A stretch of 64,000 nucleotides of DNA from an uncultured delta proteobacterium (GTDB lineage Bacteria; Desulfobacterota; Binatia; UBA9968), in the NCBI GenBank assembly GCA_963727625.1, contig CAVSHR010000011.1:358894-422893 (forward strand), read 5' to 3'. The notes under the pieces are model-generated. The model did no database searches. It saw only the letters and a program-made list of their open reading frames with translations, and was not told the origin of the DNA. The position numbers and the translations under genes were made by a program. This document shows positions 1 through 64,000 of this stretch, piece by piece (within the stretch, counting starts at the first letter, position 1; every line of letters begins with the position of its first letter).

Positions 1-762
1 AAGGCTCGGGCCCACCCACTTGCCGGCTTTATTACGAAGTTGCGCCCACGGCATTTTATTCTGATGGGCATAGGCCAACTCTACGTAACCGATCGCGCCC
101 GGGATCTGTTTAACCGAGTTGGCGACCCCTTCATTGCCCTTGCCGCCGACGTCGCCGGGCCAATTGACCGAAGTGGCCGAACCAACCTTCTCTTTCCACT
201 CCGAGCTGACCTTGGAAAGGTAGTTCGTAAAGATGAAAGTGGTTCCCGACCCGTCCGAGCGATGCACTACGGCAATCGCCGAGTCCGGCAGCTTGACACC
301 GGGATTGATCGTCTTGATGCGGTTGTCGTTCCAGTTCTTAATTTTCTTCAAATAGATGTCGGCCAGTACTTCCGGCGTTAGCCGGAGCTTGCCGGATTGG
401 ACGCCGGGGAGATTGACGACGATCGCCTCAGCGCCCGCGACGGTGGGCACGTGAAGAACGTTGCCGCCTTTGGACTCGGACTTTTGATTGTCGCTCATGA
501 TGCCATCGGAGCCGCCAAAATCGACGGTTTGCGCCGCCAGTTGGCGGATGCCGCCGCCGGAACCGATCGATTGGTAATTGACTCTTACGCCGCAGGCCTT
601 GTTGTATTCACTGAACATCTTGGCGTAGAGCGGGTAAGGAAACGTAGCGCCCGCGCCTGTAAGCTCTTTGACTCCCTTGGTTGGGCAGCTCGCCAATGCC
701 GGTCCAGCGGTAGCGGAGACCGCCGCAATGACGACCGCCACGGCAAAATTCTTAGCTTTCAT
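1..762 (-). CDS. pstS: Phosphate ABC transporter substrate-binding protein PstS (runs off window start)
   Basis: Absent from the ORF track. Manual minus-strand translation from ATG at 762 (RBS CAGGAGG) gives GAGATFPYPLY, NYQSIGSGGG, VDFGGSD, VVHRSDGSGTT and GGKGNEGV, all hallmark PstS motifs. Confidence 0.95.
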   Translation of the reverse strand, partial: MKAKNFAVAVVIAAVSATAGPALASCPTKGVKELTGAGATFPYPLYAKMFSEYNKACGVRVNYQSIGSGGGIRQLAAQTVDFGGSDGIMSDNQKSESKGGNVLHVPTVAGAEAIVVNLPGVQSGKLRLTPEVLADIYLKKIKNWNDNRIKTINPGVKLPDSAIAVVHRSDGSGTTFIFTNYLSKVSSEWKEKVGSATSVNWPGDVGGKGNEGVANSVKQIPGAIGYVELAYAHQNKMPWAQLRNKAGKWVGPSL

Positions 763-801
763 TTAAATATCCTCCTGTTTTTAATTTGTTAAGCCTCGAT
801 T

Positions 802-839
802 GTTACAGATTGGTTACGAAACCGTTAAGCTTAGGAAAA
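802..839. promoter_or_regulatory. Pho-box-like 11-bp direct repeats upstream of pstS
   Basis: GTTAC at 802, GTTAC at 813, GTTAA at 824: exact 11-bp period. Confidence 0.7.
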
Positions 840-947
840 CACTACACAAGGGCTCCGACAACGCGATCCGGCTTTACTTACTCCGCGTGGAGATCTATGC
901 ATTTGTGTCTTTCGACGACATTGATACGAGGCCGCGGTGAAGCTGTT

Positions 948-1030
948 GTTAACACAGCGTAAAGATTAAGGTTAAGAGGGAAGAGGCGAGCCTGTGTGGG
1001 TCTATGTAGGATCCTTAACCTAAATTTAAT
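948..1030. promoter_or_regulatory. Pho-box-like repeats upstream of the kinase pair
   Basis: GTTAAC 948, GTAAAG 959, GTTAAG 971; and CTTAAC 1014, TTTAAT 1025 (11-bp spacing). Confidence 0.55.
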
Positions 1031-1117
1031 GATCGCGGACGGCTTCCGTGCTGGCCAATTGTAGGCGGTTTTTGCTATGTTTATTTCTCGACTTCATCCC
1101 ATTGGGAACAAGCATTT

Positions 1118-1852
1118 ATGGCAGGCGGAATGAAAACGTACGGCAAGCATCGATTTCCTGGGCGGCTCTTTATCGTCGAGGGGATCGACGGTTCCGGTAA
1201 GAGCACTCAGCTATCGTTGCTTAAGAAATGGCTCGAGGCGGAGGGCTACGTCGTCTATTTCAGCGAGTGGAACTCTTCGCCGTTGGTGCGCGACGTCACC
1301 AAACGCGGCAAAAAGAAAAAGATGCTCACGCCGATAACCTTCAGTTTGATTCATGCCACCGATTTCGCCGATCGCACCGAACACGACATCATCCCGCCGA
1401 TGAAAGCCGGCGCGGTGGTGCTGGCCGACCGGTATGTTTATACCGCCTTTGCGCGCGACGTGGTGCGCGGCGTGAGCCCCCAATGGGTGCGCGACCTTTA
1501 TGCCTTTGCGGTAAAACCGACGGTCGCTTTTTATTTTCGCACGCCCCTCGAGGTTGCGATGAAGCGGATCCTTGGCGGCCGAGATGCGATCAAATATTAT
1601 GAAGCGGGAATGGATCTCGGTCTGAGCGACGACATCGAAGAAAGCTTCAGACTGTTTCAAGCCCGCATCATTGATGAATACGAGAAAATGGTCGGCGAGT
1701 TCGGCCTGGTGCCGATCGACGCGACCCGTTCGATCGAGGATCAACAGGCCGAGGTGCGGCGCATCGTGACCGACGCATTGACCGGGACCAAGAGAACCAG
1801 AGTTAGAAGATGGCTCGATTTAGCTTCTTTGGCGAAGGGCTCCCAGATATAG
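1118..1852 (+). CDS. Thymidylate kinase-like protein 1 (candidate PPK3 catalytic subunit)
   Basis: Intact P-loop EGIDGSGKST and ADRY motif; polyP gene context. Confidence 0.85.
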   Translation: MAGGMKTYGKHRFPGRLFIVEGIDGSGKSTQLSLLKKWLEAEGYVVYFSEWNSSPLVRDVTKRGKKKKMLTPITFSLIHATDFADRTEHDIIPPMKAGAVVLADRYVYTAFARDVVRGVSPQWVRDLYAFAVKPTVAFYFRTPLEVAMKRILGGRDAIKYYEAGMDLGLSDDIEESFRLFQARIIDEYEKMVGEFGLVPIDATRSIEDQQAEVRRIVTDALTGTKRTRVRRWLDLASLAKGSQI

Positions 1853-2505
1853 ATCTGGCCGAGCTCAAGGGCAAGCTCATCGTTTTAGAGGGGACCGACG
1901 GCGTCGGCCGGTCGACCCATATAGGCCTGCTCAAACAGTGGCTGGAAAACCACGGCCACGCCGTGCTCGATACCGGTATGACCCGCTCGGCCCTCGCCGG
2001 CAAGCGACTCAAGCAAGCGAAGGAAGGCCACACGCTTGGCGGCATCACGATGAGCTTGTTCTATGCCACCGATTTTGCTGACCGTTTGGAAAATGAAATC
2101 ATTCCGGCTCTGCGCGCCGGTTTCGTTGTCTTGACCGATCGTTACATTTATTCGCTAATGGCGCGGGCTATCGTGCGTGGCGCCGATCCGGAATGGTTGC
2201 GCGAGGTTTACGGCTTTGCTTTGCGTCCGGATGCGGTTTTTTATCTGCGCGTGAATATCGACGATTTGGTTACGCGAGTGCTGCAAAGCACCGGCTTCGA
2301 TTACTGGGAGTCGGGCATGGATCTGCACATGGGCGATGACATGTACGAGAGCTTCGTGCGTTATCAGACATGTCTGCTGGCGGAATTTGACAAGATGGTC
2401 GAAACCCACGGTTTTGAGATCGTCGACGCCTCGGGCAGCATCGAAGAGGTGTTTGAAGACCTGCGCGAGCGCGTTGACCGGGTGGTGGCGAGAAATGGCT
2501 ACTGA
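1810..2505 (+). CDS. Thymidylate kinase-like protein 2 with degenerate P-loop (candidate PPK3 regulatory subunit)
   Basis: EGTDGVGRST (K to R) and TDRY; paralog of the upstream gene, overlapping it by 43 bp. Confidence 0.85.
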   Translation: MARFSFFGEGLPDIDLAELKGKLIVLEGTDGVGRSTHIGLLKQWLENHGHAVLDTGMTRSALAGKRLKQAKEGHTLGGITMSLFYATDFADRLENEIIPALRAGFVVLTDRYIYSLMARAIVRGADPEWLREVYGFALRPDAVFYLRVNIDDLVTRVLQSTGFDYWESGMDLHMGDDMYESFVRYQTCLLAEFDKMVETHGFEIVDASGSIEEVFEDLRERVDRVVARNGY

Positions 2506-3389
2506 TCCGTCTTTGCTTCAGCCTCTGATGCCGCCGCTTTGATCTCGTTCCACCGCTGGGCGAGTTTTTCCGCCCTATCCAATGCCTCGATCACCAGGGC
2601 TTGGTCGCGTTGCTTGTCCCGTTCCATTTCGAGCAGTAACGAGCGGCACATGCCGGGCTCTCGTGCCAAAAAACCCGGACGCCCGATGAATTTGGCGACT
2701 TGCTGTTGCAATATTCTTCGGTCATGCCAATCGCCGAGCTCGTTTTGAAGCAGCTTTAGACCCTGCAACAACGGCTTCGTCGATGAGTCGGCGAGCTCGG
2801 CGAGGGACTCGACCCGATAGCGCAGCCGTTTGCCGGCAATGCGAAAGCAGTGAATATTTTCGATTTGCGGATCAGCCTTGGCCGCGGCGAGCGCTTCGTT
2901 CCAGGCGCCAAGAGCGTCGCCGGCGCGCTGCCAAAGCAGTGCCACGTCTTCGGGCTGTTCGCCGATAGCGTCGATACAGGTCTGGGCGCGCGAAATGAAA
3001 TCTATCAACTCGTAATGTTTTAGTTCTGTGCGCGCATCGGCAATTGCTTTGGCCCGATCTTCATCAAGCCATCGCTTCACGGCTTCCCAGGCTCGGCGCA
3101 GCGCCGCGGCATTGACCGCGTCGCGCCGTTTTTCAATCAGCGCGATGCTTACATCGAGATTGCGGCAGGGGCCGAGGGCGCGCCGCGTTTGTTTCAAGAT
3201 CCGGTTCAGCTTTCGCGCCTTCGACAGCTTTGACTTCGGCAGAAAGGCGCGCACGGTTTGTTGCAGCCGGCGGCTGGCGACGCGCACATCATGGATCGTA
3301 TCCGGGGCGTCGTTCAGCAGAGCTTTGGCAAAGAGCGTTACGAACCGCTCCAGCCGCTTACGAGCCAATTTAGGCAACTTGTTTTTCAT
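2499..3389 (-). CDS. CHAD domain polyphosphate-binding protein
   Basis: IHDVRVASRRL, IHCFRIAGKRLRY and LQNELGDWHD motifs. Confidence 0.92.
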   Translation of the reverse strand: MKNKLPKLARKRLERFVTLFAKALLNDAPDTIHDVRVASRRLQQTVRAFLPKSKLSKARKLNRILKQTRRALGPCRNLDVSIALIEKRRDAVNAAALRRAWEAVKRWLDEDRAKAIADARTELKHYELIDFISRAQTCIDAIGEQPEDVALLWQRAGDALGAWNEALAAAKADPQIENIHCFRIAGKRLRYRVESLAELADSSTKPLLQGLKLLQNELGDWHDRRILQQQVAKFIGRPGFLAREPGMCRSLLLEMERDKQRDQALVIEALDRAEKLAQRWNEIKAAASEAEAKTDQ

Positions 3390-3451
3390 ATCGACAGCGT
3401 CAGTCGATTCTGCGACCCGGCGCGCAGGAGAATTTTCCCCTTGTTACTCCA

Positions 3452-3958
3452 TCATGCGAGCGCTCTCAGTTGTTTGGGGGTGAGCAAAAAGTGCAGCGCC
3501 CCGGGCGCCCCGCTTTCCAGAGATTCTATCTCTACATGGCACAACGAACCTTTCTTAAATATCAGTGTCAGGTGTTCGGGTTGCTTTGACCCGAGCAAAA
3601 ATGCCGCGGCGCCGCTCAAGAGCGGTTCGTGGCCCACGAGCAGAAGGTTTTGGCGATTCTGGTAGCGCGTCAGGCCGAACATTAAACGTTCCACTGTGCT
3701 CTCGGGAGCGAGTCCGGAAATCGCTTCGAGCAATGCTTCAATACCGAGGGTATTGGCGACGATCTCTGCAGTCTGGCGCGCGCGCAATAACGGACTGGTC
3801 AATACGGTGTCGAACGGGACGGCGAGCCGCAACAGACCTTTCGCGGCTTTGCGCATGCGTTTGACTCCCTTGTTGGTGAGCGGGCGCTCGGAATCGTGGC
3901 TGACCGACGGATCGTCTTGCGCCAGAGCGATGCCATGTCTCATCAGGTAAAGGTTCAT
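3452..3958 (-). CDS. sixA: Phosphohistidine phosphatase SixA
   Basis: LYLMRHGIA, SPLLRARQTA and LLVGHEP motifs. Confidence 0.93.
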   Translation of the reverse strand: MNLYLMRHGIALAQDDPSVSHDSERPLTNKGVKRMRKAAKGLLRLAVPFDTVLTSPLLRARQTAEIVANTLGIEALLEAISGLAPESTVERLMFGLTRYQNRQNLLLVGHEPLLSGAAAFLLGSKQPEHLTLIFKKGSLCHVEIESLESGAPGALHFLLTPKQLRALA

Positions 3959-3991
3959 TGTTCTACCGTCGACACCTTTTGCGGCTCCGGA

Positions 3992-4238
3992 TCACGCCAC
4001 ATTGCGCCAGTAATCCAAAAACAGCGCGAACACCCGGGTGTCGATTTCGTCTCGCTCGTTGCGCAGCGACGCAAAGTCCGGCGCGCCGGGTTTTGCTGTC
4101 TTGAATGGCTCGCCGATGGGCCAATTCTCGTTCCTGGCGCGGCGCCAGATGCTTGGCCGTCGCTTCCGTGATCTGGCTCAGGCAGGCATTGTCGTCACAA
4201 AGAAATAAGATGTTTCTGTCGCGAATTTCGCGGCGCAT
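3992..4238 (-). pseudogene. LMW-PTP/ArsC-like protein with internal deletion and frameshift
   Basis: N-terminus ILFLCDDNACLSQ; C-terminus in another frame WPIGEP..LRNERDEIDTRVFALF*; the middle is missing. Confidence 0.7.
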
Positions 4239-4253
4239 AAATCCTCCTAAAGT

Positions 4254-5801
4254 TTAGCGAGATCGCACTGTTTTGGCTTTCTTAAACTCAAGCTCCCGAT
4301 TAAAGACCTCTCGAATGAGCTTGCCCTTTTTACTCGCCCAGCTGATTTCATCGTTTACGTTTGCCGGAGATGCGATGGCGAGCGTCAGGCCTTTTGATTT
4401 ATAAAGGGTGCAGCTTACGGACTCGACGCGCTGTTCGCGGCGGAAATCGAGAGCGTCGGCGACGCGCAGCAGCGAACTGAGCTTGCGCACGACATCCTGG
4501 TTGGCGGGGGAGAGCTGGCTGAATCCCAAATGTTTTTGGCTGGGATGGGCTTTGCGGTGATAACGCGCGATATTGGCGACCAGTTCGAGGTCGAGCTTGC
4601 TAAAGGATTTCATGCCCGAGCTCTTGATCAGATAGTACGAGTGCTTGTGGTGCTTGGCATCGGCGATGAACAGGCCGATATCGTGCAACATCGCGCTCGC
4701 GTGCAAGATGCCGGCGTATCTTTCCGGCAACTTGTGCAGCCCTTGGAGTTGATAAAACAAATTGACGGCAAGTTGGCTGACATGCCGGCAGTGAGCCGCG
4801 TCGTAAAAATATTTCTGGCAAACCTGATCGAGTGATTCGGCCCGGTCGGCATCCGGGTGCCACGCGCCGGATCCCGCGTAGGAGCGCTGGAGCAAATCGA
4901 TCATCAAGCCGTCGCGCAGGCCGCGCCGCGACACGAAAAGGTATTCGAGCTCGATGGCCGCCATCACCTCGTGCAAAACGATGCCGCCCGCGACGATGAT
5001 ATCGGCGCGCTTCGGATCACCGCTGATCATTTCCGCGCGCTCCCGGGTCGACCGGGTCATCAGCAGATCGAGGAGTGCTTTCAAGCGCTGTCGCCGCAGG
5101 ACGATCAATGACCCTGATTTGTTTTCGCCGCCGGCTCTGGTGTCGGTTTCGGCGAGGGCTGTGATTGTACCGCCGCTGCCGAACGCCATGGTGAATTTTT
5201 CTTTTTGAATGCGTCGGGTCACGGATTGAAGCTGATCTCTAACATGCTGTCGTAAGCTTTTGATATCTTTAGAATGCGCTGGGTCAGCCGTAAAGAATCC
5301 TTCGGTCAAGCGAACCGCGCCCAAAGGCAGGCTGAACAGACAGAAAGTATTGGTGGCATCGGCGACCGTCAATTCGACGCTGCCGCCGCCGATATCGAGA
5401 AACAAACCGAGCGGTAAATGAAAGCGTAATCCGCTCATGATGCCGAGGCTGATCAGCCGAGCTTCATTCTCCTCGGACAAAACCTCCAGCGAAACGCCCG
5501 CGGCCTTGGCGCGGTTGATAAATTTGCGGCTATCGGAGGCCTCGCGCAGCGCGCTGGTGCCCGCCGCCCGAATCGCTTTAACGCGGAAGCGGTCGGCGGC
5601 GCTCTTGAAATCTTTCAGCACCTGAAGTGCCGCGTCGACCGACCGGGGATCGAGCTTGCCGGTCTGAAAAACCTCCCGCCCGAGCCGAACCGGCCGGCGG
5701 TCCTGCTCGACGATGCGATAGTGTTTTGGGTGATCGACGGCGGCGATCTGCCAGCGTATGGCATTGCTGCCGACGTCAATGACTGCGAAATGTTCCGACA
5801 T
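4254..5801 (-). CDS. ppx: Exopolyphosphatase Ppx/GppA with HD domain
   Basis: VIDVGSNAIR, GTSALREA, DIGGGSVE, GLRDG and LHDIG motifs. Confidence 0.93.
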   Translation of the reverse strand: MSEHFAVIDVGSNAIRWQIAAVDHPKHYRIVEQDRRPVRLGREVFQTGKLDPRSVDAALQVLKDFKSAADRFRVKAIRAAGTSALREASDSRKFINRAKAAGVSLEVLSEENEARLISLGIMSGLRFHLPLGLFLDIGGGSVELTVADATNTFCLFSLPLGAVRLTEGFFTADPAHSKDIKSLRQHVRDQLQSVTRRIQKEKFTMAFGSGGTITALAETDTRAGGENKSGSLIVLRRQRLKALLDLLMTRSTRERAEMISGDPKRADIIVAGGIVLHEVMAAIELEYLFVSRRGLRDGLMIDLLQRSYAGSGAWHPDADRAESLDQVCQKYFYDAAHCRHVSQLAVNLFYQLQGLHKLPERYAGILHASAMLHDIGLFIADAKHHKHSYYLIKSSGMKSFSKLDLELVANIARYHRKAHPSQKHLGFSQLSPANQDVVRKLSSLLRVADALDFRREQRVESVSCTLYKSKGLTLAIASPANVNDEISWASKKGKLIREVFNRELEFKKAKTVRSR

Positions 5802-5848
5802 CAGTGGGTTCTCATATCATAAACGCCTAGGAGCTTGGCGTGTTGATC

Positions 5849-5887
5849 GTTACGATTCAATTAAATATCGGTGAAGTTTTTGTTAAT
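5849..5887. promoter_or_regulatory. Pho-box-like repeats upstream of the ppx operon
   Basis: GTTAC 5849, ATTAA 5860, GTGAA 5871, GTTAA 5882: 11-bp period. Confidence 0.65.
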
Positions 5888-6243
5888 GCCTCTCATCGAT
5901 CCAAAATGCCAAATCAGATTCCATTATAGTTTTGGGTATTTTTGATCACTCACTAAAGCGTCTTAATCATTTTAGTAAATCACTTCTTGCCATCGCAGAA
6001 AAGCCGTAAGAGCCACTTCCTGCCCATTCCGCTCGACCGCTTATAGCCGCCGCTTTGCTTTGGGTAGCCTGCGATAAAGTTTCATTCCACTTCAGCCAGC
6101 AAGGTTAGAAGCTTAAGTCCTGTTTCAAAAGAGTGAGACTCTTTACGCATAATTTATCGATTCGTCACTAAAGCGTAATCCCGCAGGTTTATTCATACTG
6201 GGTGCGGTTAAACTATGAGAAAAAATGTATTTGTATTGGCAAC

Positions 6244-6653
6244 ATGGTCCGACTATTGACGCTCGTTTTGTTTGCCTGGAGCGCGGCTCGGGCATTCGCA
6301 AGCGACGTCGATCAGCGCATCCAAGATCTTGAGGAGCGGGTCGGGCAATTGAAGCCACTAGAAATCGAGATCGAGCAACTAAAGGCCGAGCAAATCGAAA
6401 TAAAAAAAGAAGCGACCGCCGCGGCGACCGGATTCTGCTGCGCGAGTAGGATCTATTTTATTTCATCGCGCCGCGCATGAGCGTGGGCATACATGTGTTA
6501 TGGTGCGACGCATCCAACCTGCGCAACGACCGCAACCAAGCTGCCCATAACTGAGGGATTTGTAAATCGAGCGAAATCGGCACAAGTAACTGCCCGTCGG
6601 GCATCGGTGGGGATTGGATAGACGTGATCTTGAACTTCAGATATCAATTCTGA
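6244..6653 (+). pseudogene. Outer-membrane porin remnant (possibly phosphate-selective) with large internal deletion
   Basis: Signal peptide plus coiled coil (EQIEIKKEATAAA), then fragments VLWCDASNL and GGDWIDVILNFRYQF* (terminal Phe of a beta-barrel). Confidence 0.6.
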
Positions 6654-6673
6654 GCTACTTCCGGGCCGCATGT

Positions 6674-6706
6674 AAAAAAAGGGAGCCATCGCTGGCTCCC
6701 TTTTTT
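6674..6706. terminator. Bidirectional rho-independent terminator
   Basis: A7-GGGAGCCA-TCGC-TGGCTCCC-T6. Confidence 0.85.
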
Positions 6707-7003
6707 GCCCGGCAGTCGCGCACAGAGAAAACGGCAAGAACCGCAGCTACACGCAATTATGATTGCTTGTGCTCGCGCCTTCTCCCGTCGGTGTCGAGTC
6801 GATCACACGAGATGGAACTCTAGCGGATCGGTTGGTTCGGTTTAAACATGCGATAGAGCTTGCCCCCGGGAGCGGGGGCGGATTCCGGGCTTGTCGAATC
6901 CGAATCGTCTTCCACGGGCAGCTTGGCGAGCAGTTCGACGACTTCCGCGACTGCTTTCTCTATGCGTGCGAGCTCGGCGAATAAGGTAGTGTAATCTTTC
7001 CCT

Positions 7004-7041
7004 GTTAGGCCGGAGTGACGGTTCGGTGATGTCTCTGTGAA
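7004..7041. promoter_or_regulatory. Pho-box-like 11-bp repeats
   Basis: GTTAG 7004, GTGAC 7015, GTGAT 7026, GTGAA 7037. Confidence 0.45.
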
Positions 7042-7052
7042 GCTCGGTGATT

Positions 7053-7589
7053 TTATGCCGCGCTTTCAACCACACAAGGAACCGGACGGTGGTCGGGTAT
7101 GGGGAGCAGCAGATCGCATTTCAAGCGTAGGCGCGTCGATTCCATACAGAAGACCATCTTGAGCTTGGGCGCGTCGATGGCGCGGAAGATTCCCAAGCGA
7201 GCATTCGAAGCGGTCACGCCGACCCATTCTTCGCCGCGGTAGCCCACCTCAGTGAAGAGATCTTCGATCAGCGGCTCGGTTACTTTCAAGCCTCTTCCCG
7301 ATATTCTCAGCTGAATCCAGTACGACGGCTAAATGCCGACAAAGGCGGTCAGATCTTTGAGCAACGAGCGGCGCGGCAGCGAGATTTCTACGGCCGCGCA
7401 GGCGTCGCTCGTCAGCAACGATTCATAGAAAAAAAATTGTAGAAACTGTTTTAATGCCGAGCCCTTCCACGGTACCTGCGTGAGCACCGGCGAGAGCGTG
7501 ACAAGCACCGGGGGCTTTTCGCCGATGCGGTTGCGGCTGGCTTTCGTGATCGCTTGCTCGATGACCGAGCCGAGATTGATCTGCTCCAT
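7053..7589 (-). pseudogene. Hypothetical protein (degenerate HATPase_c-like) split by an in-frame TAG at 7329-7331
   Basis: ORFs 7329-7589 and 7053-7289 share a frame and read through as ..FVGI*PSYWIQLRISGRGLKV..; RBS AGGAGG. Confidence 0.6.
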
Positions 7590-7633
7590 CGATTCCTCCT
7601 ATTAATTGTTTGACTGGATTCTGGCGGGACAAG

Positions 7634-7671
7634 GTTAAACGGGAATAAACGGCGTGTTAACTTTGTGTGAC
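7634..7671. promoter_or_regulatory. Pho-box-like 11-bp repeats
   Basis: GTTAA 7634, ATAAA 7645, GTTAA 7656, GTGAC 7667. Confidence 0.6.
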
Positions 7672-7847
7672 CCCGCGGAAAACTCGATTTCTCTGGTGAA
7701 ATAGAAGCTTGGGTCATGCTCAAGCTGTTCGCCGGCGCCTTTCTTGGTCACGAGATTTTTGGGTCGACGCAAGGAGCGAGCAGAACCGAACTCGGGGATT
7801 ACCGCCGGGGTTCGGTTCTGCCGCGGCGTAACCACATCGAGACTTAC

Positions 7848-8652
7848 TTAGTCGTCATCTTCAACGTTGCGGGACGCTTCGATAGTCGGGTCGACATACC
7901 TCGCAAGCAACTGACCGCGCTCGACAAAACATTTTCGAAGGCGCCCTTGCCCCAATAGGCCAATTGCCAGGATTCGCCCTTATGGGGACCGCTAGCGACA
8001 TGCGCAAACGCCCGGCCTGCATCGTTCTCTTCCCGTTCAAAAAAATTCGATCCGACGTTCCCACGACGGTTTTCCCCTTGCGATAGCCAAGGGCGCTGAC
8101 CGCCGGTAGATCGGCCGAACAGAAACGTTGCCAGGCTGTTGTGCCGGGGACGTAAGAAGAGGTTGCAACGTTCCAGTTGTAAACTTTGACCGGCGAATCG
8201 GTGAGATCTTGTCCGTTGATGACTTCGAGGGTGCGCCGGTCGATCGTCCATTGTGAAACAAACGCACCTTTGGAGCCATGCTCTCGGACGGTGCCGACTA
8301 TGGAGCCCAATTCATGGTTCATGAGCAGGGTGAACTGATGGGCGGCGTCGGATTTTCCTTTGTTTCCTTCCGACCCATCTTTACGTCCCTTTTCCAGCTC
8401 GATGTTTCTAAAGGCGCCCAACCCGTCCGGAATGCCGACCATTTTGTAGCCGTTTCCCGATGCCAGGTCTTTGACCGTCAGGATCGATACCGTTTTGACG
8501 TCGACCATCGACGGCAAAAGATACGGCTCCACCGTAGTGTTCGTACCGATATTCTGTGCCGGCACCGGATTGGCGGTCAAACCCAAAGCGGCGGCACTCA
8601 AAATCGAGCGCGCGATAATCCGCCGGCTCCGATCATAAATTTTATTGTACAT
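7848..8652 (-). pseudogene. Secreted PhoX/DUF839-like alkaline phosphatase remnant (frameshift plus internal deletion)
   Basis: Signal peptide, GIPDGLGA, MNHEL, FCSADL, frameshifted NGEE, FENV, then directly the C-terminal VERGQLL..*. Confidence 0.7.
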
Positions 8653-8706
8653 AGAAAACCCCCCGGTAAATTTTTGTCTTTCGACACGGTCAAACTAGAA
8701 CGCGAA

Positions 8707-8746
8707 GTTAACGGCCCCGTGACGGTTGGGCGAAGAATTCGTTAAG
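8707..8746. promoter_or_regulatory. Pho-box-like repeats upstream of the PhoX-like gene
   Basis: GTTAA 8707, GTGAC 8719, GCGAA 8730, GTTAA 8741. Confidence 0.5.
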
Positions 8747-8837
8747 TAAGGACCGGAAAGCGACGGGAAAACTCAAATCCGATCAGCGGGTGGCCGAAGG
8801 GTAATGAACACGAGCAACGATCGAAGGCACCGGGGAC

Positions 8838-8872
8838 TTGACTACGCTATTATTTCGATGATACTGGAAATA
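8838..8872 (+). promoter_or_regulatory. ars promoter with ArsR operator
   Basis: TTGACT (8838) and GATACT (8860); imperfect palindrome TATTTCGA-N6-TGGAAATA at 8851-8872 abutting the ATG. Confidence 0.6.
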
Positions 8873-9255
8873 TGGAAATAAAGACGGCGGTGATGGCTCT
8901 GGCCGCTCTGGCCCAGGAAACGCGACTGTCGATTTTTCGTCTGCTTGTCGAGGCGGGGCGAGACGGCGAATCGGTCGGGCGCATCGGTGAGCGTTTGAAG
9001 GTCCCGGGCGCAACTCTGTCATTCCACTTAAAGGAACTCGCTCGCGCCGGCTTGGTGTCCGCACGACAAGAGAGGCAATTTATCTATTACGCGGTAGACT
9101 TCGGACGCATGGCAGAGCTCATGACTTATCTCACGCAGAATTGCTGCCAGGGGATGCCGAAGGAATGTCTCACAGTTGTCGAGACGGCACTGGGACGCTG
9201 CTGTCCGCGTCCAATTATTACCGTTAAGCGCAAAGTAAAAGGGGCTCGCTCGTGA
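8872..9255 (+). CDS. arsR: ArsR transcriptional repressor (C-terminal CC type)
   Basis: ALAQETRL, TLSFHLKEL and NCC motifs; first gene of the ars operon. Confidence 0.92.
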   Translation: MEIKTAVMALAALAQETRLSIFRLLVEAGRDGESVGRIGERLKVPGATLSFHLKELARAGLVSARQERQFIYYAVDFGRMAELMTYLTQNCCQGMPKECLTVVETALGRCCPRPIITVKRKVKGARS

Positions 9256-9314
9256 AGGGCGTTGACGGACGTCATTTCCTTATCGGCACCGGTGGGGCCT
9301 CGAAGGAGCGTTGA

Positions 9315-9812
9315 ATGGAACTTGAATCTTTCAATGTTCTATTTCTCTGCACCGGCAATTCCGCGCGCAGCATCATGGCCGAGGCAATCCTCACCGCGCT
9401 TGGAAAAAATAAGTTCAACGCTTTCAGCGCCGGAAGCCGTCCGACCGGGCGCGTGAATCCTCTTGCGCTGGAGCTCCTTGAAAAGAATCGGTTTCCCACC
9501 GGAAGGCTGCGCGGCAAAGACTGGAAGGAATTCTCCGGGCCCGGCGCGCCGTTCATGCATTTTGTCTTTACGGTATGTGACCAGGCAGCGGCTGAACCTT
9601 GCCCGGTATGGCCGGGACAACCGATGACCGCACATTGGGGTGTTGCCGATCCGGCGGCGGCCCAGGGCGCCGAAGAGATCAAACGAAAGGCTTTTCTAAA
9701 GGCCTACACGGATCTTCATCGGCGCATATCGTTGTTTGTCAGCCTGCCGTTCGACAAACTTACCGCTCTCGCCCTCAAAGAAAAACTTGACGAAATCGGG
9801 CGCGCGCAATGA
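9315..9812 (+). CDS. arsC: Arsenate reductase ArsC (LMW-PTP fold)
   Basis: FLCTGNSARS, TVCD, CPVWPG and HWGVADP motifs. Confidence 0.93.
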   Translation: MELESFNVLFLCTGNSARSIMAEAILTALGKNKFNAFSAGSRPTGRVNPLALELLEKNRFPTGRLRGKDWKEFSGPGAPFMHFVFTVCDQAAAEPCPVWPGQPMTAHWGVADPAAAQGAEEIKRKAFLKAYTDLHRRISLFVSLPFDKLTALALKEKLDEIGRAQ

Positions 9813-9914
9813 TTTTGGATAGAGTGTTCGCAGCGCCAGTTTTGCCGACCCTGGTTCGGGCCTTCGCGAAGGAAAACCGTGAAGTGGACGCAAGATTATC
9901 TTAAGTAGGATTTC

Positions 9915-10967
9915 ATGGTTCAAGAAGACAGCTTTGTCCTACGACTCTCGTGCCTAGACCGCTATCTCACGCTGTGGATTTTTCTGGCGATGGCGGCGGG
10001 GGTCATCAACGGCTTTTTGTTTCCGACCGCGGTCCATGGCCTGAGCGCGATGGTATCGGTTGGGACGACCAACGTACCGATCGCGATCGGCCTGATTTTG
10101 ATGATGTATCCGCCCTTGGCAAAGGTGCGTTATGAGGAAATGGGCGACGTGTTTCGCAACTGGAAAGTGCTCGGTGTGTCGCTGTTTCAGAACTGGGTGA
10201 TCGGTCCCGTGCTCATGTTCGCGCTGGCGATCATATTTTTGCGCGATTACCCGGAATATATGACCGGTCTCATTCTCATTGGCCTGGCGCGTTGCATTGC
10301 GATGGTTATCGTATGGAACGAACTCGCCAGGGGGGACAATGAATACGCCGCGGGCTTGGTGGCGTTCAACAGCGTGTTCCAGGTGCTGTTTTACAGCCTC
10401 TATGCCTGGGTGTTTATCACCGTACTGCCGACTTGGTTCGGTGTAAGCGCTTCGATCGTGAATATCACCATCGGGGCGATCGCCCAAAGCGTGTTCATCT
10501 ACCTGGGAATCCCGTTCATTGCGGGTTTTCTGACCCGCTTCTTTCTCGTTCGCCTGAAAGGTAAGGATTGGTACCAATCGGCTTTTGTTCCGAAAATCAG
10601 CCCGCTGACGCTGGTTGCATTACTTTTTACCATCATCGTCATGTTCAGCCTCAAAGGCGAGCTGATAGTGCAACTGCCGATGGACGTCTTGCGGATTGCG
10701 ATACCGCTTCTGGTGTATTTTATCCTGATGTTCCTGATTTCTTTCTTCATGGGGCACAGCATTGGCGCGGATTACAGTAAAACCGCCACCCTGGCCTTCA
10801 CGGCTGCGAGCAATAACTTCGAGCTGGCGATTGCCGTGGCCGTGGCGGTATTCGGCATCAACAGCGGCGCGGCATTCGCCGCCGTGATCGGGCCGCTCAT
10901 CGAGGTACCCGTCATGATCGGACTGGTGAACGTGGCGTTCTTCTTACAGAAACGATTTTTCGTTTGA
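9915..10967 (+). CDS. acr3: Arsenite efflux transporter Acr3
   Basis: [29 protein letters not shown] and GPLIEVP motifs. Confidence 0.95.
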
Positions 10968-11139
10968 GCGGCTTTTTATGATCTTTCCGTGGTACATCGC
11001 GGCGATTCATTTCATAAACCTGGTTGTTTGAGCCTTCCCGATTGAAGAATCGGCCTTGATGCGCGCACTAGCGCGCGCCGCCGAAACGGAACTGGTGCGC
11101 GCTGGCAACTTTCCCGATATGTCTTTATAACGAATCGGT

Positions 11140-12393
11140 ATGTCCGAGTGGTTGTGGAATCTCGTGGGAGTGCGCGACGGCTCGCCGGAGTCTCGAAGGA
11201 AGTTGCGCGTGGTCGCGCTGCTCTATTTTATCCAGGGCGCGCCGGCGGCTATCTTGTGGGAAGTTTTGCCGGTTTACTTCCGCATCAACGGCGTGTCCTT
11301 GCGCGCCATCGGCGGGCTGCGCCTGCTGGAGCTGCCGTATTCGTTGAAAGTCTTTTGGTCGCCGCTGGTCCATCGCTACGGCGACCGGCGCTTTTGGGTG
11401 CTGGCCTGCATGCTCGGCATCGCCGCGGTGCTCTTCGCGTTGCCGTTTGTCAACGTCGCGGCAGTCGGCGTGATCGTGTTGTTGCTGATCCTGGCGTTGA
11501 CGACCTTGTCGGCGACGCAGGACATCGCCATCGATTCATACTCCGTGGGGTTGATCAGTCGCGCCGAAGAGGGCGCGGCCAACGGCGTGCGTGCGTCGGC
11601 CTATCGCGTCGCGCTGGTGTGCGCGGGCGGCGGCTTGGTTTTTCTCGCCGCCGTGCTCGAGTGGAATGCGCTATTCGTTTTGGCCGGTGCAGCCTTTACG
11701 CTTTTGGGCTTCGCCGTTTTGATGATCCCGCATCTGAGCCTGCCCGAAGAAGCCCGCGAGCATTGGCTGAAAGGTTTCGTCGGTTGGGCCGGCACGTGGC
11801 GCGTCGTGCCCTTGGTACTCTTCGTTCTAACTTATAAGCTCGGCGAGTTTGCCATTGGTCCGATGGTCAAACCGTTTTGGGTCGATTACGGCAAGTCGAT
11901 CTGGCCGATTCAAGATGATCTGATGTTTCAGATCGGTCTGTTTCCGACAACCGTCGGTATCGTGCTGAGCGTGGTTGGCGCCCTGGCCGGCGGCGCGTTC
12001 GTCTCGCGTTTCGGAATCTTTCACGGCGTGTGGTTTTTGGGTTTGCTGCAGGCGGTTTCGAATCTCGGATATTCGGTCGTCGAATGGTTCGATCTCGGTC
12101 GCTTCGGCCTCTACGGCGCGTCCATGTTCGAGTCGCTGAGCGGCGGCCTCGGCACGGCGGCGTTTCTCGCTTTCCTCATGAACGTTTGCGAGAAGGAAAA
12201 TGCCACGGTGCAATATGCGTTTCTCTCTTCGGTGTTTTCGCTGACCGGTCGGTTGGTGGGAGGGATCAGCGGGTTGGGGGCGGAAAAATTCGGCTACGGC
12301 AATTATTTCGCAATCACCTTTCTATTGTCGATGCCGGCCTATGTTCTTTTGCCCTGGATCAAGCGCTGGATTCACGAGGACGAAAAGAAATAG
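11140..12393 (+). CDS. AmpG-like MFS permease
   Basis: LYFIQG, PYSLKVFWSP, SATQDIAID and ATVQYAFLSS motifs of the AmpG/acetyl-CoA transporter family. Confidence 0.85.
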   Translation: MSEWLWNLVGVRDGSPESRRKLRVVALLYFIQGAPAAILWEVLPVYFRINGVSLRAIGGLRLLELPYSLKVFWSPLVHRYGDRRFWVLACMLGIAAVLFALPFVNVAAVGVIVLLLILALTTLSATQDIAIDSYSVGLISRAEEGAANGVRASAYRVALVCAGGGLVFLAAVLEWNALFVLAGAAFTLLGFAVLMIPHLSLPEEAREHWLKGFVGWAGTWRVVPLVLFVLTYKLGEFAIGPMVKPFWVDYGKSIWPIQDDLMFQIGLFPTTVGIVLSVVGALAGGAFVSRFGIFHGVWFLGLLQAVSNLGYSVVEWFDLGRFGLYGASMFESLSGGLGTAAFLAFLMNVCEKENATVQYAFLSSVFSLTGRLVGGISGLGAEKFGYGNYFAITFLLSMPAYVLLPWIKRWIHEDEKK

Positions 12394-12394
12394 A

Positions 12395-13369
12395 TTATTC
12401 GGCTCTTTTATTCTTAGGCTTTTGCGCACATTCGGCGAGCAAACGGCGCCATGCGCCGACCTCGCTCTTCGGTTGAACTAATTTCGCTAACCGACGGCAA
12501 TCGCGATGCAAGCGCCGATAGAAGCGATCATCGATTTCAGCTTTGAGAAGCAAAGTTTGCAGCTTCGCGGTATTGCCCAGCGGAAAATAACCTGGGTAAC
12601 GATCGCCGAGCGTACCGATCAACCCCGGAATTTTCGATGCGATGACCGGCACCCCGGAAGCCAGCGCCTCGGAAAGCACGTTGGAGCTTCCCTCCATCTT
12701 CGACGTGATGCAGACGATGCGGCTCGATGCCAAGGTCCGGCGGGTTAGAGCGTGGGATAGTTGGCCGAGCCAGCGATAGCGGCGATTGCGCTTGGCTTCG
12801 AGGCGAGCTCTTTTGCCGAGAGCTTGATCCAGCGCGAGACCGATATGGGTTACCCGAATGGCTGATGTTACGGGAAGTTTCCTAACGGCAATCGCCGCTC
12901 GCAACGGATCTTTTTCCTCGCGCAAATGGGCGATTACGCAGACGTCGAAAAACTTCTCGTTCTTGCGCTGTGGTTTTAAGGGTTCGGCCGACTGATAGAT
13001 TACGCGAGTCTTGCCGAGCAAGCGCCTCGGGAGCTCGCGCAGGGCCATGGATTGTAGCACGACCAACCTTGTCGCCAGATCGAGGGATCGTTTTGCCTCC
13101 CGGTCACGGTGAATGTCGCGGTAAAGATCGGTGCCGGTCAAGACGACGATCAAGGGCAATTCCGGATGGCTGACGTGAAATCGCCGGATCGAATCGTAGC
13201 TGCGCCGGGCATGCAAGGCGATCAGCATGTCGCAGGCGCGGCCGTCGTAGCTTTGCCTGACCCGGACGCTGTGGCCGAGTTTTTTCAGGATCGCTGCCCA
13301 ACGCAGGGCGGTAATCCGGTTGCCGTTGTTGATGCGCAGCGGCGCGGGAGTGACGAGTTGTATCTTCAC
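12395..13369 (-). CDS. senB: Selenosugar synthase SenB (TIGR04348-type glycosyltransferase)
   Basis: NNGNRITALRW, IALHARRS, LTGTDLY, HLREEKDP and MEGSSNV motifs; directly downstream of the EgtB-like gene. Confidence 0.88.
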   Translation of the reverse strand: MKIQLVTPAPLRINNGNRITALRWAAILKKLGHSVRVRQSYDGRACDMLIALHARRSYDSIRRFHVSHPELPLIVVLTGTDLYRDIHRDREAKRSLDLATRLVVLQSMALRELPRRLLGKTRVIYQSAEPLKPQRKNEKFFDVCVIAHLREEKDPLRAAIAVRKLPVTSAIRVTHIGLALDQALGKRARLEAKRNRRYRWLGQLSHALTRRTLASSRIVCITSKMEGSSNVLSEALASGVPVIASKIPGLIGTLGDRYPGYFPLGNTAKLQTLLLKAEIDDRFYRRLHRDCRRLAKLVQPKSEVGAWRRLLAECAQKPKNKRAE

Positions 13370-13379
13370 TATAAATTGA

Positions 13380-14804
13380 TTATTGAGCGCAGGTGCGAAA
13401 ACCGGCCCAGACGTCGTAGCGGTCCGGCGTGTAAAAATTTCTCCAGGTGTTGCGAATCAGTAAAGACGAGGTCGCCCAGCAACCGCCGCGTAAAACCCGA
13501 TGCGTGCCGAACCAAGGTTTCGAGTATTCCTTGTAGGGGTCGATGGTAAATCCCGGATAGGCCTGAAAACTATCCACGGTCCACTCCCAGACGTTGCCGA
13601 TCATCTGGCGGCAACCGAGGGCGCTGTCGCCGCTACTATAGGCGCCCACTGGGACGACGCCGCCGGCGCGCCAATCCAGATTCGCCTGCGCCGCATTCGG
13701 CGCGATATCCCCCCAAGGAAAATAGCGCCGTTGCGAATGGCCCTCGGAACTCGGCTCCAGCGCTGCCGCGGCTTCCCATTCCGCCTCGCTGGGCAAGCGG
13801 CGCTCGGCCCAGCGGCAATAGGCTTCGGCTTCGTGCCAGCTCACATGCACGACGGGCAAATTTTCATTTAACGGTAGCTCTTGGTTATAAATTCGTTGCA
13901 GCCAACGGCCATCGACCTGGCGCCGCCAATAAACCGGGTGTTCAAGCGCCTTTTTAATCAGCTCTGCCGGAGCCGTTTCATCGATCGGCCTGTTGAAAAA
14001 ATTTGCAAATGATTTTTCCAGTTGCGGGGCGCCGCCGGTTTGGCGCCAATGCCAGCCTTCGGCGCTCCAATATTCCGGTTTGCGGTAGCCGCCCGCTTCG
14101 ACGAAGCCGAGGAACTCGCCGTTGGTGACCGGCGCGCGGGCGATTTTGAAAGTCGTCACCTCGACCGGATGAGCCCACTTCTCGTTGTCGAAAACAAAGG
14201 GAAAAGCCGGTGTGGCGCCGATTTGATAAGCTCCGCCGGGAATTTCCACGTCGCCCGAGCAAAGATCGGCATCGCTCGGTGTCGCGGAACTCGCGTTGAT
14301 AAAATTGGGTGGCGCGTAGGCGAGCGTCTGGCGCGTGTAGGCGAGCGCTTCGGCATGCATGCCTTCATGGAACAGGGCGAGCAAGTAAAAGTAAAATTCA
14401 TCGGCCGATAGTTCTACCGCGCCGTCAATATATTCCGCGGTGCGCTCGAAGACATCGTTCATATAAGCCAGTGTGCGCGCGCGCTCGGGCAGGAGCAGCT
14501 CCCAGCGGGTATCGTGGGCGACATCGGTCGAGTTATAGAGCTCGTCGCCATTTTTGAGCAGTGGTTTTTGCTTTTTTAGATGGCGCAGGATCCAGAACTC
14601 GGCGAACCAGGCGACGTGGCCGATTTCCCAGAGTGGTGGGTTGACCGTCGGCAAGCGCGGGCCGATCATTTGATGATCATCGAGATCGGCGACCAGAGCG
14701 AGCGTGCGGCCGCGAAACTCGCGCATTTGCGCGAGCACTGCGGCTGAATTGAAATTAGCCAAAGCGCCGCCAGGAACAGCGGCGCTGATCTGAGCCGTAG
14801 TCAT
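13380..14804 (-). CDS. senA: Selenoneine synthase SenA (EgtB-like DinB + FGE fold)
   Basis: NPPLWEIGHVAWF, HEGMH iron-binding motif, FDNEKWAH, GNVWEW and RNFY..AGFRTC; adjacent to senB. Confidence 0.88.
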   Translation of the reverse strand: MTTAQISAAVPGGALANFNSAAVLAQMREFRGRTLALVADLDDHQMIGPRLPTVNPPLWEIGHVAWFAEFWILRHLKKQKPLLKNGDELYNSTDVAHDTRWELLLPERARTLAYMNDVFERTAEYIDGAVELSADEFYFYLLALFHEGMHAEALAYTRQTLAYAPPNFINASSATPSDADLCSGDVEIPGGAYQIGATPAFPFVFDNEKWAHPVEVTTFKIARAPVTNGEFLGFVEAGGYRKPEYWSAEGWHWRQTGGAPQLEKSFANFFNRPIDETAPAELIKKALEHPVYWRRQVDGRWLQRIYNQELPLNENLPVVHVSWHEAEAYCRWAERRLPSEAEWEAAAALEPSSEGHSQRRYFPWGDIAPNAAQANLDWRAGGVVPVGAYSSGDSALGCRQMIGNVWEWTVDSFQAYPGFTIDPYKEYSKPWFGTHRVLRGGCWATSSLLIRNTWRNFYTPDRYDVWAGFRTCAQ

Positions 14805-14848
14805 AATCGATAGGGTCGCCGAATTGAAGGAAGTGAAGCACTCCACTG

Positions 14849-15103
14849 CTAGCCGGGCAGAAAGGACGAAGCCAACCTGTGAAACTCAACCACGGCATCC
14901 CACTGGGCCAGGTGCTTGCAGTTGTCGACGATGTGAATGTCAAGCCAGGGATACTTCTCTTTCATGATCTTTGCCCGCTTGAACACATCGGCCGAAGAGC
15001 CGAGCGATGCGCCATGCAGGCACATCGCGACCGGTCTGGAGCGGTCTTCGAGGAAGCGGGTCCTGAGAGCGTCGACCCGGACGAATTTATCTTGATAGGC
15101 CAT
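14849..15103 (-). pseudogene. Alpha/beta hydrolase remnant (N- and C-termini fused)
   Basis: LHGASLGSSADVF joined to HIVDNCKHLAQWD; paralog of 16620-17480 lacking about 200 aa. Confidence 0.8.
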
Positions 15104-15165
15104 GGCAACTCTCCTAATTCACTGTACGGCATTATGCCTATTGATTTAACTCATATCTCTCCGCA

Positions 15166-16320
15166 TCACAAACCCGAAGTCCTTGGTTTGAGGGTCTTTT
15201 CGATAGCCGTGATCCAAGGTGCCAATTCTCTCGCCCATTTTTCGCGGCGATGCTTGCCGATGTAGGCGAGCGCAGCCTTCAAGTGGCGAACTTCGGTTGA
15301 TGTCAGTCGCAATGGCTGTTTACGCTTCTTAGCCGCCATGCTGGCTTCGGAGTAGTCCCGGAACGCGCGCCAGTGAGATAATGCCTGGGCGGTAAAGCGC
15401 TGGCGGACGATCTTTGTCCAGGCCGACTCCGCTCGGTATTTGGCTGGCGCCCGGGCGTAATCGAAGCAAGTCGCTAATGGTAAGAAGCTCAACTCTTCCT
15501 GGAGCAACGGATTGTTAAGATAGCCATAGACACACTCCGGCAAGCGCGGGTCGCGTCCCGTCAGTGGCGCGAGATGCAACTCGTCGCTCATGGACAGATC
15601 GTTTACCGGATAATTGTCCCATAGCAGCAGGGGGCGCTCGATCTTTTTGACGATGCGCTTCACATGAGAGAGGGCGATGGTCTTTGAAACCACCGATGGC
15701 CCGGTCCAGAAGCAGGGGACGTCGGCCGGCAGGTAGCGCGCCAAAGTTTCGAGAAAGTTCAGCTCGAATTTGCCGAAGACCCGTTCGAGCAGCGCATCTT
15801 CGCTGTAATACGAAGGACAAATCCACCACTCGACAGCGCTCCAGCTCGTCGGCTGGGCGGCAATGATCTTTGCCAGCCAAGTCCCTTCGGCGCGGGCCAG
15901 ACTATTCTTGAAGGCGCGCCGGTCGCGCGCGTCGCTCAAGCGCGAAGGAATATCGTCGAACAGCACGGCGAAGGTGCGCACGCCGGCATCGTAGAAGCGC
16001 TGCGCTTTGCGGAGAAGGATGCGAACGGCGCGATCGTCGCCAAAGTACAAACCCTCGCCGGGATGAAAACCGTAGACGAAATCGATTTGCTGCTTTTGTG
16101 CAGCTCTAATCAATCGCAGTAGCTCACGCCATTGCGCGGCGGGGTAAGGTCGTCGCCAAAGTTTACGGTGATAGGGATCGTCCTTGGGCGCATAGAGATA
16201 GGTGTTCATCCCGCGCGCCGCGCCGAATGCAAACAGCCGCCGCCGGTGCGCCATCGACCACGGCGCACCGAAGAAGCCTTCGACGATGCCGCGGCGCTTA
16301 AAAGTCCTGGCAGGATTCAT
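15166..16320 (-). CDS. GH84 beta-N-acetylglucosaminidase (O-GlcNAcase-like), no signal peptide
   Basis: GIVEGFFG, YLYAPKDDPYHR, catalytic FAVLFDDI, FWTG and WDNYPVND motifs. Confidence 0.9.
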   Translation of the reverse strand: MNPARTFKRRGIVEGFFGAPWSMAHRRRLFAFGAARGMNTYLYAPKDDPYHRKLWRRPYPAAQWRELLRLIRAAQKQQIDFVYGFHPGEGLYFGDDRAVRILLRKAQRFYDAGVRTFAVLFDDIPSRLSDARDRRAFKNSLARAEGTWLAKIIAAQPTSWSAVEWWICPSYYSEDALLERVFGKFELNFLETLARYLPADVPCFWTGPSVVSKTIALSHVKRIVKKIERPLLLWDNYPVNDLSMSDELHLAPLTGRDPRLPECVYGYLNNPLLQEELSFLPLATCFDYARAPAKYRAESAWTKIVRQRFTAQALSHWRAFRDYSEASMAAKKRKQPLRLTSTEVRHLKAALAYIGKHRREKWARELAPWITAIEKTLKPRTSGL

Positions 16321-16472
16321 GCCGGGCTAATTTCGCACAGCAGCGCTGGAGGAACAAGGTTTAGGTCATTAATCGTCGTGAGGTACGGAATAATTTAGCG
16401 AATTGGTAAGGGAGTATTAAGACCCGCTGTCCAAGAGTCATGTGAATAGAAACGAGGATTGCTTACGCGAGA

Positions 16473-16601
16473 TTGAAAGCGAATACGCTGTACCGCACGC
16501 TTTTGTCGAAAGAGAGTCCAGAGTTGAAGAATTTGCGGGCGGTACTCTGGGCGATGGGCATGCAGGTCACGGTCCATCCACTGGCGAAACATGGAGACTG
16601 A
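16473..16601 (+). pseudogene. C-terminal remnant of an addiction-module antidote HTH protein
   Basis: Manual translation LKANTLYRTLLSKESPELKNLRAVLWAMGMQVTVHP. Confidence 0.5.
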
Positions 16602-16619
16602 GTTAGGATGGGCAGCTCG

Positions 16620-17480
16620 CTAGCTCTTCAAAAACGGCACGCCCAGATGCATCAGGTCGTCGAAGGCATCCCAATGCACCATATGCTTGCAGCCGTTGAC
16701 AATGTGGAGGTTGAGCTGCGGTTGCTGTTTTTTCAGCAATTCGGCGCGTTCACCGGCGTGGGCGCGGTCTTCGCGGCCAAAGATCATCATGAGCGGCATC
16801 TTGAGCTCGGGGAGCCTCTCGCATAGCGGCTTGGCCGGCTTGCCAGCGCCAGCGGGGGCGTCGTGATTCTGCCGTTCCTGGTGCGCGATGAAATTGCGGC
16901 CAACCATGCGGCTGTGGCGCATGGCCACGTCTTCGTCCGAGATCAAGTCATGGTTGAAGGTGTCCGCCTGCAGGAGTTTGCGGGCATCCTCCAGCGTCGG
17001 TTCCTTTTGCGCCATCTCCTTGTCGACGCGCGCTTGGACCGCTTCGTACCTGCCGACCTGCGCTTCGGTCTGCAGCGGCAGCAGCGAGCCGGTGCCGAGA
17101 ATGATCACGTGCGAATAGTGGCTGGGGTCTTCCAAAGCCAGCTGGACCGCAAAGCCGCCCGAGCGTGAATGGGCGATCAGCGCGGTCTTGCCCAGGCCCG
17201 CGGCATCGATGAATTTCGGGATGGAGTTACGCTGCTGCGCGACACTTTGCTTGGCGGGTATATCGGAGAGGCCAAAACCGGGAAGGTCAAAGGAAACCGC
17301 GCGAAATCCGGCCTTGGCAAAAGGGCCGAGATTGCGCAGAAACACGTCCGCCGAGCTGCCCAGCGACGCACCGTGCAGAAACAACACCGACGATCCCGAG
17401 CCTTCTTCGATATAGCGAAGCTTCAGCCCATCGACGCTGACGAACTTGTCTTCCGGTTTGATTCTTTGCACGTCATTCAT
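16620..17480 (-). CDS. Alpha/beta fold hydrolase
   Basis: FLHG, DLPGFG, nucleophile elbow AHSRSG, catalytic His in CKHMVHWD. Confidence 0.9.
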   Translation of the reverse strand: MNDVQRIKPEDKFVSVDGLKLRYIEEGSGSSVLFLHGASLGSSADVFLRNLGPFAKAGFRAVSFDLPGFGLSDIPAKQSVAQQRNSIPKFIDAAGLGKTALIAHSRSGGFAVQLALEDPSHYSHVIILGTGSLLPLQTEAQVGRYEAVQARVDKEMAQKEPTLEDARKLLQADTFNHDLISDEDVAMRHSRMVGRNFIAHQERQNHDAPAGAGKPAKPLCERLPELKMPLMMIFGREDRAHAGERAELLKKQQPQLNLHIVNGCKHMVHWDAFDDLMHLGVPFLKS

Positions 17481-17744
17481 GACCTAGTCTCCTTCTGAGG
17501 CAGAATAATATTCAATCCGCTCACACGTTGCCTGCGGCGGGCGTTGGCCGCGCGATTCGAGTATATGGAAATCTGTACAGGAAATTTAAACAACCTTTGA
17601 TTATGACGAGAGCTATAACGCCGAACCAGTGACCTGTCAATGTGGTTAGAGCGCTCGGCGGGACGCCTTTCTTCTTCCTCCCCCGCCGACGCGGTGGAGA
17701 AAACCGGTAGGGGCTTGAACCCTGCGATTAACTCAGGGCAGGCT

Positions 17745-17797
17745 ATCGGAACGTTTTGAACATAGCGCAGCGATGGAACGGCTTGAACGCTTTGATC
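17745..17797. repeat. 9-bp-period TTGAAC repeat element, copy 1
   Basis: TCGGAACGT TTTGAACAT AGCGCAGCG ATGGAACGG CTTGAACGC. Confidence 0.75.
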
Positions 17798-17815
17798 TTA
17801 CTGTTGCCTATAAAA

Positions 17816-18160
17816 TCATTTGCCGTCGTCGATGCTGACGACGATGATAGCGTTGGCGATCAGCCAACCGTCGTCGCTTTTTTCATTGAGCACCTGCAAT
17901 CCGCCGTGAACGACGTTGACATGGCCGCCGCCGTGGGGCAGCGATTCCAATACCGCCTTCTTATCCACCGCTTCGGGCTTGGGCACGCCGATGGTGACCT
18001 CGACGTGCATGTCATCCGCGGTTTTGCCCACCAGCCGAGGAAATCCCAAACTGCTGTGATGAATGGCATCGAACACCGCCCGCTTGGCGGCATCGGTGTA
18101 ATTCAATCCGTGCACGTCCACTCCCATACCCATTTCTGTAACACACCGTACCAAAGCCAT
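17816..18160 (-). CDS. Lin0512 family protein
   Basis: EMGMGVDVHG, AAKRAVFDAIHH, V..GVPKP and LPHG motifs. Confidence 0.85.
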   Translation of the reverse strand: MALVRCVTEMGMGVDVHGLNYTDAAKRAVFDAIHHSSLGFPRLVGKTADDMHVEVTIGVPKPEAVDKKAVLESLPHGGGHVNVVHGGLQVLNEKSDDGWLIANAIIVVSIDDGK

Positions 18161-18312
18161 ACCTGTTCACCTCCATCTCCGAGTTCCAGTCGAATCGATT
18201 GCGGGTAGTCATTAGACAAGGGGAGAACTCCTCTGATCGAGAGCCCGAAGTTAGTTAATATCCCATAGCGCGAGCGATCGGCCATGCAACGGATCTCGCG
18301 GATATCCAGTTA

Positions 18313-19452
18313 CTATTTCAGAACTCCATTGAGAAATTTCAGCACCGGTTTCGAATCTCTGAAACCAATCACGCGGTAGTTCCGTCCGGCGATCCGCTTC
18401 GCCTCGGGAAGCACGTCGTCTTTGGGGATGTCGATCCGCATCGACTCGGAACCTTCTACAACGACTTTGTTCATGACTCTTTGCCAGACGATCTGCCCTT
18501 GGCGCGACAGGAACCAGTTGACGAAAACTTTCGCGGCGTTGGGATGCGGCGCCTTGTTCAAGAAGGCGATCACGCTGCTGCTCCCGCCGCCGATCTCGCT
18601 GACGCCCTCTTTCAAGCTTGCGGGATCGAGTTCATTGACGGGCAATCCCTGTTTGGCCGCGCGCTCGGTGTCGCGACAAGCAAAGCAGATTGGATATTTA
18701 CCGGAAGAGAGCCAGTCGGTTCCTTGCCGCCGGTTGGCCGAAATCATAACATCCGCTTCGGTGAACAGGCGCTTTAAGAATGCCGGCCCGATCTGCGGGT
18801 CATTGAAAAGCGACGTCGTGGCGTTCAGTCCTAGGCTACTCGACTTGGGATTCATGAACAGGATTTTGCCCTTCCATTTGGGCTGCAGGAGGTCCCAGTA
18901 GGATTTGATCTCACCGGGCTTGACCAGCTTCGTGTTGACGTAGATCGTGGGACCGCTCGAGACGGTGCCTTCGAACATAAAGAGATAGCGCCCTTCGGGA
19001 TCGGCATAGACATGTTTGTCCGTGTACCATGTCGAGATGTCTGTAACCTCCGGCAGCACGAGCAGCGGCGTGATCGGATCCAGGGCCTTGCCGAGATAAA
19101 GCACACGGTAAGGTGTGGTTGGGCCTCCGGCATAAAGATCGACGAGATATTTGTCCGCCCGCCGCTCAGCGACGATGCGAGCGCCCAACTCGCTGCCATG
19201 GCCGCCGGCCGTGGTTACTTTGATTTCCGGATACTCGGCGTTGAACGCCTTGATGATGTCAGGGTGAATAATTTCCTCTCCCCCGTAATTCACAAGCTGC
19301 CCTTCCTCTTTCGCTGCCTTAACGGTCTTGTCCCATTGGGCCTGCCAGGAAGAGTTGCCATCCGCCGCGTGAACCCACAGCGGAAAGAGAATCGTCAGGA
19401 GCAAAACCAACAAACTGCTCTTCATCGCCTTCTTGAGCGCAAAGCACCTCAT
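18313..19452 (-). CDS. ABC transporter substrate-binding protein (AfuA/PotD-like)
   Basis: Signal peptide, AAKEEG, RIVAERRADKY and APHPNAAKVFVNWFLSRQGQ. Confidence 0.85.
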   Translation of the reverse strand: MRCFALKKAMKSSLLVLLLTILFPLWVHAADGNSSWQAQWDKTVKAAKEEGQLVNYGGEEIIHPDIIKAFNAEYPEIKVTTAGGHGSELGARIVAERRADKYLVDLYAGGPTTPYRVLYLGKALDPITPLLVLPEVTDISTWYTDKHVYADPEGRYLFMFEGTVSSGPTIYVNTKLVKPGEIKSYWDLLQPKWKGKILFMNPKSSSLGLNATTSLFNDPQIGPAFLKRLFTEADVMISANRRQGTDWLSSGKYPICFACRDTERAAKQGLPVNELDPASLKEGVSEIGGGSSSVIAFLNKAPHPNAAKVFVNWFLSRQGQIVWQRVMNKVVVEGSESMRIDIPKDDVLPEAKRIAGRNYRVIGFRDSKPVLKFLNGVLK

Positions 19453-19562
19453 AAGAGAATTACCTCCCTTAAGCCCGCCATACTGCATACTTTTCCCGCC
19501 GTCAAGCAGGTTTTCGCTTTAGAGCAAAGGTGGAATTTTGCGCGCGTTCTCGCGCGTTTCTG

Positions 19563-20702
19563 TCACGAGTAACTCATCCTGGACGTCACGCCGCGCTTTC
19601 GGCACTCCTCCTCGAACAAAACCCGGATTTCCGGCTGCTCATCCTTGTACTCGATCTGCGGCCTGCGCCATCGCTCCGGATTCTTGCCCGCCGGCATTTG
19701 TCCTTCGCGCAGACCGAAGCGATCATTGCCATAGCGCAGCACGAGATATCGCGCGGCTTCATTGCTGGGATTGAAATGCTGATGACCCGCCTGCCCGTTG
19801 GTCATCAGCGCGCCCCGTTTGAAATTGAACCGCTCGAACGGCACTCCCGGCCCGGGCATGACTCCGGGTTTCCACTGCAGGTCGTAGCCTTCGCCGCTGA
19901 GAAAGAGATAACTGTTCTCGTTGGTGAGACCGGTTCTGTTGCGACCGCCGGTCGCCTGCCCGTCCACAAAGCCGTGCCCCTTCTTGTAAGACGCCGGCGG
20001 AAACTCCGACACGTGGCAAACGAAACGGCCGCCGGCCATCAGCACATGCATATTGGTCCCCGGCCCGCGGTATGCCCAGTTGTCGAGAGCCAACTTGGTC
20101 ACGCTGGGGATGAAGTTCGATTGCAAAAGCCGATCCTCGAGCTTGGTCGCCTTGCGGTTGAAAAACGTCTCGTCGTTGGGATCGAACCGGTCGTTGAACA
20201 TGTTGGCGCAGTTGAAGATGAACTCCGGACTGCCGTAGAGATTGAAGGGCGTCGGCATATTGCTCGCCGCATAGAGCCTGACGGGCTCGGATCCGCTGCC
20301 ATTGTGGATCTCGTGCCACGCATTCAACGGTATGGCGAAGACGGCGTCCTCTTCCCATTCGAAGGTGAGTTTTGGGGTTCCTTCATTCCAGACAACGGTG
20401 GCGCCGCGCCCCTTCACGACGTAAAAGATCTCTTCGTACATATGCTTTTCGGGCTTGAACGTGCCGCCCGGCGGGATCTCGACAATGTAGCGAGTGGTTC
20501 CCTGGTTGTTGACCATGACCTTGTCCGAAGGGTCGTGGGTCATATCGAGCAGCGCGCCCAAGCAACCGGTCCGCTTCCAGGGTTCGAGCTCCACGGTCAA
20601 AACGTCGGGCACAGTGTGGGTGGTAATGATTTTCAGTCCTTCGGCCTGGACCCAAGTCTCAAAGGGCGTCGGTCTCACGTGAGCAAAACTTGTGTAGTCC
20701 AT
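19563..20702 (-). CDS. Bicupin domain protein
   Basis: EKHMYEEIFYV, PLNAWH, YKKGH and HQHFN motifs. Confidence 0.85.
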   Translation of the reverse strand: MDYTSFAHVRPTPFETWVQAEGLKIITTHTVPDVLTVELEPWKRTGCLGALLDMTHDPSDKVMVNNQGTTRYIVEIPPGGTFKPEKHMYEEIFYVVKGRGATVVWNEGTPKLTFEWEEDAVFAIPLNAWHEIHNGSGSEPVRLYAASNMPTPFNLYGSPEFIFNCANMFNDRFDPNDETFFNRKATKLEDRLLQSNFIPSVTKLALDNWAYRGPGTNMHVLMAGGRFVCHVSEFPPASYKKGHGFVDGQATGGRNRTGLTNENSYLFLSGEGYDLQWKPGVMPGPGVPFERFNFKRGALMTNGQAGHQHFNPSNEAARYLVLRYGNDRFGLREGQMPAGKNPERWRRPQIEYKDEQPEIRVLFEEECRKRGVTSRMSYS

Positions 20703-20771
20703 GATTCCTCCATGCTAAGGATTAGCGCGATGCGAATGCCAGTCTGAGGATGGGCTTCAACGAAAATGTTT

Positions 20772-20867
20772 TCAGAAGAATACCGCCGGTTTGGCGGCAC
20801 CGGTATAATCCAATCCGTGAACATCCACTCCCATACCCATTTCTGTAACACACGGTACCAAAGCCAT
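20772..20867 (-). pseudogene. Truncated duplicate of the Lin0512 gene 5' end
   Basis: MALVPCVTEMGMGVDVHGLDYTGAAKPAVFF*; the DNA, including the upstream RBS region, closely matches 18073-18195. Confidence 0.85.
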
Positions 20868-20966
20868 AGCTAGTTACCTCCAACCTATGAGTTCCAGTCG
20901 AACCAGTTCTTGCTGATACCAAATACTCCTTAGATTACACAACCGTCAAGATTGATAACGAAGCCT

Positions 20967-21164
20967 GCTCCAACCGTTACAGATGTTCCAAAAGTTCCAA
21001 TCGGTATTTGATAAGTACCGACAAGCCACAGTACGGCTTGCCTCGAAAACGGCTGGAACGAGTAGAACCTTTGGAGCTGCTGGAACGGTCTTTGTTATTA
21101 AGTTTGAACGTTCGACGTTTTGAGCATTTTGAACGGAGCGCAGCGATTTAACGGTTTGAACGGG
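20967..21164. repeat. 9-bp-period GTTCCA/TGGAAC/TTGAAC repeat cluster, copy 2
   Basis: GTTCCA units facing TGGAAC units, then TTTGAGCAT TTTGAACGG AGCGCAGCG ATTTAACGG TTTGAACGG. Confidence 0.75.
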
Positions 21165-21172
21165 CTCCAGTA

Positions 21173-22279
21173 TTAATCCCTGATGTCCTGCAGAAACCAT
21201 TCGGTTGGAATCTCGCGCCCGAGGCCGGCTCGCTTGGCGAGCTCGTAGACCTTGCCCGCCACCGCGTGGAACTGGGCGCCCTGCAGATTGCCGCGCTCGG
21301 AATAGGTGATCTGATCCGACGAGCTGCGCCCCTTCACCTTGCCGGAAACGAGATCGGCGAGCGTGACGCGCCGGTCGGGCAACGTATTGCCGTGCTTGCG
21401 GCGGTCGCGGCGGCCGTCGCCATGTTTTTCTTGCTGAGGGCGCGCCTCGTAGCCGATATGTTCGGCGTCAGTGGCGAGCTCGGGGTGGCCGGTGGGCGCC
21501 GGCGTGTCGCCGAAGCGCAGGTAGACGTCGACTTTTTTCAGGCTCTCGGCGTCCGGTTTGCCGGTGCCGCCGACGACGACGATGTGGGTGCCTTTTTCGA
21601 GCCATGCGCCGTCGGTCACCTCGACTGCGGAATCGGTGAGAGCCGCCAAGATGTGGGCGCCCTTGTAGACCTCTTCGGGGCGGCTGCAGATTTTTACCTC
21701 AATATTGTATTTCGCCGCCATCTCCTGCGCGAAGCGCTGGCGGCTTTCGCGCGTCGGGCTGAACACCTGCAGCTTCTCGATCTTGCGCACGCGCGTGAAT
21801 GCCTCCATATGCGTGCGCGCCATGCCCCCGGCGCCGAGCATGCCGACCACCTCCGCGTCCTTGTTCGCGAGGTACTTGACACCGATGCCGCCGTCGGCGC
21901 CCACCCGCATGTGCTGCAGGTAGCCGTCGTTGATAAAAGCCAGCGGCTCGGCGTTCTCCACCGAGGTCAACAGGATCAGGCCGCAGTAAAGACCGGGCCG
22001 CATACAGTACTTTTCCTGCGTACGGACCCCGTTGTATTCCTTTTCATAGATGACGTCTGACTTCATGCGGATCGCGAAGTAGCCTGCGGTCGATCCTCCC
22101 TCCATGGTGCCCCACTGGTAGTTCCGGGCCGGATCGCTGGTCGGGATACGGATATCGATGCGCGGTCGGCAGACCGCCTCCTGGGCAGCGAGCTGCAAAT
22201 ACGATTGTTCCAGCGCCGCAAGCGTGTCCTCCATGGTGAGAACCTGTTGGACTTCCTGGTTATTGATGATGAGTGTCAT
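21173..22279 (-). CDS. Ornithine cyclodeaminase/mu-crystallin family protein
   Basis: HMRVGADGG and Rossmann motif GMLGAGGMARTH; likely start MTLIINN. Confidence 0.88.
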   Translation of the reverse strand: MTLIINNQEVQQVLTMEDTLAALEQSYLQLAAQEAVCRPRIDIRIPTSDPARNYQWGTMEGGSTAGYFAIRMKSDVIYEKEYNGVRTQEKYCMRPGLYCGLILLTSVENAEPLAFINDGYLQHMRVGADGGIGVKYLANKDAEVVGMLGAGGMARTHMEAFTRVRKIEKLQVFSPTRESRQRFAQEMAAKYNIEVKICSRPEEVYKGAHILAALTDSAVEVTDGAWLEKGTHIVVVGGTGKPDAESLKKVDVYLRFGDTPAPTGHPELATDAEHIGYEARPQQEKHGDGRRDRRKHGNTLPDRRVTLADLVSGKVKGRSSSDQITYSERGNLQGAQFHAVAGKVYELAKRAGLGREIPTEWFLQDIRD

Positions 22280-22500
22280 AACGTATTTACCTTTCCGGCC
22301 GCGGCAGAAATTTGTCAGCGCGAAGCGCTTCGCTTTCAAAACTGGGAAGCGGCTCTTTTTGCCTCCGTTGAGGCATCGCACATTTATTCGACGATTGCAC
22401 GCATAGTTTGCTATGATCAAGACACCGGATTAGGAAAACGGGCTCACCGTCTCCAGCGAATCACGGCGAACGTCTCGGCGACAAATTCGAGGAGGAGCTT

Positions 22501-23562
22501 ATGGGACAGATACTCGGACTCGGAATCACCCATTACCCTGGCCTGGCGTTTCAAGGAGATATCAGCCGGCGCATCAAGATGTGCCTGGCCGATCCGGCAT
22601 TGCCGGAAAAATTTCGCTCCCTAAACAACTGGCCCGAGCCGATGCGCGCGCAGTGGGGCGCGGCAGAAGGACAAGCGCATGCGCAAGCGCATCGCCAGGC
22701 GATGATCGAGGGCTTTCGGCGGGCGCGCCGGGCGCTGGAGGAGTTCAACCCGGATTTCTGTCTGATCTGAGGCGACGATCAGTTCGAGAACTACCGCGAT
22801 GACTGCGTGCCGCCGTTTTCGATCCTCGCTTATGAAAGCGTCGAGATCCAACCTAGGCTCAGCGATCGACGCGGGGCAAATTCCTGGAACGAGCCCAAAG
22901 ATAAGAGCTTCCTGGGCTCCGGCCACCGCGAGGGCGCCAAATACCTGGCGTCACGCTTATTGAACAAGGGAATCGATATTGCCTATGCGTACAAGCCGCG
23001 CCACGCTGCTCTCGGGCACGCGTTTACCAATTCGATTCTGTTCCTCGACTGGGACCGGCGCGGGTTTTCTTACCCGGTAGTGCCGTTTACGACCAACGCC
23101 TACGGGCGCTACTTGACGGCAAGTGAAGGTGTGCCGCCGACGCCGTCCAAAGCCAAAACCTTTGCGGGCAACGAAGATCCTCCGGGACCGCAGCCGTGGC
23201 GCTGTTTCCAAATCGGCGTCGCCACCGCCCGGGCTCTGGTTGGAAGCCCGTGGAAAGTCGCGTTGATCGCATCGTCGAGTTGGTCGCACTCGTTTTTGAC
23301 CGAAAAGCATGGCCGCATGTATCCGGACGTGGAGTCGGACCGGCGCTTTTTTGAAGCGCTCCGCACAGGCGATTGAGAGACGTGGCGTAATACCGATTTG
23401 GCTCAGGCCGAAGACCGCGGCCATCATGAAATGTTGAACTGGTTTTGTCTCGCGGGCGCGATGGCCGAGCTCAAGCGCAAACCCGACGAGGTAGAATTTT
23501 TAGAGTCGTGGATTACCAACTCGGATAAGGTTTTCGCCGTGTTCCGTCCGCCGCTCGATTGA
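22501..23562 (+). pseudogene. LigB-like extradiol dioxygenase family protein with two in-frame TGA codons
   Basis: LGITHYP, I*GDDQFEN, GHAF, SSSWSHSF and EMLNW motifs; TGA at 22768 and 23374, no frameshift. Confidence 0.8.
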
Positions 23563-23643
23563 GAAGTGTTTAATCCTAGCGCCGCACTTTAATGCTTGAA
23601 TGTCTGAGGGTTCATTCCACTCAGCATGCTGTGTCCGAAGGTC

Positions 23644-23785
23644 GTCATTCCCGCATGCTTTAAGCGGGAATCCAGGTGGGTCCGAACCTGGACCCCCCAT
23701 AACTACATTCGGGGGTGACGGAATTGGGATCGCTCGCATGATGGGCCTTCGATACCCCGCAGCTTGCCGCCGGGGTAGTTTCATT
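23644..23785. repeat. Cluster of REP-like palindromes
   Basis: GTCATTCCCGC-ATGCTTTAA-GCGGGAATCCAG; CTGGACCCCC..GGGGGTGAC; ATACCCCGCAGCTTGCCGCCGGGGTAGT. Confidence 0.7.
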
Positions 23786-23818
23786 TTACCGCTAATCCGA
23801 AGTTCCGCATTTTGCTCC

Positions 23819-23870
23819 GCTGAACGATTTGAACGGAGCAAGGCGGTTGAACTGCTTGAACGATTTGAAC
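23819..23870. repeat. 9-bp-period TTGAAC repeat element, copy 3
   Basis: GCTGAACGA TTTGAACGG AGCAAGGCG GTTGAACTG CTTGAACGA TTTGAAC. Confidence 0.75.
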
Positions 23871-23872
23871 TC

Positions 23873-24292
23873 CTATCCCCCAATGGGTGGCATTTTGGGA
23901 AATTTAGCCAGCGCCGGATTCATGTGATCCCAAGGCTGGGCGCTGGATGTGAAGATGTCCAAGGTCGGCTTGTAGAGGTTCGGGTCATCGAGGCTCCCCG
24001 CCGTGATCATCGCGAGGTCAGGCATGGCACCCGACTTTCCGAACAAACTCGCGCCGCACTCCGGACAAAAACCACGGCTCAACGTATTACCGCTGTCTGA
24101 TTTACAGTCGTAATACTTAACCGCCCCGGTGATCTTTAGCGCCGCAGCCGGCAGTCCGATGTCGGGCTCATACGCACCACCGCTGGTTTTTTGGCAGTCG
24201 CGGCAGTGACAATTACCCATAAAAAACGGCTCGGCGAGACATTCGTAGCGCACTGCACCGCAAAGACAGCCTCCGGTAAAAGTTGTAGCCAT
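23873..24292 (-). CDS. GFA (CENP-V) family protein
   Basis: GGCLCGAVRY, CHCRDCQK and FCPECG motifs. Confidence 0.92.
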   Translation of the reverse strand: MATTFTGGCLCGAVRYECLAEPFFMGNCHCRDCQKTSGGAYEPDIGLPAAALKITGAVKYYDCKSDSGNTLSRGFCPECGASLFGKSGAMPDLAMITAGSLDDPNLYKPTLDIFTSSAQPWDHMNPALAKFPKMPPIGG

Positions 24293-24568
24293 AGTTTTTT
24301 ACTCCTTATTTGTCCGTCAATCTTTAATAAAGCTACTATTACCGCCAACAGATCGAGAAATCGATGGGAGCCGCGCACGACCCGACGATTGGCTCGGCAT
24401 TCAGCGATTCAAACGGAGATTGGAGGAACGAGCTGAGCTTTCACGAGAAGCCGAGCGGACAGAGTGATTTGTTCAGTTATCCCGGCCCGACTCCTCGCTC
24501 TCATATCCGAGCACCAACGCTAGTAGTTGGCTATCAGAGCAGGGCGGTTTCTAACGGGCGTTATTGTC

Positions 24569-25180
24569 CTACTTTGCTGGAAGTACGCGCGCCATTTGCT
24601 CGATGCTGTCGGCCAAAGTCCCTGCAAACCCTGCTGACATACCCATCCCACTCGGCATCATCCCTATAATGCTAACTGCGGCTTTGTCACTTGCGGAAAA
24701 GACTGAGGGGGGCACACCTACAATTGATGCGACAGCTTGTGGGCCAAGGCGCCGGCGCAATTCGTTATCAACGAGGTTGCTGTCCGCCTTCAACTTGCGG
24801 TCAAACTCATCGCTCATTTCTTTCAGAATACGAAAGGATCGCTCAGCTTTGTCTTTGTCATCTTTCGCCCCAGCAACCGCCGAATCCGTTTGATTCCGAA
24901 GCGATACAGCAAACTCTCGTAATGCGGCAGCAGTGCTCATAGCTTTCGCGCGCATTTCGTCATTTGTTAATTCAATAAGGCTGCCTTGACTGGGTTTATC
25001 GATTCCCAGTGCCACGCGATAACGAGCGAGCAGCTCATCCTTCTCAGCAATGTGGCCTTGGTAGTAGAACGAGGCGAGAGACCAGCCTGCGGTAATTCCT
25101 AGTATGAGTAATACGATAAAGACGAGACGTGCGTCCTTGAAACGTGCCCACTCTCGCTGAATGTAGCGGAGCAGTTCCAC
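24569..25180 (-). CDS. Hypothetical membrane-anchored protein
   Basis: 203-aa ORF with an N-terminal TM helix and helical body; visibly lower GC. Confidence 0.65.
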   Translation of the reverse strand: MELLRYIQREWARFKDARLVFIVLLILGITAGWSLASFYYQGHIAEKDELLARYRVALGIDKPSQGSLIELTNDEMRAKAMSTAAALREFAVSLRNQTDSAVAGAKDDKDKAERSFRILKEMSDEFDRKLKADSNLVDNELRRRLGPQAVASIVGVPPSVFSASDKAAVSIIGMMPSGMGMSAGFAGTLADSIEQMARVLPAK

Positions 25181-25235
25181 GGGCTAAACGCTAACTCTGT
25201 TCGCCAAGCCAATTAACCGGTGAAAGAAAAGGGGA

Positions 25236-25436
25236 TTGCGCCAAGTAAGCTTGGGAAAGGAGGAAAAGATGTAGAAAGCATTTCGGAAACCTTTCAGCGA
25301 AACCTTGTCGGTAACCAAGCCGGCCCGGGAAGGCGTAACCCGCACCCGGAAGCGAGTCTTGCGCCGCAAAGGGGTAACCCACGCGGCAAAGCGAAGACAG
25401 CGAGTACCAAGGCCCGGCTATTGAGCTTCGAAAGTC
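25236..25436 (+). mobile_element. Truncated group II intron 5' end (domain I fragment)
   Basis: Begins TTGCG (GUGCG-like) and contains GAAGCGAGTCTTGCG..GCGAAGACAGCGAGT..ATTGAGCTTCGAAAG, typical of domain I; no RT ORF or DV/DVI follows. Confidence 0.6.
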
Positions 25437-25449
25437 ACCCAGAACGGAG

Positions 25450-26199
25450 AAAAGGGAACGCGAACCTTTTCTTGACGGAAATAATCACCCTTTGATATAG
25501 CGTGCCGCGATGCCTCGGCGAGCGCGCATAGCCCCGGGTGAACTGGTTTATCACACGCTCAATCGGGCCAACGGACGAAACGAACTTTTTTCCAAGCCAG
25601 AAGACTATGCAGCGTTTGATCGGATTATGGTCGCGGCGATGCACCGATTTCCAACTCGACTGCTGGCGTATTGCTTGATGCCGACTCACTGGCGCATGGT
25701 TTTTTTGGCCGAGGCAAGATGGCGAGGTGACGGCGTTTTTTCGATGGATGACGCTCACGCATAGCCAACGCTTACACGCGCGTCGTCACACGACGGGTTA
25801 GACATATCTATCAGGGAAGATTCAAAAGCTTTCCGATCGAACAAGATCAATCGTTGCTCAATGTGCTTCGGTACGTGGAGCGCAACGCATTGCGAGCGAA
25901 TCTCGTCGATCAAGCGCAGGACTGGCGCTGGTGTGGCGAAAGCTCAATGGCGATCGCGAGTCGCTCCTGAGCGCTTGGCCGCTAGGCACGCCAAAAATTG
26001 GGTCGATTGGGTGAACGGCGCTCAGACGGAAGCCGAAATAGAGGCGCTACGGAAATGCGTGAACCGCGGTACGCCATATGGTTCGGAGGCTTGGAAGGCG
26101 CGGATTGCAAATGCACTCGGGTTGGAATCAAGTCTTCCTCCACGTGGGAGACCTAAAAAAGCAGTGGCTTGAAGAAAAAAGGTTCGCGTCCCTTTTTTT
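25450..26199 (+). mobile_element. RAYT (Y1 HUH tyrosine transposase) pseudogene flanked by inverted REP-like repeats
   Basis: YHTLNR, YCLMPTHW, YQGRFKSF and RYVERNALRA in different frames; AAAAGGGAACGCGAACCTTTT at 25450 and its inverse at 26177-26196. Confidence 0.8.
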
Positions 26200-26203
26200 C
26201 TTT

Positions 26204-26311
26204 CACCCTCCCAACGTTATCGCCGCGGAAGTCATGGAGAATTTAAAAGTCGTTCTGAAACAATTCCGAGAGATCGCGGTTGAACTGGGGGCGGATATGC
26301 TTTCTAATTAG
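26204..26311 (+). pseudogene. Type I R-M HsdM C-terminal remnant
   Basis: PPNVIAAEVMENLKVVLKQFREIAVEL matches the HsdM tail pattern. Confidence 0.5.
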
Positions 26312-26477
26312 ACCAACTGAATGCCGCGCCACCGCTTAAACTAATTCTCGCTCGTATCGTCCGGCGGCGGTTCCCATGGCGCCGCGGTTCTTAAGCGAAA
26401 GGTCGTCAATTTGTTTTGTACTAGCGGCGATTTGATGCTATGAAAATTTTGAACAAGAACAACACACTTAGCCCGCT

Positions 26478-27269
26478 ATGGCTCCTTATATTCGCGCCGA
26501 AAATATACAGCTGACGTTCAGGCCCAAGAATCGTGATCCGGTAACGGCGCTGAATGGGTTTACGTTCGAAGCTCGGCGAGGAGAGTTTCTCAGCCTGGTT
26601 GGGCCCTCTGGATGCGGTAAGAGCACGTTTCTCAATGTGCTTCTTGGGCTAATCAAGCAGGACGAGGGTGTGCTGGAACTGGATGGGCAGAAGATTACGG
26701 GCCCGGGATTAGAGCGGGCCATGGTATTCCAAGAGTTTGGGCTTTTGCCCTGGCGAACCGTGCTGGCTAATGTGGAGCTCGGGTTGGAACTCAAGGGCGT
26801 GTCCGCGCCGGCGCGGCACGAGCGGGCCACCGAATTGATCAATTTGGTGGGTCTGACAAAATTCGAAAGCCACTATCCCCATGAGTTGTCGGGGGGCATG
26901 AAGCAAAGGGTCGGACTCGCCAGGGCGCTGGCAACCGACCCGGATGTGCTGCTTATGGATGAACCGTTCGCTGCTTTGGACGCCCAGACGAGAGATATCA
27001 TGCAGACGGAACTCCTGGAGATATGGGACCGCACCAAGAAGACTGTTCTGTTCGTCACGCATAGTATCGAGGAAGCGGCCTATCTATCCGATAGGGTCAT
27101 CGTCATGACCGCCAGGCCCGGGAAAACGAAAAGCGTCATCAATATTGATCTATCCCGCCCTAGAGATTACGAAATGAGATTAACCCCGGTGTTTAACGAG
27201 ATTAAGCTCAAGATATGGAACACGCTCAAAGATGAGCTAATCACCCGGGAGAACCTCAGGGGAGGCTGA
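26478..27269 (+). CDS. NitT/TauT ABC transporter ATP-binding protein
   Basis: GPSGCGKST, LSGGMKQR and DEPF motifs. Confidence 0.93.
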   Translation: MAPYIRAENIQLTFRPKNRDPVTALNGFTFEARRGEFLSLVGPSGCGKSTFLNVLLGLIKQDEGVLELDGQKITGPGLERAMVFQEFGLLPWRTVLANVELGLELKGVSAPARHERATELINLVGLTKFESHYPHELSGGMKQRVGLARALATDPDVLLMDEPFAALDAQTRDIMQTELLEIWDRTKKTVLFVTHSIEEAAYLSDRVIVMTARPGKTKSVINIDLSRPRDYEMRLTPVFNEIKLKIWNTLKDELITRENLRGG

Positions 27270-28060
27270 TGGTGAACCTCAAAGACGCTTACCAAGAGTA
27301 TCAGCGATTCATTCTAGGCTCGGCTTCTGTCATTGGCTTTATTCTAGTTTGGCAACTGCTATTGACCTACGTCATACCGTTCAATTCTTTTTTCATCACC
27401 AAGCCTTCCCTGATTGCCGATGCTGCCAAAAGCCTCATGTCCAGTGGCAAGCTGTGGCACGATCTGGGCATAAGCTCTAGAGCCTTCGTCTGGGGCTTCA
27501 GTGCTGCCGTGTTGGTCGGGATTCCCGTCGGAGTGGTTATGGGCTGGAGAAGAAGACTGGAATACGCGCTCGATCCTTTTTTGACAGCTCTCTATGCCAG
27601 CCCCTTGGTAGCTCTGGCGCCACTACTTATTGTTTTTTTTGGCGTAGGTTTAACTGGAAAGGCGGTCTTGGTATTTCTCCTTGCGGTCTTCCCTTTCATC
27701 TTTAACGCCTTCGCGGGCGTCAAGTCCACCGAGCCCCTTTTGATCAGTGTTGTAAGATCATTCGGTGGCAGGGAAAAAGACCTCTATTTCAAAGTTATCC
27801 TGCCTAGCACATTGCCTTATATAGTAGCGGGAGCTCGCATCGCCATCGGACGGGGAATTGTCGGAATCATTGTCGGAGAATTTTACGCGGCTTCCGAGGG
27901 CATTGGCTACTCGATCGCGCTTTACGGAGATACCTATCGCCTGCCGGAGATGTTTGTAGGAATCATCTTGCTCATGGTTCTAGCGGTACTTCTTACCTCG
28001 GGAATGAGGAAACTGGAACTAACCCTCGCCCCTTGGAAAGCCGGTCAGGAGGGAAGATGA
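27269..28060 (+). CDS. NitT/TauT ABC transporter permease
   Basis: TM helices, RSFGG..KVILPSTLPY and GEFY. Confidence 0.9.
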   Translation: MVNLKDAYQEYQRFILGSASVIGFILVWQLLLTYVIPFNSFFITKPSLIADAAKSLMSSGKLWHDLGISSRAFVWGFSAAVLVGIPVGVVMGWRRRLEYALDPFLTALYASPLVALAPLLIVFFGVGLTGKAVLVFLLAVFPFIFNAFAGVKSTEPLLISVVRSFGGREKDLYFKVILPSTLPYIVAGARIAIGRGIVGIIVGEFYAASEGIGYSIALYGDTYRLPEMFVGIILLMVLAVLLTSGMRKLELTLAPWKAGQEGR

Positions 28061-28857
28061 ACGGACTCAAAGGGGTATATCGCGAATATGAGCCTGCAAT
28101 CATCGGGACCGCCTTTATCCTTTTGATTTTGCTGCTTTGGCAATTGACGCCGGTTGTTATGACTTTGTCCAAGGGAATGGCGCTTTTTTTTACCACCCCA
28201 TTGCAAATCGTCCGCACGTTTTTCGTACTCATCGAACAAGGCGAACTCCAGAGGAATTTCTATGTGAGCGCTACTGAATTTATCATCGGTCTTGGATTGT
28301 CCATCGCCGTCGGGTTGCCCCTGGGCATCGTCGTGGGGCGGTCGCGGGTTATGAACGCGCTGTTTGATCCCTTCATCACGGCCTTCAATGCGACGCCAAG
28401 ACTTGTCTTTTTGCCTCTGATCCTGCTTTGGCTGGGAATCGGAATTTGGTCCAAGATTGTAATTGTGTTTTTCGGCGCCCTTTTCCCCTTACTGATAAAT
28501 ACCTACGAGGGAGTCAGAAACGTGGACAGGGTCTTAGTTAATGTGGTGCGGTCTTTCGGTGCGAATGAATGGCAGGTTATGAAATTGGTGGTACTGCCGA
28601 ATTCACTCCCTTACGTGATTACGGGATTGCGACTTGCCATTGGAAGAGCGATTCTCGGGGTCGTCGTCGGCGAGTTTTTCGGCGCCAGTGAGGGGCTGGG
28701 GTTTATGATCGCCATGGCCGCAGGGAATTATTCGGTCGACGTGGTTTTCGTCGGTGTCGCCCTCTTTATGGGCATCTCGCTGATTTTGACGATGTCCGTC
28801 AAAATGATCGAGTCCCGCCTTAGCCGCTGGCGGCCTGAAGAGGTCAAGACCTTCTAG
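28057..28857 (+). CDS. NitT/TauT ABC transporter permease
   Basis: Paralog of the previous gene; ATGA overlap. Confidence 0.9.
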   Translation: MNGLKGVYREYEPAIIGTAFILLILLLWQLTPVVMTLSKGMALFFTTPLQIVRTFFVLIEQGELQRNFYVSATEFIIGLGLSIAVGLPLGIVVGRSRVMNALFDPFITAFNATPRLVFLPLILLWLGIGIWSKIVIVFFGALFPLLINTYEGVRNVDRVLVNVVRSFGANEWQVMKLVVLPNSLPYVITGLRLAIGRAILGVVVGEFFGASEGLGFMIAMAAGNYSVDVVFVGVALFMGISLILTMSVKMIESRLSRWRPEEVKTF

Positions 28858-28900
28858 GCCGAAGAGTTGCCCCTCAAGGCCGCTGCCCGATAGTTTCTCC

Positions 28901-29917
28901 TTACTTGTTTGTTCCCAGCTCTTTAAGGGATTCTTTCAACAAATCTCGCGCAACGAACTGCTCAAGGTCGGGAAGCGGCTTACCCTCGGGCCAGCCGAAC
29001 CTCGGCGTAGCCCGAGACTCAAACAGGTTGCGGAGAAGTTCCGGCGAGATGTCGGGATCATATTTATCTTTCAGCTGATTGTAAATTGCTTCGGCGATTT
29101 TCGGCTTTTTAATACCGAAATACTTCTGGATCACTTTGACGGTTTCATCCTTGTGGGCCGGGATATACGCTTCGGCTTCCGCTATGGCTTTTATAAAACT
29201 CTTGACCACGGCAGGCCTTTTCGTGACGGTGTCCTTAGTTGTCCAGACAGTGCCCCCCAATCTTGGCAGATAGTCTCCAGTCCTTACCAATATCTTGAAT
29301 CCCTTATCTTCGGCGTTGGCGGCGTGGGGGAGAGACAGCACCGCACCCTGGATATCGCCATTTATGAGCCCGGCAATGCGCTCGGGCTCACCAGCAAAGC
29401 TGATTACCTTGTAATCCCTCCCTGGTTCCATCTTAAAGAACTTGCCTAACGTAATCGTTCCCTCGTCGTAATCAGCAGAGCCCGGCCGGCCAAGACCAAT
29501 GGTCTTGCCCTTTAGATCTTCAACTCTCTTGATCTCTTGAGTCGTCGTGATCGTCCACAGGGAGATTGTCGATTGGCCAACAACTAGGATGATCGGAGCC
29601 CCTTTCAGCATCGCAAGAGAGCCTCCGCCCGGGATCGGAACGAAATCGACCTGTTTGCCCATGCCTGCGGTGACAAGGGCCTTTCCAGTCATAGCGACGA
29701 ATTTTGCATCCAATCCTTGTTTCTTAAAAAAGCCTAAATCATAAGCTACGTACGAAGGGATATGAAAGCCGCTCGCTCCCGTGGTGCGGCCTACGGTTAT
29801 TTTGACATTTGCTGCTTGCGCCGTGATATTCTGCACTGTGAGCGCTAATAGTAACGCGCCGCCAAAAACACCAACCTTTGTCAGCCACGATCTAACTTTC
29901 AAATGAGATGTCAACAT
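28901..29917 (-). CDS. NitT/TauT (NMT1-like) substrate-binding protein
   Basis: Signal peptide, GFFKKQGLD and DLKGKTIG; convergent on the permeases. Confidence 0.88.
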   Translation of the reverse strand: MLTSHLKVRSWLTKVGVFGGALLLALTVQNITAQAANVKITVGRTTGASGFHIPSYVAYDLGFFKKQGLDAKFVAMTGKALVTAGMGKQVDFVPIPGGGSLAMLKGAPIILVVGQSTISLWTITTTQEIKRVEDLKGKTIGLGRPGSADYDEGTITLGKFFKMEPGRDYKVISFAGEPERIAGLINGDIQGAVLSLPHAANAEDKGFKILVRTGDYLPRLGGTVWTTKDTVTKRPAVVKSFIKAIAEAEAYIPAHKDETVKVIQKYFGIKKPKIAEAIYNQLKDKYDPDISPELLRNLFESRATPRFGWPEGKPLPDLEQFVARDLLKESLKELGTNK

Positions 29918-30087
29918 GGGGTTTCCTCCTTCACATAGGCAGCTTAGCCATTCAGCGGAGCTAAATTAATATTTCACGCATATAACTCCTAAAACCGCTC
30001 TATCAAGTTTGCCTTTGCAATTCAAACCTAAGCATAAGGGACTGATTTGATATCAGCAAAAGTTTTTGACGCAAGAAAAAAAGCCCC

Positions 30088-31404
30088 GTGGAGTGCGCCC
30101 CATTGACTGGAGAGAAAAGCAGAGAATTTGGGGTGGGTGCGATCGGCTCAACCAGCGGGCAAGATGGACCCGCAGCAAGGAGTCGGTCGATGGGAAAGCA
30201 GCGACGGAAATTCGAGGCAGGGTTCAAGCAACAGATCATCGGCGAGGTGGAGTCGGGGTTGTTAACCGTGAGCGCCGCTACTCGTAAGTATCAGATCTCG
30301 GGCAGCGTGATCGATCGGTGGCGGCAACAAGCCCGGCAAGGAACTGTTCAAGACTTCGCCAGCGTGCGGGAGAAGGCCTTGGAACCTGAGAACCGCGAGC
30401 TCAAGGAGAAGCTGGCCGAGCTGGATCTGGAAAACGCCCAGTTAAAAAAACTCGGGGACTGGCTACGGCGGCACAAAAGCGTCAGTACCTCGGTGATCAG
30501 CGCGCAGAGTTTGGCTCGATCGTCCAAGGACTTAAAATCATAAAGCTGGCATCGAGCAGTGACTACTACCGGCCGCTGACCGATCTCCAAGAGCGAGATC
30601 GAAGTGACGCTTTACTGCGTGATCAGATCGAGCGGCTCCAAGGGGAGTTTCCCGGCTACGGCTATCGGCGGTTGGGCCGGCAGCTACGGCGCGAAGGGAT
30701 TGTGGTCAACGACAAAAAGATCCGTCGCATCCAGAGGGAATACCAGCTATTTCCCATCCGCTGGCACAGTTTCAAGATCGCCAGCACCGATTCGAATCAT
30801 GGGTACAAGATTTATCCGAATTTGCTCAGGGGGAAAGACTCTGACGGGAATCAATCAGGTCTGGGTAGCGGACCTCGCCTACATCCGGATCTTGACGGGG
30901 TTTGTCTTTCTGGCGGCCATCCTGGATCGATATTCCCGTAAGGTCATCGGTTGGGCGATTTCCAAACGAATCGATGCCGAGCTGGGCTTGGCAGCTTTGA
31001 AAACCGCTCTGGAGACACGAAAGCCCCCGCCTGGCTGTATTCACCACTGTGATCGCGGGGTGCAGTACGCCCCTGGCGGGAATATATCGCCCTGCTCGAA
31101 GCGGCCAACATGCAGATCAGCATGTCGAGAACCGCCCATCCCTACGACAACGCCCACATGGAATCGTTCTTTAAGACGCTAAAATACCAAGAGGTCCACC
31201 TGGCCAACTACCAAACCTACGACGATGTCCTGCAGAGGATTCCCCATTCATCGAGGAGGTGTATAACAGCAAACGACTGCATTCGGCCCTGGGGTATCTA
31301 CCGCCAAAGGAATACGATATGGCACTTCGATCAACCACAAAAACTACTGCTCGCCCCTCCCTCAAATCTCGCTGAAATCTCTCCAGCCGAAGGGCGCAGT
31401 CCAC
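30088..31404 (+). mobile_element. IS3 family element, copy 1 (OrfA 30190-30543; OrfB frameshifted)
   Basis: IRs GTGGAGTGCGCCCC..CTGGAGAGA and TCTCTCCAGCC..GGGCGCAGTCCAC; WVAD, DRGVQY and DNAHMESFFKTLK motifs. Confidence 0.92.
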
Positions 31405-31755
31405 GGATCATTTACAAGATGCTCGAGGAAGAAAGAGGGTACCAGATTCGCTCTGAAAAGGGGGATACCCAAGCCAGGGTCAGATCGAGATGGTGCGTTA
31501 AAACGAAAATACGGAGGCCGAAACTTTCAGCGAAGAACTAAAAATAAACATTTCGTCAACAGAGCCCGTACGGATCACTTGTCTGCTTGAAATTTCCAGC
31601 GGGATGATCGGGTCTCTCGATTCTTAGATTTCCTTGCCAGTTTAGGGAGACCCGACTTTCGGGTGAGTCCTTGAGAATCAAGAGCCCTGACCTCGTCATC
31701 TCTCCAAATCCTCACTGAGGTGCAGAGGTAATTTTTCTCTAATCGCGGCTCGCGT
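31405..31755 (+). mobile_element. Possible IS110-family 3' remnant (transposase tail plus structured non-coding end)
   Basis: RIIYKMLEEERGY resembles the IS110 C-terminus; followed by two bulged stem-loops. Confidence 0.4.
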
Positions 31756-31775
31756 GTTAGTGGACGGTGTTTGGG

Positions 31776-32060
31776 CTACGAAGCGGTTTTGGCTCCATGA
31801 CGCGGGGCGACCGTTTTCCAAAATTTGTCGTGGGAAACACCTTTGCCCGCCTTTAAGCTTCTCCGTGATTTGTCGAGCAAGAACTGGAAACGGCGCGAGT
31901 GCGCTAATATCAGCCGTTCCAGATCGTCGTCGTCTTTAGGGGCAAGCAATATGGCCGCGGCCTTGCCGTTGCGTGTGATGACGACCGGACCTTCGTTCTC
32001 ACATTCGTCTACGTAAGCACTGAGATGGGCCTTCACGTCCGTGAGCGCTGCGATCTTCAT
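31776..32060 (-). CDS. Phd/YefM family antitoxin
   Basis: VKAHLSAYV and GPVVITRNGKAAAIL motifs. Confidence 0.88.
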   Translation of the reverse strand: MKIAALTDVKAHLSAYVDECENEGPVVITRNGKAAAILLAPKDDDDLERLILAHSRRFQFLLDKSRRSLKAGKGVSHDKFWKTVAPRHGAKTAS

Positions 32061-32361
32061 AATTCAAACTCCTGGCCGCCGATATAAAGCCGATTGCCAA
32101 TACCGAGACGACTTTATCCTCGTGGTTCACATCGTAGAAAACACGGAATGTATTCTTCGGCCCCAAGCGTAATTCCCATGTAGCGCCGAACGAGGCCGGT
32201 TCTTCAAACGGTTTAAGATTTTTTGTCGTCGCTTCCGGGGCGTTGGAAAGTTGCTCCCTGATCGTTTCTGCTTCGAGGCGATGGTGCTTTCGCTCGATCG
32301 CTTTCAAGTGTTCATAAACCTCGGGCGCATAGTTGAGCGTAAATTTAAACCGCCGCGCCAT
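32057..32361 (-). pseudogene. RelE/ParE family toxin with a small C-terminal deletion and frameshift
   Basis: WELRLG..FRVFYDV..VLAIG; native end YIGGQEFEL* (ATGA-coupled to the antitoxin) now lies in another frame. Confidence 0.75.
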
Positions 32362-32571
32362 TGACCACAATGATAGTCACTCAGCTCTCGAAGTCTAATT
32401 TTTATCAACAAAAAAAGCGACGGCTACAATAAACTGGTTAATGTGCTGGAATTGGGCTTGGGTCCTGCAATCACACATTTGTATTGCAAGAGGATTCCCT
32501 TTAATCCCCCAACCCGTAGCCAACGGCGATTTCGTAACGGCGTCGCGAGATACTAACTCGGCGGTCCCAGG

Positions 32572-33759
32572 TCACGGATTGTTGAGGATCGGTGGCGGGA
32601 CCGAGTCCGGGAGGAAGGCGCTGGCGAGGCTCTTCTCTCCGTTTTGCACCGCGATGATCCAAACCGTCTTCAATGACACGTGGTTTTGGGGGCTGAACGA
32701 GATCGTCCCGGTGACGCCTTTGAACCCCGCGGTATCCTCTAGGGCGTAGAAGATTTGCCTCCGGGTTTGGGCTCGTTGCAAAACGTCCAGCATAAGCCGG
32801 GCGGCGTCATAGCCGAGAGCAGCGAAAGCGTCAGCGGGTGCGGTCCCGTAGGCGTCGCGATGCGCGGCAATGAATTTCTTTACCTCGGGCGTCCCGGTTT
32901 GCTCCGATAGCCAGGCGTGCGTCGTGAACCAGACGTTGGTGGTCGGACCCGGATTACCTTCGAGGAGCTTGGGAGTATCCAGACCGTCCCCGCCGATAAT
33001 CGGTTGTGTGACGCAGGTTGCTCGGAGCGAGGCCACTACGTCGCCGATGCAGTCGGGAAGTCCCGCGAGGTAGACGAAGTTCGGTCGCTGTGCAACGACT
33101 TGCTGCCCGAGCGCGGTGATGTCGCATCCGCCTTCGTGGAAGGCATCCAGGAGCACGTTGCCACCGAGCTGCTCTAATCGCGTGCGGAAATAGCGCGGCA
33201 AGGTTCGTGAGTATTGAGAGGTGGAATCTCAAAGGATCGCCACCGAGCTTCCGAACTCCCGTTGGCCAAACTCCGCCGCTGCCGCGGCCTGCGCATTGTC
33301 GCCGAAAGGCGTCAGAAAGATGCTGTTGCCGACCACCTCTGGAAGCGCGGGATCGGTAGCTCCAATGGACAAAAACGGCACTCTCGCGCGCTGGAAGATG
33401 GGGCCCGCTATCAAGACAGAGTCGTTATCCGTGAAGCCGCCGGCGAGCGACACGATCGAGACACCCTCTCTGGCGGCGGACTCGGTGGCCTTCGGATCCG
33501 ATTTCGTATCGATGAGAGCGGTGAAGGGAATAGGTCCTTGTTCATTCCCATGCTGGAGTCCGAGCACGAAACCGTTCATGGCCGGGCGACCAATGCTCGC
33601 CTGGGCGCCTTGAAGGTCTAACAGCACAGCCACCTGCGCAATCTGCCTGTGGCGATGTTCCATCTGGGCGGAAGCGAACGCTGGAATGATCACGGTACCA
33701 ATCAGTGCGAAAACCAGCACGGTTGCCGGGTGTGGGTGTGGAGAAGCATTCCTAAACAT
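32572..33759 (-). pseudogene. Branched-chain amino acid (LivJ/K-like) binding protein split by an in-frame TGA at 33229-33231
   Basis: GATDPAL, FGDNAQA, AIL*DSTSQY, GGDG, ALGYDA and FKGVTG in a single frame. Confidence 0.8.
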
Positions 33760-33982
33760 GCCTTGAAAGAGCAAGGATTACGGGGCCTGACGTACGCATC
33801 TCGCTCATTTCCAGTTCTCGCCGAGCCATCCTCGATGCCAGTTTTTCTATCCGGAAAGCCATTGTTGGTCAGGTCACGCAATCAAACAACTCGCAAATAC
33901 AAGCTCTCCATGGTACAGCCGCTTGGTTTGGTATCTCCCGCTGCGGTTTATTATTTGACGCTTTTCACCCACACGCTCGACA

Positions 33983-35272
33983 TTATTTCGTTGGCGGACG
34001 CAGGAACAGACTGAGCACGGCGGAGGTGAATAGCATGCCGATGAAGATATTGAAGGACAGGTAGTAACTTTCCGTGTAGTCGAAGAGCAAGCCAAAGAAC
34101 GGCGGGCCGCCGGCTGAGAACACACTGGTCACCAGCGCGCCCATGCCGCGGATTTTTCCCAGCGAGATGCGGCCGAAAAAATCGGCCCAAATGGTTTCCG
34201 CCAAGATCGCCGTGCCGCCCATACCGATGCCGTAGATAAAAAAACCGGCATAGAGCGGCAACAACCCGGGCAGGGAGATCGCCACTAATAGCCCGGCGCC
34301 TTGGAAAGCGCATTTGGCCATATTGAGGATGCCGTTATCCATGCGGTCGGCGAGCATGCCCCAGAGGATCGGCGTACTGAGCTGCATGACCGCAATAATG
34401 CTCATCACGGACGCGGCCACCAGAGTTGAATGGCCTTGATCGGTGACATAGGAAAATACATGGAGATTGAGCCCGGTGACGCCGATCTGAGCGACGCCGA
34501 AGGTGCTGGCAATGAGCCAGAACACCGGCGTGTGCAGCGCTTCGCGCCGGTTCCACTCGACATTGTCGGCGCCGGTGCGCTTGGCGTGGCGTGGTTTTTT
34601 TGGTTTTGCGACTTCCGCTTTCCGCTCCACCGGCCCGCCGTCCGGCAGCAATCCCATTTCTTCCGGGGAGCGGCGCATAAACAGCAAGGCCGGCGCGACC
34701 ACCAGCAACAAGGCGAAAACGCCGAAGACCACCCAAGAGCCGCGCCAGCCGACGTAAAGCATCAGCGTCGCCGCCGCCACCGGCATGCAAACTTTGGCCA
34801 AGCCATGGCCCATGCCGGCGATCGCCAGGGCGCGGCCGCGCATGCGCACGAACCAGCGCGAGATCGAAACATTGACTACCATGGAGCCCATCAGCGAATC
34901 GCCGGGACTGACGAGCAGCCAACGCACCAGCATGAACTGGATGAAACCCCGCGTTTGGCCCAGACAGATAAAACCGGCGCCGGAAATCAAACCGCCCGCC
35001 GCCATCAGCCAGCGCCCGCCCCAGCGGTCTATCAACGTGCCGACCACCGGCGCCGCGGCAGCGCCGATGAGAATTTCGCCGGACCGGATCAGCGAAAAAG
35101 TCCCGCGGGAAATGCCGAGATCGGCGGACAACGGTTTGAGAAACACGCTCAGCGTGCTGGAGATCGAAAATGCCGAGGCGATGTGGGCGAGAAAGCCGAC
35201 GACGACGATGACCCAGCCGTAGTAGATAGACTTTTTCTTTGCCGGTTGCTCGAGCAGGGGCGAAACGAACAT
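33983..35272 (-). CDS. MFS transporter (OFA/MCT-like)
   Basis: YYGWVIV, DRWGGR, WFVRMRGRAL and PEEMGLLPDG motifs. Confidence 0.9.
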   Translation of the reverse strand: MFVSPLLEQPAKKKSIYYGWVIVVVGFLAHIASAFSISSTLSVFLKPLSADLGISRGTFSLIRSGEILIGAAAAPVVGTLIDRWGGRWLMAAGGLISGAGFICLGQTRGFIQFMLVRWLLVSPGDSLMGSMVVNVSISRWFVRMRGRALAIAGMGHGLAKVCMPVAAATLMLYVGWRGSWVVFGVFALLLVVAPALLFMRRSPEEMGLLPDGGPVERKAEVAKPKKPRHAKRTGADNVEWNRREALHTPVFWLIASTFGVAQIGVTGLNLHVFSYVTDQGHSTLVAASVMSIIAVMQLSTPILWGMLADRMDNGILNMAKCAFQGAGLLVAISLPGLLPLYAGFFIYGIGMGGTAILAETIWADFFGRISLGKIRGMGALVTSVFSAGGPPFFGLLFDYTESYYLSFNIFIGMLFTSAVLSLFLRPPTK

Positions 35273-35752
35273 CTCTAGCTTGTAGCAAGGATCGCAGCGA
35301 ATCTACAAGACGCGGAGCCAAAGCGTCGCAGGATTGAGGGAGAAGGTGTTAGATGATTTCTGATTCACGGTAATGAACTTAAAATTGTAATGACTGTGAT
35401 TCTGCTGAAAAAGTCTTTTTCGCAAAATCAGATCAAAATATTTCGCGTACAGATGCTCTCTCTTCGAGAGCTTTTCAACTCGCCGATCAATATTTTCGTT
35501 GACTCCCGACTAAGCGACTGTGATTCTTCGAAGGTCTGATTGTGCCTGACAGCACTGGTCGCATTCCATTCTTCTTCATCTTGTTACCCCTTAACGATAG
35601 TCCACTATTTGACAACGGCTCGGCCCGGTTCCAGTTCTGACTGAGTCATTCTCGATGCTAGAATTTTCTAGCCGCAAGGGCGTTTGACAGGAGTTAGGAT
35701 GCCGGCCATTGTATAGAGGACAACTTCCCTAACGCCCGATGGAGAGGAATCT

Positions 35753-36658
35753 ATGAAGACGCTGCGATTGGAAACCACTGCGCCGTTCCAAGGCTTGGCC
35801 GAGCTGGTGGCCTATGACGAGGGTCTGTTCGAGAAGGAGGGCATCCAGATCGAGTGGATGGACCGGGAGAAGGGCGTCGACAAAAGCCCGCAGCTGCATA
35901 TCACCGATCATAAGGAAGTCTCGCGCTACACGAGCCACGGCAAGATGATGGAGCAGGGCCAGGCCGACCTCTACAACGCTTGCGAATGGGGCAATTTCTC
36001 GCGCGTTGAAACCACCAGGGTCGGCAGCCGGCAGGTTGGCCGCCGTTCCATGGTGAACTTCGCCGGGATCGTCGTCCGCGCCGATTCGCCCGTGCAGGTG
36101 CCGCAGCAGTTCGCCAACGTGCAGATCGGCGTGCCCTTTTATAGCGGCACGCACTATCTCTGCCTGCAGATGCTGGAAGGCTTCGTGCCGCGCGAGCTGA
36201 TCAAGATCGGCCGCGTGCCGAACGGCTCCAACTACCGCTTCAAGATGCTCATGGATAAGACGATCGAAGCGACGACCCTGACCGAACCGTATATTTCGCT
36301 GGCCGAGAAAATGGGCTGCCGCGTCGTCATCTCGGCTTTCCACCACGGCACTGACGTTGCGTCCGACCGTGTGGACGGCGAAACTTACGCCGCCTTCAAC
36401 CGCGCGGTCCGCGAGGCGGTCCGGCGCATCATGGCGAACAAGCGCGCCTATATGCACTACTTCATCGACTACTATCGCGATAAAGATCGGCAGATCAGCC
36501 AGCTCACCATCGACGATCTGCGCGAGAGCCGCCTTTTTCTAGTCGATCCGGCGCCGATCCCGGCGGACGAACTCCAACGCACCTACGACTGGATGAAGAG
36601 CTGGGATTTCCTCGAGACAGCCCCCTGCGCGACCGATCTCGTCAGCGTGAGCGCGTAA
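35753..36658 (+). CDS. NMT1/THI5-like periplasmic-binding-fold protein without signal peptide
   Basis: VAYDEGLFEKEGI, ACEWG and EPYISLAEK; RBS GAGAGGA. Confidence 0.75.
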   Translation: MKTLRLETTAPFQGLAELVAYDEGLFEKEGIQIEWMDREKGVDKSPQLHITDHKEVSRYTSHGKMMEQGQADLYNACEWGNFSRVETTRVGSRQVGRRSMVNFAGIVVRADSPVQVPQQFANVQIGVPFYSGTHYLCLQMLEGFVPRELIKIGRVPNGSNYRFKMLMDKTIEATTLTEPYISLAEKMGCRVVISAFHHGTDVASDRVDGETYAAFNRAVREAVRRIMANKRAYMHYFIDYYRDKDRQISQLTIDDLRESRLFLVDPAPIPADELQRTYDWMKSWDFLETAPCATDLVSVSA

Positions 36659-37128
36659 GCACGGCTATGAGCGAGAGCCTGGGTCAGACAGGAGTCAATG
36701 AATCAAGGTCAGTGCCTGGGATCTGGCTTCGATGACTGACGATAAATAACCCCAAACCTACTCGGCGCAGGTGCATGATACCGCCGAACGCCGCTCCGCG
36801 GTCGGCAAAATTTTCCCCTGACTCGATGAGTCGTTCGGCGATCTTTTGCTCAACATGTCATCTGAGTTCTTCGTCGAATTTTCGATATACTTCAGATCGG
36901 CGCCCGGGTAGCGGTGCATGACCTCCCAGACATTGAAAGAAAATCGTGACCATGACTCGATTTTAGCTCGCTTCGATTTCTGTGCCTTCGAGCTCAAGGT
37001 GGACGGAATCCGGCAAGAGTAGAGGACAGACTTTTATATCCATACGGTTTTCAGAGCTTTGGGCATACTAGTGTGATTCTCTATTTTTACTGACGTTTTT
37101 CTTCGTGAATCTTCTCGCGACTCAGCGC

Positions 37129-37238
37129 GGGCGCATAGAGATAAGTATTCATGCCGCGCGGCGCTCCCGCCATGCTCCATGGCGCCCCGAAGAATCCTTC
37201 GACCACGCCGCGGCGCGGAAATATACGCCTGGATTCAT
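37129..37238 (-). pseudogene. 5' remnant of a GH84 O-GlcNAcase gene (second copy)
   Basis: Manual translation MNP/RIFPRRGVVEGFFGAPWSMA-GAPRGMNTYLYAP, versus MNPARTFKRRGIVEGFFGAPWSMA..GAARGMNTYLYAP at 16320. Confidence 0.85.
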
Positions 37239-37329
37239 CTGATATTCATCTCTAATATACGCGCTTTCATGGCAAGCATCGCTTGCCAAGTCCGGCGTCG
37301 TTGCGTAGGATCGAGCGGGTTGTTATCGC

Positions 37330-37842
37330 ATGACGATGTTTTGCTTGTTTGGAATTGTCTGCCTGGTATCTTTCTCAACTGTACGGCCGGTGCATGCGAC
37401 GCAAGCCACGGCCGATGCCGAGATCAGAGTGCTGCGCGGTATGATTCGCATTCCCGCCGGAATATTTCTCATGGGCAGCAACGACGGTCCCGACGGCAGA
37501 AAATTCTCATGGGGCCATGAATTGCCGGAGCGCAGGCGCGCGCATTTCAGCGCGGGCTGGAACGAGCTCCGCGCTGTGGGCAGTTTCCCTCAAGGGGCCA
37601 GTGCCTATGGCGCGCTCGATATGGCGGGCAACGGTTGGGAATGGATCAGCAGCGGCGATCGGCCTTACCCGTATTATGGCAGCGATGGGCGGGAAGTCTT
37701 GACAGAAGCGCAAGTGCGCGGCACAAGGGGGGGCGGCCACGAGGCGCGGCCCGATGAGTTGACCACGAACCAGCGAGGGCGCCAGGTGTCGCGTCATCCG
37801 CGCCGCGGTCATTACAACCTAAGCTTTCGTTGCGCGCGCTGA
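37330..37842 (+). pseudogene. FGE-sulfatase (SUMF1) domain protein with internal deletion
   Basis: IPAGIFLMGSNDGP joined directly to DGRKFSWG; DMAGNGWEW, RGG and SFRCAR present; RLPTEAEWE segment missing. Confidence 0.75.
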
Positions 37843-37863
37843 GTCTCCGCGGTTCCGGTTCTC

Positions 37864-38508
37864 ATGTCGATTTACCTCTTGATGCAAGGCGTGGTGATGG
37901 GACTGGTTGTCGCAGTGCCTGTGGGGCCGCTGGGGCTGCTCTGCATCAATCGTGCGCTGATGTTGGGAGCGACCTGCGGGCTATTTTCCGGCTTGGGCGT
38001 GGCCACTGCTGACGCACTGGCCGCGGGGATCGCAGCGCTCGGCATTACGTTGGTCTCCGGTTTTCTTCTCACCCATCAACTGCTTTTGCGTCTGTTCGGC
38101 GGTTTGTTTCTCTGCTATCTCGGTTACAAAATTTATCGCACCGAGCCGATTACCCAGGTGCCGGTCAAGAACATCAACGGTCTCTTGGGCGCCTACGTCA
38201 CCACTTTTCTACTGACCTTCTCCAATCCTGTCACGGTTCTCTCCTTTGTCGCGATCTACGCCGGCTGGCATGTGCCGAGCTTGCATGGCCATTACATCGC
38301 GGCGGCGACCCTGACCTTGGGAGTTTTCACAGGATCCGCGCTCTGGTGGGTAGGCCTGTTTATCGGTCTCACCGCATTTCACGATAGATTTAATCTGCGT
38401 TTTCTTTTTTGGGTGCACCGTGTTTCCGGTGCGGCGATTGCGCTTTGCGGTATTGTCGTGCTGTTAAGCCTCTGGCCGTGGAGCCAGAGTTTGAGGTTAG
38501 AATTTTGA
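37864..38508 (+). CDS. LysE family exporter
   Basis: AVPVGP, GLGVATAD and LTFSNP motifs. Confidence 0.9.
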   Translation: MSIYLLMQGVVMGLVVAVPVGPLGLLCINRALMLGATCGLFSGLGVATADALAAGIAALGITLVSGFLLTHQLLLRLFGGLFLCYLGYKIYRTEPITQVPVKNINGLLGAYVTTFLLTFSNPVTVLSFVAIYAGWHVPSLHGHYIAAATLTLGVFTGSALWWVGLFIGLTAFHDRFNLRFLFWVHRVSGAAIALCGIVVLLSLWPWSQSLRLEF

Positions 38509-39482
38509 GCGCGGGCCAGGAAGCGATCCCGATTCCCAGCCGTGGGCGGGGCATTCCGGCGGCGTTTAATTTGACCGTCGCTTTAATTTACGTTGGCGTC
38601 AATCTTTACCAGTTTATCATCTTGCCGTCGCGGCTCTTGCCCGTGAGCCTGGCCTGGGCCTGGACACTCGTGCCGCTGGCGTTGTTGACGAATCCCTATT
38701 GGAGCCTGTTGCACGAGACGATTCACGATTTGTTCCATCCGCAACGCGGCGTTAACGCGTTCTTTGGGCGCCTTTTGTCCGTCTTGTTCGGCGCGCCGTT
38801 TCGCATTCTACGGATGAGTCATCTGCTGCACCATAAACTCAATCGTTTGCCGGTCGAGGGCACGGAATATTACGACCGGGAAAAGTGCACCAAGCCGCGC
38901 GCCACGCCGGGTTACTACTTTCAGATCTTATTGGGCCTCTATCTGGTCGAGCTCCTGAGCCCGTTGTTTTTTTTCTTGCCGCGGCGTTGGCTCGTCTGGT
39001 TTCACAAGCGCTACATTCCCACCGGCGGCGTGAGTAGCCTGTTGATACAGAATTGGCTGGGCGCCGAGTCGCTGCGCGAAATCCGCTTCGACGGTCTGCT
39101 GACCTATCTATGGCTGACGCTTGCTTTCTTGTGCTACGGCGAGCACTGGCCGCTGCTCGTCGGAGTGTTGCTGGCGCGGGGATTTCTAATCTCGTTTCTC
39201 GATAACGTTTATCATTACGCCACGCCGGTGGGAAATATTTTCTACGCGAAAAATCTTCGCCTGGCGCAGCCGTTGAACAAATTGCTGCTGAATTTCAATC
39301 TGCACGGCGTGCATCATGTCAACCCGGCGATTCCCTGGATCGACCTGCCGAACGCCTTCGAGGCCGAAGGCGGAAAATTCCACGGCGGCTATTTCGCCGC
39401 TGCCTGGCTTCAGCTAAAGGGTCCGATCGCAGTGCAAGATTTGCCTCAAGGATCACCGGCGGTGCGGCTGCGGCCGTTCTAA
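38505..39482 (+). CDS. Membrane fatty-acid desaturase-like di-iron enzyme
   Basis: His boxes HETIH, HLLHH and HGVHH. Confidence 0.88.
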   Translation: MSAGQEAIPIPSRGRGIPAAFNLTVALIYVGVNLYQFIILPSRLLPVSLAWAWTLVPLALLTNPYWSLLHETIHDLFHPQRGVNAFFGRLLSVLFGAPFRILRMSHLLHHKLNRLPVEGTEYYDREKCTKPRATPGYYFQILLGLYLVELLSPLFFFLPRRWLVWFHKRYIPTGGVSSLLIQNWLGAESLREIRFDGLLTYLWLTLAFLCYGEHWPLLVGVLLARGFLISFLDNVYHYATPVGNIFYAKNLRLAQPLNKLLLNFNLHGVHHVNPAIPWIDLPNAFEAEGGKFHGGYFAAAWLQLKGPIAVQDLPQGSPAVRLRPF

Positions 39483-40507
39483 GTTAGCTTCTTAAACAAC
39501 AGGACAGAATACCATTGCTTGGCGTCGGTGAAGTGATTGACCGGCGCCAGGCCAAAGAAACGCATCTGGTCCCGCAGCCGCTCGGCGTCGAATTTGCGAC
39601 TGATCTCGACGAGAATCTTTTCGCCTTTTTGCCAATGAAAAGCGCTTTCCATGGTCGGGAAGCGAATCGCTTGGCCTTCGGCGGCCACCGCGTACATTTC
39701 AATTTGCTGCCATTCCGGATTGAACCAAGAATGATAACCCATCTTGGCGCGGGTAAAGTTGCTCTGCAGCAAACGATTGATGTTGTCGAACACGTTGAGA
39801 ATGAATTCGGCGGTGATGCCGCGGCTGTCGTTATAGGCCGCTTCGAGGATATTCACCGGTTTGACCCGGTCGGCGCCGAGCAAGAGAAAATCGTCGGGCC
39901 CCATGGCCGCCGATAGAGCGCGGAAAAAGCGCGGAAAGTCCGTGTGATTGAAGTTGCCGATGGTGCTGCCGAGAAACACGAACAGGGTCGGCAGGTTTTT
40001 GTCGATGGCGCTGAAGCCGTCCTCGTAGCGGGCGTGGAGACCGTGAAACGCGATTTCCGGGAAGTCGTCGCGGACCGCGTCGCGGGAACCCCTCAAACCG
40101 GCAGTGCTCACGTCGATGGGGGCGAAGATGCTCGGGCCCCGTTGGCGCAGCTGTTCGGTGAGCAAGTGCATTGTCTTCTTGCTGTAACCGGCGCCCAATT
40201 CGGCGATGCAGCGCACCGGCGCGTCGGCGATCACATCGCGGGCGCACGCTTCGAGGATCGCGTTTTCCGTGCGCGTGAGATAATACTCGGGCAGCTCGCA
40301 AATCCGCTCGAAGAGCTCCGAGCCGCGCTGATCGTAAAGGTGGTAAGCTTCGAGCCAGCGCGGCTGATCCCAAAGCGTCGTCAGAATCGACTGCGTCGGA
40401 ATCGACTCCAGGTCGGCGCCGGTGGCCGACCAGATGCTCGGTTCCTGTTCTCGCCAGCGGTCGCGCGCGTCCGCGCCCAGGATGTTTGCAAATTTTTCTT
40501 GTGTCAT
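39479..40507 (-). CDS. egtD: L-histidine N-alpha-trimethyltransferase EgtD
   Basis: YDQRGSELFERICELPEYYLTRTE, ELGAG, FLGSTIGN, IEM and EISRKF motifs. Confidence 0.88.
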   Translation of the reverse strand: MTQEKFANILGADARDRWREQEPSIWSATGADLESIPTQSILTTLWDQPRWLEAYHLYDQRGSELFERICELPEYYLTRTENAILEACARDVIADAPVRCIAELGAGYSKKTMHLLTEQLRQRGPSIFAPIDVSTAGLRGSRDAVRDDFPEIAFHGLHARYEDGFSAIDKNLPTLFVFLGSTIGNFNHTDFPRFFRALSAAMGPDDFLLLGADRVKPVNILEAAYNDSRGITAEFILNVFDNINRLLQSNFTRAKMGYHSWFNPEWQQIEMYAVAAEGQAIRFPTMESAFHWQKGEKILVEISRKFDAERLRDQMRFFGLAPVNHFTDAKQWYSVLLFKKLT

Positions 40508-40569
40508 GGATCGAGAGACTATAAAAGAAAAAGACCGTTGATGCGATACATTTGCGTAGGAATTTTACC

Positions 40570-41337
40570 ATGAGCGAAGATCGAACCACCATCGAGTTTC
40601 GCGGCGTCAGCTTTGCGTTGCCGGACGGCAAGACCCTGCTGTCGAATCTGAATTTGTGCGTCGCGGCCGGCGAGACGCTGGTGTTGCTCGGACGCAGCGG
40701 CTCGGGCAAGACGACGACCATGAAGCTGATCAATCGCTTGATCGATCCGACCGCCGGGGAAATTCGAGTGGAAGGAAAGCCGACGCTCGATTGGGATCCG
40801 ATCCGGCTGCGCCGGCGCGTCGGTTACGTCATTCAAGAGATCGGTTTGTTCCCCCATTTGACGGTGGAAGAGAACATCGGCGTGGTGCCGCGCCTCGAAG
40901 GATGGACGCCGGAGCGTACCCGGGAACGGGCGCGTGCGTTGCTTAAATTAGTCGGTCTCGACGCCGAGCGGTTCGCTGCGCGTTATCCGCGGGAGTTGTC
41001 CGGCGGGCAGCGCCAGCGTGTCGGCGTGGCGCGGGCGTTGGCCGCCGATCCGCCGTTGATCTTGCTCGACGAGCCCTTTGGCGCGTTGGACCCGATCACG
41101 CGCCGCGAAATCCAGCGCGAGTTCAAGTCCTTGCAGCATGAGCTCGGCAAGACAATGGTCTTCGTCACCCACGACATCGCCGAGGCGTTTTTTCTCGGCA
41201 ACCGGATCGCGTTGCTCAAAGATGGTGAAATGATTCTGGTCGGCGCGCCGGAAGAGTTGCTGCGATCCCAACATGCCGAGGCGCGCGCTTTCGCCGATTG
41301 CTTCACCAATAACCCGACGGCCGGGAGTTCGGCGTGA
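40570..41337 (+). CDS. Osmoprotectant/ergothioneine-type ABC transporter ATPase (OpuA/EgtV-like)
   Basis: GRSGSGKTT, GYVIQEIGLFPH, LSGGQRQR and DEPFGALDPITR. Confidence 0.9.
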   Translation: MSEDRTTIEFRGVSFALPDGKTLLSNLNLCVAAGETLVLLGRSGSGKTTTMKLINRLIDPTAGEIRVEGKPTLDWDPIRLRRRVGYVIQEIGLFPHLTVEENIGVVPRLEGWTPERTRERARALLKLVGLDAERFAARYPRELSGGQRQRVGVARALAADPPLILLDEPFGALDPITRREIQREFKSLQHELGKTMVFVTHDIAEAFFLGNRIALLKDGEMILVGAPEELLRSQHAEARAFADCFTNNPTAGSSA

Positions 41338-42893
41338 CCGTCGCGGAGTTTTTGTCGCGTCACGGCGCCGAGCTGTTCGAGCTGACTTTAGAGCATTTAT
41401 TTCTGGTCGCGGTCTCTACCGGAGCTGCCATTCTCATCGGCGTGCCCCTCGGCATTCTTTTGACGCGCAAGCCGGCGCTTAGCAAGCCGGTGCTCGGCTT
41501 CGCCAACATCATGCAAACCGTACCGAGCCTGGCGTTGTTCGGGTTCTTGATTCCGCTCCATATTCATTTATTCGGCGTGAAAATTCTCGGCGGCATCGGC
41601 GCGCGCACCGCGATCATCGCCTTGGTGCTGTACGCGTTGCTGCCGATCATTCGAAACACCTTTACGGGGATCAACTCGGTTGACCCGGCCATTCGCGACG
41701 CCGGGCGCGGCATGGGCATGACCGACCGGCAGCTGCTTTTTCAAGTGGAGCTGCCGTTGGCCCTGGCGGTGATTATCGCCGGCGTGCGCGTGGCGACGGT
41801 CATTTGCGTCGGCACGGCGACCATCGCCGCAGCGATCGATGCCGGCGGCCTGGGGCGCTATATCTTTCGCGGCCTGCGGGCCAACGATAACCTTCTGATC
41901 TTGGCCGGTGCCTTGCCCGCTGCGCTGATCGCGTTGGGTGCCGATTTGGCGCTGGGTTATGTCGAGCGCACCATGCAGTTCGGCGCCGTCGTCAGGAGTA
42001 AATCGAGAAAACTATTATGGTCGACGGTCGTATTAATTTTCGCCTTTGGCGCCCTGGTTTATTTTATCGCCGATAGGAGCTCGGGCCGGATCGCCGTCGG
42101 CGCGAAGGATTTTACCGAGCAGTTGATTCTCGGCGAGATCCTCGCTCAGGCGATCGAGGCGAAAACCGGTTTCGAGGTCGAGCGACGCTTCGACTTGGGC
42201 GGAAACTTGGCCCACGATGCGCTGGTCGCAGGCGAAATCGACCTCTATGTCGAATACACCGGCACGGCACTCCTGGCGATCCTCAAAAGCAAGCCGTTGA
42301 CCGACCCGCAGGAAGTCTACCGCCGCGTCAAGGCGGAGTACGCCGACAAGTTCAATCTCGAATGGACCGAACCGCTCGGATTTAATAACACCTTTGCGAT
42401 CTTGGTGCGCGGCAAGGATGCGCGGCGTCTGAGGTTGAAGACCGTGACGGACGCTTCGAGAGTGTCGGCGCAATGGCGCGCCGGCTTCGGCCAGGATTTC
42501 ATGTCGCGCGCCGACGGCTATGCGGGGTTCGCCCGCGCCTACGGCCTGCACTTCGAAGAGATCCGCGAGATGGATTTGTCGCTGACCTACCGCGCACTGG
42601 CCGACGGACAGATCGACTTGATCGCCGGTAATTCCACGGACGGGTTGATCGCGCGTTACGGCTTAGTGCAGTTGGAAGATGACCGCCATTACTTTCCACC
42701 CTACGATGCCGTGCCCGTGGTGCGCTGGGAGACCCTGGAAAAATATCCGACCTTAAGGGCGACCCTGGCGCAGCTCGGCGGCATCCTGACGGTCGATGAA
42801 ATGCGCAATCTCAACTACGCCGTCGACGGTGAAAAGCACGCTCCCAAGGATGTGGCGCGGGAATTCCTCGAGCAGAGGGGCATCCTCCGATGA
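41334..42893 (+). CDS. Fused permease + betaine-type binding domain (OpuB/EgtU-like)
   Basis: QTVPSLALFG permease fused to GAKDFTEQ, EYTGT, STDG and FPPY. Confidence 0.9.
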   Translation: MTVAEFLSRHGAELFELTLEHLFLVAVSTGAAILIGVPLGILLTRKPALSKPVLGFANIMQTVPSLALFGFLIPLHIHLFGVKILGGIGARTAIIALVLYALLPIIRNTFTGINSVDPAIRDAGRGMGMTDRQLLFQVELPLALAVIIAGVRVATVICVGTATIAAAIDAGGLGRYIFRGLRANDNLLILAGALPAALIALGADLALGYVERTMQFGAVVRSKSRKLLWSTVVLIFAFGALVYFIADRSSGRIAVGAKDFTEQLILGEILAQAIEAKTGFEVERRFDLGGNLAHDALVAGEIDLYVEYTGTALLAILKSKPLTDPQEVYRRVKAEYADKFNLEWTEPLGFNNTFAILVRGKDARRLRLKTVTDASRVSAQWRAGFGQDFMSRADGYAGFARAYGLHFEEIREMDLSLTYRALADGQIDLIAGNSTDGLIARYGLVQLEDDRHYFPPYDAVPVVRWETLEKYPTLRATLAQLGGILTVDEMRNLNYAVDGEKHAPKDVAREFLEQRGILR

Positions 42894-42937
42894 TGATCCA
42901 CTTCGAACGCGCCGCAAGCAAGGCAGAGTGAGGAGAA

Positions 42938-44218
42938 TTGGTTCATGGCTTCTCCCTCGACGCCGAGTGTTCGTTTAAAACAGGCCACAGCTTGAAACGG
43001 TTTCAGAACAGCGGCACCTTTCGCGCCTTACGCTATCCCGACTATTTTTGGTTCTGGTCGAGCTACTTCGTTTCCAACGTGGGTTCCTGGATGCAGAGCA
43101 TCGCTCAGGGTTGGCTGTTGTTCGATCTGACTTCGTCGCCGTTTTATCTTGGCCTGTTCAGTTCATTGCGCATGGTGATGCTGCTGAGTTTTTTTATTCT
43201 CGGCGGTATCATGTCCGACCGCATCGACCGGCGCAAGGTGATCCTTTCGATCCAATTCGTCTCGGCGCTTACCGCGCTCGGCTTGGCCGTCTTGGTAACG
43301 ACCCATAGCATTCAGGTCTGGCATATCTTCGTGCTCGGCGCGATTACCTCGACGACATGGGCATTCGAACAGCCGGTGCGCCAGGCGCTGCTGCCGCAAT
43401 TGGTCGGGCGCGACGATCTAGTCAATGCGCTGGCACTAAACGCGATGACTTGGAACGGCGCCGGCCTGCTCGGCCCGAGCCTGGTCGGTTTGTCGGTGGC
43501 GCGTATCGGCATCGACGGCTGCTTCTACGTCAACGCGATCAGTTATCTCGCCGTGATCGCGGCGCTCTTGCGCATGAACGTTCCGCCGCTCGATCTGAGC
43601 AAAGGGCGGACCGGTGTCATCCAGAGCCTGCGTGATGCCTTCGGCTACGTGCGCGGCGAAACGGTGATCATGACGTTTCTAATCGTCTCGGCGATGTTCA
43701 ATATTTTGGGCCGTTCTTACATTACGCTGCTGCCGGTGTTCGCCAAAGATGTCTTGCGCCTCGGTGCATCGGGGTTTGGATTTATCTCGGCCGGGCCCGG
43801 CTTGGGCACCATCATCGGCTCTTTCACTTTGGCCAGCCTGGGCCGAGTCGCGGTTAGGCGCGGCCGCATGGTGGTGATCCTGATCGCCTTCTCCGCCTGC
43901 TTATTTGCCTTCGCAGTGAGCGTCGATGCGCGGTTGGCATTCGGCTTTCTGGTGATCGTCGGCGCCTTGAGCACGGTGTTCGAGACTCTGCTCAACACTT
44001 CGATTCAATTGCGCGTCGAGGAGTCGTTCCGCGGCCGGGTCTCGGGATTTTATGGATTGACCGGGGGCGGCTTGCGCGAATTCGGCGGTATGCAGGCCGG
44101 TTTCATCGCCGAATGGACCAGCGCGCCAACTGCGATTGCCGCGGGCGCGATCGTGCTGGTCATCGTCGGTTATTTGTTTCTCGGTTCCCGGCTCAAGAAA
44201 GTCGGGGTCGATGAATAG
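42938..44218 (+). CDS. MFS transporter (DHA3/EntS-like)
   Basis: SNVGSWMQ, DRIDRRK, PVRQAL and FRGRV motifs; start uncertain. Confidence 0.88.
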   Translation: MVHGFSLDAECSFKTGHSLKRFQNSGTFRALRYPDYFWFWSSYFVSNVGSWMQSIAQGWLLFDLTSSPFYLGLFSSLRMVMLLSFFILGGIMSDRIDRRKVILSIQFVSALTALGLAVLVTTHSIQVWHIFVLGAITSTTWAFEQPVRQALLPQLVGRDDLVNALALNAMTWNGAGLLGPSLVGLSVARIGIDGCFYVNAISYLAVIAALLRMNVPPLDLSKGRTGVIQSLRDAFGYVRGETVIMTFLIVSAMFNILGRSYITLLPVFAKDVLRLGASGFGFISAGPGLGTIIGSFTLASLGRVAVRRGRMVVILIAFSACLFAFAVSVDARLAFGFLVIVGALSTVFETLLNTSIQLRVEESFRGRVSGFYGLTGGGLREFGGMQAGFIAEWTSAPTAIAAGAIVLVIVGYLFLGSRLKKVGVDE

Positions 44219-44239
44219 ACAAATTCTCAACAACGGTGT

Positions 44240-44457
44240 GTGACCGTCGGCGGCTATGTCGCGGCACAGAAGCTGGGTTTCATCCCCTCATCGACCTTTC
44301 CCAGTCCCCTGTTGCCTACGAGGCGGCCTCGCTCATAACGACGCACACGCTGATCAAGGTCAATCCTGGAAGGATCGGCAAATGGACGAGGGGGGTTGTC
44401 GGAGCGCTTCAATATGTGGCAAAAACATATGAGAGCGAGTGGGAAGGAATCCGCTAA
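44240..44457 (+). pseudogene. NMT1-like binding protein fragment
   Basis: GFHPLIDLSQSPVAYEAASLITT pattern. Confidence 0.45.
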
Positions 44458-44465
44458 CACGCGGT

Positions 44466-45929
44466 CTAGAGCTGGTTGGAGTTCATGATCAGCCGGGCGT
44501 AAAAGCGCACTAGGCGCTCATAGTCCTGCACCGAAATACGTTCGTCGGTGCCGTGATAGCGCTTGGTATCTTCCGGGCCGAGGGTGATCGGCAGAAATCG
44601 AAAAATGTTTCTCGTGAGTGCTCGATAATGGCGCGAATCGGTGGCCGCCACCAGGAGGGCCGGCGCGACCAGCGCCTGCGGCGCAATCTCGCGGATCGTT
44701 CGATGGATCAAATAAAAGCTCGGGCCGGCGATGTCGCTGACGGCCGACGGTTCGATCTGTCCCGGCAATGCATCGATCTTGATTCTTGGATCGTCGATCG
44801 CCTGGCGCATATGCTCGGTAGCGCTGGCAATCGTGTCCCCGGGCAGGAGCCGCAAGTTGATGACCGCAACGGCGCGGGTCGGTAGAATATTTTCCGTAAC
44901 GCCGGCGTTGAAAATCGTCGGCGCGATGGTCGTACGGATCACTGCGTTGGTCAGCGGCGAAGCCGCCAATTGCTTGCGCACGAGAGGGTCGAAGAGCCAT
45001 AGATTGGCCAGCGCAAGTTTTTCGCTCCAGGCCGTTTCAGGACCGAGAAAGTCGAACATCCCCCGGCTCGGACCGTTCAGCCGCGCGGGGAAGGGCGCGG
45101 CGTCGATTCTTTGCAAGGCGCGGCTCATCAGGCCGATAGCGCTATCGGCCGGTGGGATCGAGCTGTGGCCGCCCGTGGTTTGGACCGACAAGCGCAGGCT
45201 GAGATAACCCTTTTCGGCAATGCCGATGAGCGCCACCGGCGCGGTGACGCCGGCGATGACGCTGTCGAGAATATTCATCCCCTCATCGAGGACGAATTCA
45301 AGCTCGACGTTGCGCGCGCGCAAAAGGTCGGCGATCTTAGCCGCGCCATGGTTGCCGCCGATCTCTTCGTCGTGGCCGAAGGCCAAATAGATCGTTCGAT
45401 TCGGAATAAATCCGGCGCGCAGAAGGTGCTCCACCGCCTCGAGGATCGCCAGCACGCTGCCTTTGTCATCCATGGTGCCGCGGCCCCAGATATAGCCGTC
45501 GGCGAGCGTGCCGGAAAACGGCGGATGACGCCACGCCGTTTCGGTCGAAGGATCGATTGGAACGACGTCCATATGGGCCATCAACAAGATCGGTTTTAGC
45601 GTTTCGTCACGTCCCTGCCATGTGAAGAGCAGGCTTCGACCGCCGATGGTTTCTTTGCCGAGATGGCGGTGTACCTGCGGAAAGGATTTCTCCAAGAAGG
45701 CGTGAAAGCTCTGAAACTCAGGGGCGTTGGATCGGCCGGGTGTTTGATAAGAAACGGTCTTGAAACGAATCGCTTCGGCGACCCGACGGATGATGGCCTC
45801 TCGGTCCAGACTGATGGGCGCAACTGGAGCCGGGTGTATTTGTCGCGACTTGAAAGTTGCGGCGCGGACGAGAATGATAACGCCGAGAAGCCCGACCGCG
45901 GTGAGCAACGCTAGAAAGAGTTTTTTCAT
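44466..45929 (-). CDS. M20 family peptidase/amidohydrolase (PM20D1/carboxypeptidase S-like)
   Basis: AHMDVVP, GRGTMDDK, GHDEE, GGHSS and HGTDER motifs. Confidence 0.92.
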   Translation of the reverse strand: MKKLFLALLTAVGLLGVIILVRAATFKSRQIHPAPVAPISLDREAIIRRVAEAIRFKTVSYQTPGRSNAPEFQSFHAFLEKSFPQVHRHLGKETIGGRSLLFTWQGRDETLKPILLMAHMDVVPIDPSTETAWRHPPFSGTLADGYIWGRGTMDDKGSVLAILEAVEHLLRAGFIPNRTIYLAFGHDEEIGGNHGAAKIADLLRARNVELEFVLDEGMNILDSVIAGVTAPVALIGIAEKGYLSLRLSVQTTGGHSSIPPADSAIGLMSRALQRIDAAPFPARLNGPSRGMFDFLGPETAWSEKLALANLWLFDPLVRKQLAASPLTNAVIRTTIAPTIFNAGVTENILPTRAVAVINLRLLPGDTIASATEHMRQAIDDPRIKIDALPGQIEPSAVSDIAGPSFYLIHRTIREIAPQALVAPALLVAATDSRHYRALTRNIFRFLPITLGPEDTKRYHGTDERISVQDYERLVRFYARLIMNSNQL

Positions 45930-46058
45930 GGGATTAATCGACAGGTAGCAAGTTCAGATTACGGCCGCAAACCGCTGATTGCACGCATGTTTGACAACCA
46001 TGGGCAGACCCTATAATTTTTTCGAATCCATTCGACAATAGCTAATGGGAGGAAAACG

Positions 46059-46994
46059 ATGAGTGACTTTTATTCGGATTGGTTGGAGCAGTCCAAAGCC
46101 AATGAAAAGGCGGTGGCTGAATCGCCACGATTCACGCGGTCCAAGGATCTCAAATGGGTGCGTACCCCGCAGGATTTCAAGGCGGCGTTGATGATTGCGC
46201 CGGAGCTGGGTTTTACCACGGGTGGCAGCTGCATGATGCGAGCGGAGATCCCGGTCGGCTGGCATTCCGGAAAGCATTTTCACGGCGAAGAGGCGATCTA
46301 CGTCGAGAGTGGCGAAGGTTTCATGATTCTCGATGACAAACGTTACGATTTCGGCCCGGGAACTGTTATCCACGTACCCTACCGGTCGACCCATCAGCTT
46401 TTCAACATAGGCAAGGTTCCGGTCGGCTATATTTCCGGATTGGCCTGGCACCTCGAAGCTGCCGTCTACATGGGCAAGATGGAGCAACTGGAAGTGTGCG
46501 GTGAGAACGGCGCCAAGGCGCTGGCCGCTTTTCCGAAGGAAGAGTCGCAGTATTGGCCCGAAGATGGCCGGCGCATCGCGATGCATCAAAACCAGCATGT
46601 GAAGTCCGATGAGTCAAAACACGGCGCGACCTATTTTTTGATGGGTCGAAGCGGGAAAGACAACGGGTTCAAGGCGACCGGCGTGGCGATCAGCTCGATT
46701 TTTGTCGATTTACCGCACACCAAGAGCCATAGCCACGCTCATCCCGAGGCCTATCTCTACGCGCTCGAAGGCGACGGTTATTCCGAGATTGGCGGCAAAC
46801 GGTATGATTGGAATCAGGGTGACGCTATCCATGTCCCGCCGGGTATGCTGCACCACCAGCACTTCAATCCATTCGATCGCGACATGAAGGAGCTGCGCTT
46901 CGAGTTCGGTGTGCGCTATTGGTTCGTCGACCAATGGAAGGGCTACGTTACGATCGATAAGCATCTCAAGGCGACGACCCATATGATCGATTGA
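46059..46994 (+). CDS. Bicupin domain protein
   Basis: KHFHGEE, HSHAHPEA and HQHFN motifs. Confidence 0.85.
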   Translation: MSDFYSDWLEQSKANEKAVAESPRFTRSKDLKWVRTPQDFKAALMIAPELGFTTGGSCMMRAEIPVGWHSGKHFHGEEAIYVESGEGFMILDDKRYDFGPGTVIHVPYRSTHQLFNIGKVPVGYISGLAWHLEAAVYMGKMEQLEVCGENGAKALAAFPKEESQYWPEDGRRIAMHQNQHVKSDESKHGATYFLMGRSGKDNGFKATGVAISSIFVDLPHTKSHSHAHPEAYLYALEGDGYSEIGGKRYDWNQGDAIHVPPGMLHHQHFNPFDRDMKELRFEFGVRYWFVDQWKGYVTIDKHLKATTHMID

Positions 46995-47101
46995 TTCGAG
47001 GAATTCGCGGTCGACAAAAAAGCGAGCTAGCCAATGGTTACCTCGCTTTTTATTCAATGCCGTTACAATGCTGAGCAAAAAGCACTACGCCACACCCAAT
47101 C

Positions 47102-47656
47102 TCAAGGTGCAAAACCGAGAAAGCGAAGAAATCCTGGAATCGTTCTCGGCCCGTCCTTGCGGTGATTCCAGGCACTAACCTTTTCTAGGTAACTTGTTTC
47201 GTCCCGCTGGTTGAGGGTCTGGACTCGGCGGAGTTCCCGTTTGGAAATATCCCCATCCCAGGCATGGGGGCATTTGACGACCCGGCTGAGTGACATTTTG
47301 ACGACAGCTCCGGTGTCGGAAAAGCTGACGTTGACGGGATGATCGCGGCAAGTGATCGGTCGATGTTCGTAGATCCCGCAGCGGTTGGTTTGGTTGTCGA
47401 GGAAAATGCAGCGGTCGCGGCTCTTGCGCAAGCCCATGACGGCTTTGCCCCGGTCGAAACGCAGCCAAAGCGGATCGTTGTGCGACATGGCAATCTCGTC
47501 GTGGGCGAAGAATTTGACAAATTCCGTGGGCGGTTTGCCGGTGCCCTCGGCGATGCGGCGAATGTCCTCGTCGTTGATGCAGACGACCGTGTCGCGACAA
47601 CAGTTGCCGCACCCGGTGCAGCGAAACTTCAAATATTTTTCCCAGGGCTGCGCCAT
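47102..47656 (-). CDS. YkgJ family cysteine cluster protein
   Basis: CTGCGNCC, CIFL and CGIYEHRPITC motifs. Confidence 0.9.
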   Translation of the reverse strand: MAQPWEKYLKFRCTGCGNCCRDTVVCINDEDIRRIAEGTGKPPTEFVKFFAHDEIAMSHNDPLWLRFDRGKAVMGLRKSRDRCIFLDNQTNRCGIYEHRPITCRDHPVNVSFSDTGAVVKMSLSRVVKCPHAWDGDISKRELRRVQTLNQRDETSYLEKVSAWNHRKDGPRTIPGFLRFLGFAP

Positions 47657-47757
47657 GATTTATGAAAATGTAGCAGGATCCAAAAAAAAAGAAACGCGCA
47701 CGGTAAACTGGGAAAGGTGCGCTTGCATGAGGATTTGATATTTTTTAAAGTCACAGC

Positions 47758-48027
47758 ATGGCCGAAGCCCGTAGTAACAAGAATGGCGATGCAAAGATGA
47801 TGCTTGGATTCATCGTGCGCCGCTGCGCGGCGGATCTCGGCCACACGCCAACGCCGGATGAGTTTGCGAGATGGGCCAACGGGCATCATCAGCCGGGCAA
47901 GCGTTTGTGTCTGTTCGGCAAGGAAATCTCCTCGGCTATCGCCAAGGTCATGTTCAGCCAGCCGGGGAGAATCGTCACCGTCAGCCCCGAAGGCATGGCG
48001 CGTATCTGGAAAGCCAACGGGCGTTAG
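47758..48027 (+). CDS. Hypothetical protein
   Basis: 89-aa ORF filling an intergenic gap. Confidence 0.5.
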   Translation: MAEARSNKNGDAKMMLGFIVRRCAADLGHTPTPDEFARWANGHHQPGKRLCLFGKEISSAIAKVMFSQPGRIVTVSPEGMARIWKANGR

Positions 48028-48081
48028 TTCGATTCTTTCAATTGCACCTCCGAAAAACTCACCGACGGTCAGATCAACCCG

Positions 48082-48498
48082 TCAGCCGGCAAGGAGAGCC
48101 TCGATCAGAAAATAGCCCGACAGTGCCAGCGCGATTAACCAAAGCAAAATAATCGCGCCCGCCGCGCGCCAATTTTTCGGCAAATGTTCGTTGAACACCG
48201 CCGCTCTGGCGCGACAATCGGCGAGTATGTCCTCTGGAATTAACCTGACGGCGATAAAGATGCCGAGCGGCAGGAGCAGGAAATCGTCGAGGTAGCCAAG
48301 CAGCGGGATCGGATCCGGAATGAGATCGATGGGGCTCAAGGCATAGGCGACCACGCAAGCGACCCAGGCCTTGGCGTACCACGGCGTGCGCGGGTCGCGA
48401 CTCGCGAGATAGAGCGCCACGATATCGCGCTTGAGCTCCCGCGCTTTGTTTTTCAAGCCTTCGAACATGGCCAGGGCGCATCCGTTTTCACTCGACAA
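48082..48498 (-). CDS. YkvA/DUF1232 family membrane protein
   Basis: DPRTPWYAK and YALSPIDLIPDPIPLLGYLDD motifs. Confidence 0.9.
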   Translation of the reverse strand: MSSENGCALAMFEGLKNKARELKRDIVALYLASRDPRTPWYAKAWVACVVAYALSPIDLIPDPIPLLGYLDDFLLLPLGIFIAVRLIPEDILADCRARAAVFNEHLPKNWRAAGAIILLWLIALALSGYFLIEALLAG

Positions 48499-48564
48499 TT
48501 CGTCATTGCTCCGTCATGATTGTCTTGTTATGCTTCGCGACACTAACACAAATCTAGAGCATAA

Positions 48565-49386
48565 TTGCATATCGGAGGTAGCGTGACCTTCGCTGTGATT
48601 TTCAATGCGATGTTAACTTTCGCATGGGTCTGGCTATTTTCGACCGGAGTGGCGGCGCAGGGGAAGGCGGAAAAAGAGAAAATCCGCATCGGTTACGCGG
48701 CACGGGCGGTGGCCCATTCGCTGCCGTTCTTGACCCAGAAAGCGGGATTGTTTCGCGACGAAGGTTTACAAGTCGAAGTGGTGCGCACCGCCGGGGCGGT
48801 CTCGCCGATGGCGCTGATTTTCGGCGAACCTGATTTTACCACCATGTCCGCTTTTCTCATGATTCCGGTGGCGACCCGTAGTCCCGACGTGGTCATGCTC
48901 GGTGGATTGACCCGTTACGCGACCATGACCTTGGTGACCCGACCGGCGACGTTGTTCGCGCGCAGGGCAGGTATGAACTTTATGGTCAACCTTGCCGATT
49001 TAAAGATCGAGTATCAGGGTTCGACCTTCGTGACGCGCCGTTCGTTGATGAAGAGCCATCCCAACTTGGTGCGTCGCACCGTGCGCGCGCTGGTGCGCGG
49101 TGTCCATTATTTTAAAACCCGGCGTGAGGATACTTACGGTATCTTGGCCAGTTTCCTCGGTACCAAGAACCGCGAGGCGCTGGAAGAATCGTGGAACTAC
49201 GGCGCCGATATGCCCGCCAAACCTTACGCCGTGGAAAGCGCGGTTCAGGCGGTGATTAGCCATCTGGCCGAGGGCGACCCGAAATACGCGAAATACAAAC
49301 CGACCGACTTCATCGATACCACGCCCTTGACCGAGCTCGACAAGAGCGGCTACATCGACCGGCTTTACGGCGGCCAGGCGAAATAG
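48565..49386 (+). pseudogene. NMT1-like ABC binding protein with probable in-frame internal deletion
   Basis: LVTRP joined to ATLFARRAG; the DLKGK..G region is absent. Confidence 0.65.
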
Positions 49387-49416
49387 GTCAATTGCGGGAA
49401 GGCATCCTTACTTCGT

Positions 49417-51462
49417 ATGGCAATGCTGCGCGACCAAGACCGTGGGCAATTCCGTTTAGTCTCGGATTTTGAACCGCAGGGCGATCAGCCGCAGGCGATC
49501 GACAAACTGGTGCGCGGTCTCAATGCCAAGCGGCGCCATCAAGTTCTGCTTGGCGTTACCGGTTCGGGCAAGACATTCACCATGGCCAACGTGGTCGCCC
49601 GGGTCAACAAGCCGACCCTCGTCATCGCGCCCAACAAGACGCTGGCGGCGCAACTTTACAACGAGTTCAGCGAGCTGTTCCCGGAAAATGCCGTGCGTTA
49701 TTTCGTCAGCTATTACGATTACTACCAACCCGAAGCTTACCTGCCGTCCACCGACACGTATATCGAGAAAGATTCGTCGATCAATGATGAGATCGACAAG
49801 CTGCGCCATTCGGCGACCAAGGCGCTGCTCGAACGGCGCGACACGCTGATCGTCGCTAGCGTGTCGTGCATTTATGGCTTGGGCTCGCCGGAGGCTTACT
49901 TCGAGTTGATGGTCTATTTGGAAGTGGGCTCCAAGGTAAATCGCGACCAGATGCTACGTAAGCTCGTCGATATTCAATATGAGCGCAGCGATTACGATTT
50001 TCACCGCGGCACGTTCCGCGTGCGCGGCGATATCGTAGAAATATTCCCAGCCTATGAAGACCGCTCGGCATTGCGGGTCGAATTTTTCGACGACAACATC
50101 GACGCGATCAATGAAATCGACGCGATTCGCGGCAAGGTGCTTCGGCGGGTGGACAAGGCGACGATCTACCCGGCGAGCCACTATGTCACCGGCAAAGAGC
50201 GCATGAAGCAGGCGGTGCACGGCATTCGCGAGGAGCTCACCGATCGGCTGCTAGAGCTGCGCGATCAGCAAAAGCTGCTCGAAGCGCAGCGCCTGGAGCA
50301 GCGGACGCTTTATGATTTGGAGCTGCTGGCCGAGATGGGGTTTTGTCCGGGCATCGAAAACTATTCGCGCCATTTGACCGGGCGCAAGCCGGGCGAGCCG
50401 CCGCCGACGCTGCTGAGCTACTTTCCCAACGATTTTTTACTGATCATCGACGAAAGCCATGTCACGGTGCCGCAGATCGGTGGCATGTATCGCGGCGACC
50501 GCTCGCGCAAGGAAACCTTGGTCGAATATGGTTTTCGCCTGCCTTCGGCGCTCGACAACCGGCCGCTCAATTTCGAAGAGTTCGAGGCGATGAGCAACCA
50601 GGCGGTTTACGTATCGGCGACACCGGCGGTCTATGAACTCGGCAAGAGCCGCGGCGCGGTGGTGGAACAGGTGATCCGGCCCACGGGTCTGATGGACCCG
50701 GCGATCATCGTTCGGCCGGCGCGCACCCAGGTCGATGACTTACTCGAAGAGATTCGCAAGCGGGTCGAGCGCAAGGAGCGAGTGCTGGTGACGACACTGA
50801 CCAAGCGCATGGCGGAGGATTTGACCGAGTATTACCAAGATTTGAACGTCAAGGTGCGCTACCTCCATTCCGACATCGAAACCATTGAACGGGTGGAAAT
50901 CATTCGCCAGCTGCGCATGGGGCAATTCGACGTCCTGGTCGGTATTAACCTATTGCGCGAGGGACTGGATTTGCCGGAGGTATCGCTCGTGGCGATTCTT
51001 GACGCCGACAAGGAAGGTTTCCTGCGCTCGGATCGTTCGTTGATCCAAACCATCGGGCGCGCCGCGCGCAATGTTTTCGGCACGGTGATTCTTTACGCCG
51101 ACCGGCAGACCGACTCGATGCGGCGGGCGATCGATGAAACCGAGCGCCGCCGCCGCTTGCAGGCGGACTTCAACAAAAAACATGGCATTACCCCGCAATC
51201 GATCGTCAAGTCGCTGGGCTCGCCGCTGGTGAAAATTTACGACGCGGATTATGTCGACGTGCCGATCGCCGCGGAAAGTTCGGCGAAATACGGCCCGGTG
51301 GAGTTGGGGCGGCGGATTCGCAAATTGCAGAAGGAAATGAAGCAAGCCGCCGAGCGGCTGGATTTTGAAGCCGCGGCGGAGTTGCGCGATCGCATCGGCA
51401 AATTACAAAATCAGGAGCTGGCGCTGAGAGAGTCGTCGCTGGGACCGAGCGGCGGCGCGTGA
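49417..51462 (+). CDS. uvrB: Excinuclease ABC subunit B
   Basis: [26 protein letters not shown] and QTIGRAAR motifs. Confidence 0.98.
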
Positions 51463-51478
51463 AACTGAGCCGGCGCGC

Positions 51479-51892
51479 TCAGCGCGGCTCGCTATCGGCG
51501 GCCTGGGTGACATTGACCGCCGCGCTGAGCGGATCGCGGCGGGAGCGTAGCTCGATCTCGTCATCGTGGTTGGTTTTGCGGTAGAGTCCACGGCGCGTTT
51601 TGGCATTTGCCGGCGCTTCAGTGAAGATCGTCGCGACGAAGAAAACCGCGATTCCCAAACCGCTGAGCGAATAGAGAACGAACGGCTGCATCGACCCGCT
51701 GGTGGATAGGTAATCGCCCCACTGCACCATAAAGCCCAGGTAGTAGGTAAAAAGATAGGTGATCAACAGACAGATTTTCACCCGATCCCAAAGCAAGAAA
51801 GGCAGCAGGCTGGCGATGAAAAAAAACACCTGCCATACGGGGATCAGTTGGTTGAATACACCGAGCCTCATCAAGTTATCGATATCGAACAT
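51479..51892 (-). CDS. Hypothetical membrane protein
   Basis: Three hydrophobic segments; RBS AGGAG. Confidence 0.7.
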   Translation of the reverse strand: MFDIDNLMRLGVFNQLIPVWQVFFFIASLLPFLLWDRVKICLLITYLFTYYLGFMVQWGDYLSTSGSMQPFVLYSLSGLGIAVFFVATIFTEAPANAKTRRGLYRKTNHDDEIELRSRRDPLSAAVNVTQAADSEPR

Positions 51893-52175
51893 TTTGACTC
51901 CCTAAAGCCGAGCTTTTTGACGTTTTCACAACCGGGGAGGTCGCGATACATTTTAGAACACAAAAATTGTGCCATGGCTACGCGCTCGTTTCGGATGGAA
52001 ATGGCGGTTAGTTGAGCGTAGTTTTTGGATTAATAAACGACCCCGGGGCTTTTCCGTGGCGCCGTTGCTTTGACAAGCTTGCAACAGAACGGGTCGCGAA
52101 CTCACGGGTTTGACGGGGTTTAGATGGATCGAGTCAGAGTGATTTTAAGGGTTTGCAAAGTGCGCGTGCCAGTCC

Positions 52176-54020
52176 ATGAGCGTGATCGAAGATAAATTGG
52201 CTAACTTGCCGTCACGGCCCGGCGTTTATTTAATGCGGGAAAAGGGCGGCAAGGTGATTTACGTCGGCAAGGCTAAGGATTTGCGCGCGCGGGTGCGCGC
52301 CTATTTCAATCACTCGGACGAGCGCTCGCAAATCCAATTTTTGTTACGCCGCGTCGACGACATTGAAACCCTGGTCACGGTCAACGACAAGGAAGCGCTG
52401 ATCCTCGAAAACAATCTAATCAAGCAGTATAAGCCGCGCTACAACATTCGGCTCAAGGACGACAAGAGCTATCTGAGCATCAAAGTCACGACCCAGCATC
52501 CGTGGCCGCGCATTCTCGCCACGCGCAAGATCGTCAAGGACGGCAATCGCTATTTCGGTCCCTTTTCATCGGCTGTCGCGGCGCGGGAGACCATCGACAT
52601 CATCGAAAAACATTTTCAGCTGCGCAACTGTACCGATCACAATTTCCGCAATCGCAGCCGGCCTTGTCTGCAGTATCAAATCAAGCGTTGCATGGGGCCC
52701 TGCGTGCTGCCGGTGGCGGAAAATATCTATCGGGAGCAGGTGCGTCAGGCGATGCTGTTCATCGAAGGGAAGCAGCAGGAGTTGATCGGCGAGCTGCGCC
52801 AGCGCATGCGGGCCAGATCCGACGCCCTGGAGTTCGAAGCCGCGGCGCGCATTCGTGACCAGATTCAGGCGGTGGAGAAGACTCTTGAAAAGCAGCGCAT
52901 GGTGGCCCACTGGGGCGCCGACCAGGACATCTTCGGCCTTTATCGCGAAGGCGGTTTCATCGAGATTCAAGTATTGCTCGTGCGCCAGGGTAAATTGACC
53001 GAGAATCTTTCCTACTCGCTGCAGGATCTGGAATTTCCCGACGAGGAGATCGTCGCGTCGCTGCTGACGCAGTTTTATCAGGGCCAACGCTTCGTGCCGG
53101 ACGAGATTCTCCTGCCGGTTGCTCTGGAGGATGGCGAGGTGCGCGGGGAATATCTCGCCGAACGCAGGGGTAAGCGGGTCGAGATTCTTTGCCCGCAACG
53201 GGGCGACCGCCGCCATCTGGTCCAGATGGCGGAAGAAAACGCCAAGCAAAGTTTTTCCGAGCGGCATGACCAGGAAAAGGCGCGCGAGACCATGCTGCGC
53301 GAGCTGCAGACTCAGTTACGCCTCAAACGGTACCCGCAGCGGATCGAATGTTTCGATATCTCGACGATCCACGGCGCTCACGCGGTGGGTTCGATGGTGA
53401 CCTTCATCGACGGCGAGCCGGACAAAAATCTTTACCGCCATTTCCGCATTAAAACCATCGACGAATCTTCCGGCGGCGACGACTTCGGCATGATGCTCGA
53501 AGTGCTCAAGCGCCGCTCCAGCCGGGGCAAGGAAGAGGCCGACTTGCCGGACCTGATCGTGGTCGACGGCGGCAGGGGCCAGCTCGCCATGGCGCTCATT
53601 GCCATGGCCGAGATCGGCATCGACAACGTCGACGCGGTGGGTCTCGCCAAGATGCGCGTACAATCCGCGCCACGCAGCGCCGAGATCGAGCGATCGGAAG
53701 AGCGGGTGTTTCTACCGGGGCAAAGCAATCCGGTGATTCTCAAACGCAACTCCAACGCGCTGTTTCTCTTGCAGCGGGTGCGCGATGAGGCTCATCGCTT
53801 CGCGATCACGCACCATCGAAAACTCCGTTCCAAGCAAACGCTTTATTCCACCCTCGATCACATCCCCGGCGTGGGCGGCGCGCGCAGGCGCGCGCTGCTG
53901 CGCGCCTTCGGCAGCGTCAAACGCATCGAAGCGGCTACGCTGGATGATCTCCTCAAGGTTCCGTCGATCAACGAGCAATTGGCCAAAAAGATCTTGCAAG
54001 CCTTGCACGCGCGGCAGTAA
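52176..54020 (+). CDS. uvrC: Excinuclease ABC subunit C
   Basis: PGVY, YVGKA, IECFDIS, DGGRGQ, RDEAHRFA and HhH motifs. Confidence 0.98.
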   Translation: MSVIEDKLANLPSRPGVYLMREKGGKVIYVGKAKDLRARVRAYFNHSDERSQIQFLLRRVDDIETLVTVNDKEALILENNLIKQYKPRYNIRLKDDKSYLSIKVTTQHPWPRILATRKIVKDGNRYFGPFSSAVAARETIDIIEKHFQLRNCTDHNFRNRSRPCLQYQIKRCMGPCVLPVAENIYREQVRQAMLFIEGKQQELIGELRQRMRARSDALEFEAAARIRDQIQAVEKTLEKQRMVAHWGADQDIFGLYREGGFIEIQVLLVRQGKLTENLSYSLQDLEFPDEEIVASLLTQFYQGQRFVPDEILLPVALEDGEVRGEYLAERRGKRVEILCPQRGDRRHLVQMAEENAKQSFSERHDQEKARETMLRELQTQLRLKRYPQRIECFDISTIHGAHAVGSMVTFIDGEPDKNLYRHFRIKTIDESSGGDDFGMMLEVLKRRSSRGKEEADLPDLIVVDGGRGQLAMALIAMAEIGIDNVDAVGLAKMRVQSAPRSAEIERSEERVFLPGQSNPVILKRNSNALFLLQRVRDEAHRFAITHHRKLRSKQTLYSTLDHIPGVGGARRRALLRAFGSVKRIEAATLDDLLKVPSINEQLAKKILQALHARQ

Positions 54021-54029
54021 GAGCAGTCT

Positions 54030-56528
54030 ATGGCTGTGGCGCTGGGGCAGGCGAACGACCCAAACGGAGTTTCCCTCGATCCCGCAGCCTGGCTGATCGC
54101 GCCGACGCTCGTGCTGCTGTTCGGCCAGGCGGTCGCCGCCGGTCCATGGATTATCCCGCCGGTAAGTTTCGCGCTGGCGCTCTCGCCGTTACTGCTGCTC
54201 GCGGCGCCGCGGCGGCGCCGCTGGGCGGTCTTGTTGACGCTTTCCGCCCTGGCATTTTCTCTAGGATATTTTCGCCACCGCCAGCTGATGTTTCCCGAGT
54301 TTGCCGATAATCATTTGCGCACGCTGATGGCCCCGGGCGCGCGCTTGTATCTGGAGGGCCGGCTGCGCCACGAACCGGAAAAGCTGGTCAACCGTATCCG
54401 CTGGCAGGTGGCGGCGCAGAGAATCTGGTATCCGACCGGCGCCCAGGAAATCACCGGCGATATCCTCGTCACCCTGCGCAGCGCGCGGCCCGATTGGCGC
54501 TATGGCGACCGAGTGCGTTTTTGGATCCGTCCGCTAGTACCGCAAAATGGCGGCAATCCGGGCGGCTTTGATTACGCGACCTTTCTCTCCCGGCGGGGCA
54601 TATACGCCACCGGGTTTCTCGACAACGATCAGGAAGTCGAATTGCTGGCGCGAGAGCCGGGAGCCGGACGCGGATTGATCGAGGGCTTGCGACGGGCGAT
54701 CCGGCATTTTATCGAGCGCAATTTTTCCCGGGACAATGGTGCCTTGCTCGCTGCCTTGGTGGTCGGCGACATGGGCGCGATCCCCAAGGAAATGCGCGCC
54801 GCGTTCACCGCCGCGGGGGTCAATCACGTGCTGGCAATTTCGGGTTTGCACGTCGGCATGCTCGGCCTGGTGGCCTTTGCCCTGATTCGCTACGGCTGCT
54901 CGTTCAGCGCGTACCTTACGCTGCGCTGGAATATGCTCAAGATCGCGGCGTTTGTTTCCTTCATCGCGGTGGTTTTCTACACCGCGCTCGCCGGCTCGAA
55001 GGTGCCGACCCTCAGAGCGGCGATCATGATCGGTGTTTACCAACTGGCGGTCTTGCTCGACCGCGATGAAGAACTGTTCGCAAGCCTAACCCTGGCGGCG
55101 CTGCTGATCGCGCTCATCTGGCCCGGCGTGGTGGCGGATATCTCGTTTCAGCTGTCCTTTCTCGCGGTTTTGTTCATTGTCTGGGGCATGCGCCGGCTGC
55201 ATCATTGGCTCGCGTTGAAAAAAACCGATGACCTGCCGCAGGAGCGCGGTTGGCTCGGCGAACGGCTCAAACGGGCGGGACTGCACCTCGCGGTGCCGCT
55301 GTTGGCGACGCTCGGCACCGGGCCGTTGATCGCGCACTACTTTGGCCATCTGTCGATCGCCGGCTTTGCCGCCAATCCGTTCATCGTGCCGCTGGTCGGT
55401 TTTGTCGTGGTTCCGCTCGGTCTTGTCGTCGGATTTTTAGCGGTGGTTGCCCCCCCATTGGGATTGTTATTGGTTGGCGTGGCGGAAAAGCTGCTCGCGT
55501 TAACGGCGTGGCTGGTGCGTATGTTTGCCGGTTTGCCTTGGGCCAATACGTCGGTGCCGTCGCCCGATGCGCTGGAGATCACCGCGCTTTATGCTTTCCT
55601 GATCTGTTTATTCGCCTTCACGAGGGCAAGCTATCGTCTGAGCGCTCTGGCGCTCGGCGTGGCTCTGCTGTTGGCCGACGGCGTTTATTGGTGGAACCAG
55701 CGCTTCGGCCGTGAGGAGCTGCGTGTCACGCACCTCAACGTCGGCCAGGGCGACGCCGCCGTCGTGGAACTGCCCAATTCCCAGGTATTGCTGATCGATG
55801 CCGGTGGTGCGGCGGCGGGCGATTTCGACACCGGCGAGAACATCATCGCGCCGTTTCTCCGTGGGCGGAAAATTCTCAAAGTGGATTATCTCGTCGTCAG
55901 CCACGCGCGGGTCGACCATTACGGCGGTATGAACGCGATCGTCAAGGAATTTTCACCGCGGGAGTTCTGGTCGGGAGCCGCGCGCGGCCAGACCCATCGC
56001 TTCGAAGAGCTGGACGAGAGCTTGGAGAAATTGCAGGTTCGGCGAATCACACTCAACGACCGCCAGGCTTGCCGTGCCATCGAAGCGGTGAAAATCTGCA
56101 CGCTCTATCCGCCGGCCGACAACTCAAGCGACGGCTCCGTGGTATTGCGTCTGGAATTCGGCAAACTGCGTTACTTATTCGCCGGGGATATCGACAAGCG
56201 GGAAGAGGCATTGCTGGTGAATCGGGCCGAGGATCTTCGCGGTGTGGTCATAAAGGTGCCGCGCCACGGTAGCGCGACGGCGAGCACGACGGAATTTGTC
56301 GCTAGGGTGAAGCCGCGCCTGGCGATCGTCTCGGCGGGTGCGCGCAGCCGCGCCGAAGCGCAGCGCGCGGAAATCGTCGAGCGTTATCGTCAAGCCGGCG
56401 CCGAAGTGCTGCGCACCTATGAAGACGGCGCGGTTATCGTGGAGTCGGATGGCAGCACGCTGCGCTTCGCTGGATACAAGAGCGGCAAAACAGGCGCAAT
56501 CGATTTGACGGCCCTGAAGGAGAAATGA
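54030..56528 (+). CDS. comEC: DNA uptake competence protein ComEC/Rec2
   Basis: NPGGFDY, HVLAISGLHVG, FQLSF, VGQGD and metallo-beta-lactamase-like domain. Confidence 0.95.
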   Translation: MAVALGQANDPNGVSLDPAAWLIAPTLVLLFGQAVAAGPWIIPPVSFALALSPLLLLAAPRRRRWAVLLTLSALAFSLGYFRHRQLMFPEFADNHLRTLMAPGARLYLEGRLRHEPEKLVNRIRWQVAAQRIWYPTGAQEITGDILVTLRSARPDWRYGDRVRFWIRPLVPQNGGNPGGFDYATFLSRRGIYATGFLDNDQEVELLAREPGAGRGLIEGLRRAIRHFIERNFSRDNGALLAALVVGDMGAIPKEMRAAFTAAGVNHVLAISGLHVGMLGLVAFALIRYGCSFSAYLTLRWNMLKIAAFVSFIAVVFYTALAGSKVPTLRAAIMIGVYQLAVLLDRDEELFASLTLAALLIALIWPGVVADISFQLSFLAVLFIVWGMRRLHHWLALKKTDDLPQERGWLGERLKRAGLHLAVPLLATLGTGPLIAHYFGHLSIAGFAANPFIVPLVGFVVVPLGLVVGFLAVVAPPLGLLLVGVAEKLLALTAWLVRMFAGLPWANTSVPSPDALEITALYAFLICLFAFTRASYRLSALALGVALLLADGVYWWNQRFGREELRVTHLNVGQGDAAVVELPNSQVLLIDAGGAAAGDFDTGENIIAPFLRGRKILKVDYLVVSHARVDHYGGMNAIVKEFSPREFWSGAARGQTHRFEELDESLEKLQVRRITLNDRQACRAIEAVKICTLYPPADNSSDGSVVLRLEFGKLRYLFAGDIDKREEALLVNRAEDLRGVVIKVPRHGSATASTTEFVARVKPRLAIVSAGARSRAEAQRAEIVERYRQAGAEVLRTYEDGAVIVESDGSTLRFAGYKSGKTGAIDLTALKEK

Positions 56529-56544
56529 AAACAGGGATATATTT

Positions 56545-56631
56545 CACCACGGGGACCTAGAGTTCTTAGACTTCGGATATTTCTAAAGAGAAGAACTCTT
56601 TCCTCCGCGCGCTCCGCGTCTCTGGGGTGAT
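56545..56631. repeat. Imperfect palindromic intergenic repeat between convergent genes
   Basis: TCACCACGGGGAC..GTCTCTGGGGTGA. Confidence 0.45.
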
Positions 56632-56642
56632 ACCTTTTTCGA

Positions 56643-57584
56643 TCATTTGAGCGCCTTCAGCTCTTCTATGTAATCTTTGAAGCCCGCTTCGATGTTGTAT
56701 TCCGGCACCCAGCCGAGAACTTGCTTGGCTTTTTCGATGACCATCGGCTGTTTTGCCGAGCGCGGTTTAGCGCCCGGCATGATTTCCACTTGGAGCTTGG
56801 GTAGCAATTTTTCCGCGAGGGCCACTAGGTCGTTGAATTTCACCACTACACCGGTGCCGATGTTGAGCGTCACCGGTTCTTTCAATGGGGCGGTTGCGGC
56901 TTTGTCGAGGGCCCGGCCCAGGTCTTTGTAATAGACATATTCGAAGTCGCGCGCCACTTCCTGGGCGATTTTCACCACGCCGCCTTTGATGCCGGTCTGC
57001 AGCATGTTCTGCACCATCTCGCCGCCGCCCGAGCCGCCGGCGAAGTGGCCGACGCCGTAGACGTTGGCAAGCCTGAGCACGATCAGCTCGAAGCCGAACA
57101 TGCGCTGGTAGGCCTCGACCATCAGCTCCTTGGCGACCTTCGAGTTGCCGTAGGCTTCGCCCGGCCCGCGGCGAAACTCTTCGTCGATCGGATTGGGTTC
57201 GCCTTTGCGCCGGTCGTAGACGCCGAAGGTGCTGATCTGCACCAGGCGCTTGACACCGGTCAGCCGTACCGCTTCGGCGACGTTGATCGTGCCCATGACG
57301 TTGATCTGCAAGCCGGTGTAGATCGGGTTGGCGACCTTGCCGCCGATCAGCCCAGCGGTGTGGATGACCGTGTCGCATTTATATTTTTGCATCGTCTCGA
57401 TCAGCGCCGGCAGATCGCGCACGTCGCGCTGAACGACGGTGACGTTGGCGCTGCCGAGCTTGTGCGCGAGAAAATCTTTGCGCGGCGCGACGTCGTAAAA
57501 CACCACGCTTTCGCCCCTTTTCAGCGCGTGCTGCGCGTAGGAGGTGCCAACCAAACCCAAACCTGTGATCAATGTTGATGCCAT
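56643..57584 (-). CDS. NAD-dependent epimerase/dehydratase
   Basis: ITGLGLVG, YGNSK and NVYG motifs. Confidence 0.9.
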   Translation of the reverse strand: MASTLITGLGLVGTSYAQHALKRGESVVFYDVAPRKDFLAHKLGSANVTVVQRDVRDLPALIETMQKYKCDTVIHTAGLIGGKVANPIYTGLQINVMGTINVAEAVRLTGVKRLVQISTFGVYDRRKGEPNPIDEEFRRGPGEAYGNSKVAKELMVEAYQRMFGFELIVLRLANVYGVGHFAGGSGGGEMVQNMLQTGIKGGVVKIAQEVARDFEYVYYKDLGRALDKAATAPLKEPVTLNIGTGVVVKFNDLVALAEKLLPKLQVEIMPGAKPRSAKQPMVIEKAKQVLGWVPEYNIEAGFKDYIEELKALK

Positions 57585-57756
57585 GATGGCTCCTTTCGCT
57601 CGTGACTCAGTTACGGCTTACTGCAAGGTCGAGGAAATGTCTAGCATCTTCGGCGTGCGGAAGCGCGGGACGCCAAGGAGCGAAGCGTTGCATATCTTGA
57701 GCGCATCATTGTATATCGCTAGAAGAGTCAGGAGATGAGCAGAGAAGGAGACCGGC

Positions 57757-58851
57757 ATGCAAGGTGTAGTTGACGCGGACACGCATATTTCAGAACCGGA
57801 GGCGATGTGGCGATTGTTCGATGGAAAGATGGCGCCGCGCCGGCCGGTGCTGGTTGGTTTGCCTGACGACACCTGGTTCGGTGATCGCAACGCGCTCTGG
57901 CTGATCGACGGCCAGATTTTTCCCAAGCCGGCGGGCAAAGGGAGCTACCGTTTGGTGACGCCGTCGGCGCAGAAGGCCGAAGCGGTGCGCGGCGACATCG
58001 CCATCGCGAGCCGGGAGCTTTCCGACGTGGGCGTTCGCGTAAAAGATATGGATAGGCTCGGTGTCGACGTTCAGGTGATTTATCCGACGCTGTTTCTGGT
58101 TTACCTGACGGACGATGTGGAATTGGAAACGGCGCTGTGCAAAGCCTACAATTCCTGGCTCGCCGACGGCTGCAACAAATCCAACGGCCGGCTCAAGTTC
58201 GTCGCGATCTTGCCGTTGCGCTCGATTCCCGAATCGCTCGAAGAGATGAAGCGGGCGAGAGAGTTGGGCGCTGTGGGTATCTTTTTTCGCGGTATAGAAG
58301 GGGACAAAACCATCGATCATCCCTATTTTCATCCGGTGTACGAGCAGGCCGCGCAGCTCGACATGGCGATCTGCATCCACACCGGCTCCGGCGCGCCGTG
58401 GATGCTGCCGTACTTCGAGCACGCCCGCAACCACACTTTCGCCCATGGCCGGGCACTGCCGATCTTCGCGTTTCGCGACCTGGTAGCGAATCGGATCCCG
58501 GAGAAATTTCCGGGGCTGCGCATCGGCTTTATCGAGGCTTCCGCGGGCTGGGCGCCGTTCATGATCCATATCCTGCGCCGGCTGTTCAAAGACCGGCCGC
58601 AGTTCAAAAACAGCGCCGAGCTATTCCGTGAGTACAATCTGTTCATCGCCTGCGAGGCCGACGAAGACATCCCGTATCTCGCCAAATGTATTGGCGAGGA
58701 CAACATCGTCATCGGTTCGGACTACGGCCACAATGATCCGTCCGCCGAAGAAAAGCTCGTCGAGAGTTTGCAAAAGCGCGAAGACATCCCCGAGCCGTTT
58801 GCGCAGAAGATTCTCGTGCATAATCCGCGGCGGCTGTATGGTCTTCAGTGA
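57757..58851 (+). CDS. Amidohydrolase family protein (amidohydro_2)
   Basis: DADTH, IHTG, EASAGW and GSDYGH motifs. Confidence 0.9.
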   Translation: MQGVVDADTHISEPEAMWRLFDGKMAPRRPVLVGLPDDTWFGDRNALWLIDGQIFPKPAGKGSYRLVTPSAQKAEAVRGDIAIASRELSDVGVRVKDMDRLGVDVQVIYPTLFLVYLTDDVELETALCKAYNSWLADGCNKSNGRLKFVAILPLRSIPESLEEMKRARELGAVGIFFRGIEGDKTIDHPYFHPVYEQAAQLDMAICIHTGSGAPWMLPYFEHARNHTFAHGRALPIFAFRDLVANRIPEKFPGLRIGFIEASAGWAPFMIHILRRLFKDRPQFKNSAELFREYNLFIACEADEDIPYLAKCIGEDNIVIGSDYGHNDPSAEEKLVESLQKREDIPEPFAQKILVHNPRRLYGLQ

Positions 58852-58991
58852 ACTTCGATGAATTCAGATTCACCGTCGAAAAGCACGAAGGATACGAAGT
58901 TTGGAAGAATGATTGTCATCAAAGGAAAAACACATGCGATCTACCTTTGTTTATTTTGCGATCTTATCGTTAGGCCGCGAATCTGAACGGC

Positions 58992-59714
58992 ATGAACGAA
59001 ATCGAAAAATACGTTGTACGGGTTGCTGAGCATTTCAATGCCGGGCTTGGCGATTCCCTGGTAGAAGCTTACAAACTCGGCAGTCTCGCGCACGGCGGCT
59101 TTAGCAGCGTCTACAGCGACATCGACGTCGGGCTCCTGTTGCATTGCGCCGAGCCGCCGGCCCATATGGCAGTGCTGACAGCGGAAGCGAAATCGCTCGA
59201 CGCCGAGTACGGCAAGAAACTCTCGGTCTTCTGGGGGAATCCGGAATTCAATTGGGGCCGTCTGCCGGTCATCGACCGGCTCGATTTGCTCGATCACGGC
59301 GTGCCGCTCCTGCACGGCTTCAAACCAAGCTTCCGCCGTCCGACGAAGGACGAAATTCACCAGGAACAGCTGCAGAGCATCGCGAGAAGCTGGAAATCGC
59401 GCTTACCCGAGTTGAGCAGCCTGACGAGCCTCGAACCCAAAGACCGTAAGCCCTACATCCGCGCGATTCTCTACGCCGCCCGTTTGATCTACACCTGGGA
59501 CAACCTCAAGGTCGACTCCAACGACCGCGCCGTCGAATATCTGCACCAAGTCCAACCGTCCGGCCTCGATCTCAAGCCCATCGACATGGCATTGGCCTGC
59601 CGTAACGAAGAATGCACCGCGGAGGATGTGTTTGGACTCGGGACCGATCTCATTGGGCAGTGCGAAAGCGCGGTGAGTTACGTAAGTGCGAATCTCAACG
59701 ACAGGTGCCTGTAA
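58992..59714 (+). CDS. Nucleotidyltransferase (Pol-beta fold, AadA-like) protein
   Basis: GSLAHGG..SDID motif. Confidence 0.7.
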   Translation: MNEIEKYVVRVAEHFNAGLGDSLVEAYKLGSLAHGGFSSVYSDIDVGLLLHCAEPPAHMAVLTAEAKSLDAEYGKKLSVFWGNPEFNWGRLPVIDRLDLLDHGVPLLHGFKPSFRRPTKDEIHQEQLQSIARSWKSRLPELSSLTSLEPKDRKPYIRAILYAARLIYTWDNLKVDSNDRAVEYLHQVQPSGLDLKPIDMALACRNEECTAEDVFGLGTDLIGQCESAVSYVSANLNDRCL

Positions 59715-60075
59715 AATTTCATTGAAGCGTCCCACAGTTCAATCCCAGGGCGAGCGCTGTTGGTCCGCCTGGATTATCCGCGGGCTGATATTTGGATCCC
59801 ACGTCCCGTAGGCAGCGTTTGGCGGGAGAGAAGATTGACAAGGAGCGGTTTGGTGGCGAATATTGCAATCGATTGGCATGCGACACATTCCTGCTAATCG
59901 TATGGGACGTCAGTTTTGTAGGGTCCTGCCGTTGCGGTAGCAGCCCGATCGGAAGCCAGAAGCTTTGAGTGCGGCAACCTAAGGTTTGCCGCTGTCAAGT
60001 GAGGAGACGGCACGCAGGTATGGTGAATGCGCTTAACGAATTGACGGAATTTTTCGTCCTCTGGGGAGTTATGAC

Positions 60076-60882
60076 ATGCCCTATTTGCAGCTACCCGATT
60101 TGAAGCTCTATTACGAAGTGCACGGTGAAGGCCGGCCGTTTCTCTTTATCAGCGAGACCGCCTGTCACGGCGAAGTCTGGAAACCCTATCAGGTCCCCGA
60201 GTTCTCCCGGGACCACCGGGTCATCATCTATGACCAACGCGGCACGGGGCGCACGGATAAACCGTCGGTGGAGTACACCACGACGACGCTCGCCGACGAT
60301 GCCGCCGCGCTGTTGGACCATCTTGGCGCCGACCAGGCCATTGTCTATGGCCACTCCATGGGCGGCAGGATCGCCCAGCTTGTCGCGTTAAATCATCCCA
60401 AAAAAGTTAATAAGCTGATTCTGGCTTCGTCCGGCGCCTCGCATACGACCAGGGGAATTCCACTCAAGATGTGCCTGGAACTGGTCGAGAAGGGATATGA
60501 AAAGTATGCGCGGGCGCACGCCGTTCGGATCGGCTTCACGGAAAGATTTATCAGAGAGCACCCGGAGCGGGTGGAAGAATTTCTCAAAATTCGCTTGGCC
60601 AACCTGCCGCCGCTGGAATGCTACCTGCTCCACGTGATGGCCCGCCAGGCGCATGACACCGGCGAGCGCTTAAAGGATATCCGCGTGCCCACGCTTATCA
60701 TGGTCGGCGATGATGAAGCCAAGACAACGAGCGACATTTCTCATTGGGCAGCGGCGGAAATCCTCGCCTGCAGTATTCCTAAGGCAAAACTTGCCGTCTT
60801 ACCTGATTCCGGCCACTACTATTTTTTCGCCAAACCGGAAGATACTAACCGGGCCATACGAGAGTTTTTGCAAGAGACATAA
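60076..60882 (+). CDS. Alpha/beta fold hydrolase
   Basis: DQRGTG, GHSMGG and SGH motifs. Confidence 0.92.
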   Translation: MPYLQLPDLKLYYEVHGEGRPFLFISETACHGEVWKPYQVPEFSRDHRVIIYDQRGTGRTDKPSVEYTTTTLADDAAALLDHLGADQAIVYGHSMGGRIAQLVALNHPKKVNKLILASSGASHTTRGIPLKMCLELVEKGYEKYARAHAVRIGFTERFIREHPERVEEFLKIRLANLPPLECYLLHVMARQAHDTGERLKDIRVPTLIMVGDDEAKTTSDISHWAAAEILACSIPKAKLAVLPDSGHYYFFAKPEDTNRAIREFLQET

Positions 60883-61330
60883 GCGATGGGGAGCTTTACA
60901 GGAGCAGATTTACACAAGAGAGTAGCGCATCAACCGCATAGGATTGAACTGATCTCCGACGATTCAATCTCGTTAGATATGACTGAAACTCACACGCTCG
61001 AATCCAGAGTGTTAGCCGTGCGCTACAGGCTGATCGTATTCGCGACAGCTGATACATGATGTCGCCCGCCCCATAGCTAGCTGGTGCGACCTCTATGCGG
61101 CGACGTTCTTGAGCGACGGCTGCTCATTGAAATTGTTTAAGACATCGAATCCACACATAACGATTCACCGACTAAGTCTTTTTCCAAAACAGATCGGACA
61201 AAACCTTGAACAAGGCGATGGATGCCGAGTGACGGCTCGCGTTCGCCTCTGTGGGCTGATGTGCTAGCGTCATATTATCGAAGTGCTTCTGCTTGACAGG
61301 TGAATGTCGATTTGTCGCGGAGTCATTCCT

Positions 61331-62209
61331 ATGAACCAGGGTTCGGAAATTGTCCTGCGCGCGACCGGCGATCATAAGTTGGCGGGGGAATGGGAGCTTG
61401 TGCTTCTGGCTCAGGGTCTCTCGCCGAGTATGCGTCCGTCCGGCGATGGGATCGCTCTTAGCGTGCCAAAAGCAGAGGCGGAAAGGGCGCGTGTGGCTCT
61501 TTTGGCCTACGACAAGGAGAACGAATCGAAACTCGTTGAAGAAAGCGAGCCAGGGGAGTCTCTGAGAGTAATGGCGGGAAGTGGCGTTTCGGCGATATTT
61601 ATTCTGCTGATGTTTTGTCTTACCTCGGTCTGGTTTCCGGGTGACTCTTGGTTCGAGCGCGGCGGCGCCGACGCCGATCGGATCCTTCACGGCGAGCTTT
61701 GGCGGACGGTGACCGCTCTCACCCTACATGCCGATGTCGTTCATGCGGTGAGCAATGCGGCGGCTGCCGCCATATTCTTTGGCATGGTATCCAGCCTGTT
61801 GGGATTGGGGCTAGGTTGTGCTCTGGTCCTGCTGGCCGGAGCCGGCGGGAATCTTGCCAACGCGTTTTTACACGGTTCGCCGCATGTCTCGATCGGAGCG
61901 TCCACCGCAGTCTTTGGCGCCGTCGGTTTAGTCAGCGGTTTGACCGTGGCCAAGCACCGGCGCGAACCGTCAAGCCGACGGCGTGCCTGGCTACCGATTG
62001 CCGCAGCGCTTGCTCTTCTCGGTATGCTCGGGAGCGGCGGTGTACGGGTCGATATTTGGGCGCACCTCTGCGGCCTTTTGCTCGGCGCGGTTCTAGGAAT
62101 CGCCGTCGGTTCACTGATGCCGCGTCCACCGGGGTTCCGTATCCAGTGGGTTTTCGGCAGCGCCGCAGTTGGTGTGCTGATCTACAGCTGGATGCTTGCG
62201 CTTGGTTGA
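61331..62209 (+). CDS. Rhomboid family intramembrane serine protease
   Basis: WRTVTALTLH, GAS catalytic Ser, and AHLCG. Confidence 0.9.
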   Translation: MNQGSEIVLRATGDHKLAGEWELVLLAQGLSPSMRPSGDGIALSVPKAEAERARVALLAYDKENESKLVEESEPGESLRVMAGSGVSAIFILLMFCLTSVWFPGDSWFERGGADADRILHGELWRTVTALTLHADVVHAVSNAAAAAIFFGMVSSLLGLGLGCALVLLAGAGGNLANAFLHGSPHVSIGASTAVFGAVGLVSGLTVAKHRREPSSRRRAWLPIAAALALLGMLGSGGVRVDIWAHLCGLLLGAVLGIAVGSLMPRPPGFRIQWVFGSAAVGVLIYSWMLALG

Positions 62210-62269
62210 AGCGATCGGCGAAACAGTAGACCGTAAAGTGGCACCCTGTCACCGCAGATGTAAACGAGG

Positions 62270-62525
62270 CGGAACCTGTCAATGAAATGAGACACACCCG
62301 GTTCAGAAATTACTGTACAAGATCGTCGCTCAGCTGATTTTCATCCCTACCCAAGATCCCTTCCCGATGGCTGATCGTTGGATATAAGGCAATTGTGAAA
62401 GCCGTTTTTCTGCTCGATGTCGATCATCGAGGGATTGACGACCTTTATGCTCTCGGTCGAAGGGATTTCTTTGGGTTTGTTGATCCACACCGCTGTCGGT
62501 AACAGAGCGGGCTGAGGAAGGTGTC
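62270..62525 (-). mobile_element. 3' remnant of a different IS3-like element
   Basis: Transposase tail PQPALLPTAVWINKP; terminal repeat-like GTGTCTCATTTCATTGACAGGTTCCG. Confidence 0.55.
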
Positions 62526-63844
62526 GTGGAGTGCGCCCCATTGACTGGAGAGAAAAGCAGAGAATTTGAGGTGGGTGCGATCGGCTCAACCAGCGGGCAA
62601 GATGGACCCGCAGCAAGGAGTCGGTCGATGGGAAAGCAGCGACGGAAATTCGAGGCAGGGTTCAAGCAACAGATCATCGGCGAGGTGGAGTCGGGGTTGT
62701 TAACCGTGAGCGCCGCTACTCGTAAGTATCAGATCTCGGGCAGCGTGATCGATCGGTGGCGGCAACAAGCCCGGCAGGGAACTGTTCAAGACTTTGCCAG
62801 CGTGCGGGAGAAGGCCTTGGAACGTGAGAACCGCGAGCTCAAGGAGAAGCTGGCCGAGCTGGATCTGGAAAACGCCCAGTTAAAAAAACTCGGGGACTGG
62901 CTACGGCGGCACAAAAGCGTCAGTACCTCGGTGATCAGCGCGCAGAGTTTGGCTCGATCGTCCAAGGACTTAAAATCATGAAGCTGGCATCGAGCAGTGA
63001 CTACTACCGGCCGCTGACCGATCTCCAAGAGCGAGATCGAAGTGACGCTTTACTGCGTGATCAGATCGAGCGGCTCCAAGGGGAGTTTCCCGGCTACGGC
63101 TATCGGCGGTTGGGCCGGCAGCTACGGCGCGAAGGGATTGTGGTCAACGACAAAAAGATCCGTCGCATCCAGAGGGAATACCAGCTATTTCCCATCCGCT
63201 GGCACAGTTTCAAGATCGCCAGCACCGATTCGAATCATGGGTACAAGATTTATCCGAATTTGCTCAGGGGGAAAGACTCTGACGGGAATCAATCAGGTCT
63301 GGGTAGCGGACATCGCCTACATCCGGATCTTGACGGGGTTTGTCTTTCTGGCGGCCATCCTGGATCGATATTCCCGTAAGGTCATCGGTTGGGCGATTTC
63401 CAAACGAATCGATGCCGAGCTGGGCTTGGCAGCTTTGAAAACCGCTCTGGAGACACGAAAGCCCCCGCCTGGCTGTATTCACCACTGTGATCGCGGGGTG
63501 CAGTACGCCCCTGGCGGGAATATATCGCCCTGCTCGAAGCGGCCAACATGCAGATCAGCATGTCGAGAACCGCCAATCCCTACGACAACGCCCACATGGA
63601 ATCGTTCTTTAAGACGCTAAAATACCAAGAGGTCCACCTGGCCAACTACCAGACCTACGACGATGTCCTGCAGAGGATTCCCCATTTCATCGAGCAGGTG
63701 TATAACAGCAAACGACTGCATTCGGCCCTGGGGTATCTACCGCCAAAGGGATACGAGATGGCACTTCGATCAACCACAAAAACTACCCCTCGCCCCTCCC
63801 TCAAATCTCGCTGAAATCTCTCCAGCCGAAGGGGCGCAGTCCAC
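62526..63844 (+). mobile_element. IS3 family element, copy 2 (OrfA 62628-62981; OrfB 62978-63814 with two frameshifts)
   Basis: Near-identical to 30088-31404 with the same IRs. Confidence 0.93.
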
Positions 63845-64000
63845 TTTGATTCATCTCTCCCAATATGTTTCTCTATCATCGGCGTATCCTTTCTCTGCCT
63901 GCTCCAACAGGCAGCCTTTCGTTTTAACTTCTCGAAAGGGTACGCCACCTATTTCCCATTTCCACTCTTTTTGATTTTAGCTCCGATCACCAGATGACCT

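Follow-up and report, generated by a model that had tools for sequence, protein, structure and literature searches.

The closest described system is the family-3 polyphosphate kinase (PPK3) of Sulfolobus acidocaldarius, SaPPK3, which is composed of Saci_2019 (cPPK3) and Saci_2020 (rPPK3) (Hofmann et al., J Biol Chem 2026, PMC12995831; preprint 10.1101/2024.08.28.610084). According to section 4 of the paper, Saci_2019 synthesises polyphosphate (polyP) with ATP as substrate and does not act as a dTMP kinase, and Saci_2020 is inactive alone and boosts the activity, with a maximum at a 1:1 ratio; neither protein formed dTDP. The same paper describes the heteromer as alpha2beta2, with ADP as the preferred acceptor and GDP accepted with lower activity. 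The sequence-only reading of our locus had pointed to a heteromeric family-3 polyP kinase from Sulfolobus, accurately so according to this source. The enzyme family has already been published there, and section 8 predicts that bacteria have PPK3 operons neighboured by ppx, SixA, CHAD and PstS (PMC12995831); what we add is modest, namely a P-loop Lys-to-Arg mark with the DRX motif kept, the spread over many phyla, domain fusions and common upstream repeats. Searching the literature under the PPK3 subunit names, we found this paper, its preprint and one unrelated paper only, and no enzyme assay of any bacterial member.

A second reference is ST1543 (STK_15430) of Sulfurisphaera tokodaii (PDB 2plr, 4nzy, 4rzx, 5h70). 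Its deposition and its first description both make it a dTMP kinase; an earlier report had called it an unusual thymidylate kinase (as stated in preprint 10.1101/2024.08.28.610084), and it was later named a cPPK3 homologue (2plr/5h70; PMC12995831). The solved subunit is of the catalytic type only. Two-domain class II PPK2 enzymes, such as PA3455 of P. aeruginosa, likewise combine an active kinase module with an inactive paralogous module thought to serve oligomerisation (PMC12995831), but they belong to another P-loop kinase family and both their modules are fused in one chain.

We analysed a window of 64,000 nucleotides, the whole stretch of DNA under study, from an uncultured delta proteobacterium. 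Two thymidylate kinase (Tmk)-fold genes near its start, tmkA and tmkB, probably encode the two subunits of a PPK3, as judged from their sequences. The genes of the locus are:

1..762, minus strand: 5' part of pstS, the gene being truncated at the window start (TIGR00975, 312.8 bits)
1118..1852, plus strand: tmkA, 244 aa, predicted catalytic subunit, cPPK3 orthologue (homology, trees, motifs)
1810..2505, plus strand: tmkB, 231 aa, predicted regulatory subunit, rPPK3 orthologue (homology, trees, motifs)
2499..3389, minus strand: CHAD-domain protein, 296 aa (PF05235, 107.6 bits)
3452..3958, minus strand: sixA-type histidine phosphatase, 168 aa (TIGR00249, 105.4 bits, cut-off 74.5)
3963..4238, minus strand: LMW-phosphatase-like gene remnant, the 'arsC-like' ORF (comparison with the intact gene of locus L007)
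4254..5801, minus strand: ppx, exopolyphosphatase, 515 aa, with a C-terminal HD-like domain III (PF02541, Ppx-GppA, 187.2 bits; PF21447, domain III, 99.1 bits)

tmkA runs 43 nt into tmkB, tmkB and the CHAD gene are convergent with 3' ends overlapping by 7 nt, and pstS is divergent from tmkA across a spacer of 355 bp. The ppx product scores 249.3 bits against TIGR03706, below the cut-off of 307. Beyond the window, pstS is followed by pstC (295.4 bits), pstA (269.5), pstB (396.5) and phoU (237.6), and directly after phoU by a PhoB-like regulator (C11:354378-355061), the best PhoB-type match of the genome at 269.1 bits, below the cut-off of 296.2. The phosphate and polyP neighbourhood typical of PPK3 (ppx, SixA, CHAD, PstS) is present around the pair. 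As in SaPPK3, the genes are tandem Tmk-fold paralogues with the catalytic gene first and with ppx, sixA and CHAD as neighbours; unlike SaPPK3, they reside in a bacterial host and do not form one operon but are distributed over convergent and divergent units.

The sequence-only reading had described this tandem of overlapping paralogues, one with an intact P-loop and one with Lys changed to Arg, and we indeed find GIDGSGKS in tmkA and GTDGVGRS in tmkB. It had also placed the pair as converging on ppx-(arsC-like)-sixA-CHAD and diverging from pstS; all the gene positions hold. Profile searches (Pfam, NCBIfam) give the ORF at 3963-4238 no family match of its own. The closest named relative, L007, has an unbroken LMW-phosphatase-like gene (146 aa, LMWPc 45.7 bits); residues 1-37 of its product correspond to window positions 4238-4128 and residues 94-144 to 4153-4001 in a different frame, with no counterpart of residues 38-93 in the window. 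By this comparison, the ORF is a LMW-phosphatase-like remnant that lost about 56 codons internally and changed frame, the C-terminal part surviving at 4001-4153.

That ppk1 and ppk2 are absent from the window had been correctly observed. PPK1 (PF02503, PF13090) has no match genome-wide in an assembly that is 98.45% complete with 6.3% contamination; PPK2 (PF03976) has two, in open frames of 301-302 aa on the contigs C7 and C6. The genome thus has other polyP kinases, which would provide polyP-nucleotide exchange independent of the tmkA-tmkB pair. This is a further difference from SaPPK3, as is an activity that is predicted here and measured there.

The two proteins are paralogous (42% identity over 205 residues, E 3e-59), and both match ST1543 best, in sequence as well as in structure. 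tmkA matches PDB 2plr/5h70 with 204.7 bits (E 1.4e-59; next canonical Tmk 54.1 bits) and 47% identity, and tmkB matches 2plr with 143.3 bits (next canonical Tmk 43.2 bits). Locus L087 contains an A-type gene whose product equals the 2plr/5h70 protein in 213/213 residues, and the next gene downstream shares 32% identity with tmkB. In a careful tree of 41 rows (38 PPK3 and 3 canonical Tmk), PPK3 rows are split from canonical Tmks at 100/100; tmkB lies within the core B (rPPK3) clade at 100/99 together with the L087-type partner, and tmkA within the A (cPPK3) clade, with moderate support (80/79), together with the L087-type A gene. A quick tree of 65 rows is concordant (A clade 95, B clade 98). 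The pair thus occupies the same two clades as the SaPPK3 subunits, apart from the housekeeping Tmk of its own genome. The proposal that these genes encode a bacterial catalytic and regulatory polyP kinase is supported by homology and trees, the activity being predicted from orthology.

Predicted structures agree with this placement. For the tmkA model (pLDDT 88.5), ST1543 chains take all of the first 8 places among the PDB matches, with target-normalised TM of 0.90-0.94 and rmsd of 1.6-2.3 Å; for the tmkB model (pLDDT 90.2), they again take the first 8, with rmsd of 2.0-2.6 Å. Among the PDB matches of the sequences and models of both proteins, no heteromer structure was found. Prediction of the TmkA-TmkB complex weakly supports a heteromer: its score of 0.49, against 0.00 for the best of 3 controls, may reflect memory of solved Tmk homodimers. 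The mark used for such predictions, which the TmkA-TmkB pair passes, is attained in 58 of 80 solved complexes and in 2 of 110 mismatched pairs, and scores past the mark but not above 0.60 are given by only 7 of those 80 solved complexes and by both passing mismatches. The runs, carried out with our own alignments, have at least 91% of contacts in common and a partner pLDDT of at least 81.

The survey covered 80 fetched loci, 72 of which contain an A-type gene. The P-loop of tmkA contains the Lys K28 and is accompanied by DRY, the LID residues R155/K159, and a K/R-rich patch at 64-68; tmkB retains DRY and lacks both the LID basic residues and the patch. Across loci, the A type has the P-loop Lys in 67/67 and DRY in 67/67, and of the two types only A conserves R155/K159 and the K/R patch (mean K/R count in columns 60-70 of 4.4 in A vs 1.5 in B). 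ST1543 shares with tmkA the P-loop, DRY and EWNSS stretches. The canonical Tmk of the genome shares its fold, P-loop and DRX motif with the pair, but it is only 28% identical to tmkA and lies across the 100/100 split; its REPGG and AYQ stretches, which we take to be dTMP-contacting residues, are replaced in both tmkA and tmkB, becoming EWNSS and AR-D in the A type.

In section 7 of PMC12995831 the inactivity of rPPK3 is attributed to the replaced DRX arginine, a feature that is not found in tmkB, which has DRY. Sulfolobales-type partners have DGY in 9/9 cases, whereas the 67 partner genes outside this type have DRY (63) or DRF (4), so that loss of the DRX arginine is a mark of one branch and not of the family. 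Among these 67, the P-loop Lys is Arg in 66, and in the sequences surveyed this Lys-to-Arg change is the widespread mark of the presumed regulatory subunit. We therefore infer the inactivity of TmkB from the P-loop change and the missing LID basic residues, and not from the published DRX criterion.

By analogy with the Sulfolobus enzyme, the complex would move the terminal phosphate reversibly between ATP and polyP, with ATP formation from ADP and polyP favoured and polyP made only at a high ATP/ADP ratio. TmkA would be the catalytic subunit, acting through the P-loop Lys, the DRY arginine and the LID Arg/Lys, with the lysine-rich patch possibly holding polyP; TmkB, a non-catalytic paralogue that has lost the P-loop Lys, the LID basic residues and the patch, would assemble with TmkA and activate it. 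The pair would act with Ppx for the hydrolysis of polyP, with the CHAD protein for its binding, and with SixA; pstSCAB-phoU and the PhoB-like regulator lie back to back with it.

A pair of the PPK3 clade could nevertheless differ in function from the Sulfolobus enzyme, either by phosphorylating a different acceptor with polyP, such as AMP, GDP or some other nucleotide, or because TmkB is not inert, being a weak second catalytic site or a nucleotide or polyP sensor that sets the direction. We regard this as unlikely, though it has points in its favour. SaPPK3 itself takes GDP at reduced activity (PMC12995831), and tmkB keeps DRY where 9/9 Sulfolobales-type partners have DGY. Across 30 B-type sequences there is little or no variation in the P-loop glycines, the Lys-replacing Arg, DRY and further arginines, which speaks for a retained binding site; with a well conserved P-loop, DRY and several arginines kept, TmkB may still bind a ligand or retain some activity. 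Moreover, the second gene of a Melainabacteria-labelled locus (L068) has both the P-loop Lys and DRY. Against this stand the well supported orthology of tmkB to rPPK3 (100/99), the absence in B of the LID residues R155/K159 conserved in A, and the fact that P-loop kinases generally lose phosphoryl transfer when their P-loop Lys is changed to Arg.

A role of both genes as spare (d)NMP kinases, lying close to polyP genes by accident, is very improbable. Both do exceed the Pfam Thymidylate_kin threshold (70.9 bits for tmkA, 74.9 for tmkB), the S. tokodaii homologue was deposited as a dTMP kinase, and homologues carry the source label 'dTMP kinase', which is the mis-annotation that the sequence-only reading had foreseen. 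However, their scores against the NCBIfam dTMP kinase equivalog TIGR00041 (79.6 and 79.7 bits) are below the curated cut-off of 83.25, and the genome has, as in SaPPK3, a separate housekeeping tmk (C8:284248-284841, 192.8 bits) adjoining holB (TIGR00678, 201.2 bits), from which the pair is split at 100/100; neither Saci_2019 nor Saci_2020 formed dTDP (PMC12995831). The family distribution also argues against it. The PPK3 type is found across many bacterial phyla, the B-type gene directly follows the A-type gene in 67/72 loci, and 49/72 A-type loci have ppx, sixA or CHAD in their fetched flanks. A and B are fused in one chain in P0001 and P0121, and some such fusions also include Ppx domain III (P0130, P0136, P0139); among the relatives fused to Ppx domain III, SPX, MFS or inorganic pyrophosphatase domains, the Ppx domain III, SPX and pyrophosphatase fusions tie the family to phosphate metabolism.

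Upstream of pstS, tmkA and ppx lie direct repeats with a period of about 11 bp:

800..830, plus strand: block b1, GTTAC-N6-GTTAC-N6-GTTAA, three direct units, 11-bp period, 38-68 nt upstream of the pstS start
937..976, plus strand: block b2, GTGAA / GTTAA / GTAAA / GTTAA in 11-12-bp steps, mid-spacer (aligned block)
1013..1031, plus strand: block b3, two units CTTAAC-N5-TTTAAT, 87-105 nt upstream of the tmkA start
5849..5886, plus strand: ppx block, GTTAC-N6-ATTAA-N6-GTGAA-N6-GTTAA, four units, exact 11-bp period, 48-85 nt upstream of the ppx start

Block b1 is recognisable in 10/12 aligned genomes and b3 in 11/12, including both genomes without the pstS-side blocks; b2 is less conserved than either. 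With these repeats conserved, the tmkA and tmkB ORFs intact, all their family-invariant residues kept and 86-93% identity to many relatives, it is hardly credible that the locus is decaying and non-functional in this genome, even though the LMW-phosphatase-like gene is broken inside the ppx operon and the pair is missing from 11/24 same-genus genomes.

Block b1 is the sole strict three-unit match in the genome of 6.6 Mb (2, 2, 0, 0 and 0 matches in five shuffles), and it ranks first genome-wide when the window's own b1 site is left out of the matrix (30.8 vs 22.5 for the next). Within the window, TTAAY-N6-TTAAY matches block b3 only (0.14 matches expected, post hoc); b3 ranks 4th genome-wide with a matrix that excludes b3 itself. 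The common repeats before pstS, tmkA and ppx suggest that one phosphate-responsive regulator may control all three; the ppx upstream block is matched by both matrices, that of b1 with 16.9 at 5847-5877 and that of b3 with 17.1 at 5870-5888 on the minus strand.

The tandem pair tmkA-tmkB is predicted to encode the two subunits of a bacterial family-3 polyphosphate (polyP) kinase (PPK3), one catalytic (cPPK3, A type) and one regulatory (rPPK3, B type), as the sequence-only reading had proposed; orthology, genomic context, motifs and fold all support this assignment. The arrangement described in that reading, two overlapping paralogues of thymidylate kinase (Tmk) fold, one with a K to R change in its P-loop, which converge on ppx-(arsC-like)-sixA-CHAD and diverge from pstS, was also recovered, the 'arsC-like' frame being a broken LMW-phosphatase-like gene.

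Genes of the locus (window positions, strand, description)
1-762, minus strand: 5' part of pstS, which opens the window
between pstS and tmkA: spacer of 355 bp
1118-1852, plus strand: tmkA, 244 aa, P-loop GIDGSGKS, DRY
1810-2505, plus strand: tmkB, 231 aa, P-loop GTDGVGRS, DRY, overlapping tmkA
2499-3389, minus strand: CHAD gene, converging on tmkA-tmkB
3452-3958, minus strand: sixA, converging on tmkA-tmkB
3963-4238, minus strand: 91-aa ORF, part of a broken LMW-phosphatase-like gene, converging on tmkA-tmkB
4254-5801, minus strand: ppx, converging on tmkA-tmkB

All these assignments are backed by family searches, except that of the 91-aa ORF, which was read by means of relatives: together with a segment in another frame (4001-4153) it forms the remnant of an LMW-phosphatase-like gene within the ppx-sixA-CHAD operon, a layout decided by tblastn; the MAFFT DNA alignment put the gap in the wrong place. 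The closest named relative has an intact copy of the gene (locus L007, 8878-9318, 146 aa); its product carries Leu at the position of the catalytic Arg in the C-X5-R loop (C-E-D-N-A-C-L-S) and may therefore bind phosphate without acting as a catalyst. The GC content varies little over the region (0.51-0.58). Beyond the window edge pstS is followed by pstC, pstA, pstB and phoU, and then by the best PhoB-type response regulator of the genome (269.1 bits, below the equivalog cut-off of 296.2). Scans of positions 600-6400 gave two promoter-like sites against 3.1 expected and ten terminator-like sites against 9.0 expected, with no excess over shuffled sequences in either case.

Both products of the pair, which are 42% identical to each other, pass the Pfam Thymidylate_kin threshold (70.9 bits for tmkA and 74.9 bits for tmkB) and narrowly miss the NCBIfam dTMP-kinase cut-off of 83.25 (79.6 and 79.7 bits). 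Several comparisons speak against a housekeeping role in dTDP synthesis. Among proteins of solved structure, tmkA matches PDB 2plr/5h70 with 204.7 bits (E 1.4e-59) and the top canonical Tmk with only 54.1 bits, the corresponding scores of tmkB being 143.3 and 43.2 bits; the matched protein, from S. tokodaii, is named as a cPPK3 homologue in PMC12995831. A canonical tmk, the search for which had been suggested with the original claim, is present on another contig of the same genome, directly before holB (TIGR00041, 192.8 bits), and its product is only 28% identical to tmkA. A fourth, weak Tmk-family match in the genome (Pfam 34.5 bits; TIGR00041 49.4 bits, below the cut-off) looks by eye like a deoxynucleoside kinase.

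The suggested phylogeny agrees with these scores. It was anchored with tandem pairs from Thermoproteota genomes, a match being found in 34 of the 301 genomes searched; in one of them (locus L087) the A-type product is identical to the PDB chain in 213 of 213 residues. This product is 47% identical to tmkA, and that of its downstream neighbour 32% identical to tmkB. A quick tree of 65 rows, comprising the window pair, the A/B pairs of 26 loci, two divergent pairs (L077, L078) and seven canonical or distant Tmks, gave an A clade (29 rows), a B clade (25 rows) and a clade joining both (56 rows) with SH-aLRT values of 95, 98 and 92, respectively. Since this run flagged long branches, a more careful method was applied to 41 rows, 24 rows of 14 loci having been removed (the long-branch rows and, for speed, some others). 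The PPK3 rows were separated from canonical Tmks with support of 100/100; the B clade received 95/87, with a 17-row core at 100/99, and the A clade 80/79. The nearest neighbours of both window proteins, at 86-90% identity, come from metagenome-assembled genomes (MAGs) labelled Candidatus Binatia and Thermodesulfobacteriota.

The structure models of the two proteins, based on alignments of 30 rows, are confident (pLDDT 88.5 for tmkA and 90.2 for tmkB). Their top eight PDB matches are in both cases chains of ST1543, the cPPK3 homologue of S. tokodaii, with target-normalised TM values of 0.88-0.94 and rmsd of 1.6-2.6 Å, and all canonical Tmks rank lower. The predicted complex of the two proteins reached the level of 'weak support', a result that does not tell a heteromer from Tmk-like homodimers.

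PPK3 has been characterised in one archaeon only (PMC12995831). Hofmann et al. (J Biol Chem 2026; PMC12995831) describe in S. acidocaldarius the operon sixA-ppx-saci_2019-saci_2020-CHAD, in which Saci_2019 (cPPK3) makes polyP from ATP and Saci_2020 (rPPK3), inactive itself, boosts the activity, most strongly when the two are combined 1:1. The enzyme works in both directions, with a preference for making ATP out of ADP and polyP; dTDP is produced by neither of the two, and the real dTMP kinase is Saci_0893 (PMC12995831). On distribution, the abstract mentions 'a few bacteria' and the preprint 'only few bacterial homologues', whereas the main text of the article describes a mainly bacterial PPK3 clade (PMC12995831). 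Bacterial PPK3 is already in print as a prediction and is not a new idea; the present analysis adds a Lys-to-Arg rule, the bacterial breadth of the pair, its fusion partners and a repeat architecture common to three transcription units.

The main text of PMC12995831 puts the inactivity of rPPK3 down to a replaced arginine in the DRX motif, and a term search of that text found no mention of the P-loop lysine. In tmkB, by contrast, DRY is retained, so that the published rPPK3 descriptor does not apply, and it is the P-loop Lys that is changed to Arg. The same pattern recurs in nearly all paired loci outside the Sulfolobales type.

Motifs of the two subunits
P-loop residue, A type: Lys in 67/67 paired loci
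P-loop residue, B type, non-Sulfolobales: Arg in 66/67 paired loci, the remaining ORF being truncated
P-loop residue, B type, Sulfolobales-type: Arg in 5/9, Lys in 4/9
DRX motif, A type: DRY in 67/67
DRX motif, B type, non-Sulfolobales: DRY in 63/67, DRF in 4/67
DRX motif, B type, Sulfolobales-type: DGY in 9/9

In a wider set, Lys occupies position 28 in 84 of 85 A sequences, and Arg takes its place in 70 of the 71 non-Sulfolobales B sequences; at position 53 the A type has Ser and the B type Arg, and conservation of the LID residues R155 and K159 is confined to the A type. The mean number of K/R residues in columns 60-70 is 4.4 for A and 1.5 for B. The Lys-to-Arg change in the P-loop is a mark of the partner subunit that is valid outside the Sulfolobales type, and it offers a simple annotation rule for telling the two PPK3 subunits apart. 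Judged by homology, tmkB is clearly the predicted orthologue of rPPK3 although it lacks the DRX replacement.

Some pairs depart from this pattern. In two MAGs labelled Melainabacteria (L068, 6657-7328; L083, 6668-7378) the second gene of the pair forms a basal branch of the B clade, and that of L068 retains both the P-loop Lys and DRY; in these genes the partner subunit may have diverged less. In three MAGs labelled Vicinamibacterales/Acidobacteriota (L077, L078, L080) a divergent A-type gene with the P-loop GPDGSGKT is accompanied by a much more degenerate partner, without P-loop Lys/Arg or DRX (VDGSRG..., AAPY); such a pair appears to be in a more advanced state of decay.

When one genome of each GTDB species was scanned with a pattern, at least 599 stretches matched, at least 535 of them confirmed, some being canonical Tmks; among representative proteins, 397 clusters (50% identity) matched with E <= 1e-30. 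Among the matches listed, an A-type gene was present in 72 of the 80 best loci, the other eight being distant, canonical or frameshifted, and in 67 of these 72 it is immediately followed by a B-type gene in the same orientation. The remaining five comprise a B gene located upstream, beyond ppx (L021), a partner that was not found (L050), a contig that stops about 240 nt past the A gene (L066) and two second genes that score slightly better with the A query (L068, L083). In the fetched flanks of the 72 loci at least 45 have ppx, at least 27 sixA, at least 20 CHAD and at least 49 any of the three; with single sequences as queries, these figures are minimum counts. PstS was detected in none of the 72, a count that is unreliable because its single-sequence query missed the divergent pstS-pstC-pstA set of L007, which belongs to another PstS subfamily. 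By their labels, the best 80 loci belong to about a dozen bacterial phyla (Acidobacteriota, Nitrospirota, Planctomycetota, Bacteroidota, Chloroflexota, Verrucomicrobiota, Armatimonadota, Melainabacteria and others) and to archaea (Nitrososphaerales, Thermoplasmata and further groups). These searches show that the predicted PPK3 pair occurs commonly among uncultured bacteria of soils and sediments. The sources still label such genes dTMP kinase, the mis-annotation foreseen in the sequence-only reading, and polyP metabolism would therefore be under-annotated in these lineages. A PPK3 from a mesophilic bacterium would, in addition, be a candidate of practical use where ATP is to be regenerated from polyP.

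The pair is unevenly distributed within the genus of the window, where 13 of 24 other genomes carry it, and it was found in none of 16 genomes from other families of the same order. Complementarity between PPK1 and PPK3 was not seen in the genus: among the 24 genomes, many of them incomplete MAGs and not independent by kinship, eight have both, five PPK3 only, nine PPK1 only and two neither; one of the five (G308) is flagged as unpublished, and without it that class counts four. PPK1 was not found in the genome of the window.

Several representative proteins join these domains to others. A and B occur in a single chain (P0001, P0121), also with Ppx domain III (P0130, P0136, P0139), and the A-type domain is fused to DUF2252/APH (P0155), to MFS and DUF2252/APH (P0172, P0188), to an inorganic pyrophosphatase domain (P0248) and to SPX and DUF2252/APH (P0164, from a protist transcriptome in EukProt). 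All the fusion partners suggest a link with the chemistry of phosphate or polyP. With the A-type profile, the long fusions score 197-244 bits in their kinase domains, against 80 for the canonical Tmk of the window's genome, and some of these domains score about as high with the B-type profile. A literature search found no paper joining SPX domain, thymidylate kinase and polyphosphate; such fusions, the protist protein included, could indicate PPK3-type polyP enzymes in some eukaryotes.

The spacer between pstS and tmkA, aligned over 12 genomes, is largely diverged but for three blocks in which short direct repeats with an 11-bp period are conserved. Block b1 (800-830) precedes pstS, the second block lies at 937-976, and b3 (1013-1031) precedes tmkA, the last being retained also in the two genomes without the pstS-side blocks. 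With matrices made without the window's own sites, b1 and b3 of the window rank first and fourth genome-wide, and both matrices match a stretch upstream of ppx (5847-5888) with four units at an exact 11-bp period (5849-5886). The repeat patterns were themselves drawn from the spacer, which makes their counts post hoc; the strict three-unit repeat has no second occurrence in the genome. The next-best matrix matches lie inside ORFs or beside unrelated genes (M78 peptidase-like, IS200 transposase, amidohydrolase, MiaB-like, Wzz and two family-less ORFs), none of them at phosphate genes elsewhere in the genome. PhoP-type regulators bind 11-nt direct repeats (PMC2275107), and the architecture, the position and the PhoB-like gene closing the pst operon make it plausible, and given the lack of sites at other phosphate genes no more than plausible, that the repeats are putative Pho-regulator sites. 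A Pho regulon extending beyond the locus is unsupported by the genome-wide repeat and matrix searches.

A wider scheme can be drawn from these elements, which we regard as improbable when all its parts are taken jointly. The bacterial B subunit would be a ligand-sensing pseudokinase and not a dead scaffold, its Arg P-loop and DRY binding nucleotide or the end of a polyP chain and thereby setting the direction of the enzyme; the Pho-controlled pair would then be the main polyP synthase in genomes without detected PPK1, and the SPX/MFS fusions, in the protist and in the other long proteins, would hint that some eukaryotes possess a polyP enzyme of PPK3 type.

Other features of the window were recorded along with the locus. 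At 7861-8652 there is an ORF of 263 aa whose start resembles a signal peptide and which matches no Pfam family. An arsenic-resistance set (8872-10967) is found 3 kb past ppx and comprises:
8872-9255: ArsR-type regulator
9315-9812: arsenate reductase candidate of the LMW-phosphatase type
9915-10967: Acr3/SBF-family permease
Finally, an IS3-type element (HTH_Tnp_1 and rve ORFs) is present in two direct copies (30087-31394 and 62525-63833), 95-99% identical and 32.4 kb apart, which could bracket a composite mobile segment.

What the first reader, a model, noticed from the sequence alone, without database searches (positions are those of the whole stretch)
12395..16320. Selenoneine genes senA-senB linked to a cytoplasmic GH84 O-GlcNAcase: candidate missing deglycosylation step
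Seen: GH84 (intact catalytic DD, no signal peptide), a hydrolase remnant, senA and senB are co-oriented with gaps of about 60, 45 and 10 bp. Established: SenB makes 1-seleno-beta-GlcNAc from a UDP-sugar and selenophosphate. SenA couples it to hercynine, giving a GlcNAc-Se-hercynine selenoxide thought to collapse spontaneously. GH84 enzymes cleave beta-GlcNAc by substrate-assisted catalysis and can hydrolyse activated thioglycosides. Inference: this GH84 could release selenoneine or ergothioneine from the reduced GlcNAc conjugate, or recycle SeGlcNAc. I know of no such enzyme in the described senABC pathway.
Basis: partly seen in the sequence, partly recalled or inferred. Interest (0 to 1): 0.85.

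Follow-up and report, generated by a model that had tools for sequence, protein, structure and literature searches.

The report
GH84 glycosidase inside selenoneine operon
In one order of uncultured Binatia bacteria, a cytoplasmic GlcNAc-cleaving enzyme sits in the same gene string as the two selenoneine-making genes, which suggests, but does not prove, an extra enzymatic step that handles the sugar carrier of selenium.

Summary
On the minus strand lie an intact GH84 (15166-16320), an 84-aa alpha/beta-hydrolase remnant (14849-15103), SenA (13380-14846) and SenB (12395-13369). The gaps are 62, 44 (from the ATG at 14804) and 10 bp.

The linkage is not chance, but it belongs to one lineage. Of 35 GH84-bearing genomes among the 41 searched in this order, 32 have the gene within 1.2 kb of senA or senB. 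In one family GH84 stays beside senB while senA lies far away. This GH84 is an isolated clade: among 1.84 billion cluster representatives, only one full-length representative exceeds 50% identity. I did not find the clade in a genome without sen genes.

Outside the lineage, 0 of 50 SenB loci carry a GH84. Other Binatia orders hold only distant GH84s (29-37% identity) that are not linked to sen.

In relatives the genes form one island with egtD, and this island is split in the window.

My best reading (about 0.35) is a Se-glycosidase that frees selenoneine and GlcNAc from hercynyl-SeGlcNAc. The rivals are 2-acetamidoglucal hydration, SeGlcNAc hydrolysis and inherited synteny without function. 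No activity or expression data exist. I found the association in no paper.

The parts
15166..16320 (-). GH84 beta-N-acetylglucosaminidase, 384 aa, cytoplasmic; TIM barrel plus a short C-terminal helical bundle
   Evidence: PF07555 E 1.7e-80. Best solved relative is 5diy, E 2e-66. AlphaFold model has pLDDT 95.3. Foldseek TM 0.83-0.84 to 5diy, Thermobaculum terrenum O-GlcNAc hydrolase. D122-D123, Y172, N236, D241 and N270 are conserved.
14849..15103 (-). Remnant of an alpha/beta hydrolase gene with an in-frame internal deletion (N-terminal about 45 aa joined to C-terminal about 40 aa)
   Evidence: In relatives an intact 270-286 aa hydrolase occupies this position between GH84 and senA (L042, L139-L143).
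13380..14846 (-). senA, selenoneine synthase (alternative ATG start at 14804)
   Evidence: NF041186, 482.6 bits against a cut-off of 420; DinB_2 plus FGE-sulfatase domains.
12395..13369 (-). senB, selenosugar synthase (GT-B, GT4-like)
   Evidence: TIGR04348, 401.7 bits against a cut-off of 300.
16620..17480 (-). Intact alpha/beta hydrolase of the meta-cleavage-product-hydrolase type, upstream of GH84 and co-oriented
   Evidence: PF00561 E 1.5e-17. HsaD/BphD-like but far below the equivalog cut-offs (92 against 400 bits). The Ser, Asp and His positions align with HsaD 5jz9. About 90% identical copies sit between GH84 and senA in relatives.
11140..12393 (+). AmpG-like MFS transporter, convergent with senB
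   Evidence: TIGR00901, 244 bits, below its cut-off of 350. Kept next to senB in most loci of the same family.
37087..37245 (-). Decayed 5' scrap of a GH84 gene that marks the old junction of the island
   Evidence: 83% identity to GH84 residues 4-46. The reading frame is shown.
37330..37842 (+). Truncated FGE-sulfatase-like gene. In relatives a 271-286 aa version is divergent from GH84.
   Evidence: PF03781 E 6.3e-11. 52-66% identical to the genes next to GH84 in L134, L135, L139-L143 and L128-L130.
37864..39482 (+). LysE-type exporter (37864-38508) and fatty-acid-desaturase-like membrane protein (38409-39482); members of the same conserved island
   Evidence: Pfam hits. Same order in L034, L042 and L134-L143.
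39479..40507 (-). egtD-like histidine methyltransferase (hercynine synthase)
   Evidence: PF10017 E 3.9e-89. TIGR03438, 287.1 bits against a cut-off of 290.9.
40552..42893 (+). OpuA-type ABC transporter: ATPase (40552-41337) and a fused permease plus substrate-binding protein (41334-42893)
   Evidence: Pfam hits. Kept next to egtD in L034, L041, L042 and L140.

Best explanation
GH84, senA and senB (with an alpha/beta hydrolase in many relatives) form an operon inside a Binatia-specific selenoneine island that also carries egtD and transporters. The GH84 is a cytoplasmic, catalytically intact beta-N-acetylglucosaminidase dedicated to the GlcNAc carrier that SenB attaches to selenium. The most likely reaction is hydrolysis of the C1-Se bond of hercynyl-SeGlcNAc by substrate-assisted catalysis through the 2-acetamido group. 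The substrate would be the selenoether made when the SenA selenoxide is reduced, and perhaps the selenoxide itself. The products would be selenoneine (or its selenenic acid) plus free GlcNAc. This would rescue selenium from a dead-end shunt and return a usable sugar. Shown: gene identities, order, conservation, intact active site, cytoplasmic location. Inferred: co-transcription, the substrate and the reaction. I put about 0.65-0.7 on some functional link to the sen pathway and about 0.35 on this particular reaction.
For: 1. The genes are co-oriented with gaps of 62, 44 and 10 bp. In the 13 loci L049-L051, L053-L055 and L057-L063, which one search places in one branch apart from the window's, GH84 stop to the earliest senA start is at most 103 bp.
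2. Among 41 genomes of the order, 35 carry the GH84. Of these, 31 have it within 1.2 kb of senA or senB by coordinates, and G019 is added by tblastn.
3. In family f2 (G025, G027, G029) GH84 stays 138-335 bp upstream of senB, while senA is about 0.8-1.4 Mb away or on another contig.
4. The flanking genes differ between families: Amidohydro_2 and arginine-type genes in f3 against the AmpG-like and egtD island in f1. The GH84-sen string is what is kept.
5. The clade is isolated. Only one full-length 50%-cluster representative exceeds 50% identity (P0121, 59%, 496 bits), and the next full-length ones are at or below 43%. The clade is monophyletic with SH-aLRT 99 in a quick tree.
6. Two genomes of the order lack GH84, SenA and SenB together (G017, G033).
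7. The chemistry matches. SenB makes beta-SeGlcNAc. The SenA product either eliminates spontaneously or is reduced to a stable hercynyl-SeGlcNAc selenoether, which was seen in vitro. GH84 is specific for beta-GlcNAc.
8. Other jobs for the enzyme look unlikely. No GT41 OGT was found in the 98%-complete genome, and a GH3 NagZ exists elsewhere.
9. In relatives egtD lies in the same roughly 11-kb island.
Against: 1. The association has one origin in one order, and related genomes are not independent observations.
2. 0 of 50 SenB loci from other phyla carry a GH84 (E <= 1e-3) or a NagZ-like gene.
3. The published pathway was reconstituted with SenA, SenB and SenC alone, and 827 sen clusters were described without a glycosidase in the main text.
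4. L033 and L046 keep senA-senB with no GH84 within 8.2 and 4.4 kb upstream. In G013 the genes are apart. In G005, an unpublished genome, they are on different contigs and the GH84 match holds a TAA.
5. An apparently unrelated FGE-like gene, which seems to carry a signal peptide, is also kept next to GH84 in f1 and f2. Inherited synteny therefore does preserve some neighbours at this depth.
6. Wild-type human OGA does not hydrolyse Cys-S-GlcNAc peptides. No GH84 has been tested on a Se-glycoside.
7. There is no expression evidence.
Confidence: 0.35

Rival explanations
1. By-product salvage. The GH84 hydrates 2-acetamidoglucal, the sugar released when the selenoxide eliminates, to GlcNAc. This would recycle the sugar and remove a compound that binds hexosaminidase active sites tightly.
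For: 2-acetamidoglucal was observed as the released sugar in the related OvsA reaction (passage). 2-N-acetyl glycals are listed among hexosaminidase inhibitors, and the title of Santana et al. 2016 appears in a reference list. The by-product is stoichiometric, so the need would be constant. All the genomic linkage evidence fits this reading equally well.
Against: I saw no report of a GH84 hydrating this glycal; the papers I saw describe glycals as inhibitors. Every other sen- or ovs-bearing lineage faces the same by-product without a linked GH84.
Confidence: 0.17
2. Selenosugar hydrolase. The GH84 cleaves SeGlcNAc itself to GlcNAc and selenide, either to use imported selenosugar (perhaps through the AmpG-like permease) or to buffer the SenB product.
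For: GH84 stays with senB rather than senA in family f2. An AmpG-like MFS gene lies next to senB in the window's family. From general chemistry, hydrogen selenide is a good leaving group (my inference).
Against: Co-expression with SenB would create a futile cycle that costs UDP-GlcNAc and selenophosphate. The AmpG-like gene is convergent and was not found at the f2 loci or at the 13 other-family loci L049-L063.
Confidence: 0.1
3. No functional link. The GH84 does another cytoplasmic job, such as removing GlcNAc from proteins, muropeptides or another glycoconjugate, and is next to sen genes only by descent within one lineage.
For: The association has a single origin. GH84 is dispensable in L033 and L046. 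The FGE-like neighbour is kept too. The closest solved relative is a bacterial protein O-GlcNAc hydrolase (5diy). Other Binatia orders carry GH84 genes without senB.
Against: No OGT was found and NagZ is present elsewhere. I did not find the clade in a genome without sen genes. It stays attached through rearrangements that moved senA, the hydrolase and all flanks. Spacing is tight or overlapping in the other-family loci L049-L063. The GH84s of other orders belong to a different subfamily (29-37% identity; tree).
Confidence: 0.28

Closest known systems
senABC selenoneine cluster (Variovorax paradoxus, Amycolatopsis; Kayrouz et al., bioRxiv 10.1101/2022.04.13.486033)
   Same: SenA and SenB score above the NCBIfam equivalog cut-offs. 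An egtD is co-localised in relatives, as in 'a small subset' of the published clusters.
   Different: No senC/selD lies at the locus; the single selD, with an in-frame TGA, is on another contig. A GH84 and, in many relatives, an alpha/beta hydrolase sit inside the operon. The published mining required a co-localised selD, so clusters of this type would have been missed.
Bacterial cytoplasmic O-GlcNAc hydrolases (Thermobaculum terrenum OGA 5diy; Oceanicola OgOGA 7khs/2xsa) and human OGA
   Same: The GH84 fold (TM 0.83-0.84 to 5diy), the catalytic Asp-Asp pair and the sugar-binding residues are shared. There is no signal peptide.
   Different: Identity over the structural alignment is only 31%. 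The C-terminal helical region is shorter (384 aa against 462-474). No GT41 OGT partner was found in the genome. The gene is embedded in a small-molecule biosynthetic operon.
EgtC/EgtE steps of ergothioneine biosynthesis
   Same: Conceptually the same task: enzymatic removal of the scaffold that delivered the chalcogen to hercynine (described).
   Different: The folds and chemistry are unrelated (amidohydrolase and PLP C-S lyase against a glycoside hydrolase). For selenoneine this step was reported to be spontaneous.
NagZ (GH3) with the AmpG muropeptide recycling pair
   Same: A beta-GlcNAc-ase lies near an AmpG-family permease.
   Different: The glycosidase family differs. The genome has its own NagZ on another contig. 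The AmpG-like gene scores below its family cut-off, is convergent, and was not found at the GH84-sen loci of the other two families.

Membership tests
GH84 (Pfam PF07555 NAGidase) | Sequence match above the family cut-off | tested here: met
   270.9 bits against a cut-off of 25, E 1.7e-80
GH84 (Pfam PF07555 NAGidase) | Adjacent catalytic Asp-Asp pair and the conserved GlcNAc-binding residues | tested here: met
   D122-D123 align with the catalytic pair of 5diy (a D120N mutant) and NagJ. K46, D48, Y172, W234, D235, N236, D241 and N270 are invariant or nearly invariant in 62 homologues. The residue roles themselves are recalled from the OGA literature.
GH84 (Pfam PF07555 NAGidase) | TIM-barrel fold of solved GH84 enzymes | tested here: met
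   Model pLDDT 95.3. The top 50 Foldseek matches listed are GH84/OGA chains, apart from a few generically titled entries, with TMq 0.72-0.84.
GH84 (Pfam PF07555 NAGidase) | beta-N-acetylglucosaminidase activity | not testable with these tools
   Needs an enzyme assay
NCBIfam NF041654 GlcNAcase (large secreted type) | Score above the equivalog cut-off | tested here: not met
   192.6 bits against a cut-off of 1000
OGT/OGA protein O-GlcNAc cycling system | A GT41 O-GlcNAc transferase in the same genome | tested here: not met
   PF13844 gave 0 matches in G000 (98.45% complete). The control search found it in 2 of 14 control genomes.
SenA selenoneine synthase (NF041186) | Score above the equivalog cut-off; DinB_2 plus FGE-sulfatase architecture | tested here: met
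   482.6 bits against 420; both domains present
SenB selenosugar synthase (TIGR04348) | Score above the equivalog cut-off | tested here: met
   401.7 bits against 300
Canonical three-gene senABC cassette | A selD homologue (senC) co-localised with senA and senB | tested here: not met
   The only selD above the cut-off is on contig C5; the window is on C11.
EgtD hercynine synthase (TIGR03438) | Score above the equivalog cut-off | tested here: inconclusive
   287.1 bits against 290.9; PF10017 E 3.9e-89
Meta-cleavage-product hydrolases (HsaD/BphD equivalogs) | Score above the equivalog cut-off | tested here: not met
   92 bits against 400 and 82.3 against 462. Only the general alpha/beta fold and the aligned Ser/Asp/His positions are met.

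The most novel reading that the evidence does not exclude
The Binatia GH84 is a natural Se-glycosidase, a glycoside hydrolase whose physiological substrate is a carbon-selenium glycosidic bond. It replaces or supplements the 'spontaneous' last step of selenoneine biosynthesis by cleaving hercynyl-SeGlcNAc. It is the fourth enzyme of an extended pathway, possibly with the co-operonic alpha/beta hydrolase as a fifth.
Probability: 0.3. Interest if true: 0.8.

Novelty: new variant of a known kind. Interest (0 to 1): 0.6.

Why it matters
Selenoneine biosynthesis is described as three enzymes plus a spontaneous elimination. A glycosidase conserved inside the operon points to an unrecognised enzymatic handling of the GlcNAc carrier: deglycosylation of a shunt product, or salvage of the released sugar. 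If confirmed, it would be the first enzyme known to act on a Se-glycoside in a biosynthetic pathway. It could also raise yields in engineered selenoneine production, where the reduced selenoether is a loss. The test is direct, because all substrates can be made with published enzymes. The finding also shows that mining which requires a co-localised selD misses a whole lineage of sen clusters.

Tried and rejected
Expression. The look-up of sequencing runs listed no RNA holder. All rows were small-share DNA contigs. There is no evidence either way on co-transcription.

Promoter and terminator scan. The counts did not exceed those of shuffled sequence (2 against 3.3 promoters, 10 against 9.7 terminators), so the scan was uninformative.

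Protein O-GlcNAc cycling. I consider it unlikely because no GT41 was found.

Muropeptide recycling with the AmpG-like permease. I consider it unlikely. NagZ is present elsewhere. No GH20 was found. The permease gene is absent from the GH84-sen loci of the other two families.

Convergent support from other phyla. I looked and found none. There is no GH84 and no NagZ-like gene in the 80 SenB loci outside the Binatia-type set. The recurrent neighbours there are a SpoU methylase, PEP synthase and its regulator, and YcaO. Only clusters present in at least 12 loci were annotated, so rarer neighbours were not examined.

Clade-specific residues. W148, W160, E164, W165, E186, E247, E275, W317 and others are conserved in the sen-linked clade and differ in 4 GH84s of other orders. 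I could not place them relative to the aglycone site because model coordinates are not returned, so I draw no conclusion from them.

Second SenA copy. I tested whether the 170-aa FGE-sulfatase ORF at 37330-37842 is a senA remnant. It is only 33% identical over 63 aa. It matches instead the FGE-like gene that is divergent from GH84 in relatives.

The careful tree did not finish, so the tree cited is the quick one.

Supplementary files were not seen. Supplementary Fig. 1 of the Kayrouz preprint shows example sen clusters and may show further neighbours.

Papers. For 10.1101/2022.04.13.486033 I read passages. For PMC11030361, passages. For PMC11237966, one passage. For PMC10636738, passages and one reference-list entry. 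For PMC8386111, one passage, not used. For PMC6017319, two passages. All other papers were seen as search listings only. 'Not in print' rests on (selenoneine + GH84: 0 papers; selenoneine + glucosaminidase: 1 unrelated fungal review; SeGlcNAc: 7 papers, none with a glycosidase in its listed title or abstract opening).

Full report
OBSERVATION. The four co-oriented minus-strand genes are real.
- GH84 is 15166-16320 (PF07555, E 1.7e-80).
- An 84-aa ORF is 14849-15103.
- SenA is 13380-14846 (NF041186, 482.6 bits against a cut-off of 420).
- SenB is 12395-13369 (TIGR04348, 401.7 bits against 300).
The gaps are 62 bp, 44 bp (to the ATG at 14804; 2 bp to the first GTG) and 10 bp.

The 84-aa ORF is an internally deleted paralogue of the intact alpha/beta hydrolase just upstream at 16620-17480. 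An AmpG-like MFS gene (11140-12393) is convergent with senB. No selD lies nearby. The genome's single selD, with an in-frame TGA, is on contig C5.

THE PROTEIN. The GH84 domain starts at residue 10, so there is no signal peptide. The catalytic pair D122-D123 ('LFDDI') and the sugar-binding positions are conserved. The AlphaFold model is confident (pLDDT 95.3). Its best structural match is the cytoplasmic Thermobaculum terrenum O-GlcNAc hydrolase 5diy (TM 0.83-0.84, 31% identity). It is a TIM barrel with a short C-terminal helical bundle.

The genome (98.45% complete) has no GT41 O-GlcNAc transferase and no GH20. It has a GH3 NagZ on another contig. The usual cytoplasmic jobs for such an enzyme are therefore either without a partner or already covered.

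THE ISLAND. In relatives the locus is one contiguous island of about 11 kb. Examples are L140 (G018:C19:42000-54000) and L034. The gene order is: AmpG-like> <senB <senA <alpha/beta hydrolase <GH84 | FGE-sulfatase-like> LysE> desaturase-like> <egtD | OpuA-type ATPase> permease+SBP>.

In the window this island is split. The egtD half lies at 37.3-42.9 kb, about 20 kb away from the sen half. A decayed GH84 5' scrap (37087-37245) next to a truncated FGE-like gene marks the old junction. Two IS3-type copies lie in the window.

The hydrolase is between GH84 and senA in some relatives (L042, L139-L143, G012). It is upstream of GH84 in others (the window, L032, L034, L035, L138). The window's remnant is what is left at the first position.

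HOW CONSERVED IS THE LINKAGE. In 41 genomes of the same order (three families), 35 have this GH84, 35 have SenA above the cut-off and 33 have SenB above the cut-off. By coordinates, 31 of the 35 have GH84 within 1.2 kb of senA or senB on the same contig. The other four are as follows.
- G019 is added by tblastn: senA pieces lie about 105 bp from GH84 at a contig start.
- G012 is split at contig ends inside the hydrolase gene, which is compatible with adjacency.
- In G013 the genes are truly apart.
- In G005, an unpublished genome, they are on different contigs and the GH84 match holds a TAA.

In family f2 (G025, G027, G029) GH84 sits 138-335 bp upstream of senB. There senA is about 0.8-1.4 Mb away or on another contig.

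In the 13 loci L049-L051, L053-L055 and L057-L063, which one search places in a branch apart from the window's, GH84 stop to the earliest senA start is at most 103 bp. The flanks there are an Amidohydro_2 gene and arginine-type genes, not the window's family-f1 island.

The six genomes without GH84 are these:
- two that also lack SenA and SenB (G017 and G033, 80-81% complete);
- one 60%-complete genome with only an EgtB-like hit (G010);
- three in which the sen contig ends before GH84 could appear (G020, G023, G031).

HOW WIDE IS IT. In a sample of 151 genomes of the class, the own order has GH84 in 19 of 19 and SenB in 18 of 19. Other orders have a GH84-family gene in 29 of 132 and SenB in 6 of 132. 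Both occur together in only two genomes (G353, G400), on different contigs. The four other-order GH84s examined (from G353, G362, G400 and G439) are 29-37% identical to the window's.

In a phylum sample, PF07555 hit 4 of 301 genomes.

Among 80 SenB loci from GTDB genomes, 26 hold a GH84. These 80 are the best of at least 462 confirmed loci, so the sample is biased towards the query. All 26 are among the 30 loci titled Binatia, Deltaproteobacteria, Thermodesulfobacteriota or Syntrophobacter, plus one titled 'Chloroflexota'. None of the other 50 holds a GH84; their titles are Acidobacteriota, Rubrobacteraceae, Thiobacillus and other Betaproteobacteria, Planctomycetota and others. None of the 80 holds a NagZ-like gene.

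Of the four Binatia-type loci without GH84, two end too early to tell (L036, L039). Two truly lack it (L033, L046).

THE CLADE. Against 1.84 billion 50%-cluster representatives, only one full-length protein exceeds 50% identity (P0121, 59%, 496 bits). The next full-length ones are at or below 43% and 227 bits. In a quick IQ-TREE, the sen-linked sequences and their close homologues form one group (28 rows, SH-aLRT 99). This group is apart from all other GH84s, including those of other Binatia orders (the careful search did not finish).

This points to one origin and one lineage, and I did not find the clade in a genome without sen genes.

CHEMISTRY FROM THE LITERATURE. SenB makes beta-SeGlcNAc. 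SenA gives hercynyl-SeGlcNAc selenoxide. That product either undergoes spontaneous internal elimination or is reduced (by DTT in vitro) to a stable selenoether, which was detected (passages). In the related OvsA reaction the sugar leaves as 2-acetamidoglucal, which was observed. 2-N-acetyl glycals are known hexosaminidase inhibitors. Wild-type human OGA does not hydrolyse a Cys-S-GlcNAc peptide. [quoted passage not shown]

That the selenoneine selenolate is a far better leaving group than a cysteine thiolate is my inference from general chemistry.

READING. The conserved, tight, co-oriented string points to a real functional link with the sen pathway, which I put at about 0.65-0.7. The supports are its survival through rearrangements of senA, the hydrolase and all flanks, the exclusive phyletic pattern, the match of sugar and anomer, and the lack of another obvious job.

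Which GlcNAc compound the enzyme acts on is open. My estimates are:
- hercynyl-SeGlcNAc (selenoether, perhaps selenoxide): 0.35;
- 2-acetamidoglucal: 0.17;
- SeGlcNAc: 0.10;
- no functional link: 0.28;
- something else: the remainder.

The enzyme is an accessory, not an essential missing step. The pathway works without it in vitro and in all other lineages, and two close relatives have lost it.

NOVELTY. I found no paper that holds selenoneine together with GH84. The search with 'glucosaminidase' returned one unrelated review. The original mining required a co-localised selD, which these clusters lack. The finding is a new variant of a known cluster, with a candidate new activity.

LIMITS. All evidence is comparative and comes from metagenome-assembled genomes of one lineage. 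There are no expression or activity data.

Noticed in passing
window 17481-37086, 30087-31394 and 62525-63833: The ancestral selenoneine island (sen half and egtD half) is interrupted by about 20 kb in this genome. Two copies of an IS3-type element (HTH_Tnp_1 plus rve ORFs; 99% and 95% identical repeat blocks, 32.4 kb apart) lie in the window, one of them inside the inserted stretch.
   Followed up: partly
window 40552-42893: An OpuA-type ABC transporter (an ATPase, plus one protein that fuses the permease and the substrate-binding domain) is divergent from egtD and kept there in relatives. From recall, this architecture is that of the ergothioneine importer EgtUV, so it may move hercynine, ergothioneine or selenoneine.
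   Followed up: no
window 37864-39482: A LysE-type exporter and a fatty-acid-desaturase-like membrane protein are conserved members of the same island, between the FGE-like gene and egtD. Their role is unknown.
   Followed up: no
window 16620-17480; L139-L143, L042: An alpha/beta hydrolase of the HsaD/BphD type, with Ser/Asp/His aligned, sits inside the GH84-senA-senB operon in many genomes of the window's family. It is a second candidate accessory enzyme and no role has been proposed for it.
   Followed up: partly
G000 contig C4:919655-920963: The genome's EgtB-like gene matches the SenA/EgtB profile in two adjacent reading frames (positions 7-217 and 212-381). This suggests a frameshift or an assembly error.
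   Followed up: no
window 9915-10967: An ACR3 arsenite efflux gene (TIGR00832, 460.9 bits against a cut-off of 282.8) lies 1.4 kb from the sen genes, beyond the AmpG-like gene.
   Followed up: no
window 18071-18175 and 20778-20882: A 105-nt direct repeat (88% identity) flanks the solute-binding-protein gene at 18313-19488.
   Followed up: no
L128-L132 (genomes G025, G029, G027): In one family senA (444 aa, about 49% identical) has left the locus while GH84-senB stay together. No egtD was found within about 9 kb of either place.
   Followed up: partly
window 13380-14846: SenA here is 488 aa against a 382-position family profile. It carries about 75-100 extra residues, and the EgtB and OvoA models each match in two stretches.
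   Followed up: no
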